Below, one piece after another: positions 1 to 64,000 of a stretch of DNA of 64,000 nt. Made by a program: the position numbers and the translations under genes. A model generated the notes under the pieces. That model ran no database searches. It had not been told where the DNA came from and saw only the letters and a list, made by a program, of their open reading frames with translations. Every line of letters begins with the position of its first letter. Position 1 is the first letter of the stretch. The DNA is from Marinilabiliaceae bacterium (lineage in GTDB: Bacteria; Bacteroidota; Bacteroidia; Bacteroidales; VadinHA17). The DNA is taken from assembly GCA_036350795.1 (NCBI GenBank), contig JAZBNV010000137.1, forward strand, positions 24,302-88,301. Reading direction: 5' to 3'.

Positions 1-1794
1 CCTGTTATGGTAAGTCCGCACAACCATAAAACCCTCTACTTTGCTGCCAACAAGCTCTTTAAAAGTACTGATATGGGCGATACGTGGGAAGTTATAAGCG
101 GGGAGCTTGATCGTAATATCGATCGCAACCTCTGGCCTGTGATGGGAAAGGTGTGGCCAATGGATGCAGTGGCAAAGAACGGCTCAACATCAAGATACGG
201 GGCAGCGGTATCACTCGACGAGTCGCGGCTGAAAGCAGGCCTGATTTATGTTGGTACTGACGACGGCCAGATTAATATTACCGAAGATGACGGTAAAACC
301 TGGAGACAGGTAAACAGCTTTCCGGGAGTGCCTGAATATACCTATGTGTATGATCTTGTGACCGATAAGCACGATGTAAATGTTGTATATGCTGCCTTTA
401 ATAATCATAAGTCGGGCGACTTCACCCCCTATGTATATAAGAGCTCTGACAAGGGTGCCACCTGGACCAGCATTTCGGGCGACCTGCCGGAAGGTGCAGT
501 ATATGCCCTTTGCCAGGATCACGTAAAAGCCGATATTCTTTTTGCAGGAACCGAGTACGGTGTTTTTGTTACATTAAACGGTGGCAAAAACTGGAAAAGA
601 CTAAAGGCAGGCCTGCCAACCATAAATATAAGGGATATGGCTATCCAGGAAAGGGAGAACGACCTGGTGCTTGCAAGCTTTGGAAGGGGTTTTTATGTGC
701 TCGATAATTATGCCCCACTGCGTGAGCTTGTCCCTGAAAATATCGAAAAAGAAGCTTACCTCTTTGGTATAAAAGATGCCTTCCTCTATAATACATGGAG
801 ACCACTTGGCGGACTGGGAACAAAGGAAAAAGGATTCCAGGGTCAGGATTATTTCAGTGTGCCAAACCCTGAAAACGGAGTTGTTTTTACCTACTGGATA
901 AAGGATGGAGTTAGCACACTCAAATCTGAAAGACAGAAAAGAGAGCAGGAAGCATTTAAGAAAGGACAGGCCATTCCATATCCCACTATTGAAGAATACA
1001 AGGCTGAAAAAGATGAACTCCCATCCTACCTGGTCTTCTCGATTTGCGATGAGAACGGTAAAACTATAAGAGAATTAAGGACGCCCCTGCAAAAAGGACT
1101 GAACCAGCTTAGCTGGGATATGACCTATCCTGCCGACCTCAGCGTAAGAAGTGCAGATGCAACACCCACAAGGGGTCTTCCCTCATCCAATGTTTTTGTT
1201 CTGCCCGGCAAATACCAGGTATCCTTGTCAAAAAATGTTAAGGGAACGATAAGCGAACTGGCTGGCCCGCTTGAGTTTGTGATTAAGGAACTTAATAACA
1301 GAACGATACCGGCTGAAAACAGGGAGGAGATGGTTAATTTTAAACTCAAGGTTCTGAAACTTGACAATGCAATACGTGCTGTCGGAGCTGCCATAAGCGA
1401 TATGGAAGAGAAGATACCTGCATATAAAGCTGCAGCAAAATTCTCTAATGCCGCTACTGAAAAGGACCTGCTTGAAGGAATTAATATTCTTGAAGAAAAA
1501 CTTAAGGAAATCCAGTTTACACTGAATGGCGACAGGGATTATGCTGCCCTTGACCTTGATGCAGATTATAGCCTGCGCTCACGTGCCAGGAATGCCGCTT
1601 TTGATAACATGGGAGCAACTACTAATATAACTGCTACCTCGAAACGCAACTATGAGATTGCAGCCGAAGAATTTGCCCCTGTGCTTGAAAAAGTCAAAGC
1701 CCTGCAGGAAGAATTTGATTCTATGGATAAGAGATTGTCAGATCTTGGAGCGCCCCTTACACCGGGCAGACTTCCCGACTGGAAGAAAGAATAG
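1..1794 (+). CDS. BNR/Asp-box repeat beta-propeller protein (sortilin/VPS10-like), C-terminal part; 5' end outside window
   Basis: The frame is open from nt 1 (CCT GTT precede the listed Met at 7). Four Asp-box motifs are present (STDMGDTW, TEDDGKTW, SSDKGATW, LNGGKNW). Long ORF with no competing frame. Confidence 0.7.
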   Translation, partial: PVMVSPHNHKTLYFAANKLFKSTDMGDTWEVISGELDRNIDRNLWPVMGKVWPMDAVAKNGSTSRYGAAVSLDESRLKAGLIYVGTDDGQINITEDDGKTWRQVNSFPGVPEYTYVYDLVTDKHDVNVVYAAFNNHKSGDFTPYVYKSSDKGATWTSISGDLPEGAVYALCQDHVKADILFAGTEYGVFVTLNGGKNWKRLKAGLPTINIRDMAIQERENDLVLASFGRGFYVLDNYAPLRELVPENIEKEAYLFGIKDAFLYNTWRPLGGLGTKEKGFQGQDYFSVPNPENGVVFTYWIKDGVSTLKSERQKREQEAFKKGQAIPYPTIEEYKAEKDELPSYLVFSICDENGKTIRELRTPLQKGLNQLSWDMTYPADLSVRSADATPTRGLPSSNVFVLPGKYQVSLSKNVKGTISELAGPLEFVIKELNNRTIPAENREEMVNFKLKVLKLDNAIRAVGAAISDMEEKIPAYKAAAKFSNAATEKDLLEGINILEEKLKEIQFTLNGDRDYAALDLDADYSLRSRARNAAFDNMGATTNITATSKRNYEIAAEEFAPVLEKVKALQEEFDSMDKRLSDLGAPLTPGRLPDWKKE

Positions 1795-1796
1795 TA

Positions 1797-2675
1797 TTAA
1801 CGCTCTCCGGGTTTTCGCCATTCATCCTGGCCAAAGGTGTCGGTAAGAATGGTCAGAATCTCATTTGCGGTGGATTCGATTGGTTTATTTGTAATATTAA
1901 AAACCTTGAATCCGCCGCGTTTGAATATGCGGTTGGCATATTCAAGCTCATCCCTTACACTCCTGGGTGTAATATAATCATCATCGGGTCTCAAACCCAG
2001 TTGCTTAACCCTGTTTGTACGCTGCGCAATAAGGTAATGGGGTGTTGTGGTAAGCCCGAAAACACGGTTACTGTCAACAATAAATAACTCCGGGGGAGGT
2101 TCAATACCCGGTACAAGAGGTACATTGGCTACCTTCCATCCAAACATACCCATATAGATGCTGAGAGGGGTTTTGCCGGTACGCGACACCCCTGCAAGCA
2201 CTATATCAGCCTTTGATATCTTCTCAACATTTAAGCCGTCGTCGTGCTTCATGGTAAACTCTATTGCCTCCACCCTTGAAAAATATTCAATATTCCTGAG
2301 CCTGTACAAACCTGGCTTACTTATAGGTTCTTTTTGAAGCAGGGCCGAAATATGATCCGACAGGTCTCCAACAAGGTCAAAGTGCTTAACTCCGTACGAT
2401 TCGCACACTGACAGCAGTATCTCCCTCATAAGCGGATCGACCATGGTATGCACAATAACTCCGCACGACTCCTTTGCCCTTATTACCGTATCCTTGACTT
2501 TATCCATCGAGTCAACATTTGGCACAACAATAAGGGGAATACGGTTATCAGGGAACTGGATCAGCACAGACTGAACCAGGGTATTTGCAGCCATTCCTTT
2601 GCCCCCCGACACAACATAAATGGGGGCAATATTGTCAGAACAATCAGAATCAGCTTTATTTTCAATAGATACCAT
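1797..2675 (-). CDS. kinase/pyrophosphorylase of the PEP synthase / pyruvate-phosphate dikinase regulatory protein family (DUF299)
   Basis: 292 aa with a central P-loop GVSRTGKTPLS. Length and layout are typical of PpsR/PDRP proteins. Confidence 0.75.
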   Translation of the reverse strand: MVSIENKADSDCSDNIAPIYVVSGGKGMAANTLVQSVLIQFPDNRIPLIVVPNVDSMDKVKDTVIRAKESCGVIVHTMVDPLMREILLSVCESYGVKHFDLVGDLSDHISALLQKEPISKPGLYRLRNIEYFSRVEAIEFTMKHDDGLNVEKISKADIVLAGVSRTGKTPLSIYMGMFGWKVANVPLVPGIEPPPELFIVDSNRVFGLTTTPHYLIAQRTNRVKQLGLRPDDDYITPRSVRDELEYANRIFKRGGFKVFNITNKPIESTANEILTILTDTFGQDEWRKPGER

Positions 2676-2919
2676 CAGCGGCTAACTTTAGGGTTTAAAG
2701 ACCATAATATAGTGAAATAATACAAATATAATCAGGATCACCATTTCTGCCACCAGAAGTGCAGATGTAAGAATACTCATTTGTGAGTATTTCAATCACC
2801 ATAATTTAGCAATACATTGTCCATGCTTAGGTATTAGTTCTAACCGAAACGAACCATTCTTAAGAGCAGGGTATGAAACCGGGTACTTTCCCGGACCTTC
2901 TATCCCAACCGGCAAATTG

Positions 2920-2956
2920 CAGCCATCACCCTCCGGTGGTGGCTGTTTTTTATTTT
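2920..2956 (+). terminator. intrinsic-terminator-like hairpin plus T-run, oriented for the plus strand
   Basis: 11-bp stem CAGCCATCACC / GGTGGTGGCTG (2920-2930 / 2935-2945) with loop CTCC, followed by TTTTTTATTTT. The one imperfect position is G-U in plus-strand RNA but A-C in minus-strand RNA. It may also serve the minus-strand regulator gene that stops at 2950. Confidence 0.45.
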
Positions 2957-3534
2957 AGTAAGGGATATTTAAGGTGAATTTCGGTTGTTGATCTTAATCC
3001 CAGTTTTTTTAAAATCCTGCGCCTGTGGGTATCTACTGTGTTTTTTGAAATACTAAGTGCCTGCGCAATCTCCCTGCTGGTTTTTCCTTCCCGTAAGCGG
3101 TCAAAAATCTCTGCTTCCCTTTCAGTAAGATCTGCAGCCTGGCAGATAATACTATCTGTATTTAACTGGTAATTAGCGATATACTTTTTTATTGTCAGGC
3201 TGAGCTCATCGGGATCGACAGGTTTTAAGAGGTAATCAAGTACAGATTCCTTTATTGCTTTAATAGCGTAGTTATTATACCCGGTTACCAGTACAATTGC
3301 CGGACAGAAATTTTCCTGCCTGATACTGTCCAGTATCTCAAATCCCCCCTTAACAGGCATTTCAACATCAAGGAAGAGCAGATCAGGACGCTTACTCTTT
3401 ATCTGGTGAACAGCCTGCTGCGGATCGGTCTCCGACCCCGTTATCCTTACTTCCGGGTGCTTCCCAAGTAAATATTCAAGTCTGAGCAGAGCATCAGGAT
3501 CGTCGTCTAACAGAAAAGCTTTTATTTCTTTCAT
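2950..3534 (-). CDS. response regulator, REC + LuxR/NarL-type HTH
   Basis: Receiver signature DDDPD...DLLFLDVEMP. C-terminal LuxR HTH (LTEREAEIFDRLREGKTSREIAQALSISKNTVDTHRRRILKKLG). 4-nt overlap with the upstream kinase gene. Confidence 0.9.
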   Translation of the reverse strand: MKEIKAFLLDDDPDALLRLEYLLGKHPEVRITGSETDPQQAVHQIKSKRPDLLFLDVEMPVKGGFEILDSIRQENFCPAIVLVTGYNNYAIKAIKESVLDYLLKPVDPDELSLTIKKYIANYQLNTDSIICQAADLTEREAEIFDRLREGKTSREIAQALSISKNTVDTHRRRILKKLGLRSTTEIHLKYPLLK

Positions 3535-5591
3535 AGCTCAATATCTATTTGAACAAGTGTACCCGTAGAATTTTGTTCCCCTGTTTCAGAAAGATCCGAG
3601 AGGGTGTAGCTTATCTTTTTCCTGTATATAAGATTATATGCTCCAAAGATCTCCGATACCAGCCTTGTTCCTTTCCCTTCACGATCAGTTGATTTACTGC
3701 TTTTACAGCCTATACCATTATCCCGAATAGTAATCCTTGCCATTCCGTTTACACACTCTGCCTCAAGCATGATATTCATTTTACTCTTATTCGCGGGAAA
3801 AGCGTGTTTTATTGAATTCTCAACAAAGGTATGTACACTCAATGAAGGGATCATTATTGAAGAACATTCGTCCTGTATTTCAATAAGGTAATCAAGCCTG
3901 TCGCCATATCTTACCTTCTGAAGTTCAAGGTAGCTCTGCACAAATCTTACTTCCTCACTCAGTTTAACAATTATCCTGTCGGATGAATCCACAACTTCTC
4001 TTATCATTCTGCTGAAACTTGTCAGGAAGCTGTCTGCCCTGGCAGTATCACCTTTTATATACATCGACGATATTGAGTTAAGAGCATTAAAAATGAAATG
4101 AGGACTCATCTGGCTTTTTACTGATTGAAGCTGGAGAGTCTTTATCTGGGATTCAATCTTCCTTTTTTTCTCTTCCTGCCGGTGTTGCATAAGCTGGATA
4201 AGCCAGATAAATGCAAATAAGAGAATATAAATAACAAGGGCATAAATAAATATATAAGACCTGCCGGGATTCTTCTGAAAGGTGATATTGTAATCGAAAT
4301 TTGCTGTCCTGAGATGGAAACCTGTTTTATTGCTGCCTGTTGAAGTGATTACAGGCTGAACCTGGAAACCCTCGGTATCGTTAAGAGGCAGGCTTGCAGA
4401 TAACTTTAAACCCGGACTTAATATATTCAGGACTCCTTCCGGTGAAAGAAACATCACATAGTCCTTCCCATCTGCAAGCTTCACCGGGCCATACAATATA
4501 CCTTTTACCGTACTCCTTTCAATTCTCTTAAGGAGCTTAAGCTTTTCATCGAAAATCAGTGCCGTTCCGAAAGTATCGAAACAGTAAATCCTGCCTGAAT
4601 AAAAGTAGCTTAAGAGGTATCCCGAAAAATTAACTTCATTTAAGGGGAAGTTGTAAAGCATGTCACCGCTTAGCGACATTATAGCCAGCTCCCTTCCCAG
4701 TGTATCATTACTTGTGCTGATCTGCCGGCTTACAAAGAGTTTTTTATCTTCACTGCTTCCAATCGTCCTGATATCCACAACCGATGTATATCCTCTGAAT
4801 TCGTAAGGCTCAAAAAGATAGTTAAGGTCTTTGTCGTAGATCATTACCCAGGCACTGGAATCATTATAAGGCACAGGGGACTTAAAATTGCCTACGGCGT
4901 TACTCTGACCCCATATCTCCAAAAATCCATCGCCTGTAAGATCATCCGACCTGAGGTAATAACGTGGACTTACACCAGCAGTATCAGAATGGATAAGCAA
5001 ATCGTTCTTAAGATCGTAGCGGAAAAGAGCCCTGGGATAAAGGGTAAAGCCTGCAGCAATAGAAAAATACAATTCCTTATATCCATCATCATTCACATCC
5101 TGCATTACTGTTCCGGTAATGGCATACCAGGCTTCTCCATCCAGTGTTCTGCAACCTTCAATATACTTTGTAAGTGTAAGCGGGTTCTTACTGTTATAAA
5201 CATTTAAAACATTTAAAAACAGTGAATCCTCCATATAGGTAAAAATATATAACTCCGACAGGCTGTCGTTATCATAATCACCATAAAGGATATCCGATCT
5301 TTTAACATACCTGCCCCTGATATTATATTGATCTATAATATTATCATTATGATCATAAACTATAATCCCGGTTCGGCCCAATGATTTTACAGAAAGTGAA
5401 ATTCTTTCCGATTTTCCATCGCTGTTCAGGTCAGTAAACCTGGTTCTCTTGTCCCATTCAAAGGGAAAGCTTTTTTCGACAGTGGCTAAATAGGGCTGTT
5501 GCAGTTTAAAAAGTAAAAGAGACAGTACCAGGGTCAGTCCTAATGAAATAAAAATTCTTAAAAGCAGGTTGGTTCGGCCCTTCATCAGCAT
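3531..5591 (-). CDS. sensor histidine kinase, LytS/YehU-type (His_kinase + HATPase_c) with FG-GAP-like extracytoplasmic repeats
   Basis: N-terminal TM segment and four DxNxDGxxE-like repeats (DLNSDGKSE, DYDNDSLSE, DVNDDGYKE, DLTGDGFLE). Second TM segment (YIFIYALVIYILLFAFIWLIQL). H-box region SPHFIFNALNSISSM. ATPase motifs ENSIKHAF and DNGIG. Confidence 0.85.
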   Translation of the reverse strand: MLMKGRTNLLLRIFISLGLTLVLSLLLFKLQQPYLATVEKSFPFEWDKRTRFTDLNSDGKSERISLSVKSLGRTGIIVYDHNDNIIDQYNIRGRYVKRSDILYGDYDNDSLSELYIFTYMEDSLFLNVLNVYNSKNPLTLTKYIEGCRTLDGEAWYAITGTVMQDVNDDGYKELYFSIAAGFTLYPRALFRYDLKNDLLIHSDTAGVSPRYYLRSDDLTGDGFLEIWGQSNAVGNFKSPVPYNDSSAWVMIYDKDLNYLFEPYEFRGYTSVVDIRTIGSSEDKKLFVSRQISTSNDTLGRELAIMSLSGDMLYNFPLNEVNFSGYLLSYFYSGRIYCFDTFGTALIFDEKLKLLKRIERSTVKGILYGPVKLADGKDYVMFLSPEGVLNILSPGLKLSASLPLNDTEGFQVQPVITSTGSNKTGFHLRTANFDYNITFQKNPGRSYIFIYALVIYILLFAFIWLIQLMQHRQEEKKRKIESQIKTLQLQSVKSQMSPHFIFNALNSISSMYIKGDTARADSFLTSFSRMIREVVDSSDRIIVKLSEEVRFVQSYLELQKVRYGDRLDYLIEIQDECSSIMIPSLSVHTFVENSIKHAFPANKSKMNIMLEAECVNGMARITIRDNGIGCKSSKSTDREGKGTRLVSEIFGAYNLIYRKKISYTLSDLSETGEQNSTGTLVQIDIEL

Positions 5592-5789
5592 TAGTTGGTT
5601 AACAGACTTCTAAATTTAAATATTTCAAAGCACATTCCATTAATAAAAGGATTGTTTATTGATCATAAGAGCAAAAAAAGCATTATTCATTTATTGATTT
5701 AAAATACCTTTAGCTTTAGGTGCCTTATTACACAGCGATAATTTTATTGCTTAACTTTATCCTTTTAGTGAAAATATAAAACACAGCAT

Positions 5790-6410
5790 ATGAAACTATC
5801 TTTCTTTAAAAGACTGAAAAACTTCCTCAAAACAACTCTGCTTGGGGGATTTGCCGCCATACTTCCCATGGCATTAATATTTATCTTCTTCAGATGGATC
5901 TTTAACATTATAAAAAGATATCTTGAGCCAATTGTAAACCTTGTAGAAGTAGACACGGATATTCAGCTTGCAATTCTCTATGTGGTTGTATTTGCTGCAG
6001 TGCTTGGATTATTTTTCTTTATAGGCCTGGTTATCCGTACCCGTATGGGCAGGTTCTTTAACGAAGTACTTGAGGAAAAATATCTTCTGAAAATCCCGGG
6101 CTATAAGATTGCGAGGGATACTGTTATGCAGTTCTTTGGGAAAAACAGGTCTTTCTTCTCCGAGGTTGTGCTGGTTGATATCTTCAACTCAGGCACACTT
6201 ATGACAGGATTTATTACCGACGATCACGAGGGAAGTGACTTTGTAACTGTTTTTGTGCCAACAGGTCCCAATCCAACCTCGGGAAATATTTACCATGTAA
6301 GCCGGAATAAGGTATTCAGGACAAACGCTGCAGTGGACAGTGGTATGAAGTCGATAATAAGCTGCGGAGCAGGATCAAGTGAGATCTTTGATTTAAAGAT
6401 TATAGATTAA
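5790..6410 (+). CDS. DUF502-family membrane protein
   Basis: 206 aa with two N-terminal TM helices. The overall pattern is recalled as DUF502; recognised by family resemblance only. Confidence 0.55.
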   Translation: MKLSFFKRLKNFLKTTLLGGFAAILPMALIFIFFRWIFNIIKRYLEPIVNLVEVDTDIQLAILYVVVFAAVLGLFFFIGLVIRTRMGRFFNEVLEEKYLLKIPGYKIARDTVMQFFGKNRSFFSEVVLVDIFNSGTLMTGFITDDHEGSDFVTVFVPTGPNPTSGNIYHVSRNKVFRTNAAVDSGMKSIISCGAGSSEIFDLKIID

Positions 6411-8542
6411 TAATTAATGCTTATTTCATCTATAAATAACCATGCTTTGTCACCCGCACCAGGATGCCAGTCGGGACAGACACCTATGTTCCCGGCCCTG
6501 ATCTTTAAATACCTTACATTGTCCTGTTCTATATCGAGCGACACTTCAATTCGTCCCTGCATAACAACTTCCCGGCTGTTTTTAAATGGATTCTTTAATA
6601 TGCTTGCAGATATATAATTTTTACCATCAGCAGAATATAATACTTCAATTTCATCTGGCAGGAATATCCATGATCCGGTATTGGCCAGGAAACCCATGCT
6701 GACACTTTTAAGCCATTTTTTCTTCGACAGTTCTATTGTTGCCACAAAATCATCACCTTCAAATCCAAGCCACCTGCCGTCGGTAAACTGGTCAGAGCCG
6801 GATAAGCCATCTGCAAGCCCCAGGACACCTCCTCCATGATATCTCGGACTGTAAGGATATTCAAGGCTGATTTTAATACTTCCTGCATCATGCCCGGCCA
6901 GTTTTGCGCTCTCAATGGATTCAGATCCAACAGAGTTCAGAAATGTTCTGGCCTTAATATCTACAGGACCCTTTACCATAAAAGGTTTCTGGTAAATCCT
7001 GGAATTAATAAGCGGATCTGAGCCATCGAGAGTGTACCTGATAACAGCCGACTTATCATTGCAACTCATGCTAATCCTGTAAGTATTCTTCTTTCCGCTT
7101 ACCTCGGCCTTAATAGTCAGGGGAATAGTATTTATAATCCAGTCATCTGTTCTGAAGGGTGAGGCAGGCAGTCCGGCTGTATTAAAAAGATTTGGCTCGT
7201 CAGTATTCCCAAAACCAAAACGCACAGCAACAGGTTCACTTACTTCAGGACTGCTCAGTACTATCTTATTATCTTCGATAAGTGCATCAGCACTGTAAAA
7301 GATCCTGTCACTGCCTGCAATAAGGAAATTACCTGGTTTTTCACCTTTTACTACAAGCCCGTACCCGGCATAATCAAAGGATATTATTGCTCTGGCTCCA
7401 CTTATTTCCAATGATTTAAATATTGGCCCTGAATATTCAAGGTAATCCTGTCCGTATGTTTTCGCAAGAGCAATCAGAGCCAGTCTGCGACCAACTTCCT
7501 GTTTATTGACAGGATGTATGTCATCAGGATTGCCAATATCAGTAATTACCGCCATTCCTGTATTAGGAACTGACAGAGTCATTAGCTGCGCTTCCCTGAG
7601 CAGGGCTCCGCTGAGTGCTTCATTATACCTGTAAGGTGCAATCTGAACGTAGTAGAAAGGGAATTCACCCTGCTTAAACTTTGTTCGCCAGTCAGTTATC
7701 ATTGCCGGGAATAATTTCCTGTAATGATATGCATCATTCCTGTTAGCCTCGCCCTGGTACCAGATAACACCCCTGATTGAAAAATCCAGGAGGGGATTAA
7801 TCATTGCATTGAACAGGTGAGAAGATCTGCCCTGTTCACTCCTGCCCGATGTATTTTCGTAGCTGTAAAAAGAAAGATCCGGGTTTTCTTCAAGTGTCTC
7901 AGTGCTGGTCCAGGCTTCTGCAGGAGTACCTCCCCAGCTCGATGAAATAAGGCCAACCGGTACATCAAGGCTTTTAAATAATTCTGTTCCATAAAACCAT
8001 GCCAGGGCGCTGAAATCTTCAACGATATCCTTGCCTGGCAGGTCCCATTTACCTTTGCAATCATAGAGAGGATCGGGGGATGCCTTCTTTTCCAGCTCAA
8101 ACAACCTGATCTGCGAATAGTCGTTATTAATAATGTCTTTAAGTGTATTCGTAAAGTAAGTATTCGACCAGCCTCCAAACATTTTAAATGTATATTCCAT
8201 ATTCGATTGTCCCGAGCACAGCCATACCTCACCAAAAAGAATATTGCTGAGGATAATCTTATTTTTTGCTTCTATAGTTATACTGTGAGGTCCGCCTGCC
8301 TCGCCTGTAGGTAATAATAAGAGCCATCTGCCATCATCGCCGGCAGTAACTGAAAATGCCTTATCAATCCAGTCGGTGGTAACTTTAATTTTCTCACCCG
8401 GCGAAGCCCAACCCCAGATTTTCACCTCAGCGTTGCGCTGGAGCACCATATTATCAGAAACGAGTGCAGGCAGTCTTACCTGCCCAAAGGAAAGCTGTGA
8501 CAGTGCAAGAAGAAGAAGAATGTAGTATACCCTGTTTTTCAT
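6407..8542 (-). CDS. sialate O-acetylesterase (SASA/SGNH-like) with C-terminal carbohydrate-binding-type domains
   Basis: Signal peptide (MKNRVYYILLLLALSQLSFGQ) and the catalytic block CSGQSNMEY. The C-terminal part resembles chitobiase-C (RYTLDGSDP) and discoidin/F5-8-type modules. Confidence 0.75.
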   Translation of the reverse strand: MKNRVYYILLLLALSQLSFGQVRLPALVSDNMVLQRNAEVKIWGWASPGEKIKVTTDWIDKAFSVTAGDDGRWLLLLPTGEAGGPHSITIEAKNKIILSNILFGEVWLCSGQSNMEYTFKMFGGWSNTYFTNTLKDIINNDYSQIRLFELEKKASPDPLYDCKGKWDLPGKDIVEDFSALAWFYGTELFKSLDVPVGLISSSWGGTPAEAWTSTETLEENPDLSFYSYENTSGRSEQGRSSHLFNAMINPLLDFSIRGVIWYQGEANRNDAYHYRKLFPAMITDWRTKFKQGEFPFYYVQIAPYRYNEALSGALLREAQLMTLSVPNTGMAVITDIGNPDDIHPVNKQEVGRRLALIALAKTYGQDYLEYSGPIFKSLEISGARAIISFDYAGYGLVVKGEKPGNFLIAGSDRIFYSADALIEDNKIVLSSPEVSEPVAVRFGFGNTDEPNLFNTAGLPASPFRTDDWIINTIPLTIKAEVSGKKNTYRISMSCNDKSAVIRYTLDGSDPLINSRIYQKPFMVKGPVDIKARTFLNSVGSESIESAKLAGHDAGSIKISLEYPYSPRYHGGGVLGLADGLSGSDQFTDGRWLGFEGDDFVATIELSKKKWLKSVSMGFLANTGSWIFLPDEIEVLYSADGKNYISASILKNPFKNSREVVMQGRIEVSLDIEQDNVRYLKIRAGNIGVCPDWHPGAGDKAWLFIDEISINY

Positions 8543-8766
8543 AGATTTAAAATTTTGTAAGATATGCCAGGAATTTAATTGAAATTCTGAGAACGAGTGG
8601 ATGCACTTCGCTCTCGCCTAATCTTATAATCTGGTCAGTTATAAAAGTAGATATAAATAAGCAGTCTGTGAAAAAAAGTTAAAAAGCACTGCATCATATT
8701 ATAAATCTGGCCTCTTTCTCATATTTATTTCATAATATGTAACATTAATCATTTATTCAGGCACAC

Positions 8767-10773
8767 ATGTTAAAGCCCCGACTCCAAAAACCAGTTATTC
8801 TGCTGGCAATGATTTCATTAATGCTGTTGTTACCGCTTAACAGCATGTCGCAGAAAGTCCCGATCTCATTTAATAAGTATCATGGTTTCAGCGGAACGCT
8901 TGATTACCTTAAAAAGGTCAATAATGCCTACCCTGATATCACTGAACTAATTAAAATTGGCGAAAGTAATTATGGAAGACCTGTATATGTTCTTGTAATC
9001 TCAAATATGAAAACAGGTACTACAATAGACAGGCACATTAAGCTATATAACAAGCGTAAGGAAAATGTTGATAATGTCCCGGAGATGAAGATTCACCAGG
9101 GTAAACCCGGACATTTTATCAGCGGATCAACTCACGGTAATGAATACACCGGGACTGAAGTATGCCTTTATATTATTGATAAGCTTGTAAGTGGCTACGG
9201 GAGCAGCGAAGAGATAACAGAGCTTATTGATAAGAAGGCCTTTTATATCTGCCCGGTAATTAACCCTGACGGTGTTTTTAACAGTGTTGAAAAGGGAATT
9301 GCCCAGAGAGCCAATTCGATGAAGATTGATAACGATAATGACGGGCAGATAAATGAAGATGGCCCCGACGACCTGAATGGTGATGGCTTTATTACTTCGT
9401 TCAGGTATAAGGACGATAAGGGATCATATATTCTTGATGAAAGCGATTCAAGAATAATGGTAAGGCTGGGAAGGAACCAGGAAACTGAGCAGCAAAGATA
9501 TTCTCTTATTGCAGAAGATCTTGATAATGACAAGGACGGCAAACGGGGCGAGGATCCGGAAGCCGGCATTGACCTTAACCGTAACTACCCTGAAGGATGG
9601 TGGAACGACCAGGGATTTGCAGGAGGAAGTGGTGACTACCCTACATCGGCACCCGAATCGCATGCCATAGCAGAATTCTTTAGCACTTACAGGAACATTC
9701 TGATGGCACAGTTTTACCATACCTCGGGGGGATTTACCTACAGGCCGATGGGGACAGCACCACATACCAGGATGAACAGTAATGATGTTGCAGTATTCGA
9801 CCTTGTAATGGGCAAAAAGTACCTCGAAATAATTGGTGAGGAAATCCCTGAAGCATGGGAGAACCCCGGCAAAATAAGTGAACTGAAAAAGATCCTGGCC
9901 GGAACCGATGCAGATAAATACACTAAAATGAGAGGTTATGAACTGCCACGGGGGTGGAGGGTAAGCTATAATGAAAAAGCCGACCGCAGGTACGGATATG
10001 GTATGGCAACCGACTGGCTCTACGCCCAGTACGGTATTTATTCCATTACTACCGAACTCTGGAACCCCCTGGCAGATATACCCGGACTCAGTATAGCAGA
10101 AGGTGACGATAGCCAGATGGCCCGTGAAAAGGCTTTGCTAAAATACCAGGAAGACGAATATGGAGGAGACCTCTTTATAGACTGGAAAGCATTTAAACAC
10201 CCGGAGCTGGGCGAAGGAGAAATAGGAGGATGGAAATCACAGTATGCACGTAACAATGCCTTCCCGGGAAAACCCCTGCTCAAGGTTTGTGAAGATCACT
10301 GGCAGTTTGAATTATTCAGGGCAAAGCTGCTACCGGAAATTGCTATCAAAGATATTAAGACCGAAATACTCTATAGCGGAAACGCCAGTGAAGGCTCGGT
10401 GTCTGTCGACAATAACAGCTACAGGATCAACTCCGGAAATGCTAAGGGAAAGTATCATATTATAAGGATTAAGGCGACAGTTGAAAATACGGGAGAGCTT
10501 GGAACCAACCTGGCTGCAGCAGACCGCTTACCCGGGAACAGGGAAGATGTTGTGTGGCTGGTGGGTGATAAAGGAAGTATAGAGTTTCTTGAAGGACAGC
10601 CCTTTAAATCAGTTGGCAGCCTGGGTGGAGTATTAAATGTTCCAGGAACAGGCAAACAGGATTCGTCTGCAGAGCTTGAATGGATTATTGCACTTAAGGA
10701 CAAATCAGATCTGAAGCTTATTGTCTCATCACTAAAAGGAGGCACCGTAGTTAAGAATATTTCAATTAAATAG
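8767..10773 (+). CDS. M14-family zinc carboxypeptidase, secreted
   Basis: Signal peptide, zinc ligand block GSTHGNEYTG and the NRNYP substrate-binding motif. Asp-rich DxDxDG inserts (DNDNDGQINEDGPDDLNGDG, DLDNDKDGKRGED). Confidence 0.85.
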   Translation: MLKPRLQKPVILLAMISLMLLLPLNSMSQKVPISFNKYHGFSGTLDYLKKVNNAYPDITELIKIGESNYGRPVYVLVISNMKTGTTIDRHIKLYNKRKENVDNVPEMKIHQGKPGHFISGSTHGNEYTGTEVCLYIIDKLVSGYGSSEEITELIDKKAFYICPVINPDGVFNSVEKGIAQRANSMKIDNDNDGQINEDGPDDLNGDGFITSFRYKDDKGSYILDESDSRIMVRLGRNQETEQQRYSLIAEDLDNDKDGKRGEDPEAGIDLNRNYPEGWWNDQGFAGGSGDYPTSAPESHAIAEFFSTYRNILMAQFYHTSGGFTYRPMGTAPHTRMNSNDVAVFDLVMGKKYLEIIGEEIPEAWENPGKISELKKILAGTDADKYTKMRGYELPRGWRVSYNEKADRRYGYGMATDWLYAQYGIYSITTELWNPLADIPGLSIAEGDDSQMAREKALLKYQEDEYGGDLFIDWKAFKHPELGEGEIGGWKSQYARNNAFPGKPLLKVCEDHWQFELFRAKLLPEIAIKDIKTEILYSGNASEGSVSVDNNSYRINSGNAKGKYHIIRIKATVENTGELGTNLAAADRLPGNREDVVWLVGDKGSIEFLEGQPFKSVGSLGGVLNVPGTGKQDSSAELEWIIALKDKSDLKLIVSSLKGGTVVKNISIK

Positions 10774-10787
10774 TGGAGGAAACAGTT

Positions 10788-12674
10788 ATGAAAAATCTAA
10801 AAAATTCAATTACAGCAGTTCTGCTTTGTTTAAGCATCTTTCTGACTTTTTCTTCTGCTCTGAGGGCCCAGGCTAAGCTCCAGAAAAGTGCCGGTGGCCA
10901 GCATGGAGAAATGGATTTTAATATAAACTGGAAAAGATATTACAGCTACAACGAGTGGACAAAAATAATGCACGAGCTGCAGAAGGCCTATCCTGCAATA
11001 TGTGATATAGAATCGATAGGCAAAAGCCGAATGGGCAGGGAACAATACCTGCTCACGATCAGTTCTAAAAACACCGGCGACCATAATAATAAGCCCGCAA
11101 TGTGGGTCGATGGAGCCATTCATGGTAACGAGGTAAACGGGATTACCTGCTCGCTTTACCTGGCATGGCATCTTCTTACCAGGTACGATTACGACCCCTT
11201 TATTAATGAGCTGGTAAATAATAATACATTCTACATCCTTCCGGGACTTAATGTAGATGCCAATAACAGCTTCGTGGAATATCCCAATACAGCCAATAAC
11301 CCGAGAGAGCCATATCGTCCCGAAGACAACGACAGGGACGGACTCTACGACGAAGACCAGACTGAAGACGTGGATGGTGATGGTGAACTGTCGAATATGT
11401 ACCTGGAAGATCCAAGGGGCCTGCTCAGGTTATCTGCCGATAAAAGAAGGTTTGTAGAAGCAGAAGAAGGTTTTGAAGGACTGAGATTTACCAGGATAGG
11501 CTCAGAAGGCTTTGATAATGATGGTGATGGCAGGATAAACGAGGATGATATTGGCGGACCGGATCCAAACAGGAATTATCCCTATGGCTGGGGGCTGGAT
11601 TCAGGCGACCCCTATCCCATGTCTGAGCCGGAAACACGCAATGTTATGGAATTTCAACTTGCTCATCCAAACATTTTTGCTTCATTCCACTACCATAATA
11701 CCGGAAGGTTGATTATGTTCCAGGCCCCGCAAGCCATAAAGACCACACCCGAGCAGCAGGGCAGGTTGAATGAACAAACCGAAGCCAGGCTGGCCGAACT
11801 CCGTAAAACCAACAAGTATGCCCAGCTGTTCGCACGGAATGTAAGCCCGGATACCCGGCACGACCTGGATGTTCAGACAGACATTGTGAGCGAGGGAGCA
11901 TATATACTTAAAAATTACAGGCCTGTATTCGGGGGACTGTCGGGGCAGGCTCATGCTGCCACGTATAATATGCTTGGTGCCTATTCCTACCTTATTGAAC
12001 TATGGGGCTCTCCGGCCACTCTTGCCGACACCGACAATGACGGAAGGGTATCGGATGAAGAATATATGAAATGGATAGACCTGGACCTTGGAGGTGAAGG
12101 ATGGATAAACCCGCATAAGGTTGAGCATCCTGATCTGGGCGAAATCTGGATTGGAGGATCTGCAAAAAAACATATGCAGCGAACACCCCCTTCAAGGTAT
12201 ATTGAAATGGAAGCCGAAAAGAATGCCAGGTTCGTGCTGTACTGTGTTAGCCAGTTTCCGGAGGTAGAAATTGATGATATTGCAATAAAGCCTGTTACAG
12301 ATAATATTTACCAGGTTGATGTATATGTAAAAAATGACCGGGTTTACCCAACGGCTTCCGACAGGTCTGTTCAGCTTGACAGGTATACACCTGATAAACT
12401 TATTATCACCCCTTCGGATAATGTTACACTTATTGAGACTTCGGGCAAAAATGCCGCTGGTACTTCAGGGGGCTATGGTTCAAGAAATACGGGCACCCGG
12501 ACCGAGACACAGATGGCAGGCGGCAAGGAAACAAGTTTCAGGCTTAAGGGTAAGGAAAAAAGAATAGTAAGGTATATAGTGGCAATGGATGGGAAAAAAG
12601 GAAGCCTGGAATTCAGGCTTGAGTCAAAGACAGGTGGTACAGATACCAGGGAAATTACAATTGAAAAAAAATAG
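10788..12674 (+). CDS. M14-family zinc carboxypeptidase, secreted (paralogue of the preceding gene)
   Basis: GAIHGNEVNG and NRNYP motifs plus Asp-rich inserts (DNDRDGLYDEDQTEDVDGDG, DNDGDGRINEDD). I prefer the ATG at 10788 (MKNLKN + signal peptide) over the GTG at 10773 listed in the track. Confidence 0.85.
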   Translation: MKNLKNSITAVLLCLSIFLTFSSALRAQAKLQKSAGGQHGEMDFNINWKRYYSYNEWTKIMHELQKAYPAICDIESIGKSRMGREQYLLTISSKNTGDHNNKPAMWVDGAIHGNEVNGITCSLYLAWHLLTRYDYDPFINELVNNNTFYILPGLNVDANNSFVEYPNTANNPREPYRPEDNDRDGLYDEDQTEDVDGDGELSNMYLEDPRGLLRLSADKRRFVEAEEGFEGLRFTRIGSEGFDNDGDGRINEDDIGGPDPNRNYPYGWGLDSGDPYPMSEPETRNVMEFQLAHPNIFASFHYHNTGRLIMFQAPQAIKTTPEQQGRLNEQTEARLAELRKTNKYAQLFARNVSPDTRHDLDVQTDIVSEGAYILKNYRPVFGGLSGQAHAATYNMLGAYSYLIELWGSPATLADTDNDGRVSDEEYMKWIDLDLGGEGWINPHKVEHPDLGEIWIGGSAKKHMQRTPPSRYIEMEAEKNARFVLYCVSQFPEVEIDDIAIKPVTDNIYQVDVYVKNDRVYPTASDRSVQLDRYTPDKLIITPSDNVTLIETSGKNAAGTSGGYGSRNTGTRTETQMAGGKETSFRLKGKEKRIVRYIVAMDGKKGSLEFRLESKTGGTDTREITIEKK

Positions 12675-12695
12675 GAACGCGAAGCATCGCGTTCC
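12674..12695. terminator. hairpin between convergent genes, probable terminator (better T-run for the minus-strand prx gene)
   Basis: GGAACGCGA-AGCA-TCGCGTTCC, a 9-bp stem. It is flanked by A8 on the plus strand, which is a T-run on the minus strand. Confidence 0.6.
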
Positions 12696-12706
12696 CATTA
12701 AGGTAA

Positions 12707-13420
12707 TTACTTCTTAATTGCGTCCCAGACCTTTTTCTCATCAATGGGTTTGGTGCAGAAGAACCAGTCGTAGCACTTCATGTCTTCCTTGCCTTCCATC
12801 CTGTCTTTTGCAGTTCCGCATGAACCTGCGGGAGGAACAATTACATCATCACCCGGACGCCAGTCGGCTGGCATGGCAACGCCAAAGGCATCGGCTGCCT
12901 GGAGAGCAACAACCACCCTGTACAGCTCATCAAAGTTACGGCCCAGGCTTAAGGGATAATAAATAATTGTTCTGATTACACCAGCGGGATCAATAAAAAA
13001 TACTGCCCTCACTGCTTTTGTTGTGGCTTCTCCCGGCTGAATCATTCCGTACTTATTTGCCACTTCCATGCTTATGTCTTCAATAAGCGGGAAAGTAACC
13101 TCAACATCCTTCATTCCCCTGTATTCAATCTTCTCCTTGATAGTGCGAAGCCAGGCAATATGGCTGTAAAGACCATCTACCGAAAGACCAACAAGCTTGG
13201 TATTTACCTCGGCAAATTTATCCTGCATCGAAGCAAAAGTCATAAATTCTGAAGTACATACCGGTGTAAAGTCGGCCGGGTGACTGAAAAGGATTACCCA
13301 TTCTCCCTTGTAATCAGAAGGGAAATTAATATCACCCTGTGTTGTAACAGCTTTAAATTCAGGAGCTTTATCTCCAATTCTTGGCATTGAAAATACCTGT
13401 TTTTCTACGTGTTCTTCCAT
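12707..13420 (-). CDS. peroxiredoxin, Prx6/archaeal-type with extra C-terminal cysteines
   Basis: Peroxidatic motif HPADFTPVCTSE and a C-terminal GSCGT...KCYDWFFC. An alternative start is Met12 (MPRIGDKAPEF, nt 13387). Confidence 0.9.
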   Translation of the reverse strand: MEEHVEKQVFSMPRIGDKAPEFKAVTTQGDINFPSDYKGEWVILFSHPADFTPVCTSEFMTFASMQDKFAEVNTKLVGLSVDGLYSHIAWLRTIKEKIEYRGMKDVEVTFPLIEDISMEVANKYGMIQPGEATTKAVRAVFFIDPAGVIRTIIYYPLSLGRNFDELYRVVVALQAADAFGVAMPADWRPGDDVIVPPAGSCGTAKDRMEGKEDMKCYDWFFCTKPIDEKKVWDAIKK

Positions 13421-13453
13421 GTTTATTTAATTTTAGTTTATTATGAAAATGAA

Positions 13454-13885
13454 TTACTGATTGGTTCTTTGTTTGGTATATTTCCCCGAGATCTGAAGTT
13501 TAACATTCTTAATATCAAATCCGGGGATGGTATTATTGCTAAAGTATTCCTTAATAATACCACTGAGCTTATCATCATAATAATCACTGATCTTTTCAGA
13601 ATCAAGATCAAATAAATGATGATGTTCTTCCAGGAATGCATCATACCTCATCCTGTCTTTTTCTGTCTGCACCAGCGAAACAAGTCCCTTTTCTATAAAG
13701 GTATCAAGTATATTATAAACTGTACCCTTTGCTATACTGGGATGTTCCTTCCTTATCTCATCAATTATAAAATCAGCAGTCGGATGCTCATGGCTGGAGC
13801 GCAGTATCTTATATACCAGCACCCTCTGGGGGGTAACCTTCAATCCTTTTGAAGTGAAAATATGCCTTATTTGCTGCTGATCCAT
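13454..13885 (-). CDS. Fur-family transcriptional repressor (PerR-like by context)
   Basis: Winged-helix block TPQRVLVYKIL...HPTADFI and metal-site block EEHHHLFDLD. It lies 33 nt upstream of prx on the same strand. The protein contains no cysteine. Confidence 0.8.
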   Translation of the reverse strand: MDQQQIRHIFTSKGLKVTPQRVLVYKILRSSHEHPTADFIIDEIRKEHPSIAKGTVYNILDTFIEKGLVSLVQTEKDRMRYDAFLEEHHHLFDLDSEKISDYYDDKLSGIIKEYFSNNTIPGFDIKNVKLQISGKYTKQRTNQ

Positions 13886-13979
13886 ATTTAATAATGACTT
13901 ATTCCTATTTAAGACTGTGTAAAGATAAGAAGTATTTTTTATTCCTGCAAATTTTTTTTATCTGCCTGCCAGCCTGATA

Positions 13980-14059
13980 GTGTGAGGCTCCCTCTGCTGG
14001 TGTGAGGCTCCTGCCTCACGCTTAATATCCTCTGATGGTGTGAGGCTCCTGCCTCACGC
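13980..14059. repeat. three direct copies of GTGTGAGGCTCC; two copies form GC-rich hairpins
   Basis: Copies at 13980-13991, 14000-14011 and 14038-14049. Copies 2 and 3 extend into GTGAGGC-TCCT-GCCTCAC stems, 9 bp when flanking G-C and U-G pairs are included (14000-14021, 14038-14059). A degenerate GGCTCACGCC sits at 14091-14100. Confidence 0.8.
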
Positions 14060-14120
14060 CAGATCTCATACTGATTTCACGATTGTATATGGCTCACGCC
14101 TATTCTCTGTTGCCGGCTAC

Positions 14121-15098
14121 TTACATGTACCCGTTAGCCCGGAACCATGTAACAGCCTCATCAAGGGCTACAGTAATAGGGGTTTGTGGCATTTCAAGTT
14201 CTGCCACGGCTTTTTGTGCAGAATAGAAATGGTCTTCGGTCGACATCCGCGACATCCGGTAGTTTACCCTGGGAGTAAAGCTGAACATCCTTGCTAAAAC
14301 AGTCATCACAGCACCATATAAAAGAGTAATAAAATTACTCATTTTCATTTTTGGTGCTTTTACTCCCACTGCAGCAGCCATCAGGGCAAAGATCTCCTTA
14401 TAGCTCAGGTTCTGGTTACCCAGGAGGTATGATTCGCCGGCCCGTCCTTTTTCAAGTGCATTAGTTATAGCAATGGCAACGTCTTTTACATAAACAAAAT
14501 TTCTGCCACCTGCGGGATATCCCGGCACTCCTGCTTTCACGGCCAGGAGCATAGCCCCTGAACTGGGTTTTACATCAAAGGGACCAAGCATAAAAGTAGG
14601 ATTTACGATTATGGCATTTAATCCTTTTTTAGCCTCTTCAAGTACCATCAGGTGAGCCCTGTACTTTGAACTTATATAGTCAAGGCCATAGCGATCGGCA
14701 CAGTATCCCGACTCCTCTGTGCCAGGTTTTTCAGAACAACCGCTTCCGAAAGAGTTGGCTGTGCCAACATGGATAAACCTTTTAACCTCCAGTTTCCTGG
14801 CCGCGTCAAGCACCACTGCTGTTCCTTCCACGTTTACCTTCCAGTAACTTTCGTGCCTGCAGGGCCAGGTATCGGTTTTAGCAGCAGCATGTATTACATA
14901 ATCGCAGCCTTCCATTGCTGCCTCTACCTGCTTATTGTTTAATATATTACCATAAAACTTGCGAAGCGGCAGATCATCAAGAAAGGGAGTAGACCTGCCC
15001 TCCTCTATAAATACATTTACCTCGTAGCTTTTATCAAGAAGTGTTCTTACGAGATTATGACCAAGAACACCATCCGGTCCGGTTAACAGTACTTTCAT
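14121..15098 (-). CDS. NAD(P)-dependent extended SDR (epimerase/dehydratase, dihydroflavonol-reductase-like)
   Basis: N-terminal Rossmann motif MKVLLTGPDGVLG and an SSKYRAH region matching YxxxK-type catalytic residues. 325 aa. Confidence 0.8.
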   Translation of the reverse strand: MKVLLTGPDGVLGHNLVRTLLDKSYEVNVFIEEGRSTPFLDDLPLRKFYGNILNNKQVEAAMEGCDYVIHAAAKTDTWPCRHESYWKVNVEGTAVVLDAARKLEVKRFIHVGTANSFGSGCSEKPGTEESGYCADRYGLDYISSKYRAHLMVLEEAKKGLNAIIVNPTFMLGPFDVKPSSGAMLLAVKAGVPGYPAGGRNFVYVKDVAIAITNALEKGRAGESYLLGNQNLSYKEIFALMAAAVGVKAPKMKMSNFITLLYGAVMTVLARMFSFTPRVNYRMSRMSTEDHFYSAQKAVAELEMPQTPITVALDEAVTWFRANGYM

Positions 15099-15236
15099 CA
15101 GGTTCAGGTTCTGTGAGACTTAAAAATAACCAAATTATTTAATCAGGCCCGATTTGATTTAATAATATTTGTCATTAGAGATAACAATCATCAATAAGCG
15201 TTGTTAGATATTTAAACATTGCAAACTTATAAGATA

Positions 15237-15905
15237 ATGTCAGTTAACGGATCAGGGTCCCCCGGAAAACAAATTATTAAATCTGTAGTTGCAATCGACA
15301 GCAATGTATATATCCTGTCGTTTGAACGCAGTTTCGACTTCCTGCCGGGTCAGATAATAGCTTTAAGCCTTGATAAAAATGATCCGGCTCCCAGGTTATA
15401 CAGCATCTGTAGTGGTACTGATGATAAGGAAATAAAAATCCTTTTTAATACTGTACCCGGAGGAAAACTGACAACAAGGATGGCCGGACTGGGTCAGGGT
15501 GATATAATCTACAGCTCAAATCCTTACGGCAGGTTTTGTATCAGGGAAGAAGCGGCCGTCTGGATAGCCAATGGCACCGGTATTGCTCCCTTCGTTTCAA
15601 GGGTTCTTTCGGGCAGCAGCAAGGCGGTAACACTTCTGCATGGAGGCCGGTCGGAAGCTTCTTTTTATTTTGAAGATGTTTTCAGGCAAAGCAATAATGT
15701 TGAGTATATAAAATGCAGCACCTCAATTAATAATTCTGACTATTTTCATGGCAGGATCACAAAATACCTTTCAGAAGCAGATAAGCTTCCACAAGAAAGA
15801 AGATACTATCTTTGTGGAAGCACCGAAATGGTTGTAGAAGCACGGGATATCCTGATATCAAAAGGGATCAGCTATAATATGATTGAATCTGAAATATATT
15901 TCTGA
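15237..15905 (+). CDS. ferredoxin-NADP reductase-like FAD/NAD(P)-binding oxidoreductase
   Basis: RLYSICS (FAD RxYS motif), IANGTGIAPF (NAD(P) GxGxxP) and a C-terminal YYLCGSTEMV. I prefer the ATG at 15237 over the TTG at 15219 listed in the track. Confidence 0.7.
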   Translation: MSVNGSGSPGKQIIKSVVAIDSNVYILSFERSFDFLPGQIIALSLDKNDPAPRLYSICSGTDDKEIKILFNTVPGGKLTTRMAGLGQGDIIYSSNPYGRFCIREEAAVWIANGTGIAPFVSRVLSGSSKAVTLLHGGRSEASFYFEDVFRQSNNVEYIKCSTSINNSDYFHGRITKYLSEADKLPQERRYYLCGSTEMVVEARDILISKGISYNMIESEIYF

Positions 15906-15906
15906 T

Positions 15907-16935
15907 ATGAAGCAAGCACTATTTGGCCTGACATTGAACGAGTTAATCTCAGTTACAAAAAAAATGGGGCTGCCCGGTTTTACTGCACGGCAAATAGCAG
16001 ACTGGCTTTACAAAAAAAATATTGCTTCGATTGATGAAATGACCAACCTGTCAATTACTGCACGTAAAAAACTGAGTGAGGATTATGAGATCGGCAGGTC
16101 AGGTCATGTAAAAGTGCAAACCTCTGTTGACGGAACAAAGAAATATCTCTTCCCGGCATATAACGGTAAATTTATAGAAGCAGCCTATATTCCTGAAAAA
16201 GACAGGGCAACATTATGTATATCCTCGCAGGTAGGATGCAAAATGGGCTGCCTCTTCTGTATGACTGCCAGGCAGGGCTTCCAGGGACAGCTTTCGCCGG
16301 GCGAAATCCTTAACCAGGTAGCCAGCCTGCCCGAAATGGACAGCCTTACAAACATTGTTTATATGGGTATGGGAGAACCTTTCGACAATATTGAGAATGT
16401 TCTTAAATCGCTAGAAATACTTACCTCCGATTGGGCTTATGCTATGTCGCCCAGGAGGATAACCGTTTCGACCATAGGAATTATACCGGCGATGGAAGAA
16501 TTTCTTCAGCACTCCGAAGCCCATCTCGCAGTAAGCCTCCATACTCCATTCGACGACGAACGAAAATCTCTTATGCCGGTTGAAAGTGTTTACCCGGTAA
16601 AGGAGGTTGTAGACAGTGTAAAAAAATATGACTGGGGCAGGCAGAGACGAATTTCATTTGAATATATAATGTTTGAAGGGGTAAATGATTCTGACAGGCA
16701 CATCAGGGGACTGACCCGCTTGCTGGATGGCCTCAAATGCCGGATAAACCTGATCCGCTTTCATCCAATTCCCGGATCACCCTTAAAAAGTTCAGACAGG
16801 GAAACAATTATTAGGTTCAGGGATGCTCTTACCAAAAAAGGTATCACAACAACCATCCGTGCTTCGCGGGGCGAGGATATTTATGCTGCCTGCGGACTTC
16901 TATCGACAAAAGAAGGCATAGGGAGTAAGGCATAA
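15907..16935 (+). CDS. rlmN: 23S rRNA/tRNA (adenine-C2)-methyltransferase RlmN (radical SAM)
   Basis: Radical-SAM cluster motif CKMGCLFC, GMGEP, and a C-terminal CGLL-type cysteine (DIYAACGLL). I prefer the ATG at 15907 (MKQALFGLTLNEL), directly after the upstream stop. Confidence 0.9.
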   Translation: MKQALFGLTLNELISVTKKMGLPGFTARQIADWLYKKNIASIDEMTNLSITARKKLSEDYEIGRSGHVKVQTSVDGTKKYLFPAYNGKFIEAAYIPEKDRATLCISSQVGCKMGCLFCMTARQGFQGQLSPGEILNQVASLPEMDSLTNIVYMGMGEPFDNIENVLKSLEILTSDWAYAMSPRRITVSTIGIIPAMEEFLQHSEAHLAVSLHTPFDDERKSLMPVESVYPVKEVVDSVKKYDWGRQRRISFEYIMFEGVNDSDRHIRGLTRLLDGLKCRINLIRFHPIPGSPLKSSDRETIIRFRDALTKKGITTTIRASRGEDIYAACGLLSTKEGIGSKA

Positions 16936-16983
16936 GGCCAAAATGACACTTCACCTACCCCGCACCAGGTACCCCTGCTTCCC

Positions 16984-19170
16984 TCAGATTTCCAGGTTTG
17001 TAATTTCTTCTGTTACACTGTAATCAAATTCAGGGTACTCGTATACCGCCATTCTAGGCTCTGTTTCACCCAGGCTGTAGCCCCAGATACTTTCATATTC
17101 CCTGATATTTTCTCCCATTTCTGATAGCTGCCTGAGGTACTCGCTTATCGATTTTGATTCTATTATTATAACCTTGCCCATTTTATGGATAATAGGACTG
17201 TGAACCCTGTTTGCGTCATGGTCAAATTCCAGGATTCTCCTGCCATACCTGGTTATGCCTATTACCCTGTATGTAAGACTTTTACCCACACCAGGAAGGT
17301 TAAGCACATTACGGTCGGTAGAAAGAAAGGGGAGTCCTGCTTCATTCCTTAATTTTGCAATATTAGAAGCCAGGTTTTCTGCATCATTTGGAAATTCTTT
17401 AATTTTCCCGAAATATTTTTCGGGAATTTCGCCAAGCACTTTTTCCTCTATCTGCTCCTGCACTGCTCTTGCATTAGTGGCAAAATTAAAACTGTTCTCC
17501 ATATAGCCTTTTACAGAGAAGGTATAATATGTTAAAACGCCAATATCATTAAGTACCTGCCTTAGCTTGGCAGTATGTCCGCGCCGGCTGGCCGAAGAAG
17601 TAAATACCAGCTGGTTGGTAACGGTCCAGCCGGCCGAACTCAACAATTTAACAGCCCTTTCTGCCTCAGGTGTAATTTCCATCGGCGACTCAAAGTGTGT
17701 TTGTATCACAAACTGCTGCACTCCAATTTCCGATGCCTTTGTTTTAAACTCACGCAGTACCGAAATAAGCTCATCCGTAATCCTCTGCGGAAGGTAGGCA
17801 AGTAATCTTGAACCCAGCCTGATCCTGAGCAGTTCTGCGTACTTTTCACCATCCTTCCTCTTCTTATTTGCCTCCTTCTTTCTAAGCGCCATCTCATACA
17901 CCTCGTTCAATATTCGCTGTAGTGAAGCATCAGTACTCATCAGTGCATCTCCACCGGTAATAAGTATATCGCGCAGCTGGCTGTCTTCTTCAAAGTACTG
18001 CATTATCATCTTAAGCTTATCATTCCAGGTTTCTGCCGGTTTTAGCCTGTCGAGGTTGAAGTTCAGGTGTCCCCGCTGGAAATCATACATTCTCTGGCAC
18101 GATGAACATAAGCCTCCGCATGCCCTTCCCATTGTATCAGGGATAAGGATTGCCACTTCAGGATAGCGCCTGTGAACATTATTATATGTTGGCAGTAACC
18201 ATCCTGCAGCATTGGGTTTACCGGGCTCAACAAGGTCCTCCTTTTCCCATGCAACAATATGGCCAAACTCATCAAGCAGCTGCTGGCTGTAAACAACATA
18301 GTAGCGGATTGCCAGGTCAGCACCAATTGCAAAATACGGGACCCTTACATGAAGCAGGGAAAGGTAATATGGATTTACAAAGAAGGGAATGCCCATTTTT
18401 TCGGCATCATAAAGAATTTTCATAGTATCAGGGTCGAGAGAAGACCCCAGCATCTCGTTAAGCAGGTCGGGCGATCTGACTGCGAATCTCAGGTGAAACT
18501 GGTGCTCCTTCCACCAGTCAAGCATCTTAAGAAACTTTTGTTCCCTCGATAAGCCTTCTTCAAAATAATATTTCTTATCGTTTATCTCGCCTGCCTCAAT
18601 CCTATCGATCAGTATATTTATTATTCGCTCCCTGTTCTCTTCCCTCAGGTGAACGATCCGGGGATCATTACCTGCCGGGTACCTGTCCATCCATCCCTTT
18701 ATCTCCTTTTTTCCCGGCATCTTTAGCACATAGGTGCCCGAGAACTGCCTGAAAAGATAGAGCATATCCTCGAAGAAAGCCGGTTTTGCACCACCGGTAC
18801 CCTTCATCACAGCCATCCATATCATCTTAATGGGGTTGGAAACAGCTTTCTCTCCTCTAAGGTTAAGATCTTCGTAAGTACGACCCGCATTATCAATATA
18901 ATCCAGGATTCTGATGGCAGCATAGTCCTGCCAGGATAGTTTCTCAAAGGCCTTTCTGCCTTTAACTTCCCCCAGGTAAAACCTGAAAGCATCGGGACGC
19001 TTTGACAGCAGGTCAATTACCCAGTTCTTAACCCCCACCAGGGCTTCAGTTTCGTTCCGGGCATTGCGCATTATCTCTTCAAGTACGGGGTTCTCTTTAA
19101 GAAGCTCTTTCAGAAGATGATGCGACTTTACATTAATGGCTATCTGATCGAGTTTTACTATTTCTTCCAT
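16984..19170 (-). CDS. KamA-family (lysine 2,3-aminomutase-like) radical SAM protein, long form
   Basis: CxxxCxxC motif CGGLCSSC is encoded at 18097-18120 (residues 351-358). The ITGGDALM block is typical of KamA-type enzymes. 728 aa. Confidence 0.75.
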   Translation of the reverse strand: MEEIVKLDQIAINVKSHHLLKELLKENPVLEEIMRNARNETEALVGVKNWVIDLLSKRPDAFRFYLGEVKGRKAFEKLSWQDYAAIRILDYIDNAGRTYEDLNLRGEKAVSNPIKMIWMAVMKGTGGAKPAFFEDMLYLFRQFSGTYVLKMPGKKEIKGWMDRYPAGNDPRIVHLREENRERIINILIDRIEAGEINDKKYYFEEGLSREQKFLKMLDWWKEHQFHLRFAVRSPDLLNEMLGSSLDPDTMKILYDAEKMGIPFFVNPYYLSLLHVRVPYFAIGADLAIRYYVVYSQQLLDEFGHIVAWEKEDLVEPGKPNAAGWLLPTYNNVHRRYPEVAILIPDTMGRACGGLCSSCQRMYDFQRGHLNFNLDRLKPAETWNDKLKMIMQYFEEDSQLRDILITGGDALMSTDASLQRILNEVYEMALRKKEANKKRKDGEKYAELLRIRLGSRLLAYLPQRITDELISVLREFKTKASEIGVQQFVIQTHFESPMEITPEAERAVKLLSSAGWTVTNQLVFTSSASRRGHTAKLRQVLNDIGVLTYYTFSVKGYMENSFNFATNARAVQEQIEEKVLGEIPEKYFGKIKEFPNDAENLASNIAKLRNEAGLPFLSTDRNVLNLPGVGKSLTYRVIGITRYGRRILEFDHDANRVHSPIIHKMGKVIIIESKSISEYLRQLSEMGENIREYESIWGYSLGETEPRMAVYEYPEFDYSVTEEITNLEI

Positions 19171-19267
19171 GGATTAGTGGTTTTGACTTAGATATTAAGT
19201 ATGACCTTAATATTCACAAGTTATAATAAAAATATCAAAATGAAAGATTAATTAACAGATTCCTGTA

Positions 19268-19792
19268 TTACTGTTCAAGCAATTCGAGCCTTCCAGGTTT
19301 GCCCGGAATTCCCTGTATATTGTCTTTTATACTTGTTGCATATCTAACAATTACCCAGGTCATAGACTTATTTTCCAAACGAAGATTATTTGAATTGCTT
19401 TCATTAACCGGATTGCAGATTGAAAGTCTGATAATGGTTTCATCTGTATCTGATATATCCTTATTCCGGATATATCTTATAATGTTGCCATACATATCCA
19501 GGAAAGCAATACTAAAATAATCACACAAAGGCGGTATATTTATCCTGTATCCCCTGGGTCCTCTTTTAAGAAATGTTACTGAATAATAAGTCTCACAATT
19601 GGGCTTAACAATATATTTTACCTTATGATCAACTTTCTCTGAAAAATGCTTAAACTCCCCGCATATATAGCCTTCTTTTTTAAATGCGCTGTAAATCTTT
19701 TTCACCTCCCACAAAGGATATCTTAAAACAGAGAGACCCAAACCCATTAAAAAACCGGTAAGAAGAGCAATAGCACAAAAAATTATTATCAT
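19268..19792 (-). CDS. hypothetical protein with N-terminal TM anchor (last gene of the sulfation cluster)
   Basis: 174 aa with an N-terminal hydrophobic helix and an ATGA overlap with the upstream gene. No family recognised. Confidence 0.5.
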   Translation of the reverse strand: MIIIFCAIALLTGFLMGLGLSVLRYPLWEVKKIYSAFKKEGYICGEFKHFSEKVDHKVKYIVKPNCETYYSVTFLKRGPRGYRINIPPLCDYFSIAFLDMYGNIIRYIRNKDISDTDETIIRLSICNPVNESNSNNLRLENKSMTWVIVRYATSIKDNIQGIPGKPGRLELLEQ

Positions 19793-20409
19793 CTTATTTT
19801 TATTATAACAGGTAATTTCATCATTTCGGCACCTCTCTTAACTTTCATTGAATCAAGGGGTCTGTAACATCTCAGGGCGAGTGAAAAGTTTTCCTCCTCA
19901 CGAGGGAGTGGAATCATAAACTTTTCATTTTTTGTATAGTCAGCTCTTAGATTAATACAAAGCTTCCGCTTTGAATCAATAACCAGGCTATTACAGCTTC
20001 TAAACATATATTTATTAAAAGGATTATTTACGAGGTATTTGTCTTTACCATATACGGTAATACTCCAGAAACCAAAATTTTCATAGTCAACCTTTATGTC
20101 ATCAGTCAGAATTATATCATAATTATATGCTGAATTTAACTGATCGCCATCAGAATCTGTGAAAGCATTCCAGTAGATTGTTTCATCGCTGCTATTGGCC
20201 CCCAGTCCAATCCTGGCAATCGCCGATCGCTCTATAGCGGGGGTTTCCTTTCTTCCAACACCAAGATGTGTTTTCCATGGCCCGTTTGAGACACCCCGGC
20301 CCTTAGATTTCTCAGCAAGCAGATCCATCAAATACGGAAAAAGAAATATCGCCAACAGAAGCCCTGTTATAAGCAACACAATAAGCAGGAGTATCTCTGA
20401 AATATTCAT
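19789..20409 (-). CDS. TM-anchored DUF1214-domain protein
   Basis: N-terminal TM helix. GFWSITVYG matches the FWS[LI]T[LMV]Y signature I associate with DUF1214. ATGA overlap with the MMPL gene. Confidence 0.6.
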   Translation of the reverse strand: MNISEILLLIVLLITGLLLAIFLFPYLMDLLAEKSKGRGVSNGPWKTHLGVGRKETPAIERSAIARIGLGANSSDETIYWNAFTDSDGDQLNSAYNYDIILTDDIKVDYENFGFWSITVYGKDKYLVNNPFNKYMFRSCNSLVIDSKRKLCINLRADYTKNEKFMIPLPREEENFSLALRCYRPLDSMKVKRGAEMMKLPVIIKIR

Positions 20410-22574
20410 TTAACAGTTTTAATTCCAAGTAAGGCAGGAAGAAGTATAATATCATATATCAATGCCATCATAACATTCAGAGAAATAAATATTCCCATAA
20501 ACATTATAGGCCGGTAACTTGAGAAAACAAGAACCGAGAAGCCACATATCAGCAAAAAAGTAGTAAGCACCAGTGGTCTGCCTACACTTAACATTACCGA
20601 TTTTACTTTATCTGCCCAGTTATTACCAGGCAATGAATAATAACTTGCTGCAAAATGGATAGTATCATCAATCGCAATCCCAAGCGAAATTGAAGCCAGC
20701 AGTACTGTTGCAACATCAATTGGTATACCAATAAAACCCATTATTCCCATCGTAAAAAGAACCGGCAAAATATTCGGTATCATAAATAAAAAGGCAAAAA
20801 GAGCTTTTCTGAAAAGCACCCAGAATACCAGAAGAATAAGAATAAAGGCCAGCAGTAATGAAGTAACCTGGCTTACTACAAGCCTCTTACTCAGATCAGC
20901 AAATAATACTGTAGTACCTGTAATAAAATAATTAATATCCTGTCTTAACTCCAGACTATTCATCACCCCATTTATCTCGTCGGTCAAAATCTCAATGCTT
21001 CTGTCGTTAAGCCATGGAGACTTTAAAGTAATTCTCATCATCTTCCCGTCTGCTGACAGGAAATTTTTTATTGCCTTATTATCTGTAATAAGAGCTTTCA
21101 GGGCACTTGCATCCTTAATGATTATTCCCATATTGTTTTGAAGGTCGCTTAACACTGAGACAGGTGATTGTACCGATCTTATATTATCCAAAACAGAAAG
21201 CTTCTCATGTAATTCTTTTAATAAATCACTTATATATTCCGGATCATCTATCAATGGCTTCTCGGATTTAAGTATTATTTCTATCGGGTAAACAGCCCCG
21301 AACCATTCCTCAGACTTTTTAACAGCAATTCTCACTTTGTTATCTTTTTTCAGATAGGTAACCTGATCAGTACTAAACCGTAGCATTGTTACACCTGTAA
21401 GAGAAAAAAGAAAAAGAACAAAAGCTATTACAACTATGATTCTTTTATTTGCAGAAATCAGGTCGACTGTCCTAACAAAGAAATGATTAAATCTTTGTGA
21501 CATAACAGGCACAGGTGCTGTCCGATAAAAATACAGAATGGGAAGTAGTGTAAACGACAGTAAAAACGATACGATAACTCCAAATGAAGCTACTTTACCA
21601 AAGTCCGATATTGGATCAATCCTGCTAAAGCAAAATACAGAAAGAGCAATGGCTGTTGTAAGTGCGGAGAAGAAACAATTCCGAAAAATCGCTCTAAAGG
21701 TTTCAAGTACATTCTCAGTCTTTGTACCTCTTGAATGTAAATCACTTATTCTTGAGATAAAATGCACCGAGTAGGCCAGGCTGATAACCAGTATTATTAA
21801 AGGCAGTATGCTTACCACCACATTGATTTTTATCCCCAGAATCACCAGGAAACCAAGTGAAATTACAATAGTTATTACTGAAATAATTATTGGAACCAGG
21901 GCTTCAATAATTCTTCTGAATAATAATAAGCTGATAAGAAGCATAATAACAACTGCTGAAATAAAGAACTGTTTTGATTCAACCATTGATAGCCTGTTAA
22001 CCTCCTCTTTTAAGGGAGCCACACCGAATAACACAAATTCTGATCCTTCCGGTAATAGTGCTAAAGAAATTTGCTCAATATCTGTAATTACTTCAGATCT
22101 TTGCCTGTTACTGAGCAAAGTCACTGTATAACTTACAGTTTCTGCACTGGAGGACAAAAGATTATCTTTAACTGTCTCATATGACAGAAGTCTTTCTTTC
22201 AACGCATCGTGACCGGCTCCGGCGGGGAGATTTGCCAGCAGGGGATATTTCAGTCCAGCCAGGCAATACACATCATCCACACCTTCAATTGATAAAAGAC
22301 TATCGTATAGACTTCGTTGGATTTGAAGCTTCTCAGGACTGAGTAAAAGAGTATCATGATAAAACAGAATTATTGTCTCATCACTGCCAAATTCACTGAT
22401 AAATGTTTTAAACCCGATGTATTCCTGGCTTGAATTATCCATCCAGATTTCAACTTCATTATATACAGTCAGTTTCCTCAGCATTAACAAACAAAAAACA
22501 AATACCAGAAGAATAATTCCTACAATTATTTTCCTGTAAAACAGAATATATCTGGCCAATTTATCAATACTCAT
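20406..22574 (-). CDS. MMPL/RND-superfamily exporter
   Basis: 722 aa with two blocks of about 6 TM helices, each preceded by a soluble loop. Typical of MMPL/HpnN-like lipid exporters. Confidence 0.8.
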   Translation of the reverse strand: MSIDKLARYILFYRKIIVGIILLVFVFCLLMLRKLTVYNEVEIWMDNSSQEYIGFKTFISEFGSDETIILFYHDTLLLSPEKLQIQRSLYDSLLSIEGVDDVYCLAGLKYPLLANLPAGAGHDALKERLLSYETVKDNLLSSSAETVSYTVTLLSNRQRSEVITDIEQISLALLPEGSEFVLFGVAPLKEEVNRLSMVESKQFFISAVVIMLLISLLLFRRIIEALVPIIISVITIVISLGFLVILGIKINVVVSILPLIILVISLAYSVHFISRISDLHSRGTKTENVLETFRAIFRNCFFSALTTAIALSVFCFSRIDPISDFGKVASFGVIVSFLLSFTLLPILYFYRTAPVPVMSQRFNHFFVRTVDLISANKRIIVVIAFVLFLFSLTGVTMLRFSTDQVTYLKKDNKVRIAVKKSEEWFGAVYPIEIILKSEKPLIDDPEYISDLLKELHEKLSVLDNIRSVQSPVSVLSDLQNNMGIIIKDASALKALITDNKAIKNFLSADGKMMRITLKSPWLNDRSIEILTDEINGVMNSLELRQDINYFITGTTVLFADLSKRLVVSQVTSLLLAFILILLVFWVLFRKALFAFLFMIPNILPVLFTMGIMGFIGIPIDVATVLLASISLGIAIDDTIHFAASYYSLPGNNWADKVKSVMLSVGRPLVLTTFLLICGFSVLVFSSYRPIMFMGIFISLNVMMALIYDIILLPALLGIKTVK

Positions 22575-23439
22575 AATCTGATTTAAGATTTTGAAGAATT
22601 AAGTTGTTTACTTCATCCGGCCTTTCATATACTGCCAGATGCCCTCCTCCTTGAATAAGGTTAATTTGCTCAATACCGCAAATATGCCGGTGATATTCTG
22701 CTTCCCGTTTTAATGGGGCAACCTTATTGCACTGACCCCAAATAAGTAGCGATTTACTTATATCAGGTCCGGATTTAATAATATTCGCCAGAGTATATGA
22801 CCCTGATGCAAACAGGAGATTAATCCTTGACCTCGTTTGCTTTGAAGTTTTAAACTTGGCCTCATATTTAAGGAAAAGCGGATCTGATTTATCTGGTTTA
22901 TTTCCGAAGAGAATCGCAGGGAAGCGTTTTCTTAATATTGTTCGTGTGGCGAGATAGCCCATTACTTTGCCCAGCACTTCTTTAAAGCGCTTATTGGATG
23001 TACGGAGAATCAGGAACTTCATCAGCCTGTTTCTTATAAGTCTTTCACCGGGACAGATATTTGATAATATGAGCCTGTCGATCATTTCAGGAAAGGTTTT
23101 CTTTAAATAAATCCCGATTGTTGCTCCAATACAATTCCCAATAATTGTAAGCCTGTTAATATCCAGTTTCTTACAAAATTCTATTACTATACTGGAATTG
23201 AACCCTAAATCATAGGGTGTGTCTGCTTCCTGGGACTTGCCAAAACCAGGCAGATCAAGAGCAATTGTTCTGAAAGAATCTTTAAAGAATAATATTTGAT
23301 TTATCCATATTTGCCAGAAGCCGCCGCCGTTATGAATAAAAAGCAGTACAGGTCCGGAGCCTTCATCGATATAATTTATTTCCAGGCCGGAGCAGCTAAT
23401 AGTCCTCTCCCTGATACTGCTGAAATTGTTTTTTATCAT
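22564..23439 (-). CDS. alpha/beta-fold hydrolase with Cys in the nucleophile-elbow position
   Basis: Oxyanion region VLLFIHNGGG. Nucleophile elbow G-N-C-I-G (Cys103 codon TGT at 23131-23133). C-terminal GGGHLAVYERPDEV supplies the catalytic His. Confidence 0.8.
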   Translation of the reverse strand: MIKNNFSSIRERTISCSGLEINYIDEGSGPVLLFIHNGGGFWQIWINQILFFKDSFRTIALDLPGFGKSQEADTPYDLGFNSSIVIEFCKKLDINRLTIIGNCIGATIGIYLKKTFPEMIDRLILSNICPGERLIRNRLMKFLILRTSNKRFKEVLGKVMGYLATRTILRKRFPAILFGNKPDKSDPLFLKYEAKFKTSKQTRSRINLLFASGSYTLANIIKSGPDISKSLLIWGQCNKVAPLKREAEYHRHICGIEQINLIQGGGHLAVYERPDEVNNLILQNLKSDYEY

Positions 23440-23445
23440 CGTATT

Positions 23446-24582
23446 CTATAATAATTCGTCAGGGACTATACCTTTTAGCCTGTCCCTTATATAATCTCTG
23501 TTTACCTGGATAGCCTCATAGCGGTGCTTACTGCGGTATTTGCCCTTCCCATATTCTTTCACAATTTTTTCATATCTATCCTTTCTGATGCTCATACCCA
23601 GAAACTCATATATGTTCAAAAATACTTCAGCAGGTTCTTCCCTTATCTTTTCGAACCTGACAATAATTGATTTACCAGATGCTGGTCCAGACAGTATAGA
23701 GCTGGCATGAATATACCAGTTAACCATAAACTCTGTTGTATCTTCCTTCAGGGGATTTTTCTCTGGAAGCCTGCAGAAATTTGAAAATATATTTGAATTA
23801 AGACTGATTGTTGATGGTATGGTTTCATATGGTGACCGGAGAGGATATATTATATATGCACCCGGGAATTTCTTTACTATTGAGTCAAACCTGGGAATAA
23901 AGGTTGGATTTTTTGAGAGAAAGAATGCCTTTTCTTTCCTGTCAAACACATAATTATGGCGTTGTATACACCTGAAATAGAAATTAATGTTCCTTTTTTT
24001 TACTTTTTCAGGTACCTGCGTATCGTGGTAAAGAAATTTATCCAGAATCTTAAGCCCGGGAAAGAAATAATATAGATATAGAGATGAGAAATTGTATAAA
24101 AACAGAACTTCATCTTCTTCTGGTTTTGAAAGGCCCATTTCATGGATATTTCTGAAATCTCCAAATATTATTTTATCCAAAAACCTGCTTAGCCGCAGAA
24201 GAAAACACCCACACTTTCTGTCGAGCCATATAAGGCCCAGGAAAAAATATTTTTGAATAATTGATGGAGCAAAGACCAGCTCCCACATCTTAAATCCATG
24301 AAAGTTAATCCTGTCTTCCAAAAGGACCTTGAAAAGAAAAGTGGTAGCGCTCCGCGGTACGCCAATAATAAATACAGCTTTCTTCACCTGTAATTTCCTG
24401 TATGGAAAGAAAAATATTTCATCCAGCAACAGGAAAAAATGATTGCTTATAAATAATAGCGCAAACAGAGGGTAGCTTATCAGCACAGCAATTATTCTCC
24501 TTGGTGAAATAAACCTCAGACTGCCGGGCTTAAGTGAAAAAGTATTCAAAAGCAATATTATTAAGATCCTGAGCTTGTACAC
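23446..24582 (-). CDS. PAPS-dependent sulfotransferase with N-terminal hydrophobic anchor
   Basis: 5'-phosphosulfate-binding loop IIGVPRSATTFLFKVL and a 3'-phosphate-binding-like LRSPYETIPS. The first ~60 residues are strongly hydrophobic. Confidence 0.75.
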   Translation of the reverse strand: MYKLRILIILLLNTFSLKPGSLRFISPRRIIAVLISYPLFALLFISNHFFLLLDEIFFFPYRKLQVKKAVFIIGVPRSATTFLFKVLLEDRINFHGFKMWELVFAPSIIQKYFFLGLIWLDRKCGCFLLRLSRFLDKIIFGDFRNIHEMGLSKPEEDEVLFLYNFSSLYLYYFFPGLKILDKFLYHDTQVPEKVKKRNINFYFRCIQRHNYVFDRKEKAFFLSKNPTFIPRFDSIVKKFPGAYIIYPLRSPYETIPSTISLNSNIFSNFCRLPEKNPLKEDTTEFMVNWYIHASSILSGPASGKSIIVRFEKIREEPAEVFLNIYEFLGMSIRKDRYEKIVKEYGKGKYRSKHRYEAIQVNRDYIRDRLKGIVPDELL

Positions 24583-24587
24583 AAGTC

Positions 24588-25583
24588 CTAGTATTTAAAA
24601 AGAATGCTTCCTATTGCGAATCCTGCTGCTGTACCTGCAAGTAAACAGTTCTGACCCCTGTTCAGAATTCCTTTATCTATTACATCATGCAGGCACATTG
24701 GTATAGATGCCGATATAACATTGCCATGAGTCTCAAGGTTGCTGTATATCTTATCTGAAAGTTCGGGAAATAAAGACCTGAACAGATTTATGCCTGCTTT
24801 ACTTGCCTGGTGCGGTGCAATCACATCAACAACCGAATAATCAAGTTCCGCCTCTTGAAAGAAATTCCTGAAAAACACAGCTAATTCCTTCCTTGCAAGT
24901 CGCAACAATTTTCGCCCATCCATGCTAAAACAGTGTATCTCAGGGTCATAAGGACAGTCCCTGGGAGGATACACATTCCCTCCACCTTTAATTATCGAAT
25001 AATCAAATCCTTCAGAATAAACTCTAATCATGCTCTTAATCACACCTCTTTCTTCTTTGTCCCTCTCAAGAATTACGGCCGCTGCACCATCCCCAAACAG
25101 GGTAATAATCTCCTCTTTTTGTTCCCATAAACCCTTTGAAGATGCCTCTGAGCTCACAATAGCTATTCGACGGTATTCTCCATTTGATATCAGAGACGAA
25201 GCAAGGTCAAAAGCAGAGATAAAACTCAGGCAGCTGGTATTTATATCAAATGCCGGAATTCTTCTTTCCAATTCAGAAGAAAAATGTTTCAGTATAAATG
25301 CAGCCTGAAAGGGCAATATGTAATCGAAGGTAGCTGAGGCATTTATAAGCAGGTCTATATCATCAATCTTCAGTCCGGCATTTGCGAGTGCTGCTTTTAA
25401 TGCATTATACCCCATTTCGGCATTCGTTTCACCATCGACCCATGAACGCTCTCTCACTCCCGAGAATCTTTCTGCCCAACCTGAGGGTAAATTAAGCTTT
25501 GCTTCCAGATCAGCAGAATTGACTTTGTGCCCCGGCAAATACTTGCCTGTTCCTGCAATTCTTACCTTATTAATTATATTCAT
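24588..25583 (-). CDS. KAS III (FabH)-like thiolase-superfamily condensing enzyme
   Basis: Cys-His-Asn triad in NTSCLSF, APHQASK and HGNVISAS. I prefer the ATG at 25583 (MNIINKVRIAGTGKYLP) because the 52-residue extension in the track overlaps the upstream CDS. Confidence 0.85.
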   Translation of the reverse strand: MNIINKVRIAGTGKYLPGHKVNSADLEAKLNLPSGWAERFSGVRERSWVDGETNAEMGYNALKAALANAGLKIDDIDLLINASATFDYILPFQAAFILKHFSSELERRIPAFDINTSCLSFISAFDLASSLISNGEYRRIAIVSSEASSKGLWEQKEEIITLFGDGAAAVILERDKEERGVIKSMIRVYSEGFDYSIIKGGGNVYPPRDCPYDPEIHCFSMDGRKLLRLARKELAVFFRNFFQEAELDYSVVDVIAPHQASKAGINLFRSLFPELSDKIYSNLETHGNVISASIPMCLHDVIDKGILNRGQNCLLAGTAAGFAIGSILFKY

Positions 25584-26871
25584 TTCGGATCCTCCTGAGT
25601 TTGACTCCTGTTTCCATAATGTTTGATGCCCTGAACAATACCCTGCAGTCTTTAATATTATACTTTGAGAGCAGATTCTCGATGCCTGCCAGAATGGAAC
25701 TACTGACAATGTCGCTATTAGCAATATTATAGCATTCAAAATACACCTCCAATGTCTTTATGCCAGTCTGACAGATAGTATAATACCTTATCTCATCAGA
25801 AGCCAGGGCAACTGCTCTTCTAAGGTAATCAGGAAAAATATCCACCAGCATATTTCTATTGTCGGGCAAACGTATAATATCATCGTTCCGGCCTTCAATT
25901 CTATCTATTACCGGAAGACTGATCCCGCAGTCACAATCATCTCCATCAACCAGTATATCATCAAGTCTGTATCTTACAACTGGTTGAGATCGCCTGTAGA
26001 GGTCTGTAATTACAGGATTATACCTTCCGCTTTCCCTGTCAACATAATCTTTCTCTATTATCAGGAAATCTGTATTAAGGTGGATTCTGCCTTTGCTGCA
26101 CCTGAATCCAATAAAACCTTCCGTGGCCTGGTAAACCTCTCCAATCTTGAGCCCGAATATCTCTTGTAAATATATTTCATCCTGCTTCTCCAGGATTTCT
26201 GCAATTGAAATTACTTTTTTAAAACCTGGTTTAATATTATTATCCTCATAAAGCTTCGCCAGCATTAACAATACAGATGGCTGAGCAACCAGGATATCAG
26301 CTTTAAGGCTAATTAAATGCTGAAAACTTTCTCCAACAGGCTTTAGCAGGTCAAAATAATTAAACTTAAGCAGTGCGGACCCTGAAGATTCATATAACCT
26401 GGAGTTTGCCCTGAGAAAAAACGCAACTGTCCTTTTACGAAAAGACAGACCAATCACTCTATGCAGTATAGCGGCAATCCACATAGCTCTCTCCCTTTCC
26501 GAGGCAAGAAACACGCCCTTATTACCTGAAGTACCGGTTGACAATCCTACAGTTATGCTGTTTAGTGTTTCCGAAAAGTCCCTTCTTTCTTCTGCCAGTG
26601 CTGCCAGGCTGTTTGCGTCTGTAAGTTTTAATCCAACTGTATTAATAGTATCAAAATTCTTCATAAAAATCTCCTTGTTTATTATTGGAAACTCATGAAG
26701 TTCTTTATTTCGAATATTCATCCTGGAATAGAAGCCCGACAATTCCAGGTGCCTTTTAAGTTTCTTAAACCTCTTTTCCTGAAGGACTTTTAGCTTTTCA
26801 TTACTTTTTTTATGATCCCTGTTTAAGTAAAAGGCCAGTAGTTGATATAATATTATAATTCTGAATTTCAT
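25570..26871 (-). CDS. adenylate-forming enzyme, coenzyme F390 synthetase / PaaK-like
   Basis: 433 aa with a phosphate-binding loop GLSTGTSGNKGVF and YQATEGFIG. The size and motif order match the PaaK/F390-synthetase branch of ANL enzymes. Confidence 0.7.
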   Translation of the reverse strand: MKFRIIILYQLLAFYLNRDHKKSNEKLKVLQEKRFKKLKRHLELSGFYSRMNIRNKELHEFPIINKEIFMKNFDTINTVGLKLTDANSLAALAEERRDFSETLNSITVGLSTGTSGNKGVFLASERERAMWIAAILHRVIGLSFRKRTVAFFLRANSRLYESSGSALLKFNYFDLLKPVGESFQHLISLKADILVAQPSVLLMLAKLYEDNNIKPGFKKVISIAEILEKQDEIYLQEIFGLKIGEVYQATEGFIGFRCSKGRIHLNTDFLIIEKDYVDRESGRYNPVITDLYRRSQPVVRYRLDDILVDGDDCDCGISLPVIDRIEGRNDDIIRLPDNRNMLVDIFPDYLRRAVALASDEIRYYTICQTGIKTLEVYFECYNIANSDIVSSSILAGIENLLSKYNIKDCRVLFRASNIMETGVKLRRIRNEYN

Positions 26872-26881
26872 TCTTTATCAC

Positions 26882-27688
26882 TTATATTCCGGCTTCCCGG
26901 CAGTGCGAAGGAATTATCCTTAAACCAGGCCTGGCAACATTAAGTTTATTTAGCATATCCAGGGTTCTGCTCATTATAGTGTAGTTATCAACAAACAATG
27001 ATGTGATCCTTGAAGGATATATCTTCTCCCTTATTGATCTCATCGACCATGCGGCATCACCACACAATAGCACTTCACCTTTGTCAGTATCAGAAAGATA
27101 CAGACCTATCTGCCCCCTGAAGTGACCTGGCAGATCAACAAAAAACAGATCATCATCCCATTTCCAGGAAGTAAAACCAAGAATACTTTCTTCATTAAAC
27201 TCAGCTTCCGGATATTTCGCCCTGTAATAAATATTATCTGGAATCAAAGAATTCAGTATTCCTCTCCTGACCGCTCCAAATCCTTTCTTTCCCAATGCAT
27301 AGTCTAGTCCTTTTTTAGAACACCAGATACCTGAATCCGGAAAATCCAACAAACCTGCAATATGATCACCATGGAAATGAGATATTACGATATAATCAAT
27401 ATCACCGGGTCCAATTCCCATTGTCTGCAGCCTTTTCAGGCATGTCATATCATCATCCAGGAAAACAGGCGTTGCAGCACCATAGATCTTCCCTGGAAAT
27501 TTCTTTGTCTCCACAACAAATCTCTCGCTATAGCCGGTGTCGAAAAGTATTTTCCCTACAACAGGGTGCTCAATTAAAGCCCAGTGTGCATAAAATCTCC
27601 CCCTCCCTGATTCCAAACCAGGAAATACATGTCTCATTCTCGAAACACAATATCCACTTGAGAATATTTCTATCCTGGTTTTACTCAT
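26882..27688 (-). CDS. MBL-fold metallo-hydrolase
   Basis: HxHxDH motif (SHFHGDHIAG), a later CGDAAW motif and a C-terminal His. 268 aa. Confidence 0.85.
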   Translation of the reverse strand: MSKTRIEIFSSGYCVSRMRHVFPGLESGRGRFYAHWALIEHPVVGKILFDTGYSERFVVETKKFPGKIYGAATPVFLDDDMTCLKRLQTMGIGPGDIDYIVISHFHGDHIAGLLDFPDSGIWCSKKGLDYALGKKGFGAVRRGILNSLIPDNIYYRAKYPEAEFNEESILGFTSWKWDDDLFFVDLPGHFRGQIGLYLSDTDKGEVLLCGDAAWSMRSIREKIYPSRITSLFVDNYTIMSRTLDMLNKLNVARPGLRIIPSHCREAGI

Positions 27689-28667
27689 TCTTAAGATATT
27701 GCTTTATAAACTCCCCGATACTTTCTTCTGTTGAAATTATTGGTTCATATCCCAGGAGTTTCCTTGCCTGTGATATATCCAGCGTACACGAAAACCTTAG
27801 TAATCCAACACCATAGGAAGTTAACACGGGCTCTTCCTTTAGTATTAATCTATTTATTAGCTCATAAAACCCGGCAATTATCTTTACCGGTCTGTATGGC
27901 ACCCTTTTAAGTTTACTGTCCAAACCTAACTTGTTGAGAGTATCTTCGATCATACTCCACATCGGAAGAGCCTGGCCGTCAGTTATATTAAATATTTTTC
28001 CGTCAATATCATTATCAGTTGTTAAAGCCAGATATGCGGCATGGGCAACATTTTTTACAGAAGAAAAATCCGATATATTAGATCCCGGTCCTATAATTCT
28101 TAGCTTGCCAGCTTTATAAGCTTTAATTAACCTGGGAATAATAACTGTATCTCCTGCACCAACTATTGCCCTGGGCCTAAGAACAGTTTTTACCATTCCG
28201 GGCTTTACAAAATTCAGGACTTCTTTTTCGGCCATATATTTTGTTGCGGTATAATGATTCACAAACCTGGAAGGAAGTTTACTGTCTTCACTTATCATAT
28301 ATTTATCCTTATATTCAAAATATATACTCGGAGTAGATATATATACAAAGCTCTTAAGATCTTTAATATATTCTAACAGGTTTAAGGTTGCGACAACATT
28401 ATCCTGATAAAAATCTTCATATTTACCCCACAGAGAAGATTTTGCCGCGCAATGTACCAGGCAATCAATATTTTTAAATTGCGACTTAACAAAATCAACA
28501 CTACATAAATCTCCAGGATAAATATTATATCCTTCAGCCCGTAAGATCTCAGATTGTACAATATTTCTTCCTGTACCGATAATGTTACCAATCCCAAATC
28601 TTTTCGCTAACATTTTAAGCATATTGCCTCCCAGGAATCCGGTTGCTCCGGTAACAAGTATTCTCAT
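27681..28667 (-). CDS. extended SDR, 3-beta-hydroxysteroid dehydrogenase / epimerase-like
   Basis: MRILVTGATGFLGG (TGxxGxxG) and YTATK (YxxxK). 328 aa. Confidence 0.85.
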   Translation of the reverse strand: MRILVTGATGFLGGNMLKMLAKRFGIGNIIGTGRNIVQSEILRAEGYNIYPGDLCSVDFVKSQFKNIDCLVHCAAKSSLWGKYEDFYQDNVVATLNLLEYIKDLKSFVYISTPSIYFEYKDKYMISEDSKLPSRFVNHYTATKYMAEKEVLNFVKPGMVKTVLRPRAIVGAGDTVIIPRLIKAYKAGKLRIIGPGSNISDFSSVKNVAHAAYLALTTDNDIDGKIFNITDGQALPMWSMIEDTLNKLGLDSKLKRVPYRPVKIIAGFYELINRLILKEEPVLTSYGVGLLRFSCTLDISQARKLLGYEPIISTEESIGEFIKQYLKNE

Positions 28668-28789
28668 TGATTATAAGGATTGTCCAGATATTAACTGATG
28701 TCAATTAAATAATTATGCTGTCCTCCAAATATCTTCAGCCTCTTACTAATATACGAAATATTTTAAAGCCCTTCTTTGAATACTGTGTA

Positions 28790-30091
28790 CTATACAGTAC
28801 CACAAATCATCCCGACAGCGCATGTATTATAGCTCTCAGGATCAATAAGAATAAAAGCTCCGGTAGTCCTGTTATTTTTGTATAAATCAAAAAATAACTG
28901 CCTGTTAGTGCATACTTTAACAAGGCCAATATCATTCAGACCAAATGAGTCAGCCTTTTGCATTTCAAGCTTATTTATGTCCAGTCGTTGATCCACCTCT
29001 ATCTTACTTGTTTTACAAACAGTACTCAGGTGCTTGAATAGATATGAAACCCCTTCCCTTAGCGGCAGATCATCCAGCCAGACCATTGTTGACCAAAACG
29101 CAGTTCCGGACTCCGGGAGACTGCCGGGGTCAACCAGAAGTGACCCTCTTTCAAGTTCGATACTATTCCCAAGCTTAAGTGCCACAGTCTGGCCGGCAAA
29201 TGCAAATTCTTGCTCAGAATTGTTTCTTATAATGGCATCAATTTTTACAGGTTCTTTACCCGGCAATACAAGCAAATTATCTCCTTTCTCAATTGTTCCA
29301 GATGCTATACTGAGACAGTAATATTTAAGCTTATCAGCCTCATTTATTATATATTGCACAGGCATCCTGAGATCATGATAGTTTTTATTATCTCTTACCG
29401 GAACTGTCTCCAGGTATCCAAGCAGGCTATTTCCCTTATACCAGGCCATTTTTTCTGTAGACTGAACCACGTTTTCTCCTTTCAGTGCTGATATGGGAAC
29501 ATATTGAACATCCGGAATGTGAAGATCTTCAATTATTCTATCAAAATCATGGCATATACTCTTATACACTTTCTCATCATAAGCAACAAGATCCATCTTA
29601 TTTACTGCCAGGATAATATGCCTGATACCAATTAGAGATACAAGGTATGCATGTCTCTTTGTCTGGCTGCAAATTCCTCTTGTAGCATCTACCAGTAATA
29701 CTGCAAGGTTTGCAGTTGATGCGCCTGTTATCATATTCCTGGTATACCTGTAGTGACCCGGAGTATCTGCAATTATAAATTTTCGCTTGTTTGTAGAAAA
29801 ATACCTGTATGCTACATCTATAGTTATACCAAGGTCCCGTTCATCTTTCAGTCCGTCTGTAACAAAAGAGAAATCGATCTCACCATTCAGAAAACCATGC
29901 CGTTTACTCTCTTTCTTCAGTGATAAAAGGTGATCTGCATATAGAGCCCGGGTATCATACATCAACCTTCCGATCAGGGTAGATTTTCCATCATCAACAG
30001 ATCCTGCGGTAAGAAATCTTAAAAGATCCTTTTTTTGATCTTCATCAAGATATTCCTTTATTGAATTATGTAATATCGGCATCCCGGCCAC
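28790..30091 (-). CDS. cysN: sulfate adenylyltransferase subunit 1 (GTPase)
   Basis: G1 GSVDDGKSTL, G3 DTPGH and G4 NKMD. EF-Tu-like domains II/III follow. Confidence 0.9.
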   Translation of the reverse strand: MAGMPILHNSIKEYLDEDQKKDLLRFLTAGSVDDGKSTLIGRLMYDTRALYADHLLSLKKESKRHGFLNGEIDFSFVTDGLKDERDLGITIDVAYRYFSTNKRKFIIADTPGHYRYTRNMITGASTANLAVLLVDATRGICSQTKRHAYLVSLIGIRHIILAVNKMDLVAYDEKVYKSICHDFDRIIEDLHIPDVQYVPISALKGENVVQSTEKMAWYKGNSLLGYLETVPVRDNKNYHDLRMPVQYIINEADKLKYYCLSIASGTIEKGDNLLVLPGKEPVKIDAIIRNNSEQEFAFAGQTVALKLGNSIELERGSLLVDPGSLPESGTAFWSTMVWLDDLPLREGVSYLFKHLSTVCKTSKIEVDQRLDINKLEMQKADSFGLNDIGLVKVCTNRQLFFDLYKNNRTTGAFILIDPESYNTCAVGMICGTV

Positions 30092-30106
30092 AGGTTCAAA
30101 TTTGGA

Positions 30107-31033
30107 CTAAAAATATCCTTCTCTTTTCTTCATCTCCATACTTGCCTCCTGGTCAAAATCAATAACCCTGGAAGTCCTTTCAGATTTATTAACAGTAAAC
30201 ATTTCTTCTACAATTTTATCAATCGTATCTGCTTCAGATCTTATCGCTCCGGTTAAGGGATAACAACCAAGGGTTCTGAACCTCACTTTTTGCAACTCTG
30301 CCTTAATCCTGAATTTCTCTGGCATTCGTTCATCATCTGCCAGGATCAGATTTCCATCTATATCTACTACCTCCCTGATCTTTGCGAAGTAGAGGGGGAC
30401 TATGGGGATGCTCTCCATCCTGATATATTGCCAGATGTCAAGCTCAGTCCAGTTACTTAATGGAAAAACCCTTATCGACTCGCCTCTATGAATTTTTGTA
30501 TTGTATATATTCCATAACTCAGGCCTCTGGCAGCCCGGATCCCAGTAATGATTCTTATCGCGAAAAGAAAAAATACGTTCCTTTGCTCTTGATTTCTCCT
30601 CGTCACGCCTTCCTCCTCCAAATACTGCATCAAAACCATAATGATTGAGCCCGTCCAGCAAAGCTTCAGTTTTCATTATATCTGTGTGGATCTTGCTTCC
30701 ATGCGAAAAAGGACCTATACCATTTTCATATCCAATCCTGTTATAATGTACTATCAATTTATGGCCTCTCTCCCTGATGTATCTATCCCTAAACTCTATC
30801 ATCTCTGAGAATTTCCATTTTGAATCAATATGCATCAGGGGAAAGGGTAAGCTGCCCGGATAGAAGGCTTTTTCTGCAAGTTTCAACAATACTGAAGAGT
30901 CTTTACCCATTGAATAAAGCAAAACAGGTCGTTCAAATTCTGCTGTAACTTCTCTTATTATATGAATCGCCTCATCTTCCAAATCCTGAAGATGTGATGT
31001 CTTCACTCTATATCCTGCTTTGATCTCTTTCAT
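30107..31033 (-). CDS. cysD: sulfate adenylyltransferase subunit 2
   Basis: PP-loop [10 protein letters not shown] and an N-terminal [17 protein letters not shown] typical of CysD. I prefer the ATG at 31033; the track start is 31051. Confidence 0.9.
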
Positions 31034-31568
31034 TATTAGCAATATAGGCAATTATTATCTCAACTGCCTTATCAGCACTAATAATTCTTGTGTCTATCAA
31101 AATATCAGGACGAATGGGTGTTTCGTAAGGTGAATCAATACCGGTAAAATTTGTAATCTCTCCTTGCAGTGCTCTTTTATAAAGCCCTTTGGGATCACGT
31201 TTTATACACTCCTCGAGAGATGTGGAAAGGTATATTTCAATATAATTCCTGCACAATTGCCTTACAAAGGATCTGCCTTCCTCGTAAGGTGAAATAAATG
31301 CCGCAACAACAGAAACATTATGTTTCTCTAATTTACTGGCAAGGTAACCAATCCTTTTAATATGCTCATTCCTGGCTTCCCTGGTAAATCCTGTTGAGGG
31401 GAAAATATCTCTGACCTCATCTCCGTCCAGAAACTCAAGCTCTGTTCCCATCGTCTTAAGCCTGTCTGCAAGTTTGCGGGCAATAGTGGTTTTTCCTGAA
31501 CCCGACAATCCTGTAAACCAATATACTCCGGGCTTATTAACTATACTAATAGGTTTCTGGGTTTCCAT
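31008..31568 (-). CDS. cysC: adenylyl-sulfate (APS) kinase
   Basis: P-loop [20 protein letters not shown] and AFISPY motifs. 186 aa. Confidence 0.9.
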
Positions 31569-31601
31569 CTGAAGGGATCTGTCGATACTTTCCAGTGTAT
31601 A

Positions 31602-32003
31602 TTAATTCATTGGTACCCTGCCGGCCTTCTGGTTAAAAAGATCTACTGTTTCGTCCTGCAGCAAAGCCCAGATTGAATAAACACCTTTGGCTGTACCAAT
31701 CGGAACATTAAGACAGTTAAGTGCCGACAGTACAATTACCAGCATCCTGGCCCAGTTCTGGTAATTCAGTACTCCTATTCCTCCTATAATACCCAGGATG
31801 GACGTTACACAAATTAATACCGGAACAAGTACCAGTATTGCTTTCATTATTTCTTCGGCAATATCAATGCCCTCCACAAATGAAAGTGCAAAAGAAAGTG
31901 CAAAGAATACTACAACAGCACCTATAATTCCCAGGATACCAAAACCAATATGCAGTGCACCAACAAAGGTCACATGCTTTTTCATGTTTCTGACTTTTTC
32001 CAT
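31602..32003 (-). CDS. small integral membrane protein (about 4 TM helices), first gene of the cluster transcription unit
   Basis: Hydrophobic segments throughout and a 33-nt gap to cysC. I prefer the ATG at 32003 (MEKVRNMKKH). No family recognised. Confidence 0.5.
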   Translation of the reverse strand: MEKVRNMKKHVTFVGALHIGFGILGIIGAVVVFFALSFALSFVEGIDIAEEIMKAILVLVPVLICVTSILGIIGGIGVLNYQNWARMLVIVLSALNCLNVPIGTAKGVYSIWALLQDETVDLFNQKAGRVPMN

Positions 32004-32149
32004 AATTAATTCTTTTCTTAAAGATATGAAATTCATAAAAATGATGCTTCAATGGGCTAATTAGATCCCATTATTTGAACATTATAATAATTTTCAGGTT
32101 TACCTGATGTCCCTTTAGGGAAATATAGTATTAACCTATCCCAGGATAT

Positions 32150-32725
32150 ATGGAAAACAAGGTATTTAACCCCGACAAGAAGCATTTGCTTGAATCGCCC
32201 GATCGTTACAGGATACTCCCTCCCTTTAAAACACTTAAAGTAATGTGCCTGAAGGAAGATGATATAATGATAGACATTGGTTGCGGTACCGGATATTTTA
32301 CCCTGCCTGCATCAGAGATTACCGGACCCAGGGGAAAGGTAATAGGTGTTGATATATCTGAAGAAATGCTTAACGAGGTAAGGAATAAGATCAATACGCT
32401 CAGCACAAATATCGAGCTCGTACTATCTGACAATGTACAGCTGCCTGTAAAGGATTCTACCGGCACCTTTGTCCTTATTTCAAATGTACTTCACGAAGCA
32501 GAGGATATGATGGTAATGCTTTCTGAGGCCAGGCGTATACTAAAGCCGGGAGGCAGGCTGGCAATAATTGAATGGGAGAAAAGAGAAATGCCAATTGGAC
32601 CGCCAATTGAACATCGTCTGCATCATGATGTAATTATGACCATGGTTACCGAAGCGGGCTTCAGAATGGCAAAAATTTCACCTGCCGGCGAATATCATAT
32701 TGCCGTATCAGCCATAAAGGGCTGA
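32150..32725 (+). CDS. class I SAM-dependent methyltransferase
   Basis: Motif I IDIGCGTGYF and a post-I acidic residue (VIGVDISEEM). 191 aa. Confidence 0.85.
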   Translation: MENKVFNPDKKHLLESPDRYRILPPFKTLKVMCLKEDDIMIDIGCGTGYFTLPASEITGPRGKVIGVDISEEMLNEVRNKINTLSTNIELVLSDNVQLPVKDSTGTFVLISNVLHEAEDMMVMLSEARRILKPGGRLAIIEWEKREMPIGPPIEHRLHHDVIMTMVTEAGFRMAKISPAGEYHIAVSAIKG

Positions 32726-33538
32726 TTATTTCATGTAAACCGGGTTTACCCAGCTTTCATGTTCTGCTTCCCTGCTCTGCGAAGCCCAGGCAATACCTCT
32801 TTTCATTATCTCAAGTGCTTCAGGAACATTGAAATCGGCAGCAACATGACCAAGAGAGGAATAGAATACTCTGCCCCTGCCATAATATTTCTTCCAGACA
32901 ACAGGTACAACATGCCTGTCGATCCATTCAGAATGTTCCTTGCCAAATGTTGTTGTGGCCAGCACCCTGACATTGGGATCTATATGCATAAAATACTGCT
33001 CTGAATGCATATTAAAGTCAGCAATACCCTTAGTAACAGGATCATTATGATCAATAATATTTACCCTGTAATCAATTACCCCGCCCGGATGAGCAACCCA
33101 CTGTCCGCCAACCATAAACTGGTACTCTGTATTATTCCTGAACGAATCTCCGAGGCCGCCATGCCAGCCTGCCAGACCAGCTCCATTTCTTACAGCACTT
33201 AGCAAACCTTTCTCCTGCGCACCTGTAATCTCGCCCATGGTCCATGACTGAATTACCAGGTCAACAGACTGCATCAGGCTCTCATCCAGGTACGAATCGA
33301 GTGTATCAGACACAAAAACTTCGGCACCGGACTCCTTTAACCAGGGTACAAAAATATCGCGGCATTGCTCCGGTTCATGACCTGCCCATCCGCCCCATAC
33401 ATAAAGAATCTTCTTGCCTTCCAATACTCCGGCGCCGGGGCTCATTTTGTTAAAAGTGCCATATACAAAGGGACCAAGCGCCAGTGCTCCCGATAAAACG
33501 GAAGTTTTACGAATAAACTTTCTTCTGTTCATAGGCAA
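32726..33538 (-). CDS. ThuA-domain protein with Tat-type signal
   Basis: The twin-arginine leader MPMNRRKFIRKTSVLSGALA is seen directly. The ThuA assignment rests on recalled family resemblance. Confidence 0.6.
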   Translation of the reverse strand: MPMNRRKFIRKTSVLSGALALGPFVYGTFNKMSPGAGVLEGKKILYVWGGWAGHEPEQCRDIFVPWLKESGAEVFVSDTLDSYLDESLMQSVDLVIQSWTMGEITGAQEKGLLSAVRNGAGLAGWHGGLGDSFRNNTEYQFMVGGQWVAHPGGVIDYRVNIIDHNDPVTKGIADFNMHSEQYFMHIDPNVRVLATTTFGKEHSEWIDRHVVPVVWKKYYGRGRVFYSSLGHVAADFNVPEALEIMKRGIAWASQSREAEHESWVNPVYMK

Positions 33539-33649
33539 CTAATTTACAATAAAAATAGTCTAATAAAAGATTGCGGCTCTAACTTATGTAAATATATTAC
33601 CACGGCAAGACTTTATTATTACCTTTGATTATGCCTTAAACATCATCTT

Positions 33650-33895
33650 ATGAGAAAAAAACTTATATATCTGGCTTCATTTATCCTGCTTGCATCCTTT
33701 CTTCATTCATGCGAGGGACTTGAAAACTGCAAGACCTGCAGGTATAATGTTTATGTTAATGATGTGTGGGTACGTGCCGAACTTGAGGCAGAGTACTGTG
33801 ATGCTGATCTGCTGGCAAGGCAGGCCGCTCCGGATGTTACTGTTGAAGCCCCTCCCGGGACATTTACCGTTACTAAATTTGAATGTGATAACTAA
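33650..33895 (+). CDS. small Cys-rich lipoprotein (paralogue 1)
   Basis: Signal peptide + lipobox FLHSC. The mature region shares NCKxC...EAEYCDAxLxAxQA...EC with the next ORF. Confidence 0.65.
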   Translation: MRKKLIYLASFILLASFLHSCEGLENCKTCRYNVYVNDVWVRAELEAEYCDADLLARQAAPDVTVEAPPGTFTVTKFECDN

Positions 33896-33900
33896 GAGCC

Positions 33901-34134
33901 ATGAAAAGCAAAAAACTCTACCTTTTTATATTGCTTGTATTTATTGCATCGGGCTTAAATTCATGCGAAAATCTACTGGGCAACTGCAAGATATGCCAGT
34001 TAAACCAGTACGAAGGAGACGTACTTATCACCCCGGGACCTGAGGCTGAATACTGCGATGCAGAGCTGATTGCTATCCAGGCAATTAAGGACGAAGTTGA
34101 CGGACCTTATACCTATAAATGGGAGTGCAGGTAA
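33901..34134 (+). CDS. small Cys-rich lipoprotein (paralogue 2)
   Basis: Signal peptide + lipobox GLNSC and the same conserved Cys pattern as 33650-33895. Confidence 0.65.
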   Translation: MKSKKLYLFILLVFIASGLNSCENLLGNCKICQLNQYEGDVLITPGPEAEYCDAELIAIQAIKDEVDGPYTYKWECR

Positions 34135-36006
34135 TCAGTATCTTACCCCAATAAGCAGTACATCATCAACCTGGGCATTTGTACCTTTCCAGTCCTCGAA
34201 TATTTTGTTGAGCTTTTCACCCTGCTCTATCATTGGAAGACCTGATACTTCGAGCAGGGTATTCTTAAGATGCTTAACCATAAACTTTTTCTGCCTGGGT
34301 CCGCCAAACTGGTCGCCAAAACCATCAGAAAACATATAGAAACAGTCTCCTTTCCTTAAATCTATTTCATGCAGCTTAAAGGGGCTCATTGAATAATGTA
34401 TAGCTACGGGCATCTTATCAGCCCTGTAGGTTTCAAGCTCACCATCCCTGATAAAAACAAGCGGGTTATTTGCACCGGCAAACCAAAGTTTATTCTTTTT
34501 GTAATCGATAAGGCTCACCGTCATGTCCATTCCGTCCTTTACCCTGTCTTCATCTATCGATTGCTTAAGCGAATCAATAATTTCATCGCGCAGCATATTA
34601 AGTATCCTGTCTGGCATTTCAACACCCTTGCCATTTACAATTTCATTGAGCATGGTTACACCAAGCATGCTCATAAATGCACCGGGAACCCCGTGGCCCG
34701 TACAATCGGCTGCAATAATTATCTGGCGGTCATTATTCTTGCTCACCCAGTAGAAATCACCCGAAACAATATCAAGTGGCTTGTAAAAAACAAAATGGTC
34801 GATCTCATCACTGAATAGTTCGAGTGATGGGAGAAGTGCAGTCTGTATGCGCTTTGCATACATTATACTATCTGTAATATGTTTTTTCTGGTATGCAATC
34901 TGGTCGCGCTGTGATTCAGCCAGGTCCTTCTGCTTTTCAATTTCGTCCTTCTGCCTCGAAATAGTCCTGTTCTTTTCTTCCAGTTTGATATTTGCCTCCT
35001 TCTTAATCCTGTAGCCCCTGTAGATATAGTAAGCAAGGAAACTGATCAGAAGGAGTACAAAAGCTGCTGCAATAAGAAAAATTTTCTGCTTCTCGATCGA
35101 TTCAAGCTGCACCTTAATCTTTTCTTCCTGTGTATTTATCAATTGCTGCTTATCCCCGATCTCAACAAGCTTGTCGGCAATATCAGCCCTTTGTACCAGC
35201 AAGGTATCACGCTGGGCTGCAACCTCTGCCTGCTGTATAGCTATGGTCCTTTTCTGGCTTGCAATTTCCTGCTCCTGACCCCGTATTTCCCTTGTCTGCT
35301 GCTCCAGTTGTCGCTGCTTAAGCCTCAGAACCTCTTCTTTTTCTGAAATTTCCCTGTCAAGGCTATCCAGCAGGGCTTTTTGTCGCTCAATTTCAGCCAG
35401 CTGTTCTGCAATAATCTTTTTCTGCTGCTCCACAACCTCGAGCTGCCTTTCAAGTTCTTCGCTGGTAACATCATAAAGGTTTTCCCAGTCTTCAACGGTT
35501 TTTACAGCCTGAACCAGCAAACCCGGGTTAATTCCCAGTCCGGCCCGGTCAAGCATCTGTTTGTTTATTTCAAACCTGGGCTCACCATTTACTACAATAT
35601 AATTAAACATCGAATTCCCAAATTCATAATCCTCGCTCATAATAAAGGCCTTTGTTCCCTCCAGCTTCTTTACAACTTCCTTAAGGTTATATCCTTCCTT
35701 CTTCGACACAAAAAGGACATTGGGCTTCTCAATATCCTCAACCTTACGATAGACTCTTACAACAGCGGGAATACCGTGTATTTCCCTGCGGGTTTTTACC
35801 AGGTCTGTTACTTCGGCATAGAAATATGTGTCTTCTGATAAAAGGCCTATCTCAAAGATGGCCAGCTTATCCAGTGCATCACCGTAATCCACATACCTTG
35901 TGATATCAAAAATATACAGTGCTTTCTGCCTGTTCGAGAAACCCTCCTGGGCATTGATAGTGATAAGAAGAAATAAAAACCCGGTTATTGCAACAGCTTT
36001 TTTCAT
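34135..36006 (-). CDS. SpoIIE/PP2C-family protein phosphatase with extracytoplasmic YfiR/DUF4154-like domain, coiled coil and TM segment
   Basis: Signal peptide, a long Q/E-rich heptad region and a TM segment (IFLIAAAFVLLLISFLAYYIY). C-terminal PP2C block DFYWV...ADCTGHGVPGAFMSM...SDGF. Confidence 0.8.
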   Translation of the reverse strand: MKKAVAITGFLFLLITINAQEGFSNRQKALYIFDITRYVDYGDALDKLAIFEIGLLSEDTYFYAEVTDLVKTRREIHGIPAVVRVYRKVEDIEKPNVLFVSKKEGYNLKEVVKKLEGTKAFIMSEDYEFGNSMFNYIVVNGEPRFEINKQMLDRAGLGINPGLLVQAVKTVEDWENLYDVTSEELERQLEVVEQQKKIIAEQLAEIERQKALLDSLDREISEKEEVLRLKQRQLEQQTREIRGQEQEIASQKRTIAIQQAEVAAQRDTLLVQRADIADKLVEIGDKQQLINTQEEKIKVQLESIEKQKIFLIAAAFVLLLISFLAYYIYRGYRIKKEANIKLEEKNRTISRQKDEIEKQKDLAESQRDQIAYQKKHITDSIMYAKRIQTALLPSLELFSDEIDHFVFYKPLDIVSGDFYWVSKNNDRQIIIAADCTGHGVPGAFMSMLGVTMLNEIVNGKGVEMPDRILNMLRDEIIDSLKQSIDEDRVKDGMDMTVSLIDYKKNKLWFAGANNPLVFIRDGELETYRADKMPVAIHYSMSPFKLHEIDLRKGDCFYMFSDGFGDQFGGPRQKKFMVKHLKNTLLEVSGLPMIEQGEKLNKIFEDWKGTNAQVDDVLLIGVRY

Positions 36007-36250
36007 CTCAGGAAAGGTTTTGGTTTACTCTGACTAATTTCGGCAGAATCATTGTGAAAAGCAAACCAAAGCATCCTTATAGCTCTGAAGTTCTGCATTT
36101 GGCATATGTCAGCCTCTGTACATCGCATAATGAGGATAGTTTATCAAATTTTTACATTTTATGTGTGGATAAATTGTTAACAAATAGAAGTCTTTCATAA
36201 TTTTTTCATACATTCAAATCGTATTTTTGCTAAGCACAGATACTAAGCGC

Positions 36251-36670
36251 ATGTACCCTGACCACTATCACCTGGATTTATCAGACAAGACTATAGCAAT
36301 AGTTGATGATGATCTTGCATCAGTAAAATACTTTGAAGTACTGCTCAAAACCACCGGGGCAAACGTCGTTTCTTTTATGAACGGTACAGAGCTGGTTAAC
36401 TACGTATCGGAATATATCAAAACGATAGATATGGTTCTGCTTGACTACCTGATACCTTTTATGAACGGTATTGAGTGTGCAAGGCAGATAAGAAAAGTGG
36501 ACAGGAATATTCCACTTGTAATGATCACCGCGTTTTATACACGCGAATCAAAAGAAGAAGCCTTTCTGGCGGGTTGCAATGAGTATGTGCTTAAACCGGT
36601 TGTTCCTGAAAAAGTTCTTGCCCTGCTTGAAAAGTATCTTCTCCAGAGGGAATACGCTGAAAAAAGTTAA
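36251..36670 (+). CDS. stand-alone receiver-domain response regulator
   Basis: IAIVDDD...MVLLDYLIPFMNG...PLVMITA...KP receiver signature with no output domain. I prefer the ATG at 36251 over the TTG at 36227. Confidence 0.85.
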   Translation: MYPDHYHLDLSDKTIAIVDDDLASVKYFEVLLKTTGANVVSFMNGTELVNYVSEYIKTIDMVLLDYLIPFMNGIECARQIRKVDRNIPLVMITAFYTRESKEEAFLAGCNEYVLKPVVPEKVLALLEKYLLQREYAEKS

Positions 36671-36671
36671 T

Positions 36672-39600
36672 CTAAAATCCCGGCACTCCTCCCTGCATCT
36701 TTGTCACATACTCCTGGTATATTAGCTGAAGCTGGTCTGATATCTCATTCCCAAGTTCTTCTTCATCATTGTTTATGCATGCTGCCGAAACCCTCGACAG
36801 GTAACCAAGCGAAGTCTGTATTTCGTAATCAGCAGCTCTCATCAGGTCGGACCTGAGCCCGGTATAATATCCCAGTATTTCACCATAGTGCTCCCTCATC
36901 TGTGAAATAAGATCATAAGCCCTGTCTTTTGCCCCGGCCTGCAGGTAGGCTTCTATTACATCGGGCATAAACATATCCCAGGGCAGCTGCGAAAGAGGTA
37001 ACTCGTTCATAACATGATCAAGTACTTCAACAGCCCTTTCTTTATCTCCTTCAAGCACAAGTGCTTTTGCAAGCTTTGCATAACTGAGTCTTGCCCTGAT
37101 CACTGACAGGGTTCTTTTATGATAATAATCCAGAACAACGCTTTCATCGTTCGCATTTCCCCATTCAAACTTATTCATCAGGTTTTCGTACAGTATTTCT
37201 GTATCTATACGGCCGTAATCCAGCCAGCTTCTGTTATGCGACTTAATGGGCACCAGCCTGTAGGCATTTCCCTCGAGCTGGAAATACTCCTCGAGTCCGA
37301 ATGCATCATCATGATAGCCGGCAACATAATATACCGGCCTCTCCCAGTTGTTATTTGCAAAGAAATCAAGAACCATAAGCTGGCTCTTTAATATATAATT
37401 ACCTTTCAGCGTAATATCAATATAAGGTACTATTTTATCTGCATCCTCTGGCTTCACCGTCCCGTTAGCCAGCACCTTTTCTTTATCGACGGGTATTCTT
37501 ACTTTTCGCGAAGGTATATAGTCTCTTTCAACCCCGTCACCAAACCTGTATTTGGTTGCCGGGTCTTCATTATTAATAAACTCAATCAGCTGCTTAATAT
37601 TTACAGGATCCTTTATCCTTTCAATAATATACACCTGGTTATTAACACCATCATAGTATTTGCTTCTGGGCAGGGACAGGGGCATTGGATCAGAATCATT
37701 CATTTTATGCTTCATCTGGTCAATAAACCAGTCAGTATTGAATAACATAAGGTTGCATACCCTCACATCAGTTCCAATCTCCTCAACTTCCTGGGCATAC
37801 CAGAGGGGGAAAGTATCGTTATCACCATTGGTAAAGAGAACTGCATCGGGAGCGCAGGACAGGAGATAGTTTTTCGCAACGGCAGTTGCAGTATATCTCC
37901 CGGAACGATCATGATCGTCCCAGTTCTGGACTCCCATAATTACAGGAACCACAAGTCCGGCCAGCACCGCAAAAGGTACGGCAAGCTTTCTGCCGGCCAA
38001 TTTAGCCAGCATTTCGTATAGAAAGAGTACTCCCATCCCGATCCATATCGCAAATGCATAGAATGATGCAGCATAAGCATAATCCCTCTCTCTTGGCTGG
38101 TTAGGATACTGGTTAAGATACACCACAATGGCAAGGCCGGTCATAATAAACAGTAGCAGTACCACCCAGAAATTCTTTATGTCTTTATTAAGCTGAAAAT
38201 AAAGTCCTATTAATCCCAGTAACAGGGGAAGCATAAAATAGACATTTCTTGAAGGTATATCCTTCAGAACACCCGGAATATCCTCTGTAGGGCCAAACCT
38301 GGGTTCGTCAAGAAAATCAAAGCCTGTGATCCAGTTTCCGTTAAAGGGTCCTCCTGCCCCCTGTATATCGTTTTGTCTTCCCGAAAAGTTCCACATAAAA
38401 TACCTGAAATACATATATCCCACCTGGTAGGAGAACATAAACTTCAGGTTCTCTCCGAAAGTAGGTTTATATTCTATCCTTTTCTGACCATCGGGGCCAG
38501 TTACCTGTATTGGCCTTCCCTTTACCGGAACCCACTCTTTGTAAACCGAAACATGATCAGACTGTGGACTGTACATCCTGGGAAAGAGGGTCACAAAATT
38601 GTCATCATATTCGGGTATTACGGCATGGTTGGTAATCTCATACCTGCCGTCAACCGGGCTGTACTGGGGCTTACCTTCCTTGTAGCCATCGAGTGGTGCA
38701 TTATAGTATGGTCCCTTTACCAGCGGTTGCTTGGGGTACTGTTCCCTGTTAAGGTAGTAAAGCATCTGGAAGGCTGTTTCAGGATTATTCTCATCCATCG
38801 GCGGATTTGCTGACGACCTGATCATTATAAGTGCAAATGATGAAAAACCAATCATAACAAGCATAAGCGATGTAAGAATGGTATTCAGAACGGCAACCTT
38901 ATTCTTTGCCAGGTAGTATACACCCCAGGCTAATAATGCAAGTATTAGAAGATTAAACATAAGACTTCCTGACAGAAGCCATACGCCCGAAAGCAAGAGT
39001 GCAACTATTGCGAATATTGTTGTCCTGTTGGGTTTAACATTATCAAGAGTTGATCGTATTGCAAGAATAAGGAATAAGGCAAACAATAAAACCAGGAGGT
39101 AGAGACCTGAATTATAGGGCAGACCAATACCATTTACAAGCATTAACTCAAACCTTGTGGCCACTGTAAAGAATCCTGATACCAGACCCCACATAACAAA
39201 GGCAAGAAGAACCAGGGATATGGCAATTGATACACCAAAGCCCTTCCACGAAAATTCATACTTCTTAAAATAATATATATATACCACCGCAGGGATGGCC
39301 AGGAGGTTAAGAAGGTGAACCCCTATTGAAAGCCCAATCAGGTAAGCAATTAATAAAAGCCACCTGTTCGAATATGCTTCGTCGGCTTCGTTTTCCCACT
39401 TCAGGATTGCCCAGAAAGTGATTGCCGTAAAAAGAGATGACATTGCATATACTTCTCCTTCAACTGCTGAAAACCAGAATGAATCGGAAAAGGTATAAGC
39501 AAGTGCCCCTGCAAGCCCGGCACCCATAATAGCTATTGTTCCGCTTAGTGAAGTATCCTTGTTTACACCAATGGTAATTCTCCTGGCAAAATGAGTAATG

Positions 39601-39893
39601 GTCCAGAAAAGGAACATTATAGTTAATGCACTCGCCAGAGCCGACATAAGGTTAACCATAAGGGCCACTTTCGACACATCAGAGGCAAAGAGCGAAAAGA
39701 GCCTCGCAACAAGCATAAACGTGGGGGCTCCCGGCGGATGACCCGGTTCGAGCTTATACCCGGAGGTAATATATTCACCGCAATCCCACAAACTCATTGT
39801 TGGTTCTACGGTCGAGATATATGTAATGGCTGCTACAATAAAAACAAGCCAGCCAAGGGAAATATTCAATCGCCTGTATAAATTCATAAACAA
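36672..39893 (-). CDS. DUF2723 / GT117-type polytopic membrane protein (TMEM260-like putative glycosyltransferase)
   Basis: The N-terminal block SLWDCGEYITSGYKLEPGHPPGAPTF is characteristic of DUF2723. More than 10 TM helices and a TPR-like C-terminal part. 1073 aa. Confidence 0.75.
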   Translation of the reverse strand: MFMNLYRRLNISLGWLVFIVAAITYISTVEPTMSLWDCGEYITSGYKLEPGHPPGAPTFMLVARLFSLFASDVSKVALMVNLMSALASALTIMFLFWTITHFARRITIGVNKDTSLSGTIAIMGAGLAGALAYTFSDSFWFSAVEGEVYAMSSLFTAITFWAILKWENEADEAYSNRWLLLIAYLIGLSIGVHLLNLLAIPAVVYIYYFKKYEFSWKGFGVSIAISLVLLAFVMWGLVSGFFTVATRFELMLVNGIGLPYNSGLYLLVLLFALFLILAIRSTLDNVKPNRTTIFAIVALLLSGVWLLSGSLMFNLLILALLAWGVYYLAKNKVAVLNTILTSLMLVMIGFSSFALIMIRSSANPPMDENNPETAFQMLYYLNREQYPKQPLVKGPYYNAPLDGYKEGKPQYSPVDGRYEITNHAVIPEYDDNFVTLFPRMYSPQSDHVSVYKEWVPVKGRPIQVTGPDGQKRIEYKPTFGENLKFMFSYQVGYMYFRYFMWNFSGRQNDIQGAGGPFNGNWITGFDFLDEPRFGPTEDIPGVLKDIPSRNVYFMLPLLLGLIGLYFQLNKDIKNFWVVLLLFIMTGLAIVVYLNQYPNQPRERDYAYAASFYAFAIWIGMGVLFLYEMLAKLAGRKLAVPFAVLAGLVVPVIMGVQNWDDHDRSGRYTATAVAKNYLLSCAPDAVLFTNGDNDTFPLWYAQEVEEIGTDVRVCNLMLFNTDWFIDQMKHKMNDSDPMPLSLPRSKYYDGVNNQVYIIERIKDPVNIKQLIEFINNEDPATKYRFGDGVERDYIPSRKVRIPVDKEKVLANGTVKPEDADKIVPYIDITLKGNYILKSQLMVLDFFANNNWERPVYYVAGYHDDAFGLEEYFQLEGNAYRLVPIKSHNRSWLDYGRIDTEILYENLMNKFEWGNANDESVVLDYYHKRTLSVIRARLSYAKLAKALVLEGDKERAVEVLDHVMNELPLSQLPWDMFMPDVIEAYLQAGAKDRAYDLISQMREHYGEILGYYTGLRSDLMRAADYEIQTSLGYLSRVSAACINNDEEELGNEISDQLQLIYQEYVTKMQGGVPGF

Positions 39894-39958
39894 TATTTAA
39901 TTCAGCGGGTTAAACATATAAACAGATGGCGAATTTAAACAATTTGGACAAACTTTTC

Positions 39959-39966
39959 TATTTTTG
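39959..39966 (+). promoter_or_regulatory. candidate Bacteroidetes -7 promoter box (TAnnTTTG)
   Basis: TATTTTTG lies 17 nt upstream of the ATG at 39983. Confidence 0.35.
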
Positions 39967-39982
39967 ACTTCTACATTATACT

Positions 39983-42862
39983 ATGTTAAAAAAGATCTTA
40001 AGCACTATTCTACTGCTCCTGCTGTTCTGGCCTCTGTCAAAAGCCCAGTACTATAATACCGGACAGGAGCCGTCTTCTCTTAAATGGGAAGAATTAAGAA
40101 GCGGTCATTTCAGGTTTATCTACCCCGAATCGTTTAAATCACAGGCCCTCAAAACAGCATATACTTTTGAAGAATCCTACAGCTTGCTTAAAGATCGTTA
40201 TAATGGCAGGCATATCAGGAAATTCCCTGTTATCATCCATAATCACAGCATTGAGTCGAACGGTTACGTAGCCTGGGCCCCGAAAAGGGTTGAATTATTC
40301 CCTTTCCCCGGGCAGTCGGGAATACCACTTTCGCATATTGAGCAACTTGCCCTGCACGAACTTGTGCATGTAACACAGATGCAGGCACTCAGGGAAGGAC
40401 TGTCGGCACCCCTTGAATACATTTTTGGCGAACAGTACCCGGGTGCCTTAAGTGTTTTTACTCCTTTCTGGTTTCTTGAGGGTGACGCTGTTCTTTCTGA
40501 AACCGCCTATTCCCTGTCGGGCCGGGGGAGGCAGCCCGATTTTGAAAAAAAGCTTAAATCACTGCTTGTTGAGAACAAAAACCCGTATTCGTACGATAAA
40601 ATGATAAGCGGCTCTTTCAGGAATTATACACCTGATCACTACAGGTTTGGGTACCAGATGGCTGCGTATGCCAGGGGGCAGCTAAATCCTGATGTTTTCA
40701 GAAATTCGGCAGATATGATAGCAAGGAGGCCCTGGTTGCTTAACCCGGTAAATATATCATTCAGAAAAGATATAGGCGAGAGCAAGGCCTCTCTTTACAG
40801 GAAAACGATGGGCTATCTTGCTGAAACATGGATAGCTGAAGATGAGAAGCTTATCAAGAGCAACTTCAACTATCACTCCGCTAAACAGGAGAGGGAATAT
40901 ATAAACTATAATTCTCCTGTTATTATTAACAATGATTCTATTATTGCACTTAAAACCTCGTTTACAAAACCCCCGTATTTTGTATTGCTTGATGGAGATA
41001 AGACTGAAAAGAAACTATTTACACCGGGTATTATCTGGCCATATTTCTTCTCTTATGCAAGGGGTATACTAACATGGGCAGAACAATATCCTGACCCAAG
41101 GTGGGATAACAGGCAGTACTCTGTTATTAAAACCTATAATATATATTCGGGCGAGCTTAAACAACTTAGTTCATCCGGCAGGCTGTTTTCTCCGGCAATT
41201 TCTCCTGACGGGCGTTTTATCGCAGCAGTAAAAAGTGATGCCGGCTATATAAACAGTATCGTTATATTGGACCGCTTTACTGGTAAGGAAATAAAAGATA
41301 TACCCACCCCTGCCAACGAACTGCCTGTAAGGCCGGCATGGGACAATAGCATGTCTAAAATTGCATTTATCGCGTTTACCGACAGGGGCGAGGGCCTTAT
41401 GACCTACTCAACTGAAAGCGGCAAATTCAATAAAAGACTGGATGAATCCAGGAATGACCTTCAGTCACTTGCTATCAGAAACGACTCAATATTTTATGTT
41501 AGTTCCATTTCGGGCATTGATAATATTTATCTTAATAAACCCGATGGGAGTAATACAAGGCTTAGCTCATCAAGATTTGGAGTATCCGGAATAAGCCTCT
41601 GGAATAACAGGCTTGTGTTCTCAGATTATTTTTCAGGAGGCGACAGGATTGCCAGCTACCCGATAGAAAATAACACTTCAGCACCGGCGCCGGCAATGCA
41701 GGCAGACCTGTTGCAGGTAAGCAAAATCAAAGAAGAGCCACTCGCAGAATATGATGAAAGCAAGGCTGGTCAGATGGACTACATTATTAAACCTTACAGG
41801 AAATGGAAACATCTTTTCAATATCCATAGCTGGATGCCTTTTTATGCTGATGTCAATAATATATCCTTCGACAATTTAACGGTAAGTCCCGGGCTTACAA
41901 TAATGTCGCAGAACCACTTAAGTACTCTTACCTCATCAATTGGTTACGAATATAGGGATGGAGATCATTTTTTAAAATCATCACTATCGTGGAGAGGCTG
42001 GTATCCGGGAATTGATCTTGACATCACTTATGGAGGTGATCCGGTGATTTACAGGGACGAGAATAATACATATTATCCTGAATATGTGTACCCCGGATTA
42101 CAGCTTAGATCGTCGGTATATCTGCCACTCCGATTCAGGACCGGGAAATTTTCCCAGACTCTGTGGCCTGCTCTGAGTTTTTCGTACAAAAACAATTATG
42201 TATTTGAAGATGAAGGGAATCAGTTTGATTACGGCCAGGTACTGGCCAGTGCCAGGATCTATTTTTCAAATATACACAGGATGGCTGTAAGGGACATCTG
42301 GCCGTCATGGGGCCAGGTTTTTGACCTGGTATATACTGCTGCTCCCGGCGATCAGACTATTTACGGCCCCATATTAACACTGCGGGGCACGATGTATTTT
42401 CCGGGCTTTGTAAGAAACCATGGAATACGTTTAAAAGCAGAGTTTGAAAAGCAGGAGCTGAAGACCCTTATACAGTCTAACAGGATCAGCTTTCCCCGGG
42501 GTTACAGTGGAATAATTTCTTCAGGTATTTCGAGTTTTAAAGCCGATTATACTCTACCACTTGCATATCCTGATTTCAACCTGGGATCATTTATATATCT
42601 CAAGCGTATCAGGTCAGCTCTTTTCTATGATTATGCAAGGGGAAGGGACAATTATCATATCTCCGACCAGGCTATGGTAAATGCTTATGAGTCTTTTTCT
42701 TCAGTGGGAGCAGAATTACTTGCTGATTTTTACCTTATGAGACTGCCATTCAATTTCAGTGGAGGGATGCAATTTGCATGGCTCCCTCAAAGAGAGGAAC
42801 CATTTTTCAATATTATTTTCAGGATGGATATCTTTGGTTTTGTGATAGGACGGGAACCATAA
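39983..42862 (+). CDS. secreted 959-aa protein with HExxH motif, PD40/TolB-like repeats and a beta-rich C-terminal region
   Basis: Signal peptide and HELVH encoded at 40355-40369. SPAISPDGRFIAAV is a PD40-type repeat. The C-terminal third is rich in alternating aromatic/polar strands. Confidence 0.6.
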   Translation: MLKKILSTILLLLLFWPLSKAQYYNTGQEPSSLKWEELRSGHFRFIYPESFKSQALKTAYTFEESYSLLKDRYNGRHIRKFPVIIHNHSIESNGYVAWAPKRVELFPFPGQSGIPLSHIEQLALHELVHVTQMQALREGLSAPLEYIFGEQYPGALSVFTPFWFLEGDAVLSETAYSLSGRGRQPDFEKKLKSLLVENKNPYSYDKMISGSFRNYTPDHYRFGYQMAAYARGQLNPDVFRNSADMIARRPWLLNPVNISFRKDIGESKASLYRKTMGYLAETWIAEDEKLIKSNFNYHSAKQEREYINYNSPVIINNDSIIALKTSFTKPPYFVLLDGDKTEKKLFTPGIIWPYFFSYARGILTWAEQYPDPRWDNRQYSVIKTYNIYSGELKQLSSSGRLFSPAISPDGRFIAAVKSDAGYINSIVILDRFTGKEIKDIPTPANELPVRPAWDNSMSKIAFIAFTDRGEGLMTYSTESGKFNKRLDESRNDLQSLAIRNDSIFYVSSISGIDNIYLNKPDGSNTRLSSSRFGVSGISLWNNRLVFSDYFSGGDRIASYPIENNTSAPAPAMQADLLQVSKIKEEPLAEYDESKAGQMDYIIKPYRKWKHLFNIHSWMPFYADVNNISFDNLTVSPGLTIMSQNHLSTLTSSIGYEYRDGDHFLKSSLSWRGWYPGIDLDITYGGDPVIYRDENNTYYPEYVYPGLQLRSSVYLPLRFRTGKFSQTLWPALSFSYKNNYVFEDEGNQFDYGQVLASARIYFSNIHRMAVRDIWPSWGQVFDLVYTAAPGDQTIYGPILTLRGTMYFPGFVRNHGIRLKAEFEKQELKTLIQSNRISFPRGYSGIISSGISSFKADYTLPLAYPDFNLGSFIYLKRIRSALFYDYARGRDNYHISDQAMVNAYESFSSVGAELLADFYLMRLPFNFSGGMQFAWLPQREEPFFNIIFRMDIFGFVIGREP

Positions 42863-42864
42863 GA

Positions 42865-44277
42865 TTAAATCTTTGCAGAAAGTTCCTTAATCAATGCCCA
42901 GGCTTTTGCCACATGTTCTTCTGTAACATTAGTCTGTGAAGTTACCATCCTCAGTACATACCTACCCTGCAATGAGGTGTGGGTGAGATATATCTTTCCT
43001 GTATCATTAAGCGAATGATTTAGCCGGCGGTTAATGTCGTTCAGTTCTTCAATGTCGTCCAGGTCTGGATTAAACCTGAAAACAACAGTATTAAGGGGTA
43101 CCGGTGCAAGAAGTTCGAAATGCGGATCAGCCTCTATTCTCCTGGCAAGACCCGATGCAATGGAAATATGTTCCCGCACCATATCCCTCAGTTTTTCCAG
43201 GCCGTAATACCTTAGTACAAACCATAGTTTAAGAGCCCTGAAGCGCCTGCCCAGAGGGATGCCCCAATCGCGGTAATCGTTAACCGCACCCCTGGTACGG
43301 GTCTTAAGATATTCAGGTAATATCTCAAATGTCTTTATCAGTAAATCGGCATCTTTAACAAAATATACTGAACAGTCAAAGTTGGTAAACATCCATTTAT
43401 GAGGATTGAAAACAAAACTGTCTATATACTCCTTTCCCTCAATCAACCAGCTATACTCGGGTAATATCAGTGCCGTGCCGGCAAGTGCAGCATCCACATG
43501 AACCCATATATTATTCTGAGCCGCAATTGCGCCTATCTCTTTAAGCGGATCAATGGCTGTCGTTCCTGTTGTCCCGATAGATACTATAACACAACAGGGG
43601 ATATATCCGTCCTTTATATCTCTCCGAACCTGCTCTTCAAGCAAATCGCTCCGCAGCGCATAATTATTATCCACATCAATCTTTACCAGGTTTTCTATGC
43701 CGAATCCTGCTATCTTAACTGCTTTATCGATCGATGAATGTGTTTGCGTGGAACAATAAACCCTTAGTTTTTTGCCAGAATATAAGCCACGCCTGTTGAC
43801 CTCAAAATTCGTATATTTTTCCCTGGCACTTATAAGAGCTGCCAGTGTGGCACCAGATGCTGTGTCCTGGATAACTCCTTCAAAAGAACCCGGAAGTCCC
43901 ATAATATCCCTTAACCAGTTTAAAACCCTTTCTTCGAGCTCGGCAGCAGCCGGTGATGTCTCCCAGATCATACACTGTGTGCCCATGGCAGCGGTAAGCA
44001 TCTCTGCCAATACCGACGGGCCCGAGCTGTTTGCCGGAAAATAGGCGAAAAAATTAGGGCTCTGCCAGTGTGTTATACCCGGGAAGACTATCTCCTCGAA
44101 ATCTTTCATAATATTCTCCATCGAATCAGCAGAGTAGGGAGCTAATTCAGGCAGCTGGCTATATATTGAACCGGGCTCTGATTGAGATTTTACCGGGAAT
44201 TTTTCGATATTTTCAAGGTAGTCGGCTATCCAGTCTGCCATTTTATGAGCCTCAGCTCTGAATTCTTTCGTATCCAT
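42865..44277 (-). CDS. pyridoxal-phosphate-dependent aromatic-L-amino-acid (DDC/TyDC-type, group II) decarboxylase
   Basis: The N-terminal region is colinear with DDC (FRAEAHKMADWIADYL..., THWQSPNFFAYFPA, SPAAAELE). PLP-lysine motif NPHKW. 470 aa. Confidence 0.85.
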   Translation of the reverse strand: MDTKEFRAEAHKMADWIADYLENIEKFPVKSQSEPGSIYSQLPELAPYSADSMENIMKDFEEIVFPGITHWQSPNFFAYFPANSSGPSVLAEMLTAAMGTQCMIWETSPAAAELEERVLNWLRDIMGLPGSFEGVIQDTASGATLAALISAREKYTNFEVNRRGLYSGKKLRVYCSTQTHSSIDKAVKIAGFGIENLVKIDVDNNYALRSDLLEEQVRRDIKDGYIPCCVIVSIGTTGTTAIDPLKEIGAIAAQNNIWVHVDAALAGTALILPEYSWLIEGKEYIDSFVFNPHKWMFTNFDCSVYFVKDADLLIKTFEILPEYLKTRTRGAVNDYRDWGIPLGRRFRALKLWFVLRYYGLEKLRDMVREHISIASGLARRIEADPHFELLAPVPLNTVVFRFNPDLDDIEELNDINRRLNHSLNDTGKIYLTHTSLQGRYVLRMVTSQTNVTEEHVAKAWALIKELSAKI

Positions 44278-44311
44278 GCCTGGATAAATTTAAGGTTGAT
44301 AAAAACATGTA

Positions 44312-44333
44312 AGGACGTAGCATGCTACGTCCT
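44312..44333 (-). terminator. probable terminator of atpD-atpC
   Basis: Perfect 22-nt palindrome AGGACGTAGCATGCTACGTCCT, 24 nt after the atpC stop. On the minus strand it is followed by TACATGTTTTTATC. Confidence 0.55.
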
Positions 44334-44356
44334 ACATAACTTTGTAAATCAGAATC

Positions 44357-44622
44357 TTATTCTATAATCCTCTCTACAAGGAGGATGACCTTGTTCATCC
44401 TTAGCTCAACAACCCCTCCGTCGGCCAGGAATGTATTTTCGGTCCCGTCATTCATAAACAATGTAATCGGGCCCCTTTCAAGGGTTGATACCAGGGGGGC
44501 GTGATCGGTAAGAACCTGGAATGATCCTTTACGGCCAGGTATTCTGACTGAAGCAACTTCGCCTTTAAAAACAGTTTTATCCGGTGTTATTATTTCTATA
44601 TTCACAAGATGTGATTTAAGCA

Positions 44623-44623
<1 letters not shown>
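44357..44623 (-). CDS. atpC: F0F1 ATP synthase subunit epsilon (short form, beta-sandwich domain only)
   Basis: 88 aa, 1-nt overlap with atpD. Sequence is typical of the N-terminal epsilon domain. Confidence 0.85.
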
Positions 44624-46146
<1,523 letters not shown>

Positions 46147-46160
46147 TTATTGTGAGTGTA

Positions 46161-46168
46161 CAAATTTA
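46161..46168 (-). promoter_or_regulatory. candidate -7 promoter box for atpDC
   Basis: The plus strand reads CAAATTTA, which is TAAATTTG on the minus strand (TAnnTTTG). It lies 27 nt upstream of the atpD ATG. Confidence 0.35.
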
Positions 46169-46317
46169 ACAAAATTTACTATTATGAGCCTCCCGTACGG
46201 ACATTAAATAAGCCTGTGTTATCCATGAATAATTCATTAATTAATTATCTGAAGGCTTTGTTTATAATAACTTTACTTAGTAAATTTGATTTAATAGAAA
46301 TTGTAAAACCTTATCTT

Positions 46318-46923
46318 ATGAAAAAAACCCTTATTACACTTTTCCTGGCGATGTTTTTATTACCTGCCACTTATGCACAATTTACCAAGATTGGAGCAGC
46401 CACAGGCTATAATTACAATTATCATTTTAATAATGAGCAGTTTTCTGACCACCTTTTAACAAAATTTCCCTTTATTTCACTGAATGCCATCTACGAGGTA
46501 AATCTTCCCTTCCACCTGGTCCCGAGATTCACCTTCTATATACCCAACGTTTATAAGGAGGACATTATTGATTACCAGTTCAAATATGTAACCAGCGGAT
46601 TTGCATTTGACGTTGACGCTCACTATGTATTTAATTCGCTCGATAAAATGGAGTTATACGGGCTGGCGGGTATTAATATTCTTTATTCTCATCGCAAATA
46701 TGTCGAAGAAATTGTAGGGGCTGATACTTTTGTTGATAAAACAAGCAACACCGGGCTCGGGCTTAATATAGGTGCCGGAGCGTACTGGAAGGTGAAGGAC
46801 GAGTTTGACCTGACCTTCGAATTAAAAGCAATTATTGCCTCCCAGATACAGCTTGTAGGTACTTTTGGCATATTGCTTAATATGGAATATTTGTGGAGCA
46901 AGGAGGAAGGTTCGGGCTACTAA
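46318..46923 (+). CDS. outer-membrane beta-barrel-like protein
   Basis: I prefer the ATG at 46318 (MKKTLITLFLAMFLLPATYAQ signal peptide). Alternating-hydrophobicity strands and an aromatic-rich C-terminus. Confidence 0.5.
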   Translation: MKKTLITLFLAMFLLPATYAQFTKIGAATGYNYNYHFNNEQFSDHLLTKFPFISLNAIYEVNLPFHLVPRFTFYIPNVYKEDIIDYQFKYVTSGFAFDVDAHYVFNSLDKMELYGLAGINILYSHRKYVEEIVGADTFVDKTSNTGLGLNIGAGAYWKVKDEFDLTFELKAIIASQIQLVGTFGILLNMEYLWSKEEGSGY

Positions 46924-47894
46924 CGTGTTCGGCCAACAAGCATGGCTGCAAGCTCCTGGAGCGGCTCTTTTCTTGAGGGTGAAATAACTACTGAGTCGAG
47001 AGAAATATAGGCCCTGTCGATATACTGACGGGCCAGGTTTTCAGCCCATGATTTTATTTCCAGGTCGTTATATATATCTATAACGGCCTTAATTTTTTCC
47101 TCTCCGCTGATTTCCCTGGTGGAAACCAATTCCTGCAGTTTTTTCAATGTTGCCCCCGAAGCAAGTTCAAAAGCTTTTATAAGCAATAATGTTTTCTTAT
47201 TTGCAACAATATCTCCTCCTATTTTCTTACCGAAAACCGAAGGATCGCCAAATGAATCGAGTATATCATCCTGGACCTGGAATGCCAGCCCCAGGTTAAG
47301 CCCGAAGGAGGACAGCAGGTCGCAATCTATGCTGCCCGCGCCACCAATAAGGGCTCCAATTCTTAGTGAGCCGGCAATCAGTACGGCTGTCTTAAGCTCA
47401 ACCATCCTGAGGTACTGCTCATGACTCACATAGGGAGTAGACTCAAAATCCATATCCAGCTGCTGACCAATACAGACTTCCCGGGCAAGCCTGTTATATG
47501 TTTTAAATACCGCGGGCATTGCACTGGCCGGAGCCTGTGCAATAAGTTCGTTAGCCACAAATACCATTACATCTCCCGAAAGAATGGCCTGGTTTGCTCC
47601 ATATTTTGTATGAACCGTTTCTGATCCTCTGCGCAGGGCCGAATTATCCATAATATCATCATGTACAAGTGTGAAATTATGGAATACCTCCAGGCCAATG
47701 GCGGGCTTAATGGCATGATCAATTATATCGCTGAAGAGGTTACAGGCCATCAGGGTCATAAGCGGTCTCAGCCTTTTTCCTCCCAGTGAAAGAATATACC
47801 TAACAGGGTCGTAGAGGCGTTCGGAATCAGTTTCATAACTGATATTGGCTATTGCCTTATTGACAATTGATTTTAGTTCTTCGAGGGTATACAT
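46920..47894 (-). CDS. polyprenyl diphosphate synthase (trans-isoprenyl type)
   Basis: First and second Asp-rich motifs LVHDDIMD and QVQDDILD. I prefer the ATG at 47894, immediately after the atpG stop. Confidence 0.9.
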   Translation of the reverse strand: MYTLEELKSIVNKAIANISYETDSERLYDPVRYILSLGGKRLRPLMTLMACNLFSDIIDHAIKPAIGLEVFHNFTLVHDDIMDNSALRRGSETVHTKYGANQAILSGDVMVFVANELIAQAPASAMPAVFKTYNRLAREVCIGQQLDMDFESTPYVSHEQYLRMVELKTAVLIAGSLRIGALIGGAGSIDCDLLSSFGLNLGLAFQVQDDILDSFGDPSVFGKKIGGDIVANKKTLLLIKAFELASGATLKKLQELVSTREISGEEKIKAVIDIYNDLEIKSWAENLARQYIDRAYISLDSVVISPSRKEPLQELAAMLVGRTR

Positions 47895-47895
47895 A

Positions 47896-48777
47896 CTAAG
47901 CTTTGAGGGCTTCAGCTCCACTTACAACCTCCAGGATTTCGCTGGTTATGGATGCCTGGCGCGCTTTATTATATTCAAGGGTAAGATCGCGTATCAGCTC
48001 GCTTGCATTGTCTGTGGCCATATGCATGGCGGTCATCCTTGCTCCATGTTCGGCAACATAGGAATCAAGGATAATCCTGTAAAATTCGATCTTAAGTGTT
48101 TTGGGTATCAGCTCTTCAATAATTTCCTTCCTGCCCGGTTCGTAGATATAATCGCTTACAACTGAAGTTTCTTCTTCATCTTTGGTTTCGACCGGTAAGA
48201 ATGTTTCGTTTGTAAGAATTTGTACAGCGGCATTCTTAAACTGGTTATAAACAAACTCAACCCTGTCGTATTTTCCCGCAAGAAAACTATCCATAACCTC
48301 TGATGCTATTAAATTTACATTATCAAAGCTCAGATCATCAAAAATTGTACTTCTGTTGTCGGCCAGGCCATAGGGACTTTTCCTGAAGTAGTCAGCTCCC
48401 TTTTTACCTATAGCCATAATGTGAAGTGTCTTCGCCAATGCCTGCTTCGAATATTTTCCTTTAATTATGCGTACTGTTTCCTTAATTACATTTGAATTAA
48501 AGGCCCCGCATAATCCCCTGTTAGAGGTAACAACAATAAGAAGAATATTTTCGGGCTCCGAAACCCTGGAAAATGAGCCCGCACTATCAGTATCTTCAAT
48601 CCTGGCACTTATCCCCAGCAATATTTCATGAAGTTTCCCGGCATAGGGTCTCAACCTGAGTATTTTGTCCTGTGCTTTTCTCAGTTTTGCAGCAGCAACC
48701 ATCTTCATGGCAGCGGTGATCTGCCTTGTCGATTTTACCGAATTCAGCCTTGTCCGTATTTCCTTAAGGTTTGCCAT
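47896..48777 (-). CDS. atpG: F0F1 ATP synthase subunit gamma
   Basis: N-terminal MANLKEIRTRLNSVKSTRQITAAMKMVAAAKLRKAQ and a C-terminal ITSEILEVVSGAEAL. Confidence 0.95.
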   Translation of the reverse strand: MANLKEIRTRLNSVKSTRQITAAMKMVAAAKLRKAQDKILRLRPYAGKLHEILLGISARIEDTDSAGSFSRVSEPENILLIVVTSNRGLCGAFNSNVIKETVRIIKGKYSKQALAKTLHIMAIGKKGADYFRKSPYGLADNRSTIFDDLSFDNVNLIASEVMDSFLAGKYDRVEFVYNQFKNAAVQILTNETFLPVETKDEEETSVVSDYIYEPGRKEIIEELIPKTLKIEFYRIILDSYVAEHGARMTAMHMATDNASELIRDLTLEYNKARQASITSEILEVVSGAEALKA

Positions 48778-48796
48778 TCTCTACCTTTCTGCTATA

Positions 48797-50380
48797 CTAA
48801 TCCTGCTCGTATTTTGCAGCAATATCTGCAGCAACTTTTTCAAGTGTCCCTGTTACAGAATCATCAATTACACCACTTCTGAGAGTCTCCAGCACATCCC
48901 TGTGCTTAAGATCCAGAAACTCTATAAAATCTCTTTCGAACTCACGAATTTTGTTTACAGGCACATTCTTAAGCAAGGCTTTTGTACCACAGTATATTAT
49001 TGCAATCTGTTTTTCGACCGGTATTGGCTGGTACTGCCCCTGTTTCAGGATTTCAACGTTCCTGGCACCCTTGCTCAGGGTAGATCGTGTTGAGGCATCG
49101 AGGTCGGAACCAAATTTTGAGAAGGCCTCCAGTTCCCTGTACTGCGCCTGGTCGGTTTTTAGTGTACCTGCAACTTTTTTCATCGATTTAATCTGGGCAT
49201 TTCCACCAACCCTGGAAACTGAAATACCAACATTTATGGCAGGTCTTACCCCGGCGTTAAACAGGTCTGACTCCAGGAATATCTGGCCATCGGTAATTGA
49301 GATAACATTGGTAGGGATATATGCCGAAACATCACCTGCCTGGGTTTCAATAATTGGCAATGCGGTCAGAGAACCTCCACCCTTAACTTTGTCTCTGATG
49401 GACTCGGGCAGATCGTTCATTTTTTGTGCCACCTCATCCGATTCTATAATCTTGGCAGCCCTTTCAAGCAGTCTTGAATGCAGGTAAAACACATCACCCG
49501 GATATGCTTCGCGTCCCGGGGGACGGCGCAGAAGCAGGGATACTTCCCTGTATGAAACTGCCTGTTTTGAAAGATCATCATATATTATCAGTGCATCACG
49601 TCCTGTATCGCGAAAGAATTCCCCGATAGCTGCACCGGCAAAAGGAGCATAAAACTGTGAAGCCGCAGGATCTGCTGCAGTTGATGAAACTATGGTTGTA
49701 TACTCCATGGCACCGTGTTCTTCGAGTATGGCTGCAATATTTGCCACGGTAGAGCCCTTTTGCCCGATTGCCACGTAAATACAATAAACGGGTTCGCCTT
49801 TTTCGTAATTAGGTTTCTGGTTAATTATTGTATCTATGGCAATAGCTGTTTTCCCGGTCTGGCGGTCACCTATTATTAACTCCCTCTGTCCCCTTCCGAT
49901 AGGGATCATGGCATCGATTGGTTTCAGTCCTGTCTGAAGAGGTTGTTTTACCGGCTGGCGGAAAATAACGCCCGGGGCTTTCCTTTCAAATGGCATTTCG
50001 AACAATTCTCCCTCGATTGCTCCCCTGCCATCGATCGGGTTACCTGTAGTATCTATTACTCTTCCCAGCAATCCTTCTCCAACCATTATTGAAGCAATTC
50101 TGCTTGTACGCCTGGCTAGACTTCCTTCTGTAATCCCTGCCGATGATCCAAGCAGTACAGCTCCTACGTTATCTGCTTCAAGGTTAAGTACAATTGCCTG
50201 TACGCCATTTTCAAATTCTATAAGCTCGTTTGACTGTACGTTCGACAATCCATACAGGCGCACAATACCATCGCCAATCTGCAATACGGATCCTACTTCG
50301 TCAAGCGATGCTCCTGTATGGAGGCCTTCGAGTTGTTGTTTGAGTATCTCAGATACTTCTGCCGGATTAATACTTGCCAT
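48797..50380 (-). CDS. atpA: F0F1 ATP synthase subunit alpha
   Basis: Walker A GDRQTGKT. 527 aa. Confidence 0.97.
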
Positions 50381-50427
50381 ATGTTTTAAACTCTTACCCT
50401 GACCCTCAGGTCAGTATTATTCGTGTT

Positions 50428-50970
50428 TTACTTTATTTCTTTCTTAAGTTCTTTCTTAATTTTTCTGAGCTGACTTTTTACGCTTCCGTCGATAAATTTA
50501 TCCTCAACAAGAAGCATAAAACCACCTGTAAGATCAGGGTCAACAAGCTCTTCCATATCAACAGAGGTTGAGAAGCTTTTCTCAATTAATTCCCTTATTC
50601 TACCTCTTAACTCTTCGCCCGGCGGCACAGCAGTGGTAAGTTTCGCCCTGGTAATACCATTATGCCTGTTTGCTGCCTCTATATAGCTTCTTGCAATGGA
50701 CGGTAGATACATCTCCCTGTTATTGCCAACACATAATAATACCAGGTTGAGGCTGAGTGATGACACTTTTTCCCTCAGCAGGGCTGACAGGGCACTTTTC
50801 TTGACTTTATTTTTAATTACAGGACTTTCCAGCATATCCCTTACATCGGGGATCGATGATAGTCCCAGGATATAGTCCATATCTTTTTTGACTGTATCTA
50901 TTACAGACTTCTCTTTTGCAGATTGAAAAAGAGCCCTGGCATATCTTACTGAAATAATTCCTTCGTTCAT
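50428..50970 (-). CDS. atpH: F0F1 ATP synthase subunit delta (OSCP)
   Basis: 180 aa with an N-terminal ISVRYARALF. Positioned between atpF and atpA. Confidence 0.85.
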   Translation of the reverse strand: MNEGIISVRYARALFQSAKEKSVIDTVKKDMDYILGLSSIPDVRDMLESPVIKNKVKKSALSALLREKVSSLSLNLVLLCVGNNREMYLPSIARSYIEAANRHNGITRAKLTTAVPPGEELRGRIRELIEKSFSTSVDMEELVDPDLTGGFMLLVEDKFIDGSVKSQLRKIKKELKKEIK

Positions 50971-50978
50971 ACTTTTCC

Positions 50979-51491
50979 TCAGTTCTTTTTCAGATCCAGA
51001 TCATCGAGCATATTGTTAATAAGCCTGTCCTGGTCTGTTCCTCCCTTAAGGTTCTCCTTCAGGATTTTCTCTGCTATTGCCACAGACAGTTCGGCCACCT
51101 GTCCCTTTATTTCAAGCAGTGCAGATTGCTTCTCCTTTTCTATCCCAAGACGTGCTTTTTCAACAATCTTATCTGCTTCGGCCTTTGCCTGGTTCCTGGC
51201 TTCGCCTATCATAATATCACGGGCTTCGCGTGCTTCTTTCAGCAAGAGGTCTCGTTCCCTGCGTGCTTCCTTAATTATAGCCTCATTATCTGCCTTCAGA
51301 CGCTCCATTTCGTCCCTTGCCTCATCTGCTGCCTCGAGCGAGCTTCGTATAGACTCATTCCTTGCCTTTATAGAACCAAGTATCTGCTTCCAGGCAAATA
51401 CCCTGAGAAGAACAAGCAAAAGTCCAAAAATAAAAGTTGCCCATATAATTGTTCCGAGAGCAGGAGTTGTAAGATTACTTGCTAGTATCAT
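50979..51491 (-). CDS. atpF: F0F1 ATP synthase subunit b
   Basis: Single N-terminal TM helix followed by a long charged helix. Position in operon fits. Confidence 0.85.
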   Translation of the reverse strand: MILASNLTTPALGTIIWATFIFGLLLVLLRVFAWKQILGSIKARNESIRSSLEAADEARDEMERLKADNEAIIKEARRERDLLLKEAREARDIMIGEARNQAKAEADKIVEKARLGIEKEKQSALLEIKGQVAELSVAIAEKILKENLKGGTDQDRLINNMLDDLDLKKN

Positions 51492-51525
51492 AATTATTTT
51501 CTTTTCTGTTCATTATCAGAAGCCT

Positions 51526-51546
51526 GGTGCAGCCAAGCGCTGCACC
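51526..51546 (-). other. intercistronic stem-loop between atpE and atpF
   Basis: GGTGCAGC-CAAGC-GCTGCACC, an 8-bp GC-rich stem 13 nt after the atpE stop. No U-run follows it. Confidence 0.5.
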
Positions 51547-51558
51547 TCTCCTGATTTC

Positions 51559-51777
<219 letters not shown>

Positions 51778-51797
51778 TTAATTTGACATTATATAGA

Positions 51798-52907
51798 TTA
51801 ATGATGTTCGTCCTGCACTGCCAGCCCGATAAAGAGGGCCGACAAAAGGGTAAATACATATGCCTGCAGGAAGGCCACCAGTATTTCAAGGCAGTCCATA
51901 AAAAGGACAAATAATATTGATACCGGTGCAACTGCAAGCGATTTAAAAATAAATATCAGGCTGATCAGGCTTAATACAATAATATGCCCTGCGGTAATAT
52001 TTGCAAATAGTCGGATCATCAGGGCAAAAGGTTTTGCAATTACTCCTATCAGCTCCACTATAGGCATCAGGGGTATAGGCAGTTTCAGCCACCATGGCAC
52101 CCCGGGTGTATTAAATATATGTTTCCAGTAGCCTTTATTACCACTGAAGTTTGTTATTATTGCTGTAAATGCCGCCAGGGTAAAGGTTACGGCAATATTA
52201 CCCGTCACATTGGCTCCTCCGGGGAAGAAGGGAACCAGTCCCATCAGGTTATTTATAAGAATAAAGAAAAATGCTGTAAGAAGGTAGGGTACATACTTCT
52301 CATATTTATCTTCCCCTATATTAGGGATGGCAATATCGTCCCTTACAAAAAGAACCACAGGTTCAAGAAAACCCTGGATACCTTTGGGCTCACTTATACC
52401 GGTTTTTTTATACGACCTTGCAAGACCTATAAACAGCCATAAAATAATAATGGCAGAAATAAGCATTGCAAACACATTCTTGGTAATTGAGAGATCTAGC
52501 GGGAAATTTTCCTCTATCAGATTACCTTCCTCGTCAATTTTTGCAATACGTCCTTTATTATCGCCTTCATCAATAATTTTATAGCCTTCATGCACATGAC
52601 CATGAGCCAGCTTTTTTGAAGAAAATACAGATATTCCCCTGTCCCTGGAATACAAAATCACCGGCAGGTATACGCTTACATGATGCCCGTGCTTATCGGT
52701 ATAGATATGCCACTCGTGCGAATCGGCAATATGCTCCATAATAAAGCTTGCCGGATCAAATTCTTCGCTATCTTCATGACTCTGGGATGCTGCATCATGC
52801 TCCCCTGCGTTATGCTCCTGGTTTTCCTGTGCAAAGGATTTCTGGCTGAGAGATACCAGGATGGCAAAAATCGAAATAAACGATATGATAATTGTTCTTA
52901 CTTTCAA
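51798..52907 (-). CDS. atpB: F0F1 ATP synthase subunit a (long N-terminal form)
   Basis: Conserved arginine helix MIRLFANITAGH. 369 aa with a His/Glu-rich N-terminal extension. Confidence 0.9.
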   Translation of the reverse strand: MKVRTIIISFISIFAILVSLSQKSFAQENQEHNAGEHDAASQSHEDSEEFDPASFIMEHIADSHEWHIYTDKHGHHVSVYLPVILYSRDRGISVFSSKKLAHGHVHEGYKIIDEGDNKGRIAKIDEEGNLIEENFPLDLSITKNVFAMLISAIIILWLFIGLARSYKKTGISEPKGIQGFLEPVVLFVRDDIAIPNIGEDKYEKYVPYLLTAFFFILINNLMGLVPFFPGGANVTGNIAVTFTLAAFTAIITNFSGNKGYWKHIFNTPGVPWWLKLPIPLMPIVELIGVIAKPFALMIRLFANITAGHIIVLSLISLIFIFKSLAVAPVSILFVLFMDCLEILVAFLQAYVFTLLSALFIGLAVQDEHH

Positions 52908-53305
52908 TTCTGATCGTTTTTTAGTGATCTGATTTTCAGAGTATTGACCACAACAGTCACAGTATAAACCGCGAAGGTTAAATATAGCACAAAAAACAAT
53001 ACTATATTATTCATTCCGTATTTTTTAAATCCCTTAAAATATACTATTGCAAGTATGGCAGACAGTATAAATTTGAGTCCTATTGCGGCCAGTGAAAAAA
53101 CTGCCTGCGAATCCGGGGGACGTTTTTCTGCGGCATAAATCAACGAAAAAACCGAAACTGCGATTACAAACATTGACACCAGCATTACAGCAAGTGATTC
53201 GCGGTCGACTGATCCAGGGTAGAGTTTACTTAAAATAACACCTGCAATAGCAAGTATAAGGCTTAGTATACCGGTATTTATTGTCCTTTTTAGCAGGTGG
53301 TTCAT
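52904..53305 (-). CDS. small polytopic membrane protein upstream of atpB (possible ATP synthase accessory/AtpI-like)
   Basis: 133 aa with about 4 TM helices and a 4-nt overlap with atpB. The function is inferred from position only. Confidence 0.45.
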   Translation of the reverse strand: MNHLLKRTINTGILSLILAIAGVILSKLYPGSVDRESLAVMLVSMFVIAVSVFSLIYAAEKRPPDSQAVFSLAAIGLKFILSAILAIVYFKGFKKYGMNNIVLFFVLYLTFAVYTVTVVVNTLKIRSLKNDQN

Positions 53306-53307
53306 TA

Positions 53308-53577
53308 CTATTTCTTTATAAAATCCTTAATTGCTGTGTAGATACCGGCAAAAACACCCAGAAGCGAAAGTACAATAGTAAAAACCGGGGTCTCAGAGTC
53401 TCTTCTTGCGTCGAGCTTGACTCCGGCAAGTGTCATTATCAGTATAATAGCCACCATCTGTATGGCTATTCCTGAATAACGTGCAAAACTGTTAAGAGAG
53501 TCGTCTTTATCCGACTTTTGTTTCTTCTGGTTTTGCCTCGGGCTTTTCTGTTTTGATTTTGGGCTCATTACCGTCAC
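53308..53577 (-). CDS. AtpZ/AtpI-family small membrane protein
   Basis: Basic N-terminal tail, then ARYSGIAIQMVAIILIMTLAG and a second TM helix. Typical of AtpZ. The start (53577 or 53568) overlaps the bactofilin 3' end. Confidence 0.6.
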   Translation of the reverse strand: MTVMSPKSKQKSPRQNQKKQKSDKDDSLNSFARYSGIAIQMVAIILIMTLAGVKLDARRDSETPVFTIVLSLLGVFAGIYTAIKDFIKK

Positions 53578-53911
53578 TCATATTACAGTTACCTGTAAAC
53601 CTTGCTCCTGGTTCGATAGAGAGCTTATTGGTAATAATGTCTCCGTTAATTGCTGATGCTGTCTTTAGAGTAAGTAACTCGCTTACATTAATTTTACCTT
53701 CAATAAGGCCGGAAACTTCTGAATTTTTACAACTTACTTCACCTTTAACTTTCCCTGTAGAACCAACAACAACCTTTCCTGAAGTGAACAGGTTACCAAT
53801 CAATACACCATCAATCCTGATGTCTCCCTGCGATCTTACATCACCGGTGATCTCCGTTCCGTTACTTATCAGGTTTATGGTTGTGCTTTCTGTCTCGTTC
53901 AACTTTGCCAT
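53507..53911 (-). CDS. bactofilin-family polymer-forming cytoskeletal protein
   Basis: Repetitive beta-helix pattern (TGDVRSQGDIRIDGVLIGNL..GKVVVGSTGKVKGEVSCKNSEVSGLIEGKI...NGDIITNKLSIEPGARFTGNC). Confidence 0.85.
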   Translation of the reverse strand: MAKLNETESTTINLISNGTEITGDVRSQGDIRIDGVLIGNLFTSGKVVVGSTGKVKGEVSCKNSEVSGLIEGKINVSELLTLKTASAINGDIITNKLSIEPGARFTGNCNMSDGNEPKIKTEKPEAKPEETKVG

Positions 53912-53939
53912 AATTCCTCTTCTTTATAAAAATATCTAC

Positions 53940-53947
53940 CAAAGATA
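53940..53947 (-). promoter_or_regulatory. candidate -7 promoter box for the bactofilin-atp operon
   Basis: The plus strand reads CAAAGATA, which is TATCTTTG on the minus strand. It lies 28 nt upstream of the bactofilin ATG. Confidence 0.35.
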
Positions 53948-53978
53948 GAAACTATTGTGTAATAGATTTCTATTTTTT

Positions 53979-54977
53979 TTATTTTGGGTCAAGCGACCAT
54001 CTCAGATATACCGCACCCCATGTAAATCCGCCTCCAAAAGCTGCCAGGATAAGATTATCTCCTTTTCTTAACCTGCTTTCATAATCCCTGAGGCAGAGAG
54101 GTATAGTTGCATCTGTTGTATTGCCGTAATTTTCAATATTTACCATTACCTTTTCCGGAGGAAGACCCATTCTTCTGCCGGTTGCGTCAATAATCCTGAG
54201 GTTTGCCTGGTGGGGAACAAGCCAGTCGACATCGTTGGAGCTAAGACCATTTCTTTCCATAATCTCCACTGCAACATCTGCCATCCTGGAAACAGCAAAC
54301 TTAAAAACTGTTTGGCCTTCCTGGTACACAAAGTGCTCTCTTGCATCAATAGTGGCATGGCTCGAAGGACGTCTTGAGCCTCCTGCCTTCATGTGCAGGT
54401 AATGTCTTCCTGATCCGTCTGTTCTGTAAATATGGTCTATAAGACCGGTATCATCATCAGAAGCTTCAATCAGTACTGCCCCTGCAGCATCACCAAAGAG
54501 CGGACAGGTAGTACGATCGGTATAATCTGTAATAGACGACATTTTGTCTGCACCAACAAGTATAGCCTTCTTATATCTTCCGCTTTCGATATAATTTGCG
54601 ACTGTCTGAAGTGCAAAAAGAAAACCAGAACAGGCTGCATTAATGTCAAAAGCAAAGGCATTTTTTATGCCTGCCTTATCACAGATAATATTCGAGGTGG
54701 CCGGGAACAGCATGTCGGGAGTAACCGTGGCGCATACCAGAAGATCAATTTCATCGGGCGATGTTCCTGTCTTTGCAAGCAGCCCCTCAACTGCTTTGGC
54801 TCCCATTACCGAGGTACCCTGGTTCTCTCCTTTCAGAATCCGGCGCTCCCTTATTCCCACCCTCTGCATTATCCACTCGTCGGAAGTATCAACCATAGTT
54901 GCCAGTTCGTGATTGGTAAGCCGGTATTCAGGTGTCCAGGCATATATCCCCTTAATTGCTGCTGTAATTTTTTCCAT
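53979..54977 (-). CDS. fabH: 3-oxoacyl-ACP synthase III (housekeeping)
   Basis: NAACSGF (Cys), VPHQANLRI (His), [10 protein letters not shown] (Asn) and a C-terminal GGGFTWGA. Lies in the conserved rpmF-plsX-fabH context. Confidence 0.95.
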
Positions 54978-54979
54978 TA

Positions 54980-55918
54980 TTAAATTTCTTCAGATATTTT
55001 TTTAGCCAGGTCGGCCCTGATAACGTCCCTGGTTTGTAGAATCATATTCATAATTGCTTTACGCTTCGACACACCATGCCCTATTACAACATTGGCATTA
55101 ATACCAACAACCGGTGTTCCTCCTATATTTTCAAAGTCGAGTTTGTCAAAAAAGCCATCCTTCAGACCTCTCTCCCTGTAGATTGAATGAAATGCCTCTG
55201 CCTGCTTAATAATTATATTACCGGCAAAACCATCACATACAACAACATCTGTCATCTCTGATGTAAACAGTTCATTTGCTTCTATATTTCCGCAGAAATT
55301 AATATCGGGGTTATCGATCATTAATTCGAAAGCCGATTTTACGGCAGTAGAACCTTTGGTCTCTTCTTTGCCAATATTCAACAGCCCCACCCTGGGCTCG
55401 GGTATACTAAGAACATACTTGGCATATATAGACCCAAGCCTGGCATATTGCAAAAGAACATCGGGCTTGGTGTCAGGATTAAGGCCTACATCCAGGATTA
55501 CCGAGTACCTGCCATCGGTTGAAGGCAGCAGTGTTGCCAGGGCAGGTCTGAAAACCCCTGGTATTACATTTACAGAGTAGGAGGCACCCACAAGCATTGC
55601 CCCGGTATTACCGGCGCTGCAAAAACCACTTATCCTTCCATTTTTAAGTTCATGATAAGCTACTGCGATACTCGAATTCTTTTTCTGTGAAAAAGCTTTT
55701 GCAGGATGTTCGCCCATATGAATAACATCGGCAGCATGGACTATGTCGAATAAATCCATATCTATACCTTCGGAGTGTAATCTTCCTTCAATTACATCCT
55801 TGTCGCCAACAAGCACCATTCTCTCATTTGAGGATAATTGTCCAAGTGCATCTATTGCACCTTCAAGAACAGCACCAGGGGCGTAATCACCTCCCATTAC
55901 GTCTACCCCTATCCTCAT
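54980..55918 (-). CDS. plsX: phosphate acyltransferase PlsX
   Basis: N-terminal [14 protein letters not shown] and the conserved context. Confidence 0.95.
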
Positions 55919-55936
55919 ACCATTATATTTGAATAA

Positions 55937-56122
55937 TTAAGCAGAAACTTCCTTCTCTATCGCAAGCTTACCCTTATAATAACCGCATTCAGGACATACC
56001 CTGTGATACTGTACTGTTGCGCCACAATTCGAACATGTTGCCACAGTTGGAGCAGTTGCCTTGTAATGCGTTCTGCGCTTATCCCTTCTCTGCTTTGATG
56101 TTTTTCTTTTTGGATGTGCCAT
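55937..56122 (-). CDS. rpmF: 50S ribosomal protein L32
   Basis: MAHPKRKTSKQRRDKRRTH and zinc-ribbon cysteines CSNCG...CPECG. I prefer the ATG at 56122, not the upstream extension in the track. Confidence 0.9.
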   Translation of the reverse strand: MAHPKRKTSKQRRDKRRTHYKATAPTVATCSNCGATVQYHRVCPECGYYKGKLAIEKEVSA

Positions 56123-56133
56123 TACCTCTATTA

Positions 56134-56661
56134 TTAATTTTTTAGTCCTTCTTTTAATTTCACCAGGTCCTTCCACCTGGGATCAATATTCTCTTCCTTT
56201 TCTGCTGTATGTTTATCAAGTTGTTCCAGCATCTCACTGTTGCAGGTGCTTTCTCCTGATTTATTGTCGGGATGAACCCTCTGCAGCGGGAGTGCCAGGT
56301 GAGCAAATTCATAAATTAGCTGTCCAAGCTCAATATAACTTTCTCCATGTGGAATGCTTAATACCTCATCATCTGCCTCATCCCACTCTTCTCCGAACTT
56401 TACCAGCATGGTGTTTATTACTTCTATTTTTTGCCAGTAATTCTCAAGACACCTGTCGCACAAAATTAAAACATCCCCCCTCAAACTCAACTCAAGTTCC
56501 ATATGAGCTGATCTTTTTACAAGCACTGCTATAACTTTAAGCCTGCTGTCGAGAATTTCTGATTCTTCAAATTCATCAAAAAAATCCCTGTCAATATCAA
56601 AATCAAACTCATGACTCCCCTCTTTCAGGCCGCTTATTGGTATTGAATATATGCCCGACAT
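56134..56661 (-). CDS. yceD: DUF177 (YceD-like) protein
   Basis: Lies upstream of rpmF as in many bacteria. The CDRCLE...C Cys pattern is typical of DUF177. I prefer the ATG at 56661 over the TTG at 56670. Confidence 0.75.
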   Translation of the reverse strand: MSGIYSIPISGLKEGSHEFDFDIDRDFFDEFEESEILDSRLKVIAVLVKRSAHMELELSLRGDVLILCDRCLENYWQKIEVINTMLVKFGEEWDEADDEVLSIPHGESYIELGQLIYEFAHLALPLQRVHPDNKSGESTCNSEMLEQLDKHTAEKEENIDPRWKDLVKLKEGLKN

Positions 56662-56681
56662 CGTTCTCAAAAATTGGTGTG

Positions 56682-56689
56682 CAAAAATA
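56682..56689 (-). promoter_or_regulatory. candidate -7 promoter box for yceD-rpmF-plsX-fabH
   Basis: The plus strand reads CAAAAATA, which is TATTTTTG on the minus strand. It lies 21 nt upstream of the ATG at 56661. Confidence 0.35.
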
Positions 56690-56824
56690 TGAAAGCTATT
56701 TCAATTTTGAAAGGATTTAGGTAAAAAGATGAAAATGAGCAAAGAGCAGCCGACTCAAAACGCAGTTTACCGATAATAAGCTGTCGTTAACCGATTTGAT
56801 GTTTATTGAGCCAGGCCGGAGTGG

Positions 56825-56832
56825 TATTTTTG
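56825..56832 (+). promoter_or_regulatory. candidate -7 promoter box for the LiaF-like/LytS/LytTR operon
   Basis: TATTTTTG lies 25 nt upstream of the ATG at 56858. Confidence 0.35.
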
Positions 56833-56857
56833 AATCAACAAATAAAATCTTTGAGTT

Positions 56858-57220
56858 ATGACACATAAAGAAAAACACGAAAAACGTCATCCTGCATGGG
56901 GCTTCGGAGCATTCCTGGTTGCTTTTGGGCTTTTGCTTGGGGCGGTAATGCTCGATATCTTGAACCTGGGTACTCCGGGCGAATATGTAAAATGGCAGAT
57001 TCTTCTGCTTTTTATCGGACTGATATCATTGTTCAGCGGAAAACTTGGAGAAGCATTTATCCTTTTTGCAGTAGGAACATATTTTCTCCTTCCTGATCTT
57101 GATTTCTTTATTCCTGAATACCTCGATAAATTTTACTGGCCGGCTGCTATAGTAATTGTCGGACTTGGATTTATTATTAGTGGTATTATAAGGAGCTCAA
57201 CCAGAAAACTAAATCAATAA
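56858..57220 (+). CDS. small 4-TM membrane protein (LiaI/LiaF-like TM region)
   Basis: 120 aa. Its helices resemble the N-terminal TM region of the next ORF. Confidence 0.5.
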   Translation: MTHKEKHEKRHPAWGFGAFLVAFGLLLGAVMLDILNLGTPGEYVKWQILLLFIGLISLFSGKLGEAFILFAVGTYFLLPDLDFFIPEYLDKFYWPAAIVIVGLGFIISGIIRSSTRKLNQ

Positions 57221-57240
57221 AATTATTAAAACTCTATATC

Positions 57241-57975
57241 ATGGAAGATCATTCAGATTTTAACAGGAAACATCATCATGGATCAGCAACAAGCAAAATA
57301 GCCATTGGTGTTGTACTGATTGCCCTTGGCGCAATGCTTGTAATTGAGCGCACAGGCTTATTACCAAACTATTTCGAAGATATAATCTTCAGCTGGCAGA
57401 TGCTGCTTATAGCCATAGGCTTTGTGGTAACCCTGGGTTCAGGTAACCGTGGTCCCGGGCTCGTTCTTATGGCCGTGGGAGGCTTCTTCCTCCTGCCCGA
57501 AATTTTTGATATCCCCTTCAGGACCTACCGTTTATTCTGGCCGGCCGTATTTATTGTTGCCGGACTGGTAATCCTTACCAATGCCAGGTGGTTCAGATCT
57601 GAGAACTGGAGAAACAGGGAGTCGAGCTCGGCAGATGTAATTGACCACGTACATATTTTTGGCGGAGGAGAAAGAATCGTAAACTCGGATAATTTTAAGG
57701 GTGGCAGGGTTACAGCAATTTTTGGTGGCTCAGAAATTGACTTCACCCGTGCACAACTTGCCCCCGGAACAAACGAGCTTGAGGTTACCTGGATATTTGG
57801 AGGAGGTTCCTTAATTGTTCCCGGCAACTGGAATATTGTTATTGAGGTTACTCCGATCCTTGGAGGATTCTCTGATTCCAGGAAAATTGTGCCTGGAAAT
57901 CCGATAGATATGTCCAAAACCCTGGTTATTAAAGGAGTTTGTATCTTTGGAGGAGGAGAAATTAAATCATACTAA
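57241..57975 (+). CDS. LiaF-like protein (TM region + DUF2154-type beta-rich C-terminal domain)
   Basis: N-terminal TM helices. C-terminal repeated FGG blocks (IFGGGERIV, IFGGSEIDFTRA, WIFGGGSLIVPGNW, IFGGGEIKS) are typical of the cell-wall-active-antibiotic response protein family. Confidence 0.7.
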   Translation: MEDHSDFNRKHHHGSATSKIAIGVVLIALGAMLVIERTGLLPNYFEDIIFSWQMLLIAIGFVVTLGSGNRGPGLVLMAVGGFFLLPEIFDIPFRTYRLFWPAVFIVAGLVILTNARWFRSENWRNRESSSADVIDHVHIFGGGERIVNSDNFKGGRVTAIFGGSEIDFTRAQLAPGTNELEVTWIFGGGSLIVPGNWNIVIEVTPILGGFSDSRKIVPGNPIDMSKTLVIKGVCIFGGGEIKSY

Positions 57976-57986
57976 AAAGTGGCTTA

Positions 57987-59039
57987 ATGATTCACCCGAT
58001 AACGGCTGCAAAATCAAGATTTATAGTGTGGTGGCTGATCTGGCTTCTTACAGGGCTGGGTCAGTCGCTGCTTATATTTTTTGTTAGCGACCTGGATTTA
58101 ATCACTTCCTTTGTGGATGGCTTTGCATCAGCCATAATTTACAGTATCCTGGCTGCAGTGATCTGGTTCCCGATACAACAGCTTAACCAGCACAAAAACA
58201 ATAGCATAACCCTGCTGAGTAACCACCTGGTAATACTAATAATGACCGTTATGCTGTGGCTTCTGGGGGTCAGGCTTATTGCATCAGCGATTACAGCAAA
58301 CAGGGACGCCTATAAGATATTCTGGGATCAATCATTTTATTACAGGCTTGCTGCGGGGATCTTTATCTATGCCCTGATAAGTCTTTCATATTACCTGATG
58401 ATAAGCGTTGAAAATATCAACCGGAAAAATATCAGGCAGGCGAACCTGGAAAATATGCTGCGTGAAACTGAATTAATGATGCTCAGGTCGCAGATAAATC
58501 CGCATTTCCTTTTTAACAGTCTTAATTCTATAAGCTCGCTTACCATAACCAACCCGGAAAAAGCCAGGGCTATGATTGTAAAACTCTCTGAATTTATGCG
58601 ATATGCACTTTCAAGGAAAGACGAACAGTTTGTAGCCCTGGGCAAAGAACTTGAAAACCTGCGGCTTTACCTGGAAATAGAAAAAGTGAGATTTGGAGAA
58701 AAACTTGTACTGGAAGAAAATACACTGGAAAGCTCCCTGAAGATCGAAATTCCAAATATGATATTACAGCCTCTGTTCGAAAACGCAATAAAACATGGCG
58801 TATATGAAAGCCTTGAAAGTGTTTTTATCAGGCTCGATACAATAGACTCAGATGCAGGAACAATAATCAGGATTACCAATAACTTCGACCCCGAAAGCAT
58901 TCCTGCAAAAGGAACCGGTACCGGATTGCAAAATGTGCAGCGCAGGCTCGACATATTCTATAATGGAAATTCATCGCTGTACACAAAAAAAGAGAACAAT
59001 ACATTTATTGCAGAAATATTTGTGCCTAAGAAGAAGTAA
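57987..59039 (+). CDS. sensor histidine kinase, LytS/YehU-type, membrane-embedded sensor
   Basis: About 5 TM helices, then NPHFLFNSLNSISSL (His_kinase) and HATPase motifs ENAIKHG and GTGTGL. Confidence 0.85.
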   Translation: MIHPITAAKSRFIVWWLIWLLTGLGQSLLIFFVSDLDLITSFVDGFASAIIYSILAAVIWFPIQQLNQHKNNSITLLSNHLVILIMTVMLWLLGVRLIASAITANRDAYKIFWDQSFYYRLAAGIFIYALISLSYYLMISVENINRKNIRQANLENMLRETELMMLRSQINPHFLFNSLNSISSLTITNPEKARAMIVKLSEFMRYALSRKDEQFVALGKELENLRLYLEIEKVRFGEKLVLEENTLESSLKIEIPNMILQPLFENAIKHGVYESLESVFIRLDTIDSDAGTIIRITNNFDPESIPAKGTGTGLQNVQRRLDIFYNGNSSLYTKKENNTFIAEIFVPKKK

Positions 59040-59047
59040 ATAGAACA

Positions 59048-59803
59048 ATGGAAAAGAAAATCGGAATACTGATAATTGAAGATGAACTGCCGGCCCGCGA
59101 GCTACTGAAGCACTTTCTTACCGGCAACAACAGTGTTGAACTTCTTGGAGAATGCCCTGACGGGTTCTGCGGACTGAAAATGATTAAGGAATTAAAACCA
59201 GACCTGCTCCTGCTTGACATTCAAATGCCCAAGCTAACCGGGTTTGAACTCCTGGAGGTACTGGAAGAAAAGCCGGAAATAATCTTTACAACGGCCTACG
59301 ACCACTATGCAATTAAGGCTTTTGACATGAATGCCATTGATTACCTCCTGAAACCTTTTTCACAGGAAAGGTTTAATGAAGCACTGGACAAAGCAATAAC
59401 AAGAATCCGGAAAGGAAATACAAAAGATTTCAGTATTGAAAAAATAAACGAGTCCCTTCCTGAAGAAGAGAGGGGAATATCACGTATTGTAGTAAGAAAA
59501 GGAAATGCTATAAAGTTTATACCTGTAGCTTCGATAGATTATATCCTGGCCGAAGACGATTATGTAATGATCTGGCATGCAGAAGGCAAAGCCCTGAAGC
59601 AACAAACCATGAAATTCTACGAAAACAATCTTCCCGAAGAAGAATTTGCCAGGATCCACCGTTCTGCAATAGTGAGGATAAGCAATATTGAAAGAATTGA
59701 ACCCTATGGCAAAGATACCTACCGCGCTGTACTCAAAAATGGTAATTCCCTGCCGGTAAGCCGTAGCGGCTATAAAACCCTGAAGGAGAGGCTAAGATTT
59801 TAG
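59048..59803 (+). CDS. LytTR-family response regulator
   Basis: REC domain (ILIIEDE...LLLLDIQMP) with a C-terminal LytTR domain (IDYILAEDDYVMIW...RIHRSAIV). Confidence 0.9.
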   Translation: MEKKIGILIIEDELPARELLKHFLTGNNSVELLGECPDGFCGLKMIKELKPDLLLLDIQMPKLTGFELLEVLEEKPEIIFTTAYDHYAIKAFDMNAIDYLLKPFSQERFNEALDKAITRIRKGNTKDFSIEKINESLPEEERGISRIVVRKGNAIKFIPVASIDYILAEDDYVMIWHAEGKALKQQTMKFYENNLPEEEFARIHRSAIVRISNIERIEPYGKDTYRAVLKNGNSLPVSRSGYKTLKERLRF

Positions 59804-59817
59804 GATAGCTTATCTTT

Positions 59818-60123
59818 TCACTTCTTTCTTTCCTTCAACCTTTTCGATCTCTTCCACCTGCCGGAATAAGTATACCAGGCACCGTAGCGCTTTACCCAGA
59901 GCAGGGGTGCCGGATCATAGCCATGAGTACCCCCCGGCCTGCACCTTAGAAACCTGTTTGTTCCCAGTATCAGGCCCCGCAGAGGACCAGTGTTCCTGAT
60001 AGCATTAATAGCATATTCAGAACATGTTGGTGTATGCCGGCATGATGGTCCGCTAAGCGGCGAAATAAACCAGCGGTAAATATATATTGGTACCAGCAAA
60101 AAAGTACCCAGTATCTTTTTCAT
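59818..60123 (-). CDS. yidD: membrane protein insertion efficiency factor YidD (with basic C-terminal tail)
   Basis: YRWFISPLSGPSCRHTPTCSEYA signature. The start could be 60123 or 60132. Confidence 0.85.
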   Translation of the reverse strand: MKKILGTFLLVPIYIYRWFISPLSGPSCRHTPTCSEYAINAIRNTGPLRGLILGTNRFLRCRPGGTHGYDPAPLLWVKRYGAWYTYSGRWKRSKRLKERKK

Positions 60124-60261
60124 CACTCGCATCTGCGCAAAGATAAGGCAAATATGATTTAGGTGATGAAGATCACCATTACAAGGAGATGCATATTATG
60201 GATATATTTTACGTAATTGTGGAAATAAATGCCATTTTTGTGCTTCGCTTAACTACTGAAG

Positions 60262-63200
60262 ATGAAAGACCCTGAAAGATTATTAGAGAAACTTCAGCTT
60301 GAAATAAATTCTCTAAATATTGCTCTTAAAGAAAAGGAAAACTTTTGTATTGAATCAAGGCAAAGGTTCGAAAAAGCTCTTATGGCAAGCCAGGACTCGG
60401 TGTGCATAATTGACCTGGAAGAATACAAAATACTAAAGCTTAATAACAAGTTTGAGGAACATTTTGCATATTCACCTGAAGAGGTAATTGGTAAAACATC
60501 CTTAATGTTGAATTTCTGGGTGAAGCCCGAAAACAGAGATATAATAATCAGGGAAATTCAGCAGGCAGGTTCGGTCAGCAACTTCGAAGCCGATTTAAAA
60601 CGAAAAGACGGCAATACCTGTAAGGTATCTATCTCTGCAGAGAAAATAATATACGAAGCAAAAGATTGCCTGCTGGTATATTTAAAGGAAATCACCGAAC
60701 TGCGCAAAACCGAAAACCTCTACCGGCTGCTTGCAGATAATTCCACAGATGTAATCTGGATAATGCGACTTAATGGTAGCTTTAGCTATGTAAGTCCTTC
60801 GGTCGAGAAACTTCGGGGTTATAAACCCGAAGAAGTAATAAAGCAAAGGATGGAAGAGGTGATGACCGAATCATCTGCAAAAAAGGTGAGGATACTTATG
60901 CAAACATTCCTCGAGCATGACCAAAAAAGCCTTATTGAAGAAGATTCATTTAAAACAGAAATAGAACAAACCTGCAAAGACGGGTCTACTGTATGGACAG
61001 AAGTTATTGTAACTCCCATCAGGGGTGAAGATGGGAAAGTAAAGGAAGTACTTGGTGTAAGCCGAAATATTAAAGGTAAAAAAATTGCCGAACAGAAAGC
61101 CACAGAAAGGCTGAACACTGTTGAGGGAATACTCAGATCAGCGCCTGTAGGAATAGGAATGCTTATTGATCGCAAATTTGAAATGGTAAACGACCAGTTC
61201 TGCGAATTGCTGGGATACAGCCGCAGGGAAATTCTTGGCAGGAGCACACGCATTATATATGACAATGATGAAGAATTTGAGCGGGTTGGTAAAGAAAAAT
61301 ACAACGAAATAAAACTTAGCGGGAAAGGCCAGATACAAACCAGGATGAGGAAAAAAGACGGATCGGTATTTGATGTCCTGGTCAGTTCGTCACCTGTCGA
61401 CCAGTCAAACATTAAAAAAGGTGTTGTTTTCAATATCCTCGACCTGTCTGCAACAACAGAAGCAGAATCAAGGCTGGCCCTGAATGAAAAAAAATATAAT
61501 TCATATTTCAATAATATCAATGATGCAATCCTTGTGCATCAGTGGAATAATGGTAATCGGACTTTTGTTGAAGCTAATGATATTGCCTGTAAATTATATG
61601 GTTATACAAGGGATGAACTTCTAAGACTTACTCCTTCCGATATTGCAATACCAGAAGATGTGGCAAAAACCTCGCGAAAAGACAGCAGTAAAAATCCCGC
61701 GGAAATAGGTCCTGAAATCTTTGAAACAACCCATATCAGGAAAGATGGCTCAACTTTTCCTGTTGAAATATCATCCAATATTATTGATATTGACAATACA
61801 ACTTTAATACTCTCGGTTGTAAGGGATATTTCAGAAAGAAAGAAAACACGCGAAGCCCTGGAAGAAAGCGAGCAAAATTACAGGGAAATGTTTGAGAACT
61901 CCCCGGAGGCAATGGTATCAATTGATAAACTGGGTTTTGTTACAAACTGTAATAATGTTTTCTACCAGCTATCCGGAAGAAAGCCTGAAGAGATTTTAAA
62001 TAAGCACTTTGCAAAACTTGGGCTTCTGAAACCTAAGAATCTTCCAAAATACCTGAAGCTGTTTACAGAACTGATTTTAAAAAGAGAAACCCATGTTGTT
62101 GAACTGGAATGGCTCGACCCGGAAGGAAAAGAGTGCACGGCAACAGCTCATATTGCTCCGATTATTCATAACAATAAAATAACGGGCCTGCAGATGCTGA
62201 TTAAAGACACTTCATCTCAAAAAGAATATGAAAGTAACCTTATAAAGGCAAAAGAAAAAGCAGAAGAAAGCGACAGACTTAAAACATCCTTCCTGGAAAC
62301 AATGTCTCATGAGCTAAGAACACCTCTTAATGCTGTTATAGGTTTCAGCAACCTTATTAATGACGAAGATAATATACAGAATATTAAGGAAATGAATAAG
62401 TATGTTTCTGACAATGGTAAAAAACTGCTTAGTATTATTGAATCAATTTTTGATATTTCCCTGCTCGAAACCAGGTCAACAATCCTGAAAACAGAAGAGT
62501 TTGCACTTAAGGATCTTTTTGACGAACTGGAAATAACCATAAACAGCCTTATTCAGCTTGAGAATAAGAAAGAAATTCTTACTTATTACCAGCCCGACAG
62601 GCGTAATGAGCAACTAAAAATAAAAAGTGACAGGCAGAGGCTTAAACAGCTGCTTTCAAACCTTCTCACCAATGCTGTAAGATATACTGATAAAGGTTCG
62701 ATAAGATATGGCTACAGTGTAAGGAAAAACGAGATTGAATTCTTTGTTGCCGATACGGGTATTGGAATTCCTCCAGGCAGGCAGGCAGATATCTTTAATA
62801 AGTTTACCCAGGTAGATGCGTCTGCAACAAGAACAAGGGGTGGACTGGGCCTCGGTTTATCTATTGTAAGCGAAATTGCCAGGCTTCTTGGTGGCCGGGT
62901 AAGGGTTGATTCGGTAAGAAACAGCGGATCAACTTTCTACTTTAATCTCCCCCTCAAAGCGATAAACGAAAAACGTGAAGGCTTTGGGCTGGATCTCTCT
63001 GGCAGGAATATCCTTATTGTTGAAGACGTAGAATCGAACTACCTCTACCTCGAAAAACTCCTGACCGAGTCGGGGGCAACTGTGCTATGGGCACAGACGG
63101 GCCAGGATGCAATTACAATAGCTGAAAAGCTTGAAAAAATTGACCTGGTCCTTATGGATATCAGGATACCCGACATGGATGGTTATGCTATTACAAGAAA

Positions 63201-63387
63201 AATCAAGGAGCTCAGGCCCGAGGTCCCGGTAATAGCACAAACTGCCTATGCTATGTCGGGAGATAAGGAAGAAGCCCTTGACGCAGGATGTGTAGCCCAT
63301 ATTTCAAAACCTATCAGGGTAAACGACCTGATTGATGCAATAAGCAAGCACCTTCAGCTCTCCAAATCTCACCATTTTACAATTTAG
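60262..63387 (+). CDS. hybrid sensor histidine kinase with multiple PAS domains, HisKA, HATPase_c and C-terminal receiver
   Basis: Repeated PAS/PAC blocks and the H-box SHELRTPLNAV. ATPase motifs DTGIGIP and GGLGLGLS. Receiver VLMDIRIPDMDG...KP. No TM segment is obvious. Confidence 0.9.
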   Translation: MKDPERLLEKLQLEINSLNIALKEKENFCIESRQRFEKALMASQDSVCIIDLEEYKILKLNNKFEEHFAYSPEEVIGKTSLMLNFWVKPENRDIIIREIQQAGSVSNFEADLKRKDGNTCKVSISAEKIIYEAKDCLLVYLKEITELRKTENLYRLLADNSTDVIWIMRLNGSFSYVSPSVEKLRGYKPEEVIKQRMEEVMTESSAKKVRILMQTFLEHDQKSLIEEDSFKTEIEQTCKDGSTVWTEVIVTPIRGEDGKVKEVLGVSRNIKGKKIAEQKATERLNTVEGILRSAPVGIGMLIDRKFEMVNDQFCELLGYSRREILGRSTRIIYDNDEEFERVGKEKYNEIKLSGKGQIQTRMRKKDGSVFDVLVSSSPVDQSNIKKGVVFNILDLSATTEAESRLALNEKKYNSYFNNINDAILVHQWNNGNRTFVEANDIACKLYGYTRDELLRLTPSDIAIPEDVAKTSRKDSSKNPAEIGPEIFETTHIRKDGSTFPVEISSNIIDIDNTTLILSVVRDISERKKTREALEESEQNYREMFENSPEAMVSIDKLGFVTNCNNVFYQLSGRKPEEILNKHFAKLGLLKPKNLPKYLKLFTELILKRETHVVELEWLDPEGKECTATAHIAPIIHNNKITGLQMLIKDTSSQKEYESNLIKAKEKAEESDRLKTSFLETMSHELRTPLNAVIGFSNLINDEDNIQNIKEMNKYVSDNGKKLLSIIESIFDISLLETRSTILKTEEFALKDLFDELEITINSLIQLENKKEILTYYQPDRRNEQLKIKSDRQRLKQLLSNLLTNAVRYTDKGSIRYGYSVRKNEIEFFVADTGIGIPPGRQADIFNKFTQVDASATRTRGGLGLGLSIVSEIARLLGGRVRVDSVRNSGSTFYFNLPLKAINEKREGFGLDLSGRNILIVEDVESNYLYLEKLLTESGATVLWAQTGQDAITIAEKLEKIDLVLMDIRIPDMDGYAITRKIKELRPEVPVIAQTAYAMSGDKEEALDAGCVAHISKPIRVNDLIDAISKHLQLSKSHHFTI

Positions 63388-63483
63388 AGTACCCCTCTTT
63401 ACTGACAGACTGGCATTTTATTGCCCTGTTTTCAAAATGGCATCAATTTTGAATTTATCAGGGAAATTATAAAGGACAGTAAA

Positions 63484-64000
63484 ATGACAATCTGGATAAT
63501 ATTTATAGCATTTATGATTCTGAGCTGGCTGGTAAGCCACCAGATGAAGGTACGTTTCAGGAAATACTCAAAAATTCCTGTAGGGAATGGAATGTCCGGG
63601 AAGGAGATCGTTGAAAAAATGCTCAGGGACAATAATATAAGTGGTGTGAAAATCGGAAGTGTAAAGGGCCAGCTAAGCGATCATTACAACCCGGTAAATA
63701 AAACAATTAACCTGAGTCATGAAGTTTACCACGGCACCAGTATAGCATCAGCTGCAGTTGCGGCACATGAATGCGGGCATGCAATTCAACATGCCAGGGC
63801 ATACAGCTGGCTGGGTTTAAGGTCAAAGCTTGTTCCGGCAGCAAGCTTTGCATCAAGATATGTACAATGGATCCTTCTGCTGGGAATTATACTTGTGCAG
63901 TCGAGGCCGGAAATATTACTGGCCGGTATAGCCCTGTTCGCAATTACAACCTTTTTTACAATAATTACCCTTCCGGTTGAGGTAAATGCCAGCAAAAGAG
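63484..64000 (+). CDS. YugP-type putative neutral zinc metallopeptidase (Zn_peptidase_2), 3' end outside window
   Basis: Not in the supplied ORF track. My own translation from the ATG at 63484 gives MTIWIIFIAFMILSWLVSHQMKVRFRKYSKIPVGNGMSGKEIVEKML...AAVAAHECGHAIQHA... with no stop to nt 64000. It has an HExxH motif and TM helices typical of the family. Confidence 0.75.
   Translation, partial: MTIWIIFIAFMILSWLVSHQMKVRFRKYSKIPVGNGMSGKEIVEKMLRDNNISGVKIGSVKGQLSDHYNPVNKTINLSHEVYHGTSIASAAVAAHECGHAIQHARAYSWLGLRSKLVPAASFASRYVQWILLLGIILVQSRPEILLAGIALFAITTFFTIITLPVEVNASKR

Follow-up and report, generated by a model that had tools for sequence, protein, structure and literature searches.

On balance, we read a tightly packed 13-gene locus as a cluster that makes and exports an O-sulfated lipid and is built on a conserved four-enzyme module of Bacteroidota. 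The locus lies in a 64,000-nucleotide stretch of DNA (the window). From the encoded families, its most likely function is predicted to be the export of a condensed hydroxy lipid, the structure of which we infer, after O-sulfation with PAPS. The four-enzyme quartet stands here together with a sulfotransferase, its own PAPS supply and an exporter, so a sulfated lipid is most likely made and exported. Such a product would most likely be a new kind of sulfated lipid, and the quartet is a module without a described product that is widespread in Bacteroidota. An earlier sequence-only reading of this DNA had known of no characterised pathway of this composition, and full-text literature searches likewise gave no published description of the cluster.

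The ORF listing of the window contains thirteen ORFs at the locus, all on the minus strand and spanning 19268-32036, in agreement with the co-directional ORFs that had been claimed. Overlaps of 4 nt (20406-20409 and 19789-19792) and the longer ones at 27681-27688 and 22564-22574 were found as described. Those at 25570-25583 and 31008-31033 are also present with the KASIII gene starting at ATG 25583 and cysD at ATG 31033, the ends obtained when the ORFs as listed (24588-25739 and 30107-31051) are trimmed to ATG. The sole real gap, again as claimed, is the 122 nt between cysN and the SDR gene (28668-28789), which lies 5' of the latter and may hold a separate quartet promoter. All thirteen family assignments were checked by Pfam and NCBIfam profile searches; these upheld the earlier calls with the exception of ORF 13, and every motif quoted, including the KASIII Cys/His/Asn, was found in the translations. 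Gene content and family membership, like the synteny and co-occurrence described below, are direct observations. A profile scan of the cluster, and of those ORFs in the window that have 170 aa or more and lie before ~53 kb, detected no ACP, PKS/NRPS, glycosyltransferase, cysH or sulfite reductase, upholding the reported absence of these and of a carrier protein from the cluster. The cysDNC of the window may be the single copy of the genome. The host genome is that of a marine-type Bacteroidota.

The centre of the locus is an almost invariant colinear quartet of an extended SDR, a metallo-beta-lactamase-fold (MBL) hydrolase, an F390-like ligase (TIGR02304) and a KASIII-type ketosynthase. Quartet-type loci occur in at least 575 species-level genomes, in the main Bacteroidota. 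The synteny comparison covered 80 independent genome loci sampled from the at least 575 F390-like matches in species-representative genomes, and since the central genes were colinear in ~70 of these 80, the arrangement is far beyond chance. Varying lipid-tailoring genes lie 3' of the quartet: fatty-acid hydroxylase (FA_hydroxylase in 25 loci), desaturases, acyltransferase and, in ~40% of loci, a sulfotransferase. FA_desaturase, Acyl_transf_3, JmjC, Rieske plus DUF3419 and radical SAM are further recurrent neighbours, and the hydroxylases and desaturases are of the integral-membrane type. That lipid-modifying enzymes adjoin the quartet elsewhere bears out its earlier description as a lipid-building set, and is an argument for a lipid scaffold tailored at hydroxyl groups. 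Its distribution among genomes shows the quartet to be a module in its own right, and a widespread one, with sulfation as a predicted optional tailoring step. Its stand-alone, widespread nature had been overlooked in the sequence-only reading.

The SDR (27681-28667; Pfam Epimerase and 3Beta_HSD) is colinear in 72 loci. Its top NCBIfam matches are two OleD (2-alkyl-3-oxoalkanoate reductase) models (177 and 171 bits vs cutoffs of 580) and its top PDB match is NSDHL (6jkg), suggesting a probable 3-keto reductase acting on a condensed acyl intermediate. The MBL enzyme (26882-27688; Pfam Lactamase_B 3.6e-12; HFHGDH) finds AttM/AiiA-type AHL lactonases and 4-pyridoxolactonase as top NCBIfam and PDB matches, all under the family cutoffs, and is a probable lactonase-like hydrolase of a lactone or thioester. 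The F390-synthetase-related, PaaK-like adenylate-forming enzyme (25570-26871; TIGR02304, 378.6 bits vs cutoff 251.9) is the signature protein of the quartet, with at least 575 relatives in species-representative genomes. Its PDB relatives are PaaK-like ligases (6siw, 9s3l and AjiA1, ~2e-11), and it is a probable carboxylate activator. The ketosynthase (24588-25583; Pfam ACP_syn_III and ACP_syn_III_C) aligns full-length to CorB/MxnB-type enzymes with Cys, His and Asn in register, scoring 200.6 bits against CorB (4yuc) and 199.4 against MxnB (4v2p), compared with 140.7 for the best FabH and ~53 for Xanthomonas campestris OleA. As the SDR, KASIII and MBL scores fall under the curated cutoffs of the nearest named families, their chemistry is assigned by analogy. 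The CorB/MxnB-like KASIII, the OleD-like SDR and the Cys nucleophile of the downstream hydrolase had been missed before.

The next gene encodes a predicted PAPS-dependent, membrane-associated sulfotransferase of the Stf1/Stf9-like type (23446-24582; Sulfotransfer_3, PF13469, 55.4 bits vs 27). This call, which the sequence-only reading had singled out for checking, passes HMM, motif, profile-versus-PDB and predicted-fold tests. The family profile detects Stf1 (2zq5, 1.7e-15), TPST1 (2e-9) and the CurM sulfotransferase (5e-8) in the PDB; the AF2 model (pLDDT 90) has Stf9 and Stf1 as best folds (TM ~0.6), and the top 50 fold matches listed are all sulfotransferases or sulfotransferase-fold enzymes. 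P76, R77, T80, K224, N225, P226 and R249 are invariant, and the N-terminus is hydrophobic and conserved. The sulfotransferase directly follows KASIII in 33 of the 80 genome loci, starting within 50 nt of the KASIII stop in 25 of the 33, with frequent overlap. Most homologues that share at least 34% identity are linked to the quartet; remoter ones are not.

Upstream of the quartet lie the genes for CysC, the APS kinase (31008-31568; Pfam APS_kinase 1e-49; P-loop GLSGSGKTT), predicted to convert APS to PAPS, and for the sulfate adenylyltransferase small subunit CysD (30107-31033; Pfam PAPS_reduct 2.5e-50; SMGKDSS) and GTPase subunit CysN (28790-30091; Pfam GTP_EFTU 7e-42 and GTP-eEF1A_C; G1/G3/G4 motifs). 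The proposed tie between PAPS synthesis and the sulfotransferase holds up in that these genes turn up repeatedly next to quartet-plus-sulfotransferase loci, in arrangements independent of each other. Homologues of cysC adjoin such loci in L029, L036, L039, L063 and L082, and those of cysD in L029 and L039. Three gene orders are seen in three lineages: in the window C-D-N stands upstream, L029 has C-D-N on the downstream side, and L039 has, likewise downstream, D together with N-C; CysN and CysC, separate proteins in the window, form a 627-aa CysN-CysC fusion in L039. Overall, cys genes are adjacent in 5/33 sulfotransferase-positive vs 0/32 sulfotransferase-negative quartet loci, a borderline association (Fisher p = 0.053) in a statistic that ignores phylogeny. 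The closest relatives L001 and L004 lack cysCDN.

The synteny check thus divides the proposed 13-gene unit. The quartet plus sulfotransferase is syntenic in many relatives, and the genes SDR-MBL-F390-KASIII-sulfotransferase-DUF1214-DUF1254-alpha/beta-fold enzyme, and nothing more, are common to the closest ones (L001, L004, L087). This eight-gene core alone is the syntenic part, and cysCDN, the MMPL gene and ORF 1 are lineage-specific additions. ORF 1 (31602-32036, alternative start 32003) encodes a small multi-pass membrane protein; its description as a 4-TM protein stands as to the membrane, with the count being 3-4 hydrophobic segments and the start 32036 or 32003. Its family search gave DUF7144 alone, a weak, sub-threshold Pfam match, and no counterpart was found in any related locus compared. 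It is an uncertain member of the system.

Downstream of the sulfotransferase, an alpha/beta-fold enzyme (22564-23439; Pfam Abhydrolase_1; AF2 model pLDDT 92.7) carries an unusual, invariant Cys-His-Asn set in which the Cys of GNCIG is the nucleophile and the other members are His267 and Asn238. By fold it matches a generic range of enzymes (PlaF, epoxide hydrolases, haloalkane dehalogenases, MCP hydrolases). The gene is found in 15/33 sulfotransferase-positive vs 1/32 sulfotransferase-negative loci (p = 8e-5), and the protein is probably a sulfotransferase-linked tailoring enzyme, acting as an acyl-S-enzyme transferase or thioesterase. It is followed by an MMPL/HAE3-type RND transporter (20406-22574; Pfam MMPL 1.4e-33, 116.7 bits, with Patched and Sterol-sensing) with ~12 hydrophobic segments, scoring 193.5 bits against the NCBIfam HAE3 model TIGR00921, under its cutoff. 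This is a probable lipid exporter by family; homologues lie 3' of the cluster solely in L004 and L006, and L001 is without one. The last two genes encode TM-anchored proteins of the DUF1214 (19789-20409; PF06742, 52.1 bits vs 25; hydrophobic residues 1-33) and DUF1254 families (19268-19792; PF06863, 32.3 bits vs 22.2; hydrophobic residues 1-25). The latter is ORF 13, which is therefore not the protein of unknown family it had been taken for and, with ORF 12, makes up a split DUF1214/DUF1254 pair. The two are kept together in L001, L004 and L087.

From these families we infer substrates, a sequence of steps and a sulfate position as follows, with a sulfate ester as final product. The F390/PaaK-like enzyme would use ATP to activate a carboxylate, either fatty or beta-keto. 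A Claisen condensation of two acyl units by the CorB/MxnB-like KASIII would follow, yielding an intermediate that is either a 3-keto compound (probably with a 2-alkyl branch) or a pyrone/lactone. The OleD-like SDR would then turn the 3-keto group into a hydroxyl, and hydrolysis of a thioester or lactone by the lactonase-like MBL enzyme would release or open the product. No hydroxylase was found in the locus, and we therefore assume that the acceptor hydroxyl comes from the SDR step. With PAPS supplied locally by CysD/CysN/CysC, the membrane-associated Stf1-like sulfotransferase would transfer sulfate to this lipid hydroxyl. The Cys-His alpha/beta-fold enzyme would carry out a sulfation-linked acyl-transfer or thioester step, and MMPL/HAE3 would export the anionic lipid from the inner membrane, perhaps helped by the TM-anchored DUF1214/DUF1254 pair.

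The sulfate may instead serve as a leaving group, the sulfotransferase activating a (2-alkyl-)3-hydroxy acid at its 3-hydroxyl and the alpha/beta-fold enzyme driving release and decarboxylative elimination to an olefinic hydrocarbon. KASIII and the OleD-like SDR would yield exactly the required beta-hydroxy acid, stoichiometric PAPS consumption would fit a dedicated supply, and the linkage of sulfotransferase and alpha/beta-fold enzyme (15/33 vs 1/32 loci) is strong. The sulfotransferase profile moreover detects the CurM and olefin-synthase (OLS) domains (4gbm 5e-8, 4gox 1.7e-6), which also appear among the fold matches. However, about half of the sulfotransferase-positive loci have no alpha/beta-fold enzyme, the sulfotransferase is nearer to Stf1, Stf9 and TPST than to CurM, and the hydrolase nucleophile is a Cys. 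The CurM thioesterase is not among the hydrolase's top 60 sequence or top 50 fold matches, the cluster lacks an ACP, and an MMPL exporter with TM-anchored periplasmic proteins suits an amphiphile better than a hydrocarbon. We consider olefin formation unlikely.

Alternatively, the neighbours may be functionally separate, with an ordinary cysCDN sulfate-activation operon here by chance and a sulfotransferase substrate not made by the quartet, such as an exogenous sterol, a hydroxy fatty acid or, as for Stf3, a menaquinone. The lack of cysCDN in the closest relatives, the p value of 0.053, the 122 nt between cysN and the SDR gene, the occurrence of some sulfotransferase homologues away from the quartet (e.g., L002, L003) and the exogenous substrates of ErSULT and BtSULT (PMC13449962) all agree with this. 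So does the JGI label 'omega-hydroxy-beta-dihydromenaquinone-9 sulfotransferase' on homologues, although this name is an automated annotation transfer. The sulfotransferase start within 50 nt of the KASIII stop in 25/33 loci speaks against independence, as do the quartet linkage of the high-identity part of the sulfotransferase family, the cys genes lying by sulfotransferase-positive quartets in three arrangements and never by negative ones, and the failure to find cysH or sulfite reductase in the scanned part of the window (ORFs of 170 aa or more, to ~53 kb). Functional separation thus appears distinctly unlikely. We give still less credence to the reading in which the quartet product is not a membrane or surface lipid but a small diffusible signal or antibiotic of the pyrone or lactone type. 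Here, an alkyl-pyrone from the CorB/MxnB-like ketosynthase would be processed by the lactonase-like MBL enzyme, and sulfation would tune activity or solubility or create a sulfate carrier; sulfated pyrones serve as sulfate carrier in caprazamycin biosynthesis. The full-length kinship of KASIII with pyrone-forming CorB and MxnB, the MBL matches to AHL lactonases and 4-pyridoxolactonase, and the activation of small aromatic acids by PaaK-like relatives of the F390-like enzyme point this way. Recurrent integral-membrane fatty-acid hydroxylases and desaturases, a lipid-transporting exporter type, membrane anchors on the sulfotransferase and DUF proteins, and an SDR nearest to OleD, whose substrates are long-chain 2-alkyl-3-oxo acids, point instead to a lipid.

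Among known systems, the nearest precedent for the sulfated-lipid reading is ErSULT (2026), a Stf1-like bacterial enzyme that in vitro uses PAPS to sulfate 3- and 16-hydroxyhexadecanoic acid and shares its EC 2.8.2.40-type annotation with the cluster sulfotransferase (PMC13449962). The substrates of ErSULT and BtSULT are exogenous (PMC13449962). The sulfotransferase-thioesterase pair of CurM and olefin synthase is the model for olefin formation. For the quartet, the nearest relatives of KASIII are CorB and MxnB, head-to-head, pyrone-forming ketosynthases, and these and OleD, to which the SDR is closest, alike handle products of head-to-head condensation.

The ORF listing of the window confirmed 13 consecutive minus-strand ORFs between positions 19268 and 32036, in exact agreement with the ORF coordinates reported by the sequence-only reading. 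The overlaps claimed there (20406-20409, 19789-19792, 22564-22574, 25570-25583, 27681-27688 and 31008-31033) and the lone 122-nt gap at 28668-28789 were all found, as was every quoted motif in the translations. Profile annotation with Pfam and NCBIfam, proposed as a check by that reading, upheld its family assignments; ORF 13 (19268-19792), which it had called unknown, is a DUF1254 protein. CysC (31008-31568), CysD (30107-31033) and CysN (28790-30091) matched the Pfam families APS_kinase (1e-49), PAPS_reduct (2.5e-50) and GTP_EFTU (7e-42), respectively; all three activities of PAPS synthesis are thus encoded, with intact nucleotide-binding motifs. The extended SDR (27681-28667) matched Epimerase/3Beta_HSD, and the alpha/beta-fold "hydrolase" (ABH, 22564-23439) matched Abhydrolase_1. 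Hydrophobic segments, either N-terminal or multiple, are present in ORF 1 (31602-32036), the sulfotransferase (ST, 23446-24582), the DUF1214 protein ORF 12 (19789-20409) and ORF 13. The cluster had been described as devoid of a carrier protein, glycosyltransferase, PKS/NRPS module, cysH and sulfite reductase, and the profile search indeed matched none of them, neither in the cluster nor among ORFs of 170 aa or longer in the window up to ~53 kb.

The scanned part of the window outside the cluster holds housekeeping genes, e.g., an ATP synthase operon. The source is a 106-kb contig of a Marinilabiliaceae MAG, with MEE4116720.1 and MEE4116722.1 as the relevant proteins. GC content is lower in the cluster (36-40% in 20001-32000) than in the flanks (41-46%), which was the sole hint of a mobile island; this idea was rejected, as no tRNA genes, Rfam families or flanking repeats were found. 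A promoter and terminator scan, whose promoter model was not built for Bacteroidota, returned counts not above those of shuffled sequence. Downstream of the cluster, after 97 nt, comes a 728-aa ORF (16984-19170, minus strand). It has no Pfam match at E <= 0.01, and its motifs CGGLCSSC (CxxxCxxC) and ITGGDALM resemble those of KamA-type radical SAM aminomutases. This ORF and the upstream methyltransferase and ThuA genes were left out of the cluster because they are not kept beside it elsewhere. Further away, a 959-aa ORF without Pfam match (39983-42862, plus strand) adjoins a 1073-aa protein with a TMEM260-like O-mannosyltransferase domain (36672-39893, minus strand).

Four of the genes form a unit that extends far beyond this genome, namely the quartet of SDR, MBL enzyme (26882-27688), F390-like enzyme (25570-26871) and KASIII (24588-25583). 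We scanned genomes, one per species, using an alignment of F390-like homologues (A1) as query. Relatives of the F390-like enzyme were encoded by 575 of the at least 599 pattern matches listed, corresponding to at least 575 species-level genomes. The best 80 loci of these were then compared by tblastn with the 13 window proteins. Order and orientation of SDR-MBL-F390-KASIII are unchanged in essentially every one of these loci that is long enough, and because of this colinearity we regard the quartet as the conserved core. The loci belong to Bacteroidales, Flavobacteriales, Cytophagales, Chitinophagales and Saprospiraceae, as well as Balneolaceae and Rhodothermaceae.

Clustering of all flanking ORFs identified the variable neighbours of the quartet. 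Among the best 80 of the at least 575 loci, ST adjoins it in 33-36 and a fatty-acid hydroxylase in 25; the neighbourhood search suggested by the sequence-only reading thus found quartet and ST syntenic in related genomes. Other variable neighbours are fatty-acid desaturases, Acyl_transf_3, JmjC/cupin hydroxylase, radical SAM and ATP-grasp proteins, together with a Rieske oxygenase and DUF3419 (BtaA-like). These are lipid-tailoring enzymes, several of which make or act on hydroxyl groups. From this gene content the quartet can be read as a module that builds a lipid scaffold, to which exchangeable genes add decorations; ST, judged from its neighbourhood, is one of them. Seven loci from Emticicia and relatives (L023, L031, L041, L043, L045, L051 and L059) carry a Rieske/VanA_C oxygenase and the SAM-dependent, BtaA-like DUF3419 protein after the quartet in place of ST, suggesting a different polar head group on the same scaffold. 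Culturable strains with a quartet but no ST are Crocinitomix catalasitica ATCC 23190 (L017), Emticicia aquatica (L023) and Flavivirga algicola (L040). At two further loci, L002 (10001-12565) and L003, an ST homologue (40% identity) adjoins a fatty-acid desaturase of the same family as the one beside the quartet in L053, L062, L081 and L082. The quartet is absent within 10 kb of both, and therefore tailoring genes can be unlinked from the core.

The nearest relatives among the loci analysed (L001, L004 and L087; 50-57% identity) share SDR-MBL-F390-KASIII-ST-DUF1214-DUF1254-ABH with the window, the last four genes being ordered differently. The MMPL gene (20406-22574) follows the cluster in L004 and L006 only, and ORF 1 is specific to the window, with no counterpart in the loci analysed.

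ST scored 55.4 bits against PF13469 (Sulfotransfer_3; gathering score 27) and 31.4 bits against PF00685 (threshold 22). A profile of 27 ST homologues searched against the PDB matched Stf1 (2zq5, 1.7e-15), TPST1/2 and the sulfotransferase domains of CurM and OLS, with CurM (5e-8) ranking below Stf1 and TPST. Residues P76, R77, T80 and R249 are invariant among the 27 homologues and align to the matching segments of Stf1 and TPST1. Conserved as well are the PRSxTT 5'-phosphosulfate loop, a KNP motif and the 3'-phosphate motif R-S-P (general form R-S/D-P). In a Foldseek search with the AF2 model (pLDDT 90.0), Stf9 (2z6v; E 7e-9, TM 0.61) came first, followed by Stf1 (2zq5), and the top 50 entries listed are all sulfotransferases or sulfotransferase-fold enzymes. 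ST is hence a predicted PAPS-dependent Sulfotransfer_3 enzyme of Stf1/Stf9 type. Failure in HMM or structure checks had been named as grounds for dropping the sulfotransferase call; since ST matches both the Sulfotransfer_3 HMM and the sulfotransferase fold, and its motifs agree, the call stands.

The start of ST lies within 50 nt of the KASIII stop in 25 of the 33 ST-positive loci, i.e., quartet loci with ST. A metagenome scan centred on the sulfotransferase found homologues of at least 34% identity to be mostly quartet-linked; those of 33% or less are located elsewhere, mainly on high-GC contigs beside a putative glycosyltransferase gene, as judged from sequence. Among cultured bacteria, Lacibacter sediminis encodes an ST homologue (P0109). 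Seven such metagenome contigs of high GC (L116, L118, L119, L138, L140, L153 and L154), which at a guess may be proteobacterial, carry ST relatives of 29-33% identity. They keep a context of their own, unrelated to the quartet, in which ST is accompanied by a glycosyltransferase-looking protein of ~396 aa and a protein of ~246 aa.

The cys genes are not present in the near relatives and recur in more distant ST-positive loci in differing layouts. L029 shows the tightly packed order ST-ABH-desaturase-cysC-cysD-cysN, and in L039, a Balneola MAG, ST is followed by cysD and a cysN-cysC fusion. At this locus (14367-16250) cysD and the 627-aa CysN-CysC fusion lie beside quartet and ST; cysN and cysC are separate genes in the window. 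L036, L063 and L082 carry cysC. Overall, a cys gene is found within 10 kb in 5/33 ST-positive and 0/32 ST-negative loci (Fisher p = 0.053, phylogeny ignored).

ABH belongs to a sharply bounded family, with scores falling from 172 to 127 bits. Four features never vary among its members (window 22564-23439, minus strand; homologues in L001, L004, L013 and others): the GNCIG nucleophile elbow, His267, Asn238 at the usual place of the catalytic acid, and a second Cys, Cys129 (NICPG). This predicted papain/thiolase-like Cys-His-Asn set is unusual among Abhydrolase_1 proteins; the predicted model folds like a generic capped alpha/beta hydrolase. ABH is present in 15/33 ST-positive vs 1/32 ST-negative loci (p = 8e-5, phylogeny ignored).

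The MMPL protein matches PF03176 in two stretches (116.7 bits), displays hydrophobic clusters at residues 195-401 and 563-721, and scores 193.5 bits against the HAE3 subfamily model, under its cutoff of 351.9. It is predicted to be a 12-TM, two-lobe RND transporter of MMPL/HAE3 type. DUF1254 and DUF1214 are usually fused in one protein, with DUF1254 first. At 19268-20409 (minus strand) they are two genes in reversed order, each product with its own N-terminal transmembrane segment, and the split pair is kept in the nearest relatives, e.g., L001 (11146-12290) and L004. Searched against the PDB, DUF1214 and DUF1254 gave a sole, non-significant match to the C-terminal half of VPA0106.

As for the scaffold enzymes, KASIII scored 200 bits against CorB/MxnB, 141 bits or less against FabH and ~48-53 bits against X. 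campestris OleA (3row, 4kti and others). The alignments to CorB and MxnB are full-length (E = 2.8e-58 and 6.8e-58); residues 8-331 align to CorB 12-335, including the Cys-His-Asn triad. By sequence similarity KASIII is clearly nearer CorB/MxnB than FabH or OleA. CorB and MxnB are ketosynthases that join two chains head-to-head in a non-decarboxylative reaction, forming a pyrone. In NCBIfam, the SDR scored highest against two models for OleD (2-alkyl-3-oxoalkanoate reductase), with 177 and 171 bits where the cutoffs are 580; its best PDB match is NSDHL. In both NCBIfam and PDB, the MBL enzyme is nearest to AHL lactonases and 4-pyridoxolactonase. The F390-like enzyme matches TIGR02304 at 378.6 bits (cutoff 251.9; profile positions 17-427 of 430) and has PaaK-type ligases as relatives; a Pfam AMP-binding match is absent.

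As the best-supported reading of the cluster, we infer each step of a pathway to an O-sulfated lipid. The F390-like enzyme would activate a carboxylate, the CorB/MxnB-like KASIII would join two acyl units by Claisen condensation, and the OleD-like SDR would reduce the 3-keto group. Hydrolysis by the MBL enzyme could release an intermediate or open a ring. The resulting hydroxyl would be sulfated at the membrane by the Stf1-like ST, using PAPS from the adjacent CysDNC, and the Cys-type ABH would next carry out an acyl-S-enzyme step. Finally, the MMPL/HAE3 transporter may export the product, perhaps together with the TM-anchored DUF1214/DUF1254 pair. The linkage of the genes, as judged across loci, is solid; the chemistry is proposed.

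Several features of the cluster bear on other readings. The pairing of ST with ABH recalls the CurM ST-TE pair, in which case the sulfate could be a leaving group for decarboxylative olefin formation rather than part of the final product. Against this speak the frequent occurrence of ST without ABH, the lack of an ACP in the cluster, the Cys nucleophile of ABH, its lack of specific similarity to the CurM thioesterase and the presence of an amphiphile-type exporter. The cys genes and ST could also stand side by side by chance, with cysDNC being assimilatory and ST acting on some other acceptor. The weak cys statistics and the near relatives that do without cys genes would fit such a juxtaposition, whereas the translationally coupled KASIII-ST junctions and the three independent cys layouts argue against it. 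As to the nature of the product, a CorB-like ketosynthase and a lactonase-like MBL enzyme would fit a small pyrone or lactone signal instead of a lipid, but both the tailoring enzymes and the exporter are of lipid type, which argues against it.

Returning to the sulfated-lipid pathway, a wider reading that we consider possible, if rather doubtful, is that the quartet constitutes a route, so far unrecognised and independent of Ole, to lipids condensed head-to-head (mycolate-like 2-alkyl-3-hydroxy acids or derived lactones), widespread in Bacteroidota and relatives, with the product being O-sulfated and exported in one sub-lineage. If true, this would bring with it a class of bacterial sulfolipid and a Cys-His-Asn acyl-transfer enzyme of alpha/beta fold that are both new, and would place DUF1214/DUF1254 in a functional context for the first time. 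Bacterial lipids that carry sulfate are rare and have potent biological effects, e.g., mycobacterial sulfolipids and the sulfated sterols and hydroxy fatty acids of gut bacteria; to our knowledge, the first report of a bacterial fatty-acid-sulfating enzyme dates only from 2026. Through the locus, de novo synthesis of a sulfated lipid would become genetically accessible as a whole, from scaffold and sulfation to PAPS supply and export. With the quartet in at least 575 species-level genomes, thousands of genes would gain an annotation from one solved member, which could also bring to light a lipid class that is new and affects envelopes, surface properties or signalling in Bacteroidota, a phylum dominant in the breakdown of marine and gut polysaccharides.

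Precedents for each role exist in mycolate synthesis (FadD32/Pks13/CmrA/MmpL3), alkylquinolone synthesis (PqsA/PqsD/PqsE) and olefin synthesis (OleA-D), all of which we treat as analogies and not as memberships. OleABCD covers the same set of roles: condensation by a thiolase-fold enzyme, 3-keto reduction by OleD (whose models are the best NCBIfam matches of the SDR), ATP-dependent activation of a carboxylate, and a step by an enzyme of hydrolase fold. However, KASIII is not OleA-like (~53 bits to X. campestris OleA, 200 to CorB), the activator is F390/PaaK-like (TIGR02304) instead of OleC-type AMP-binding, and the SDR falls far under the OleD cutoffs. The fourth conserved enzyme has an MBL fold, unlike OleB, an Asp-nucleophile alpha/beta hydrolase. 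Membership was rejected, with OleA, OleC and OleB unmatched and ABH, which has a Cys nucleophile, lying outside the conserved quartet. CorB/MxnB from corallopyronin and myxopyronin synthesis are the closest solved relatives of KASIII (E ~1e-58), to which it is homologous over its full length with an aligned triad. They act on ACP-bound chains in large PKS/NRPS lines, whereas the cluster has neither PKS nor ACP.

The ST-TE of CurM and OLS likewise pairs a PAPS sulfotransferase with an alpha/beta-fold enzyme, and the ST profile detects both sulfotransferase domains. The enzymes studied here are free-standing, in contrast, and lack an ACP, ABH uses Cys, and ST often occurs without ABH. Membership was dismissed because the CurM TE is missing from the best sequence and fold matches of ABH and the cluster has no ACP gene. 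A PQS-like ligase/KASIII/MBL-thioesterase system was also rejected, as PqsD and PqsC are distant matches only and PqsE is not among the MBL matches; PQS thus serves as a mechanistic analogy only.

The BtSULT locus of Bacteroides thetaiotaomicron, with locus tags as given by the sequence-only reading, consists of cysC-D-N and a sulfotransferase. It resembles the cluster, at the level of family placement, in that a Sulfotransfer_3 sulfotransferase of Bacteroidota is linked to PAPS synthesis; BtSULT, however, sulfates host steroids and has no adjoining lipid-building genes. BtSULT has been placed in Sulfotransfer_3 (PMC13449962), as has ErSULT of Eubacterium ramulus, whose only close structural match is Stf1 (PMC13449962). 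ErSULT, a Stf1-like gut-bacterial enzyme, sulfates 3- and 16-hydroxyhexadecanoic acid with PAPS (PMC13449962, JACS 2026). It is a stand-alone enzyme for hydroxy fatty acids that are supplied to it; neither a gene cluster nor an operon is mentioned in the paper (PMC13449962). ErSULT and ST share the Sulfotransfer_3 family and an EC 2.8.2.40-type automated name, a likeness at the level of description; ST differs in having an N-terminal membrane segment and in being embedded in a biosynthetic operon. By analogy, ErSULT lends support to the proposed sulfation as an enzyme-level precedent. It was the only precedent to emerge from full-text literature searches, which turned up no account of the quartet or the cluster; we count the latter as a candidate PAPS-dependent sulfated-lipid cluster on an uncharacterised, widespread module.

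The sulfolipid-1 (SL-1) locus of M. tuberculosis comprises Stf0, Pks2, PapA1/PapA2 and MmpL8, with CysDNC supplying PAPS. In both systems the genes for a sulfotransferase using PAPS, for lipid assembly and for an exporter of the MMPL family lie together, a logic that in the present cluster would likewise serve to make and export a sulfated lipid; the folds closest to the ST model are those of mycobacterial Stf1 and Stf9. The cluster differs in having no PKS, PapA acyltransferase or trehalose chemistry, with a scaffold from the ligase/KASIII/SDR/MBL quartet, and in its Bacteroidota host. Since the 13 ORFs contain neither a PKS nor a PapA-type domain, SL-1 membership was rejected and the relation taken as analogy only. 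Judged by sequence, the cluster belongs to none of the Ole, CurM/OLS, SL-1 and PQS systems, as defining components failed to match in each. By analogy, its working would come closest to that of the mycobacterial sulfolipid system, which combines a sulfotransferase, lipid synthesis and MMPL export, but with different scaffold machinery and with the PAPS genes inside the cluster.
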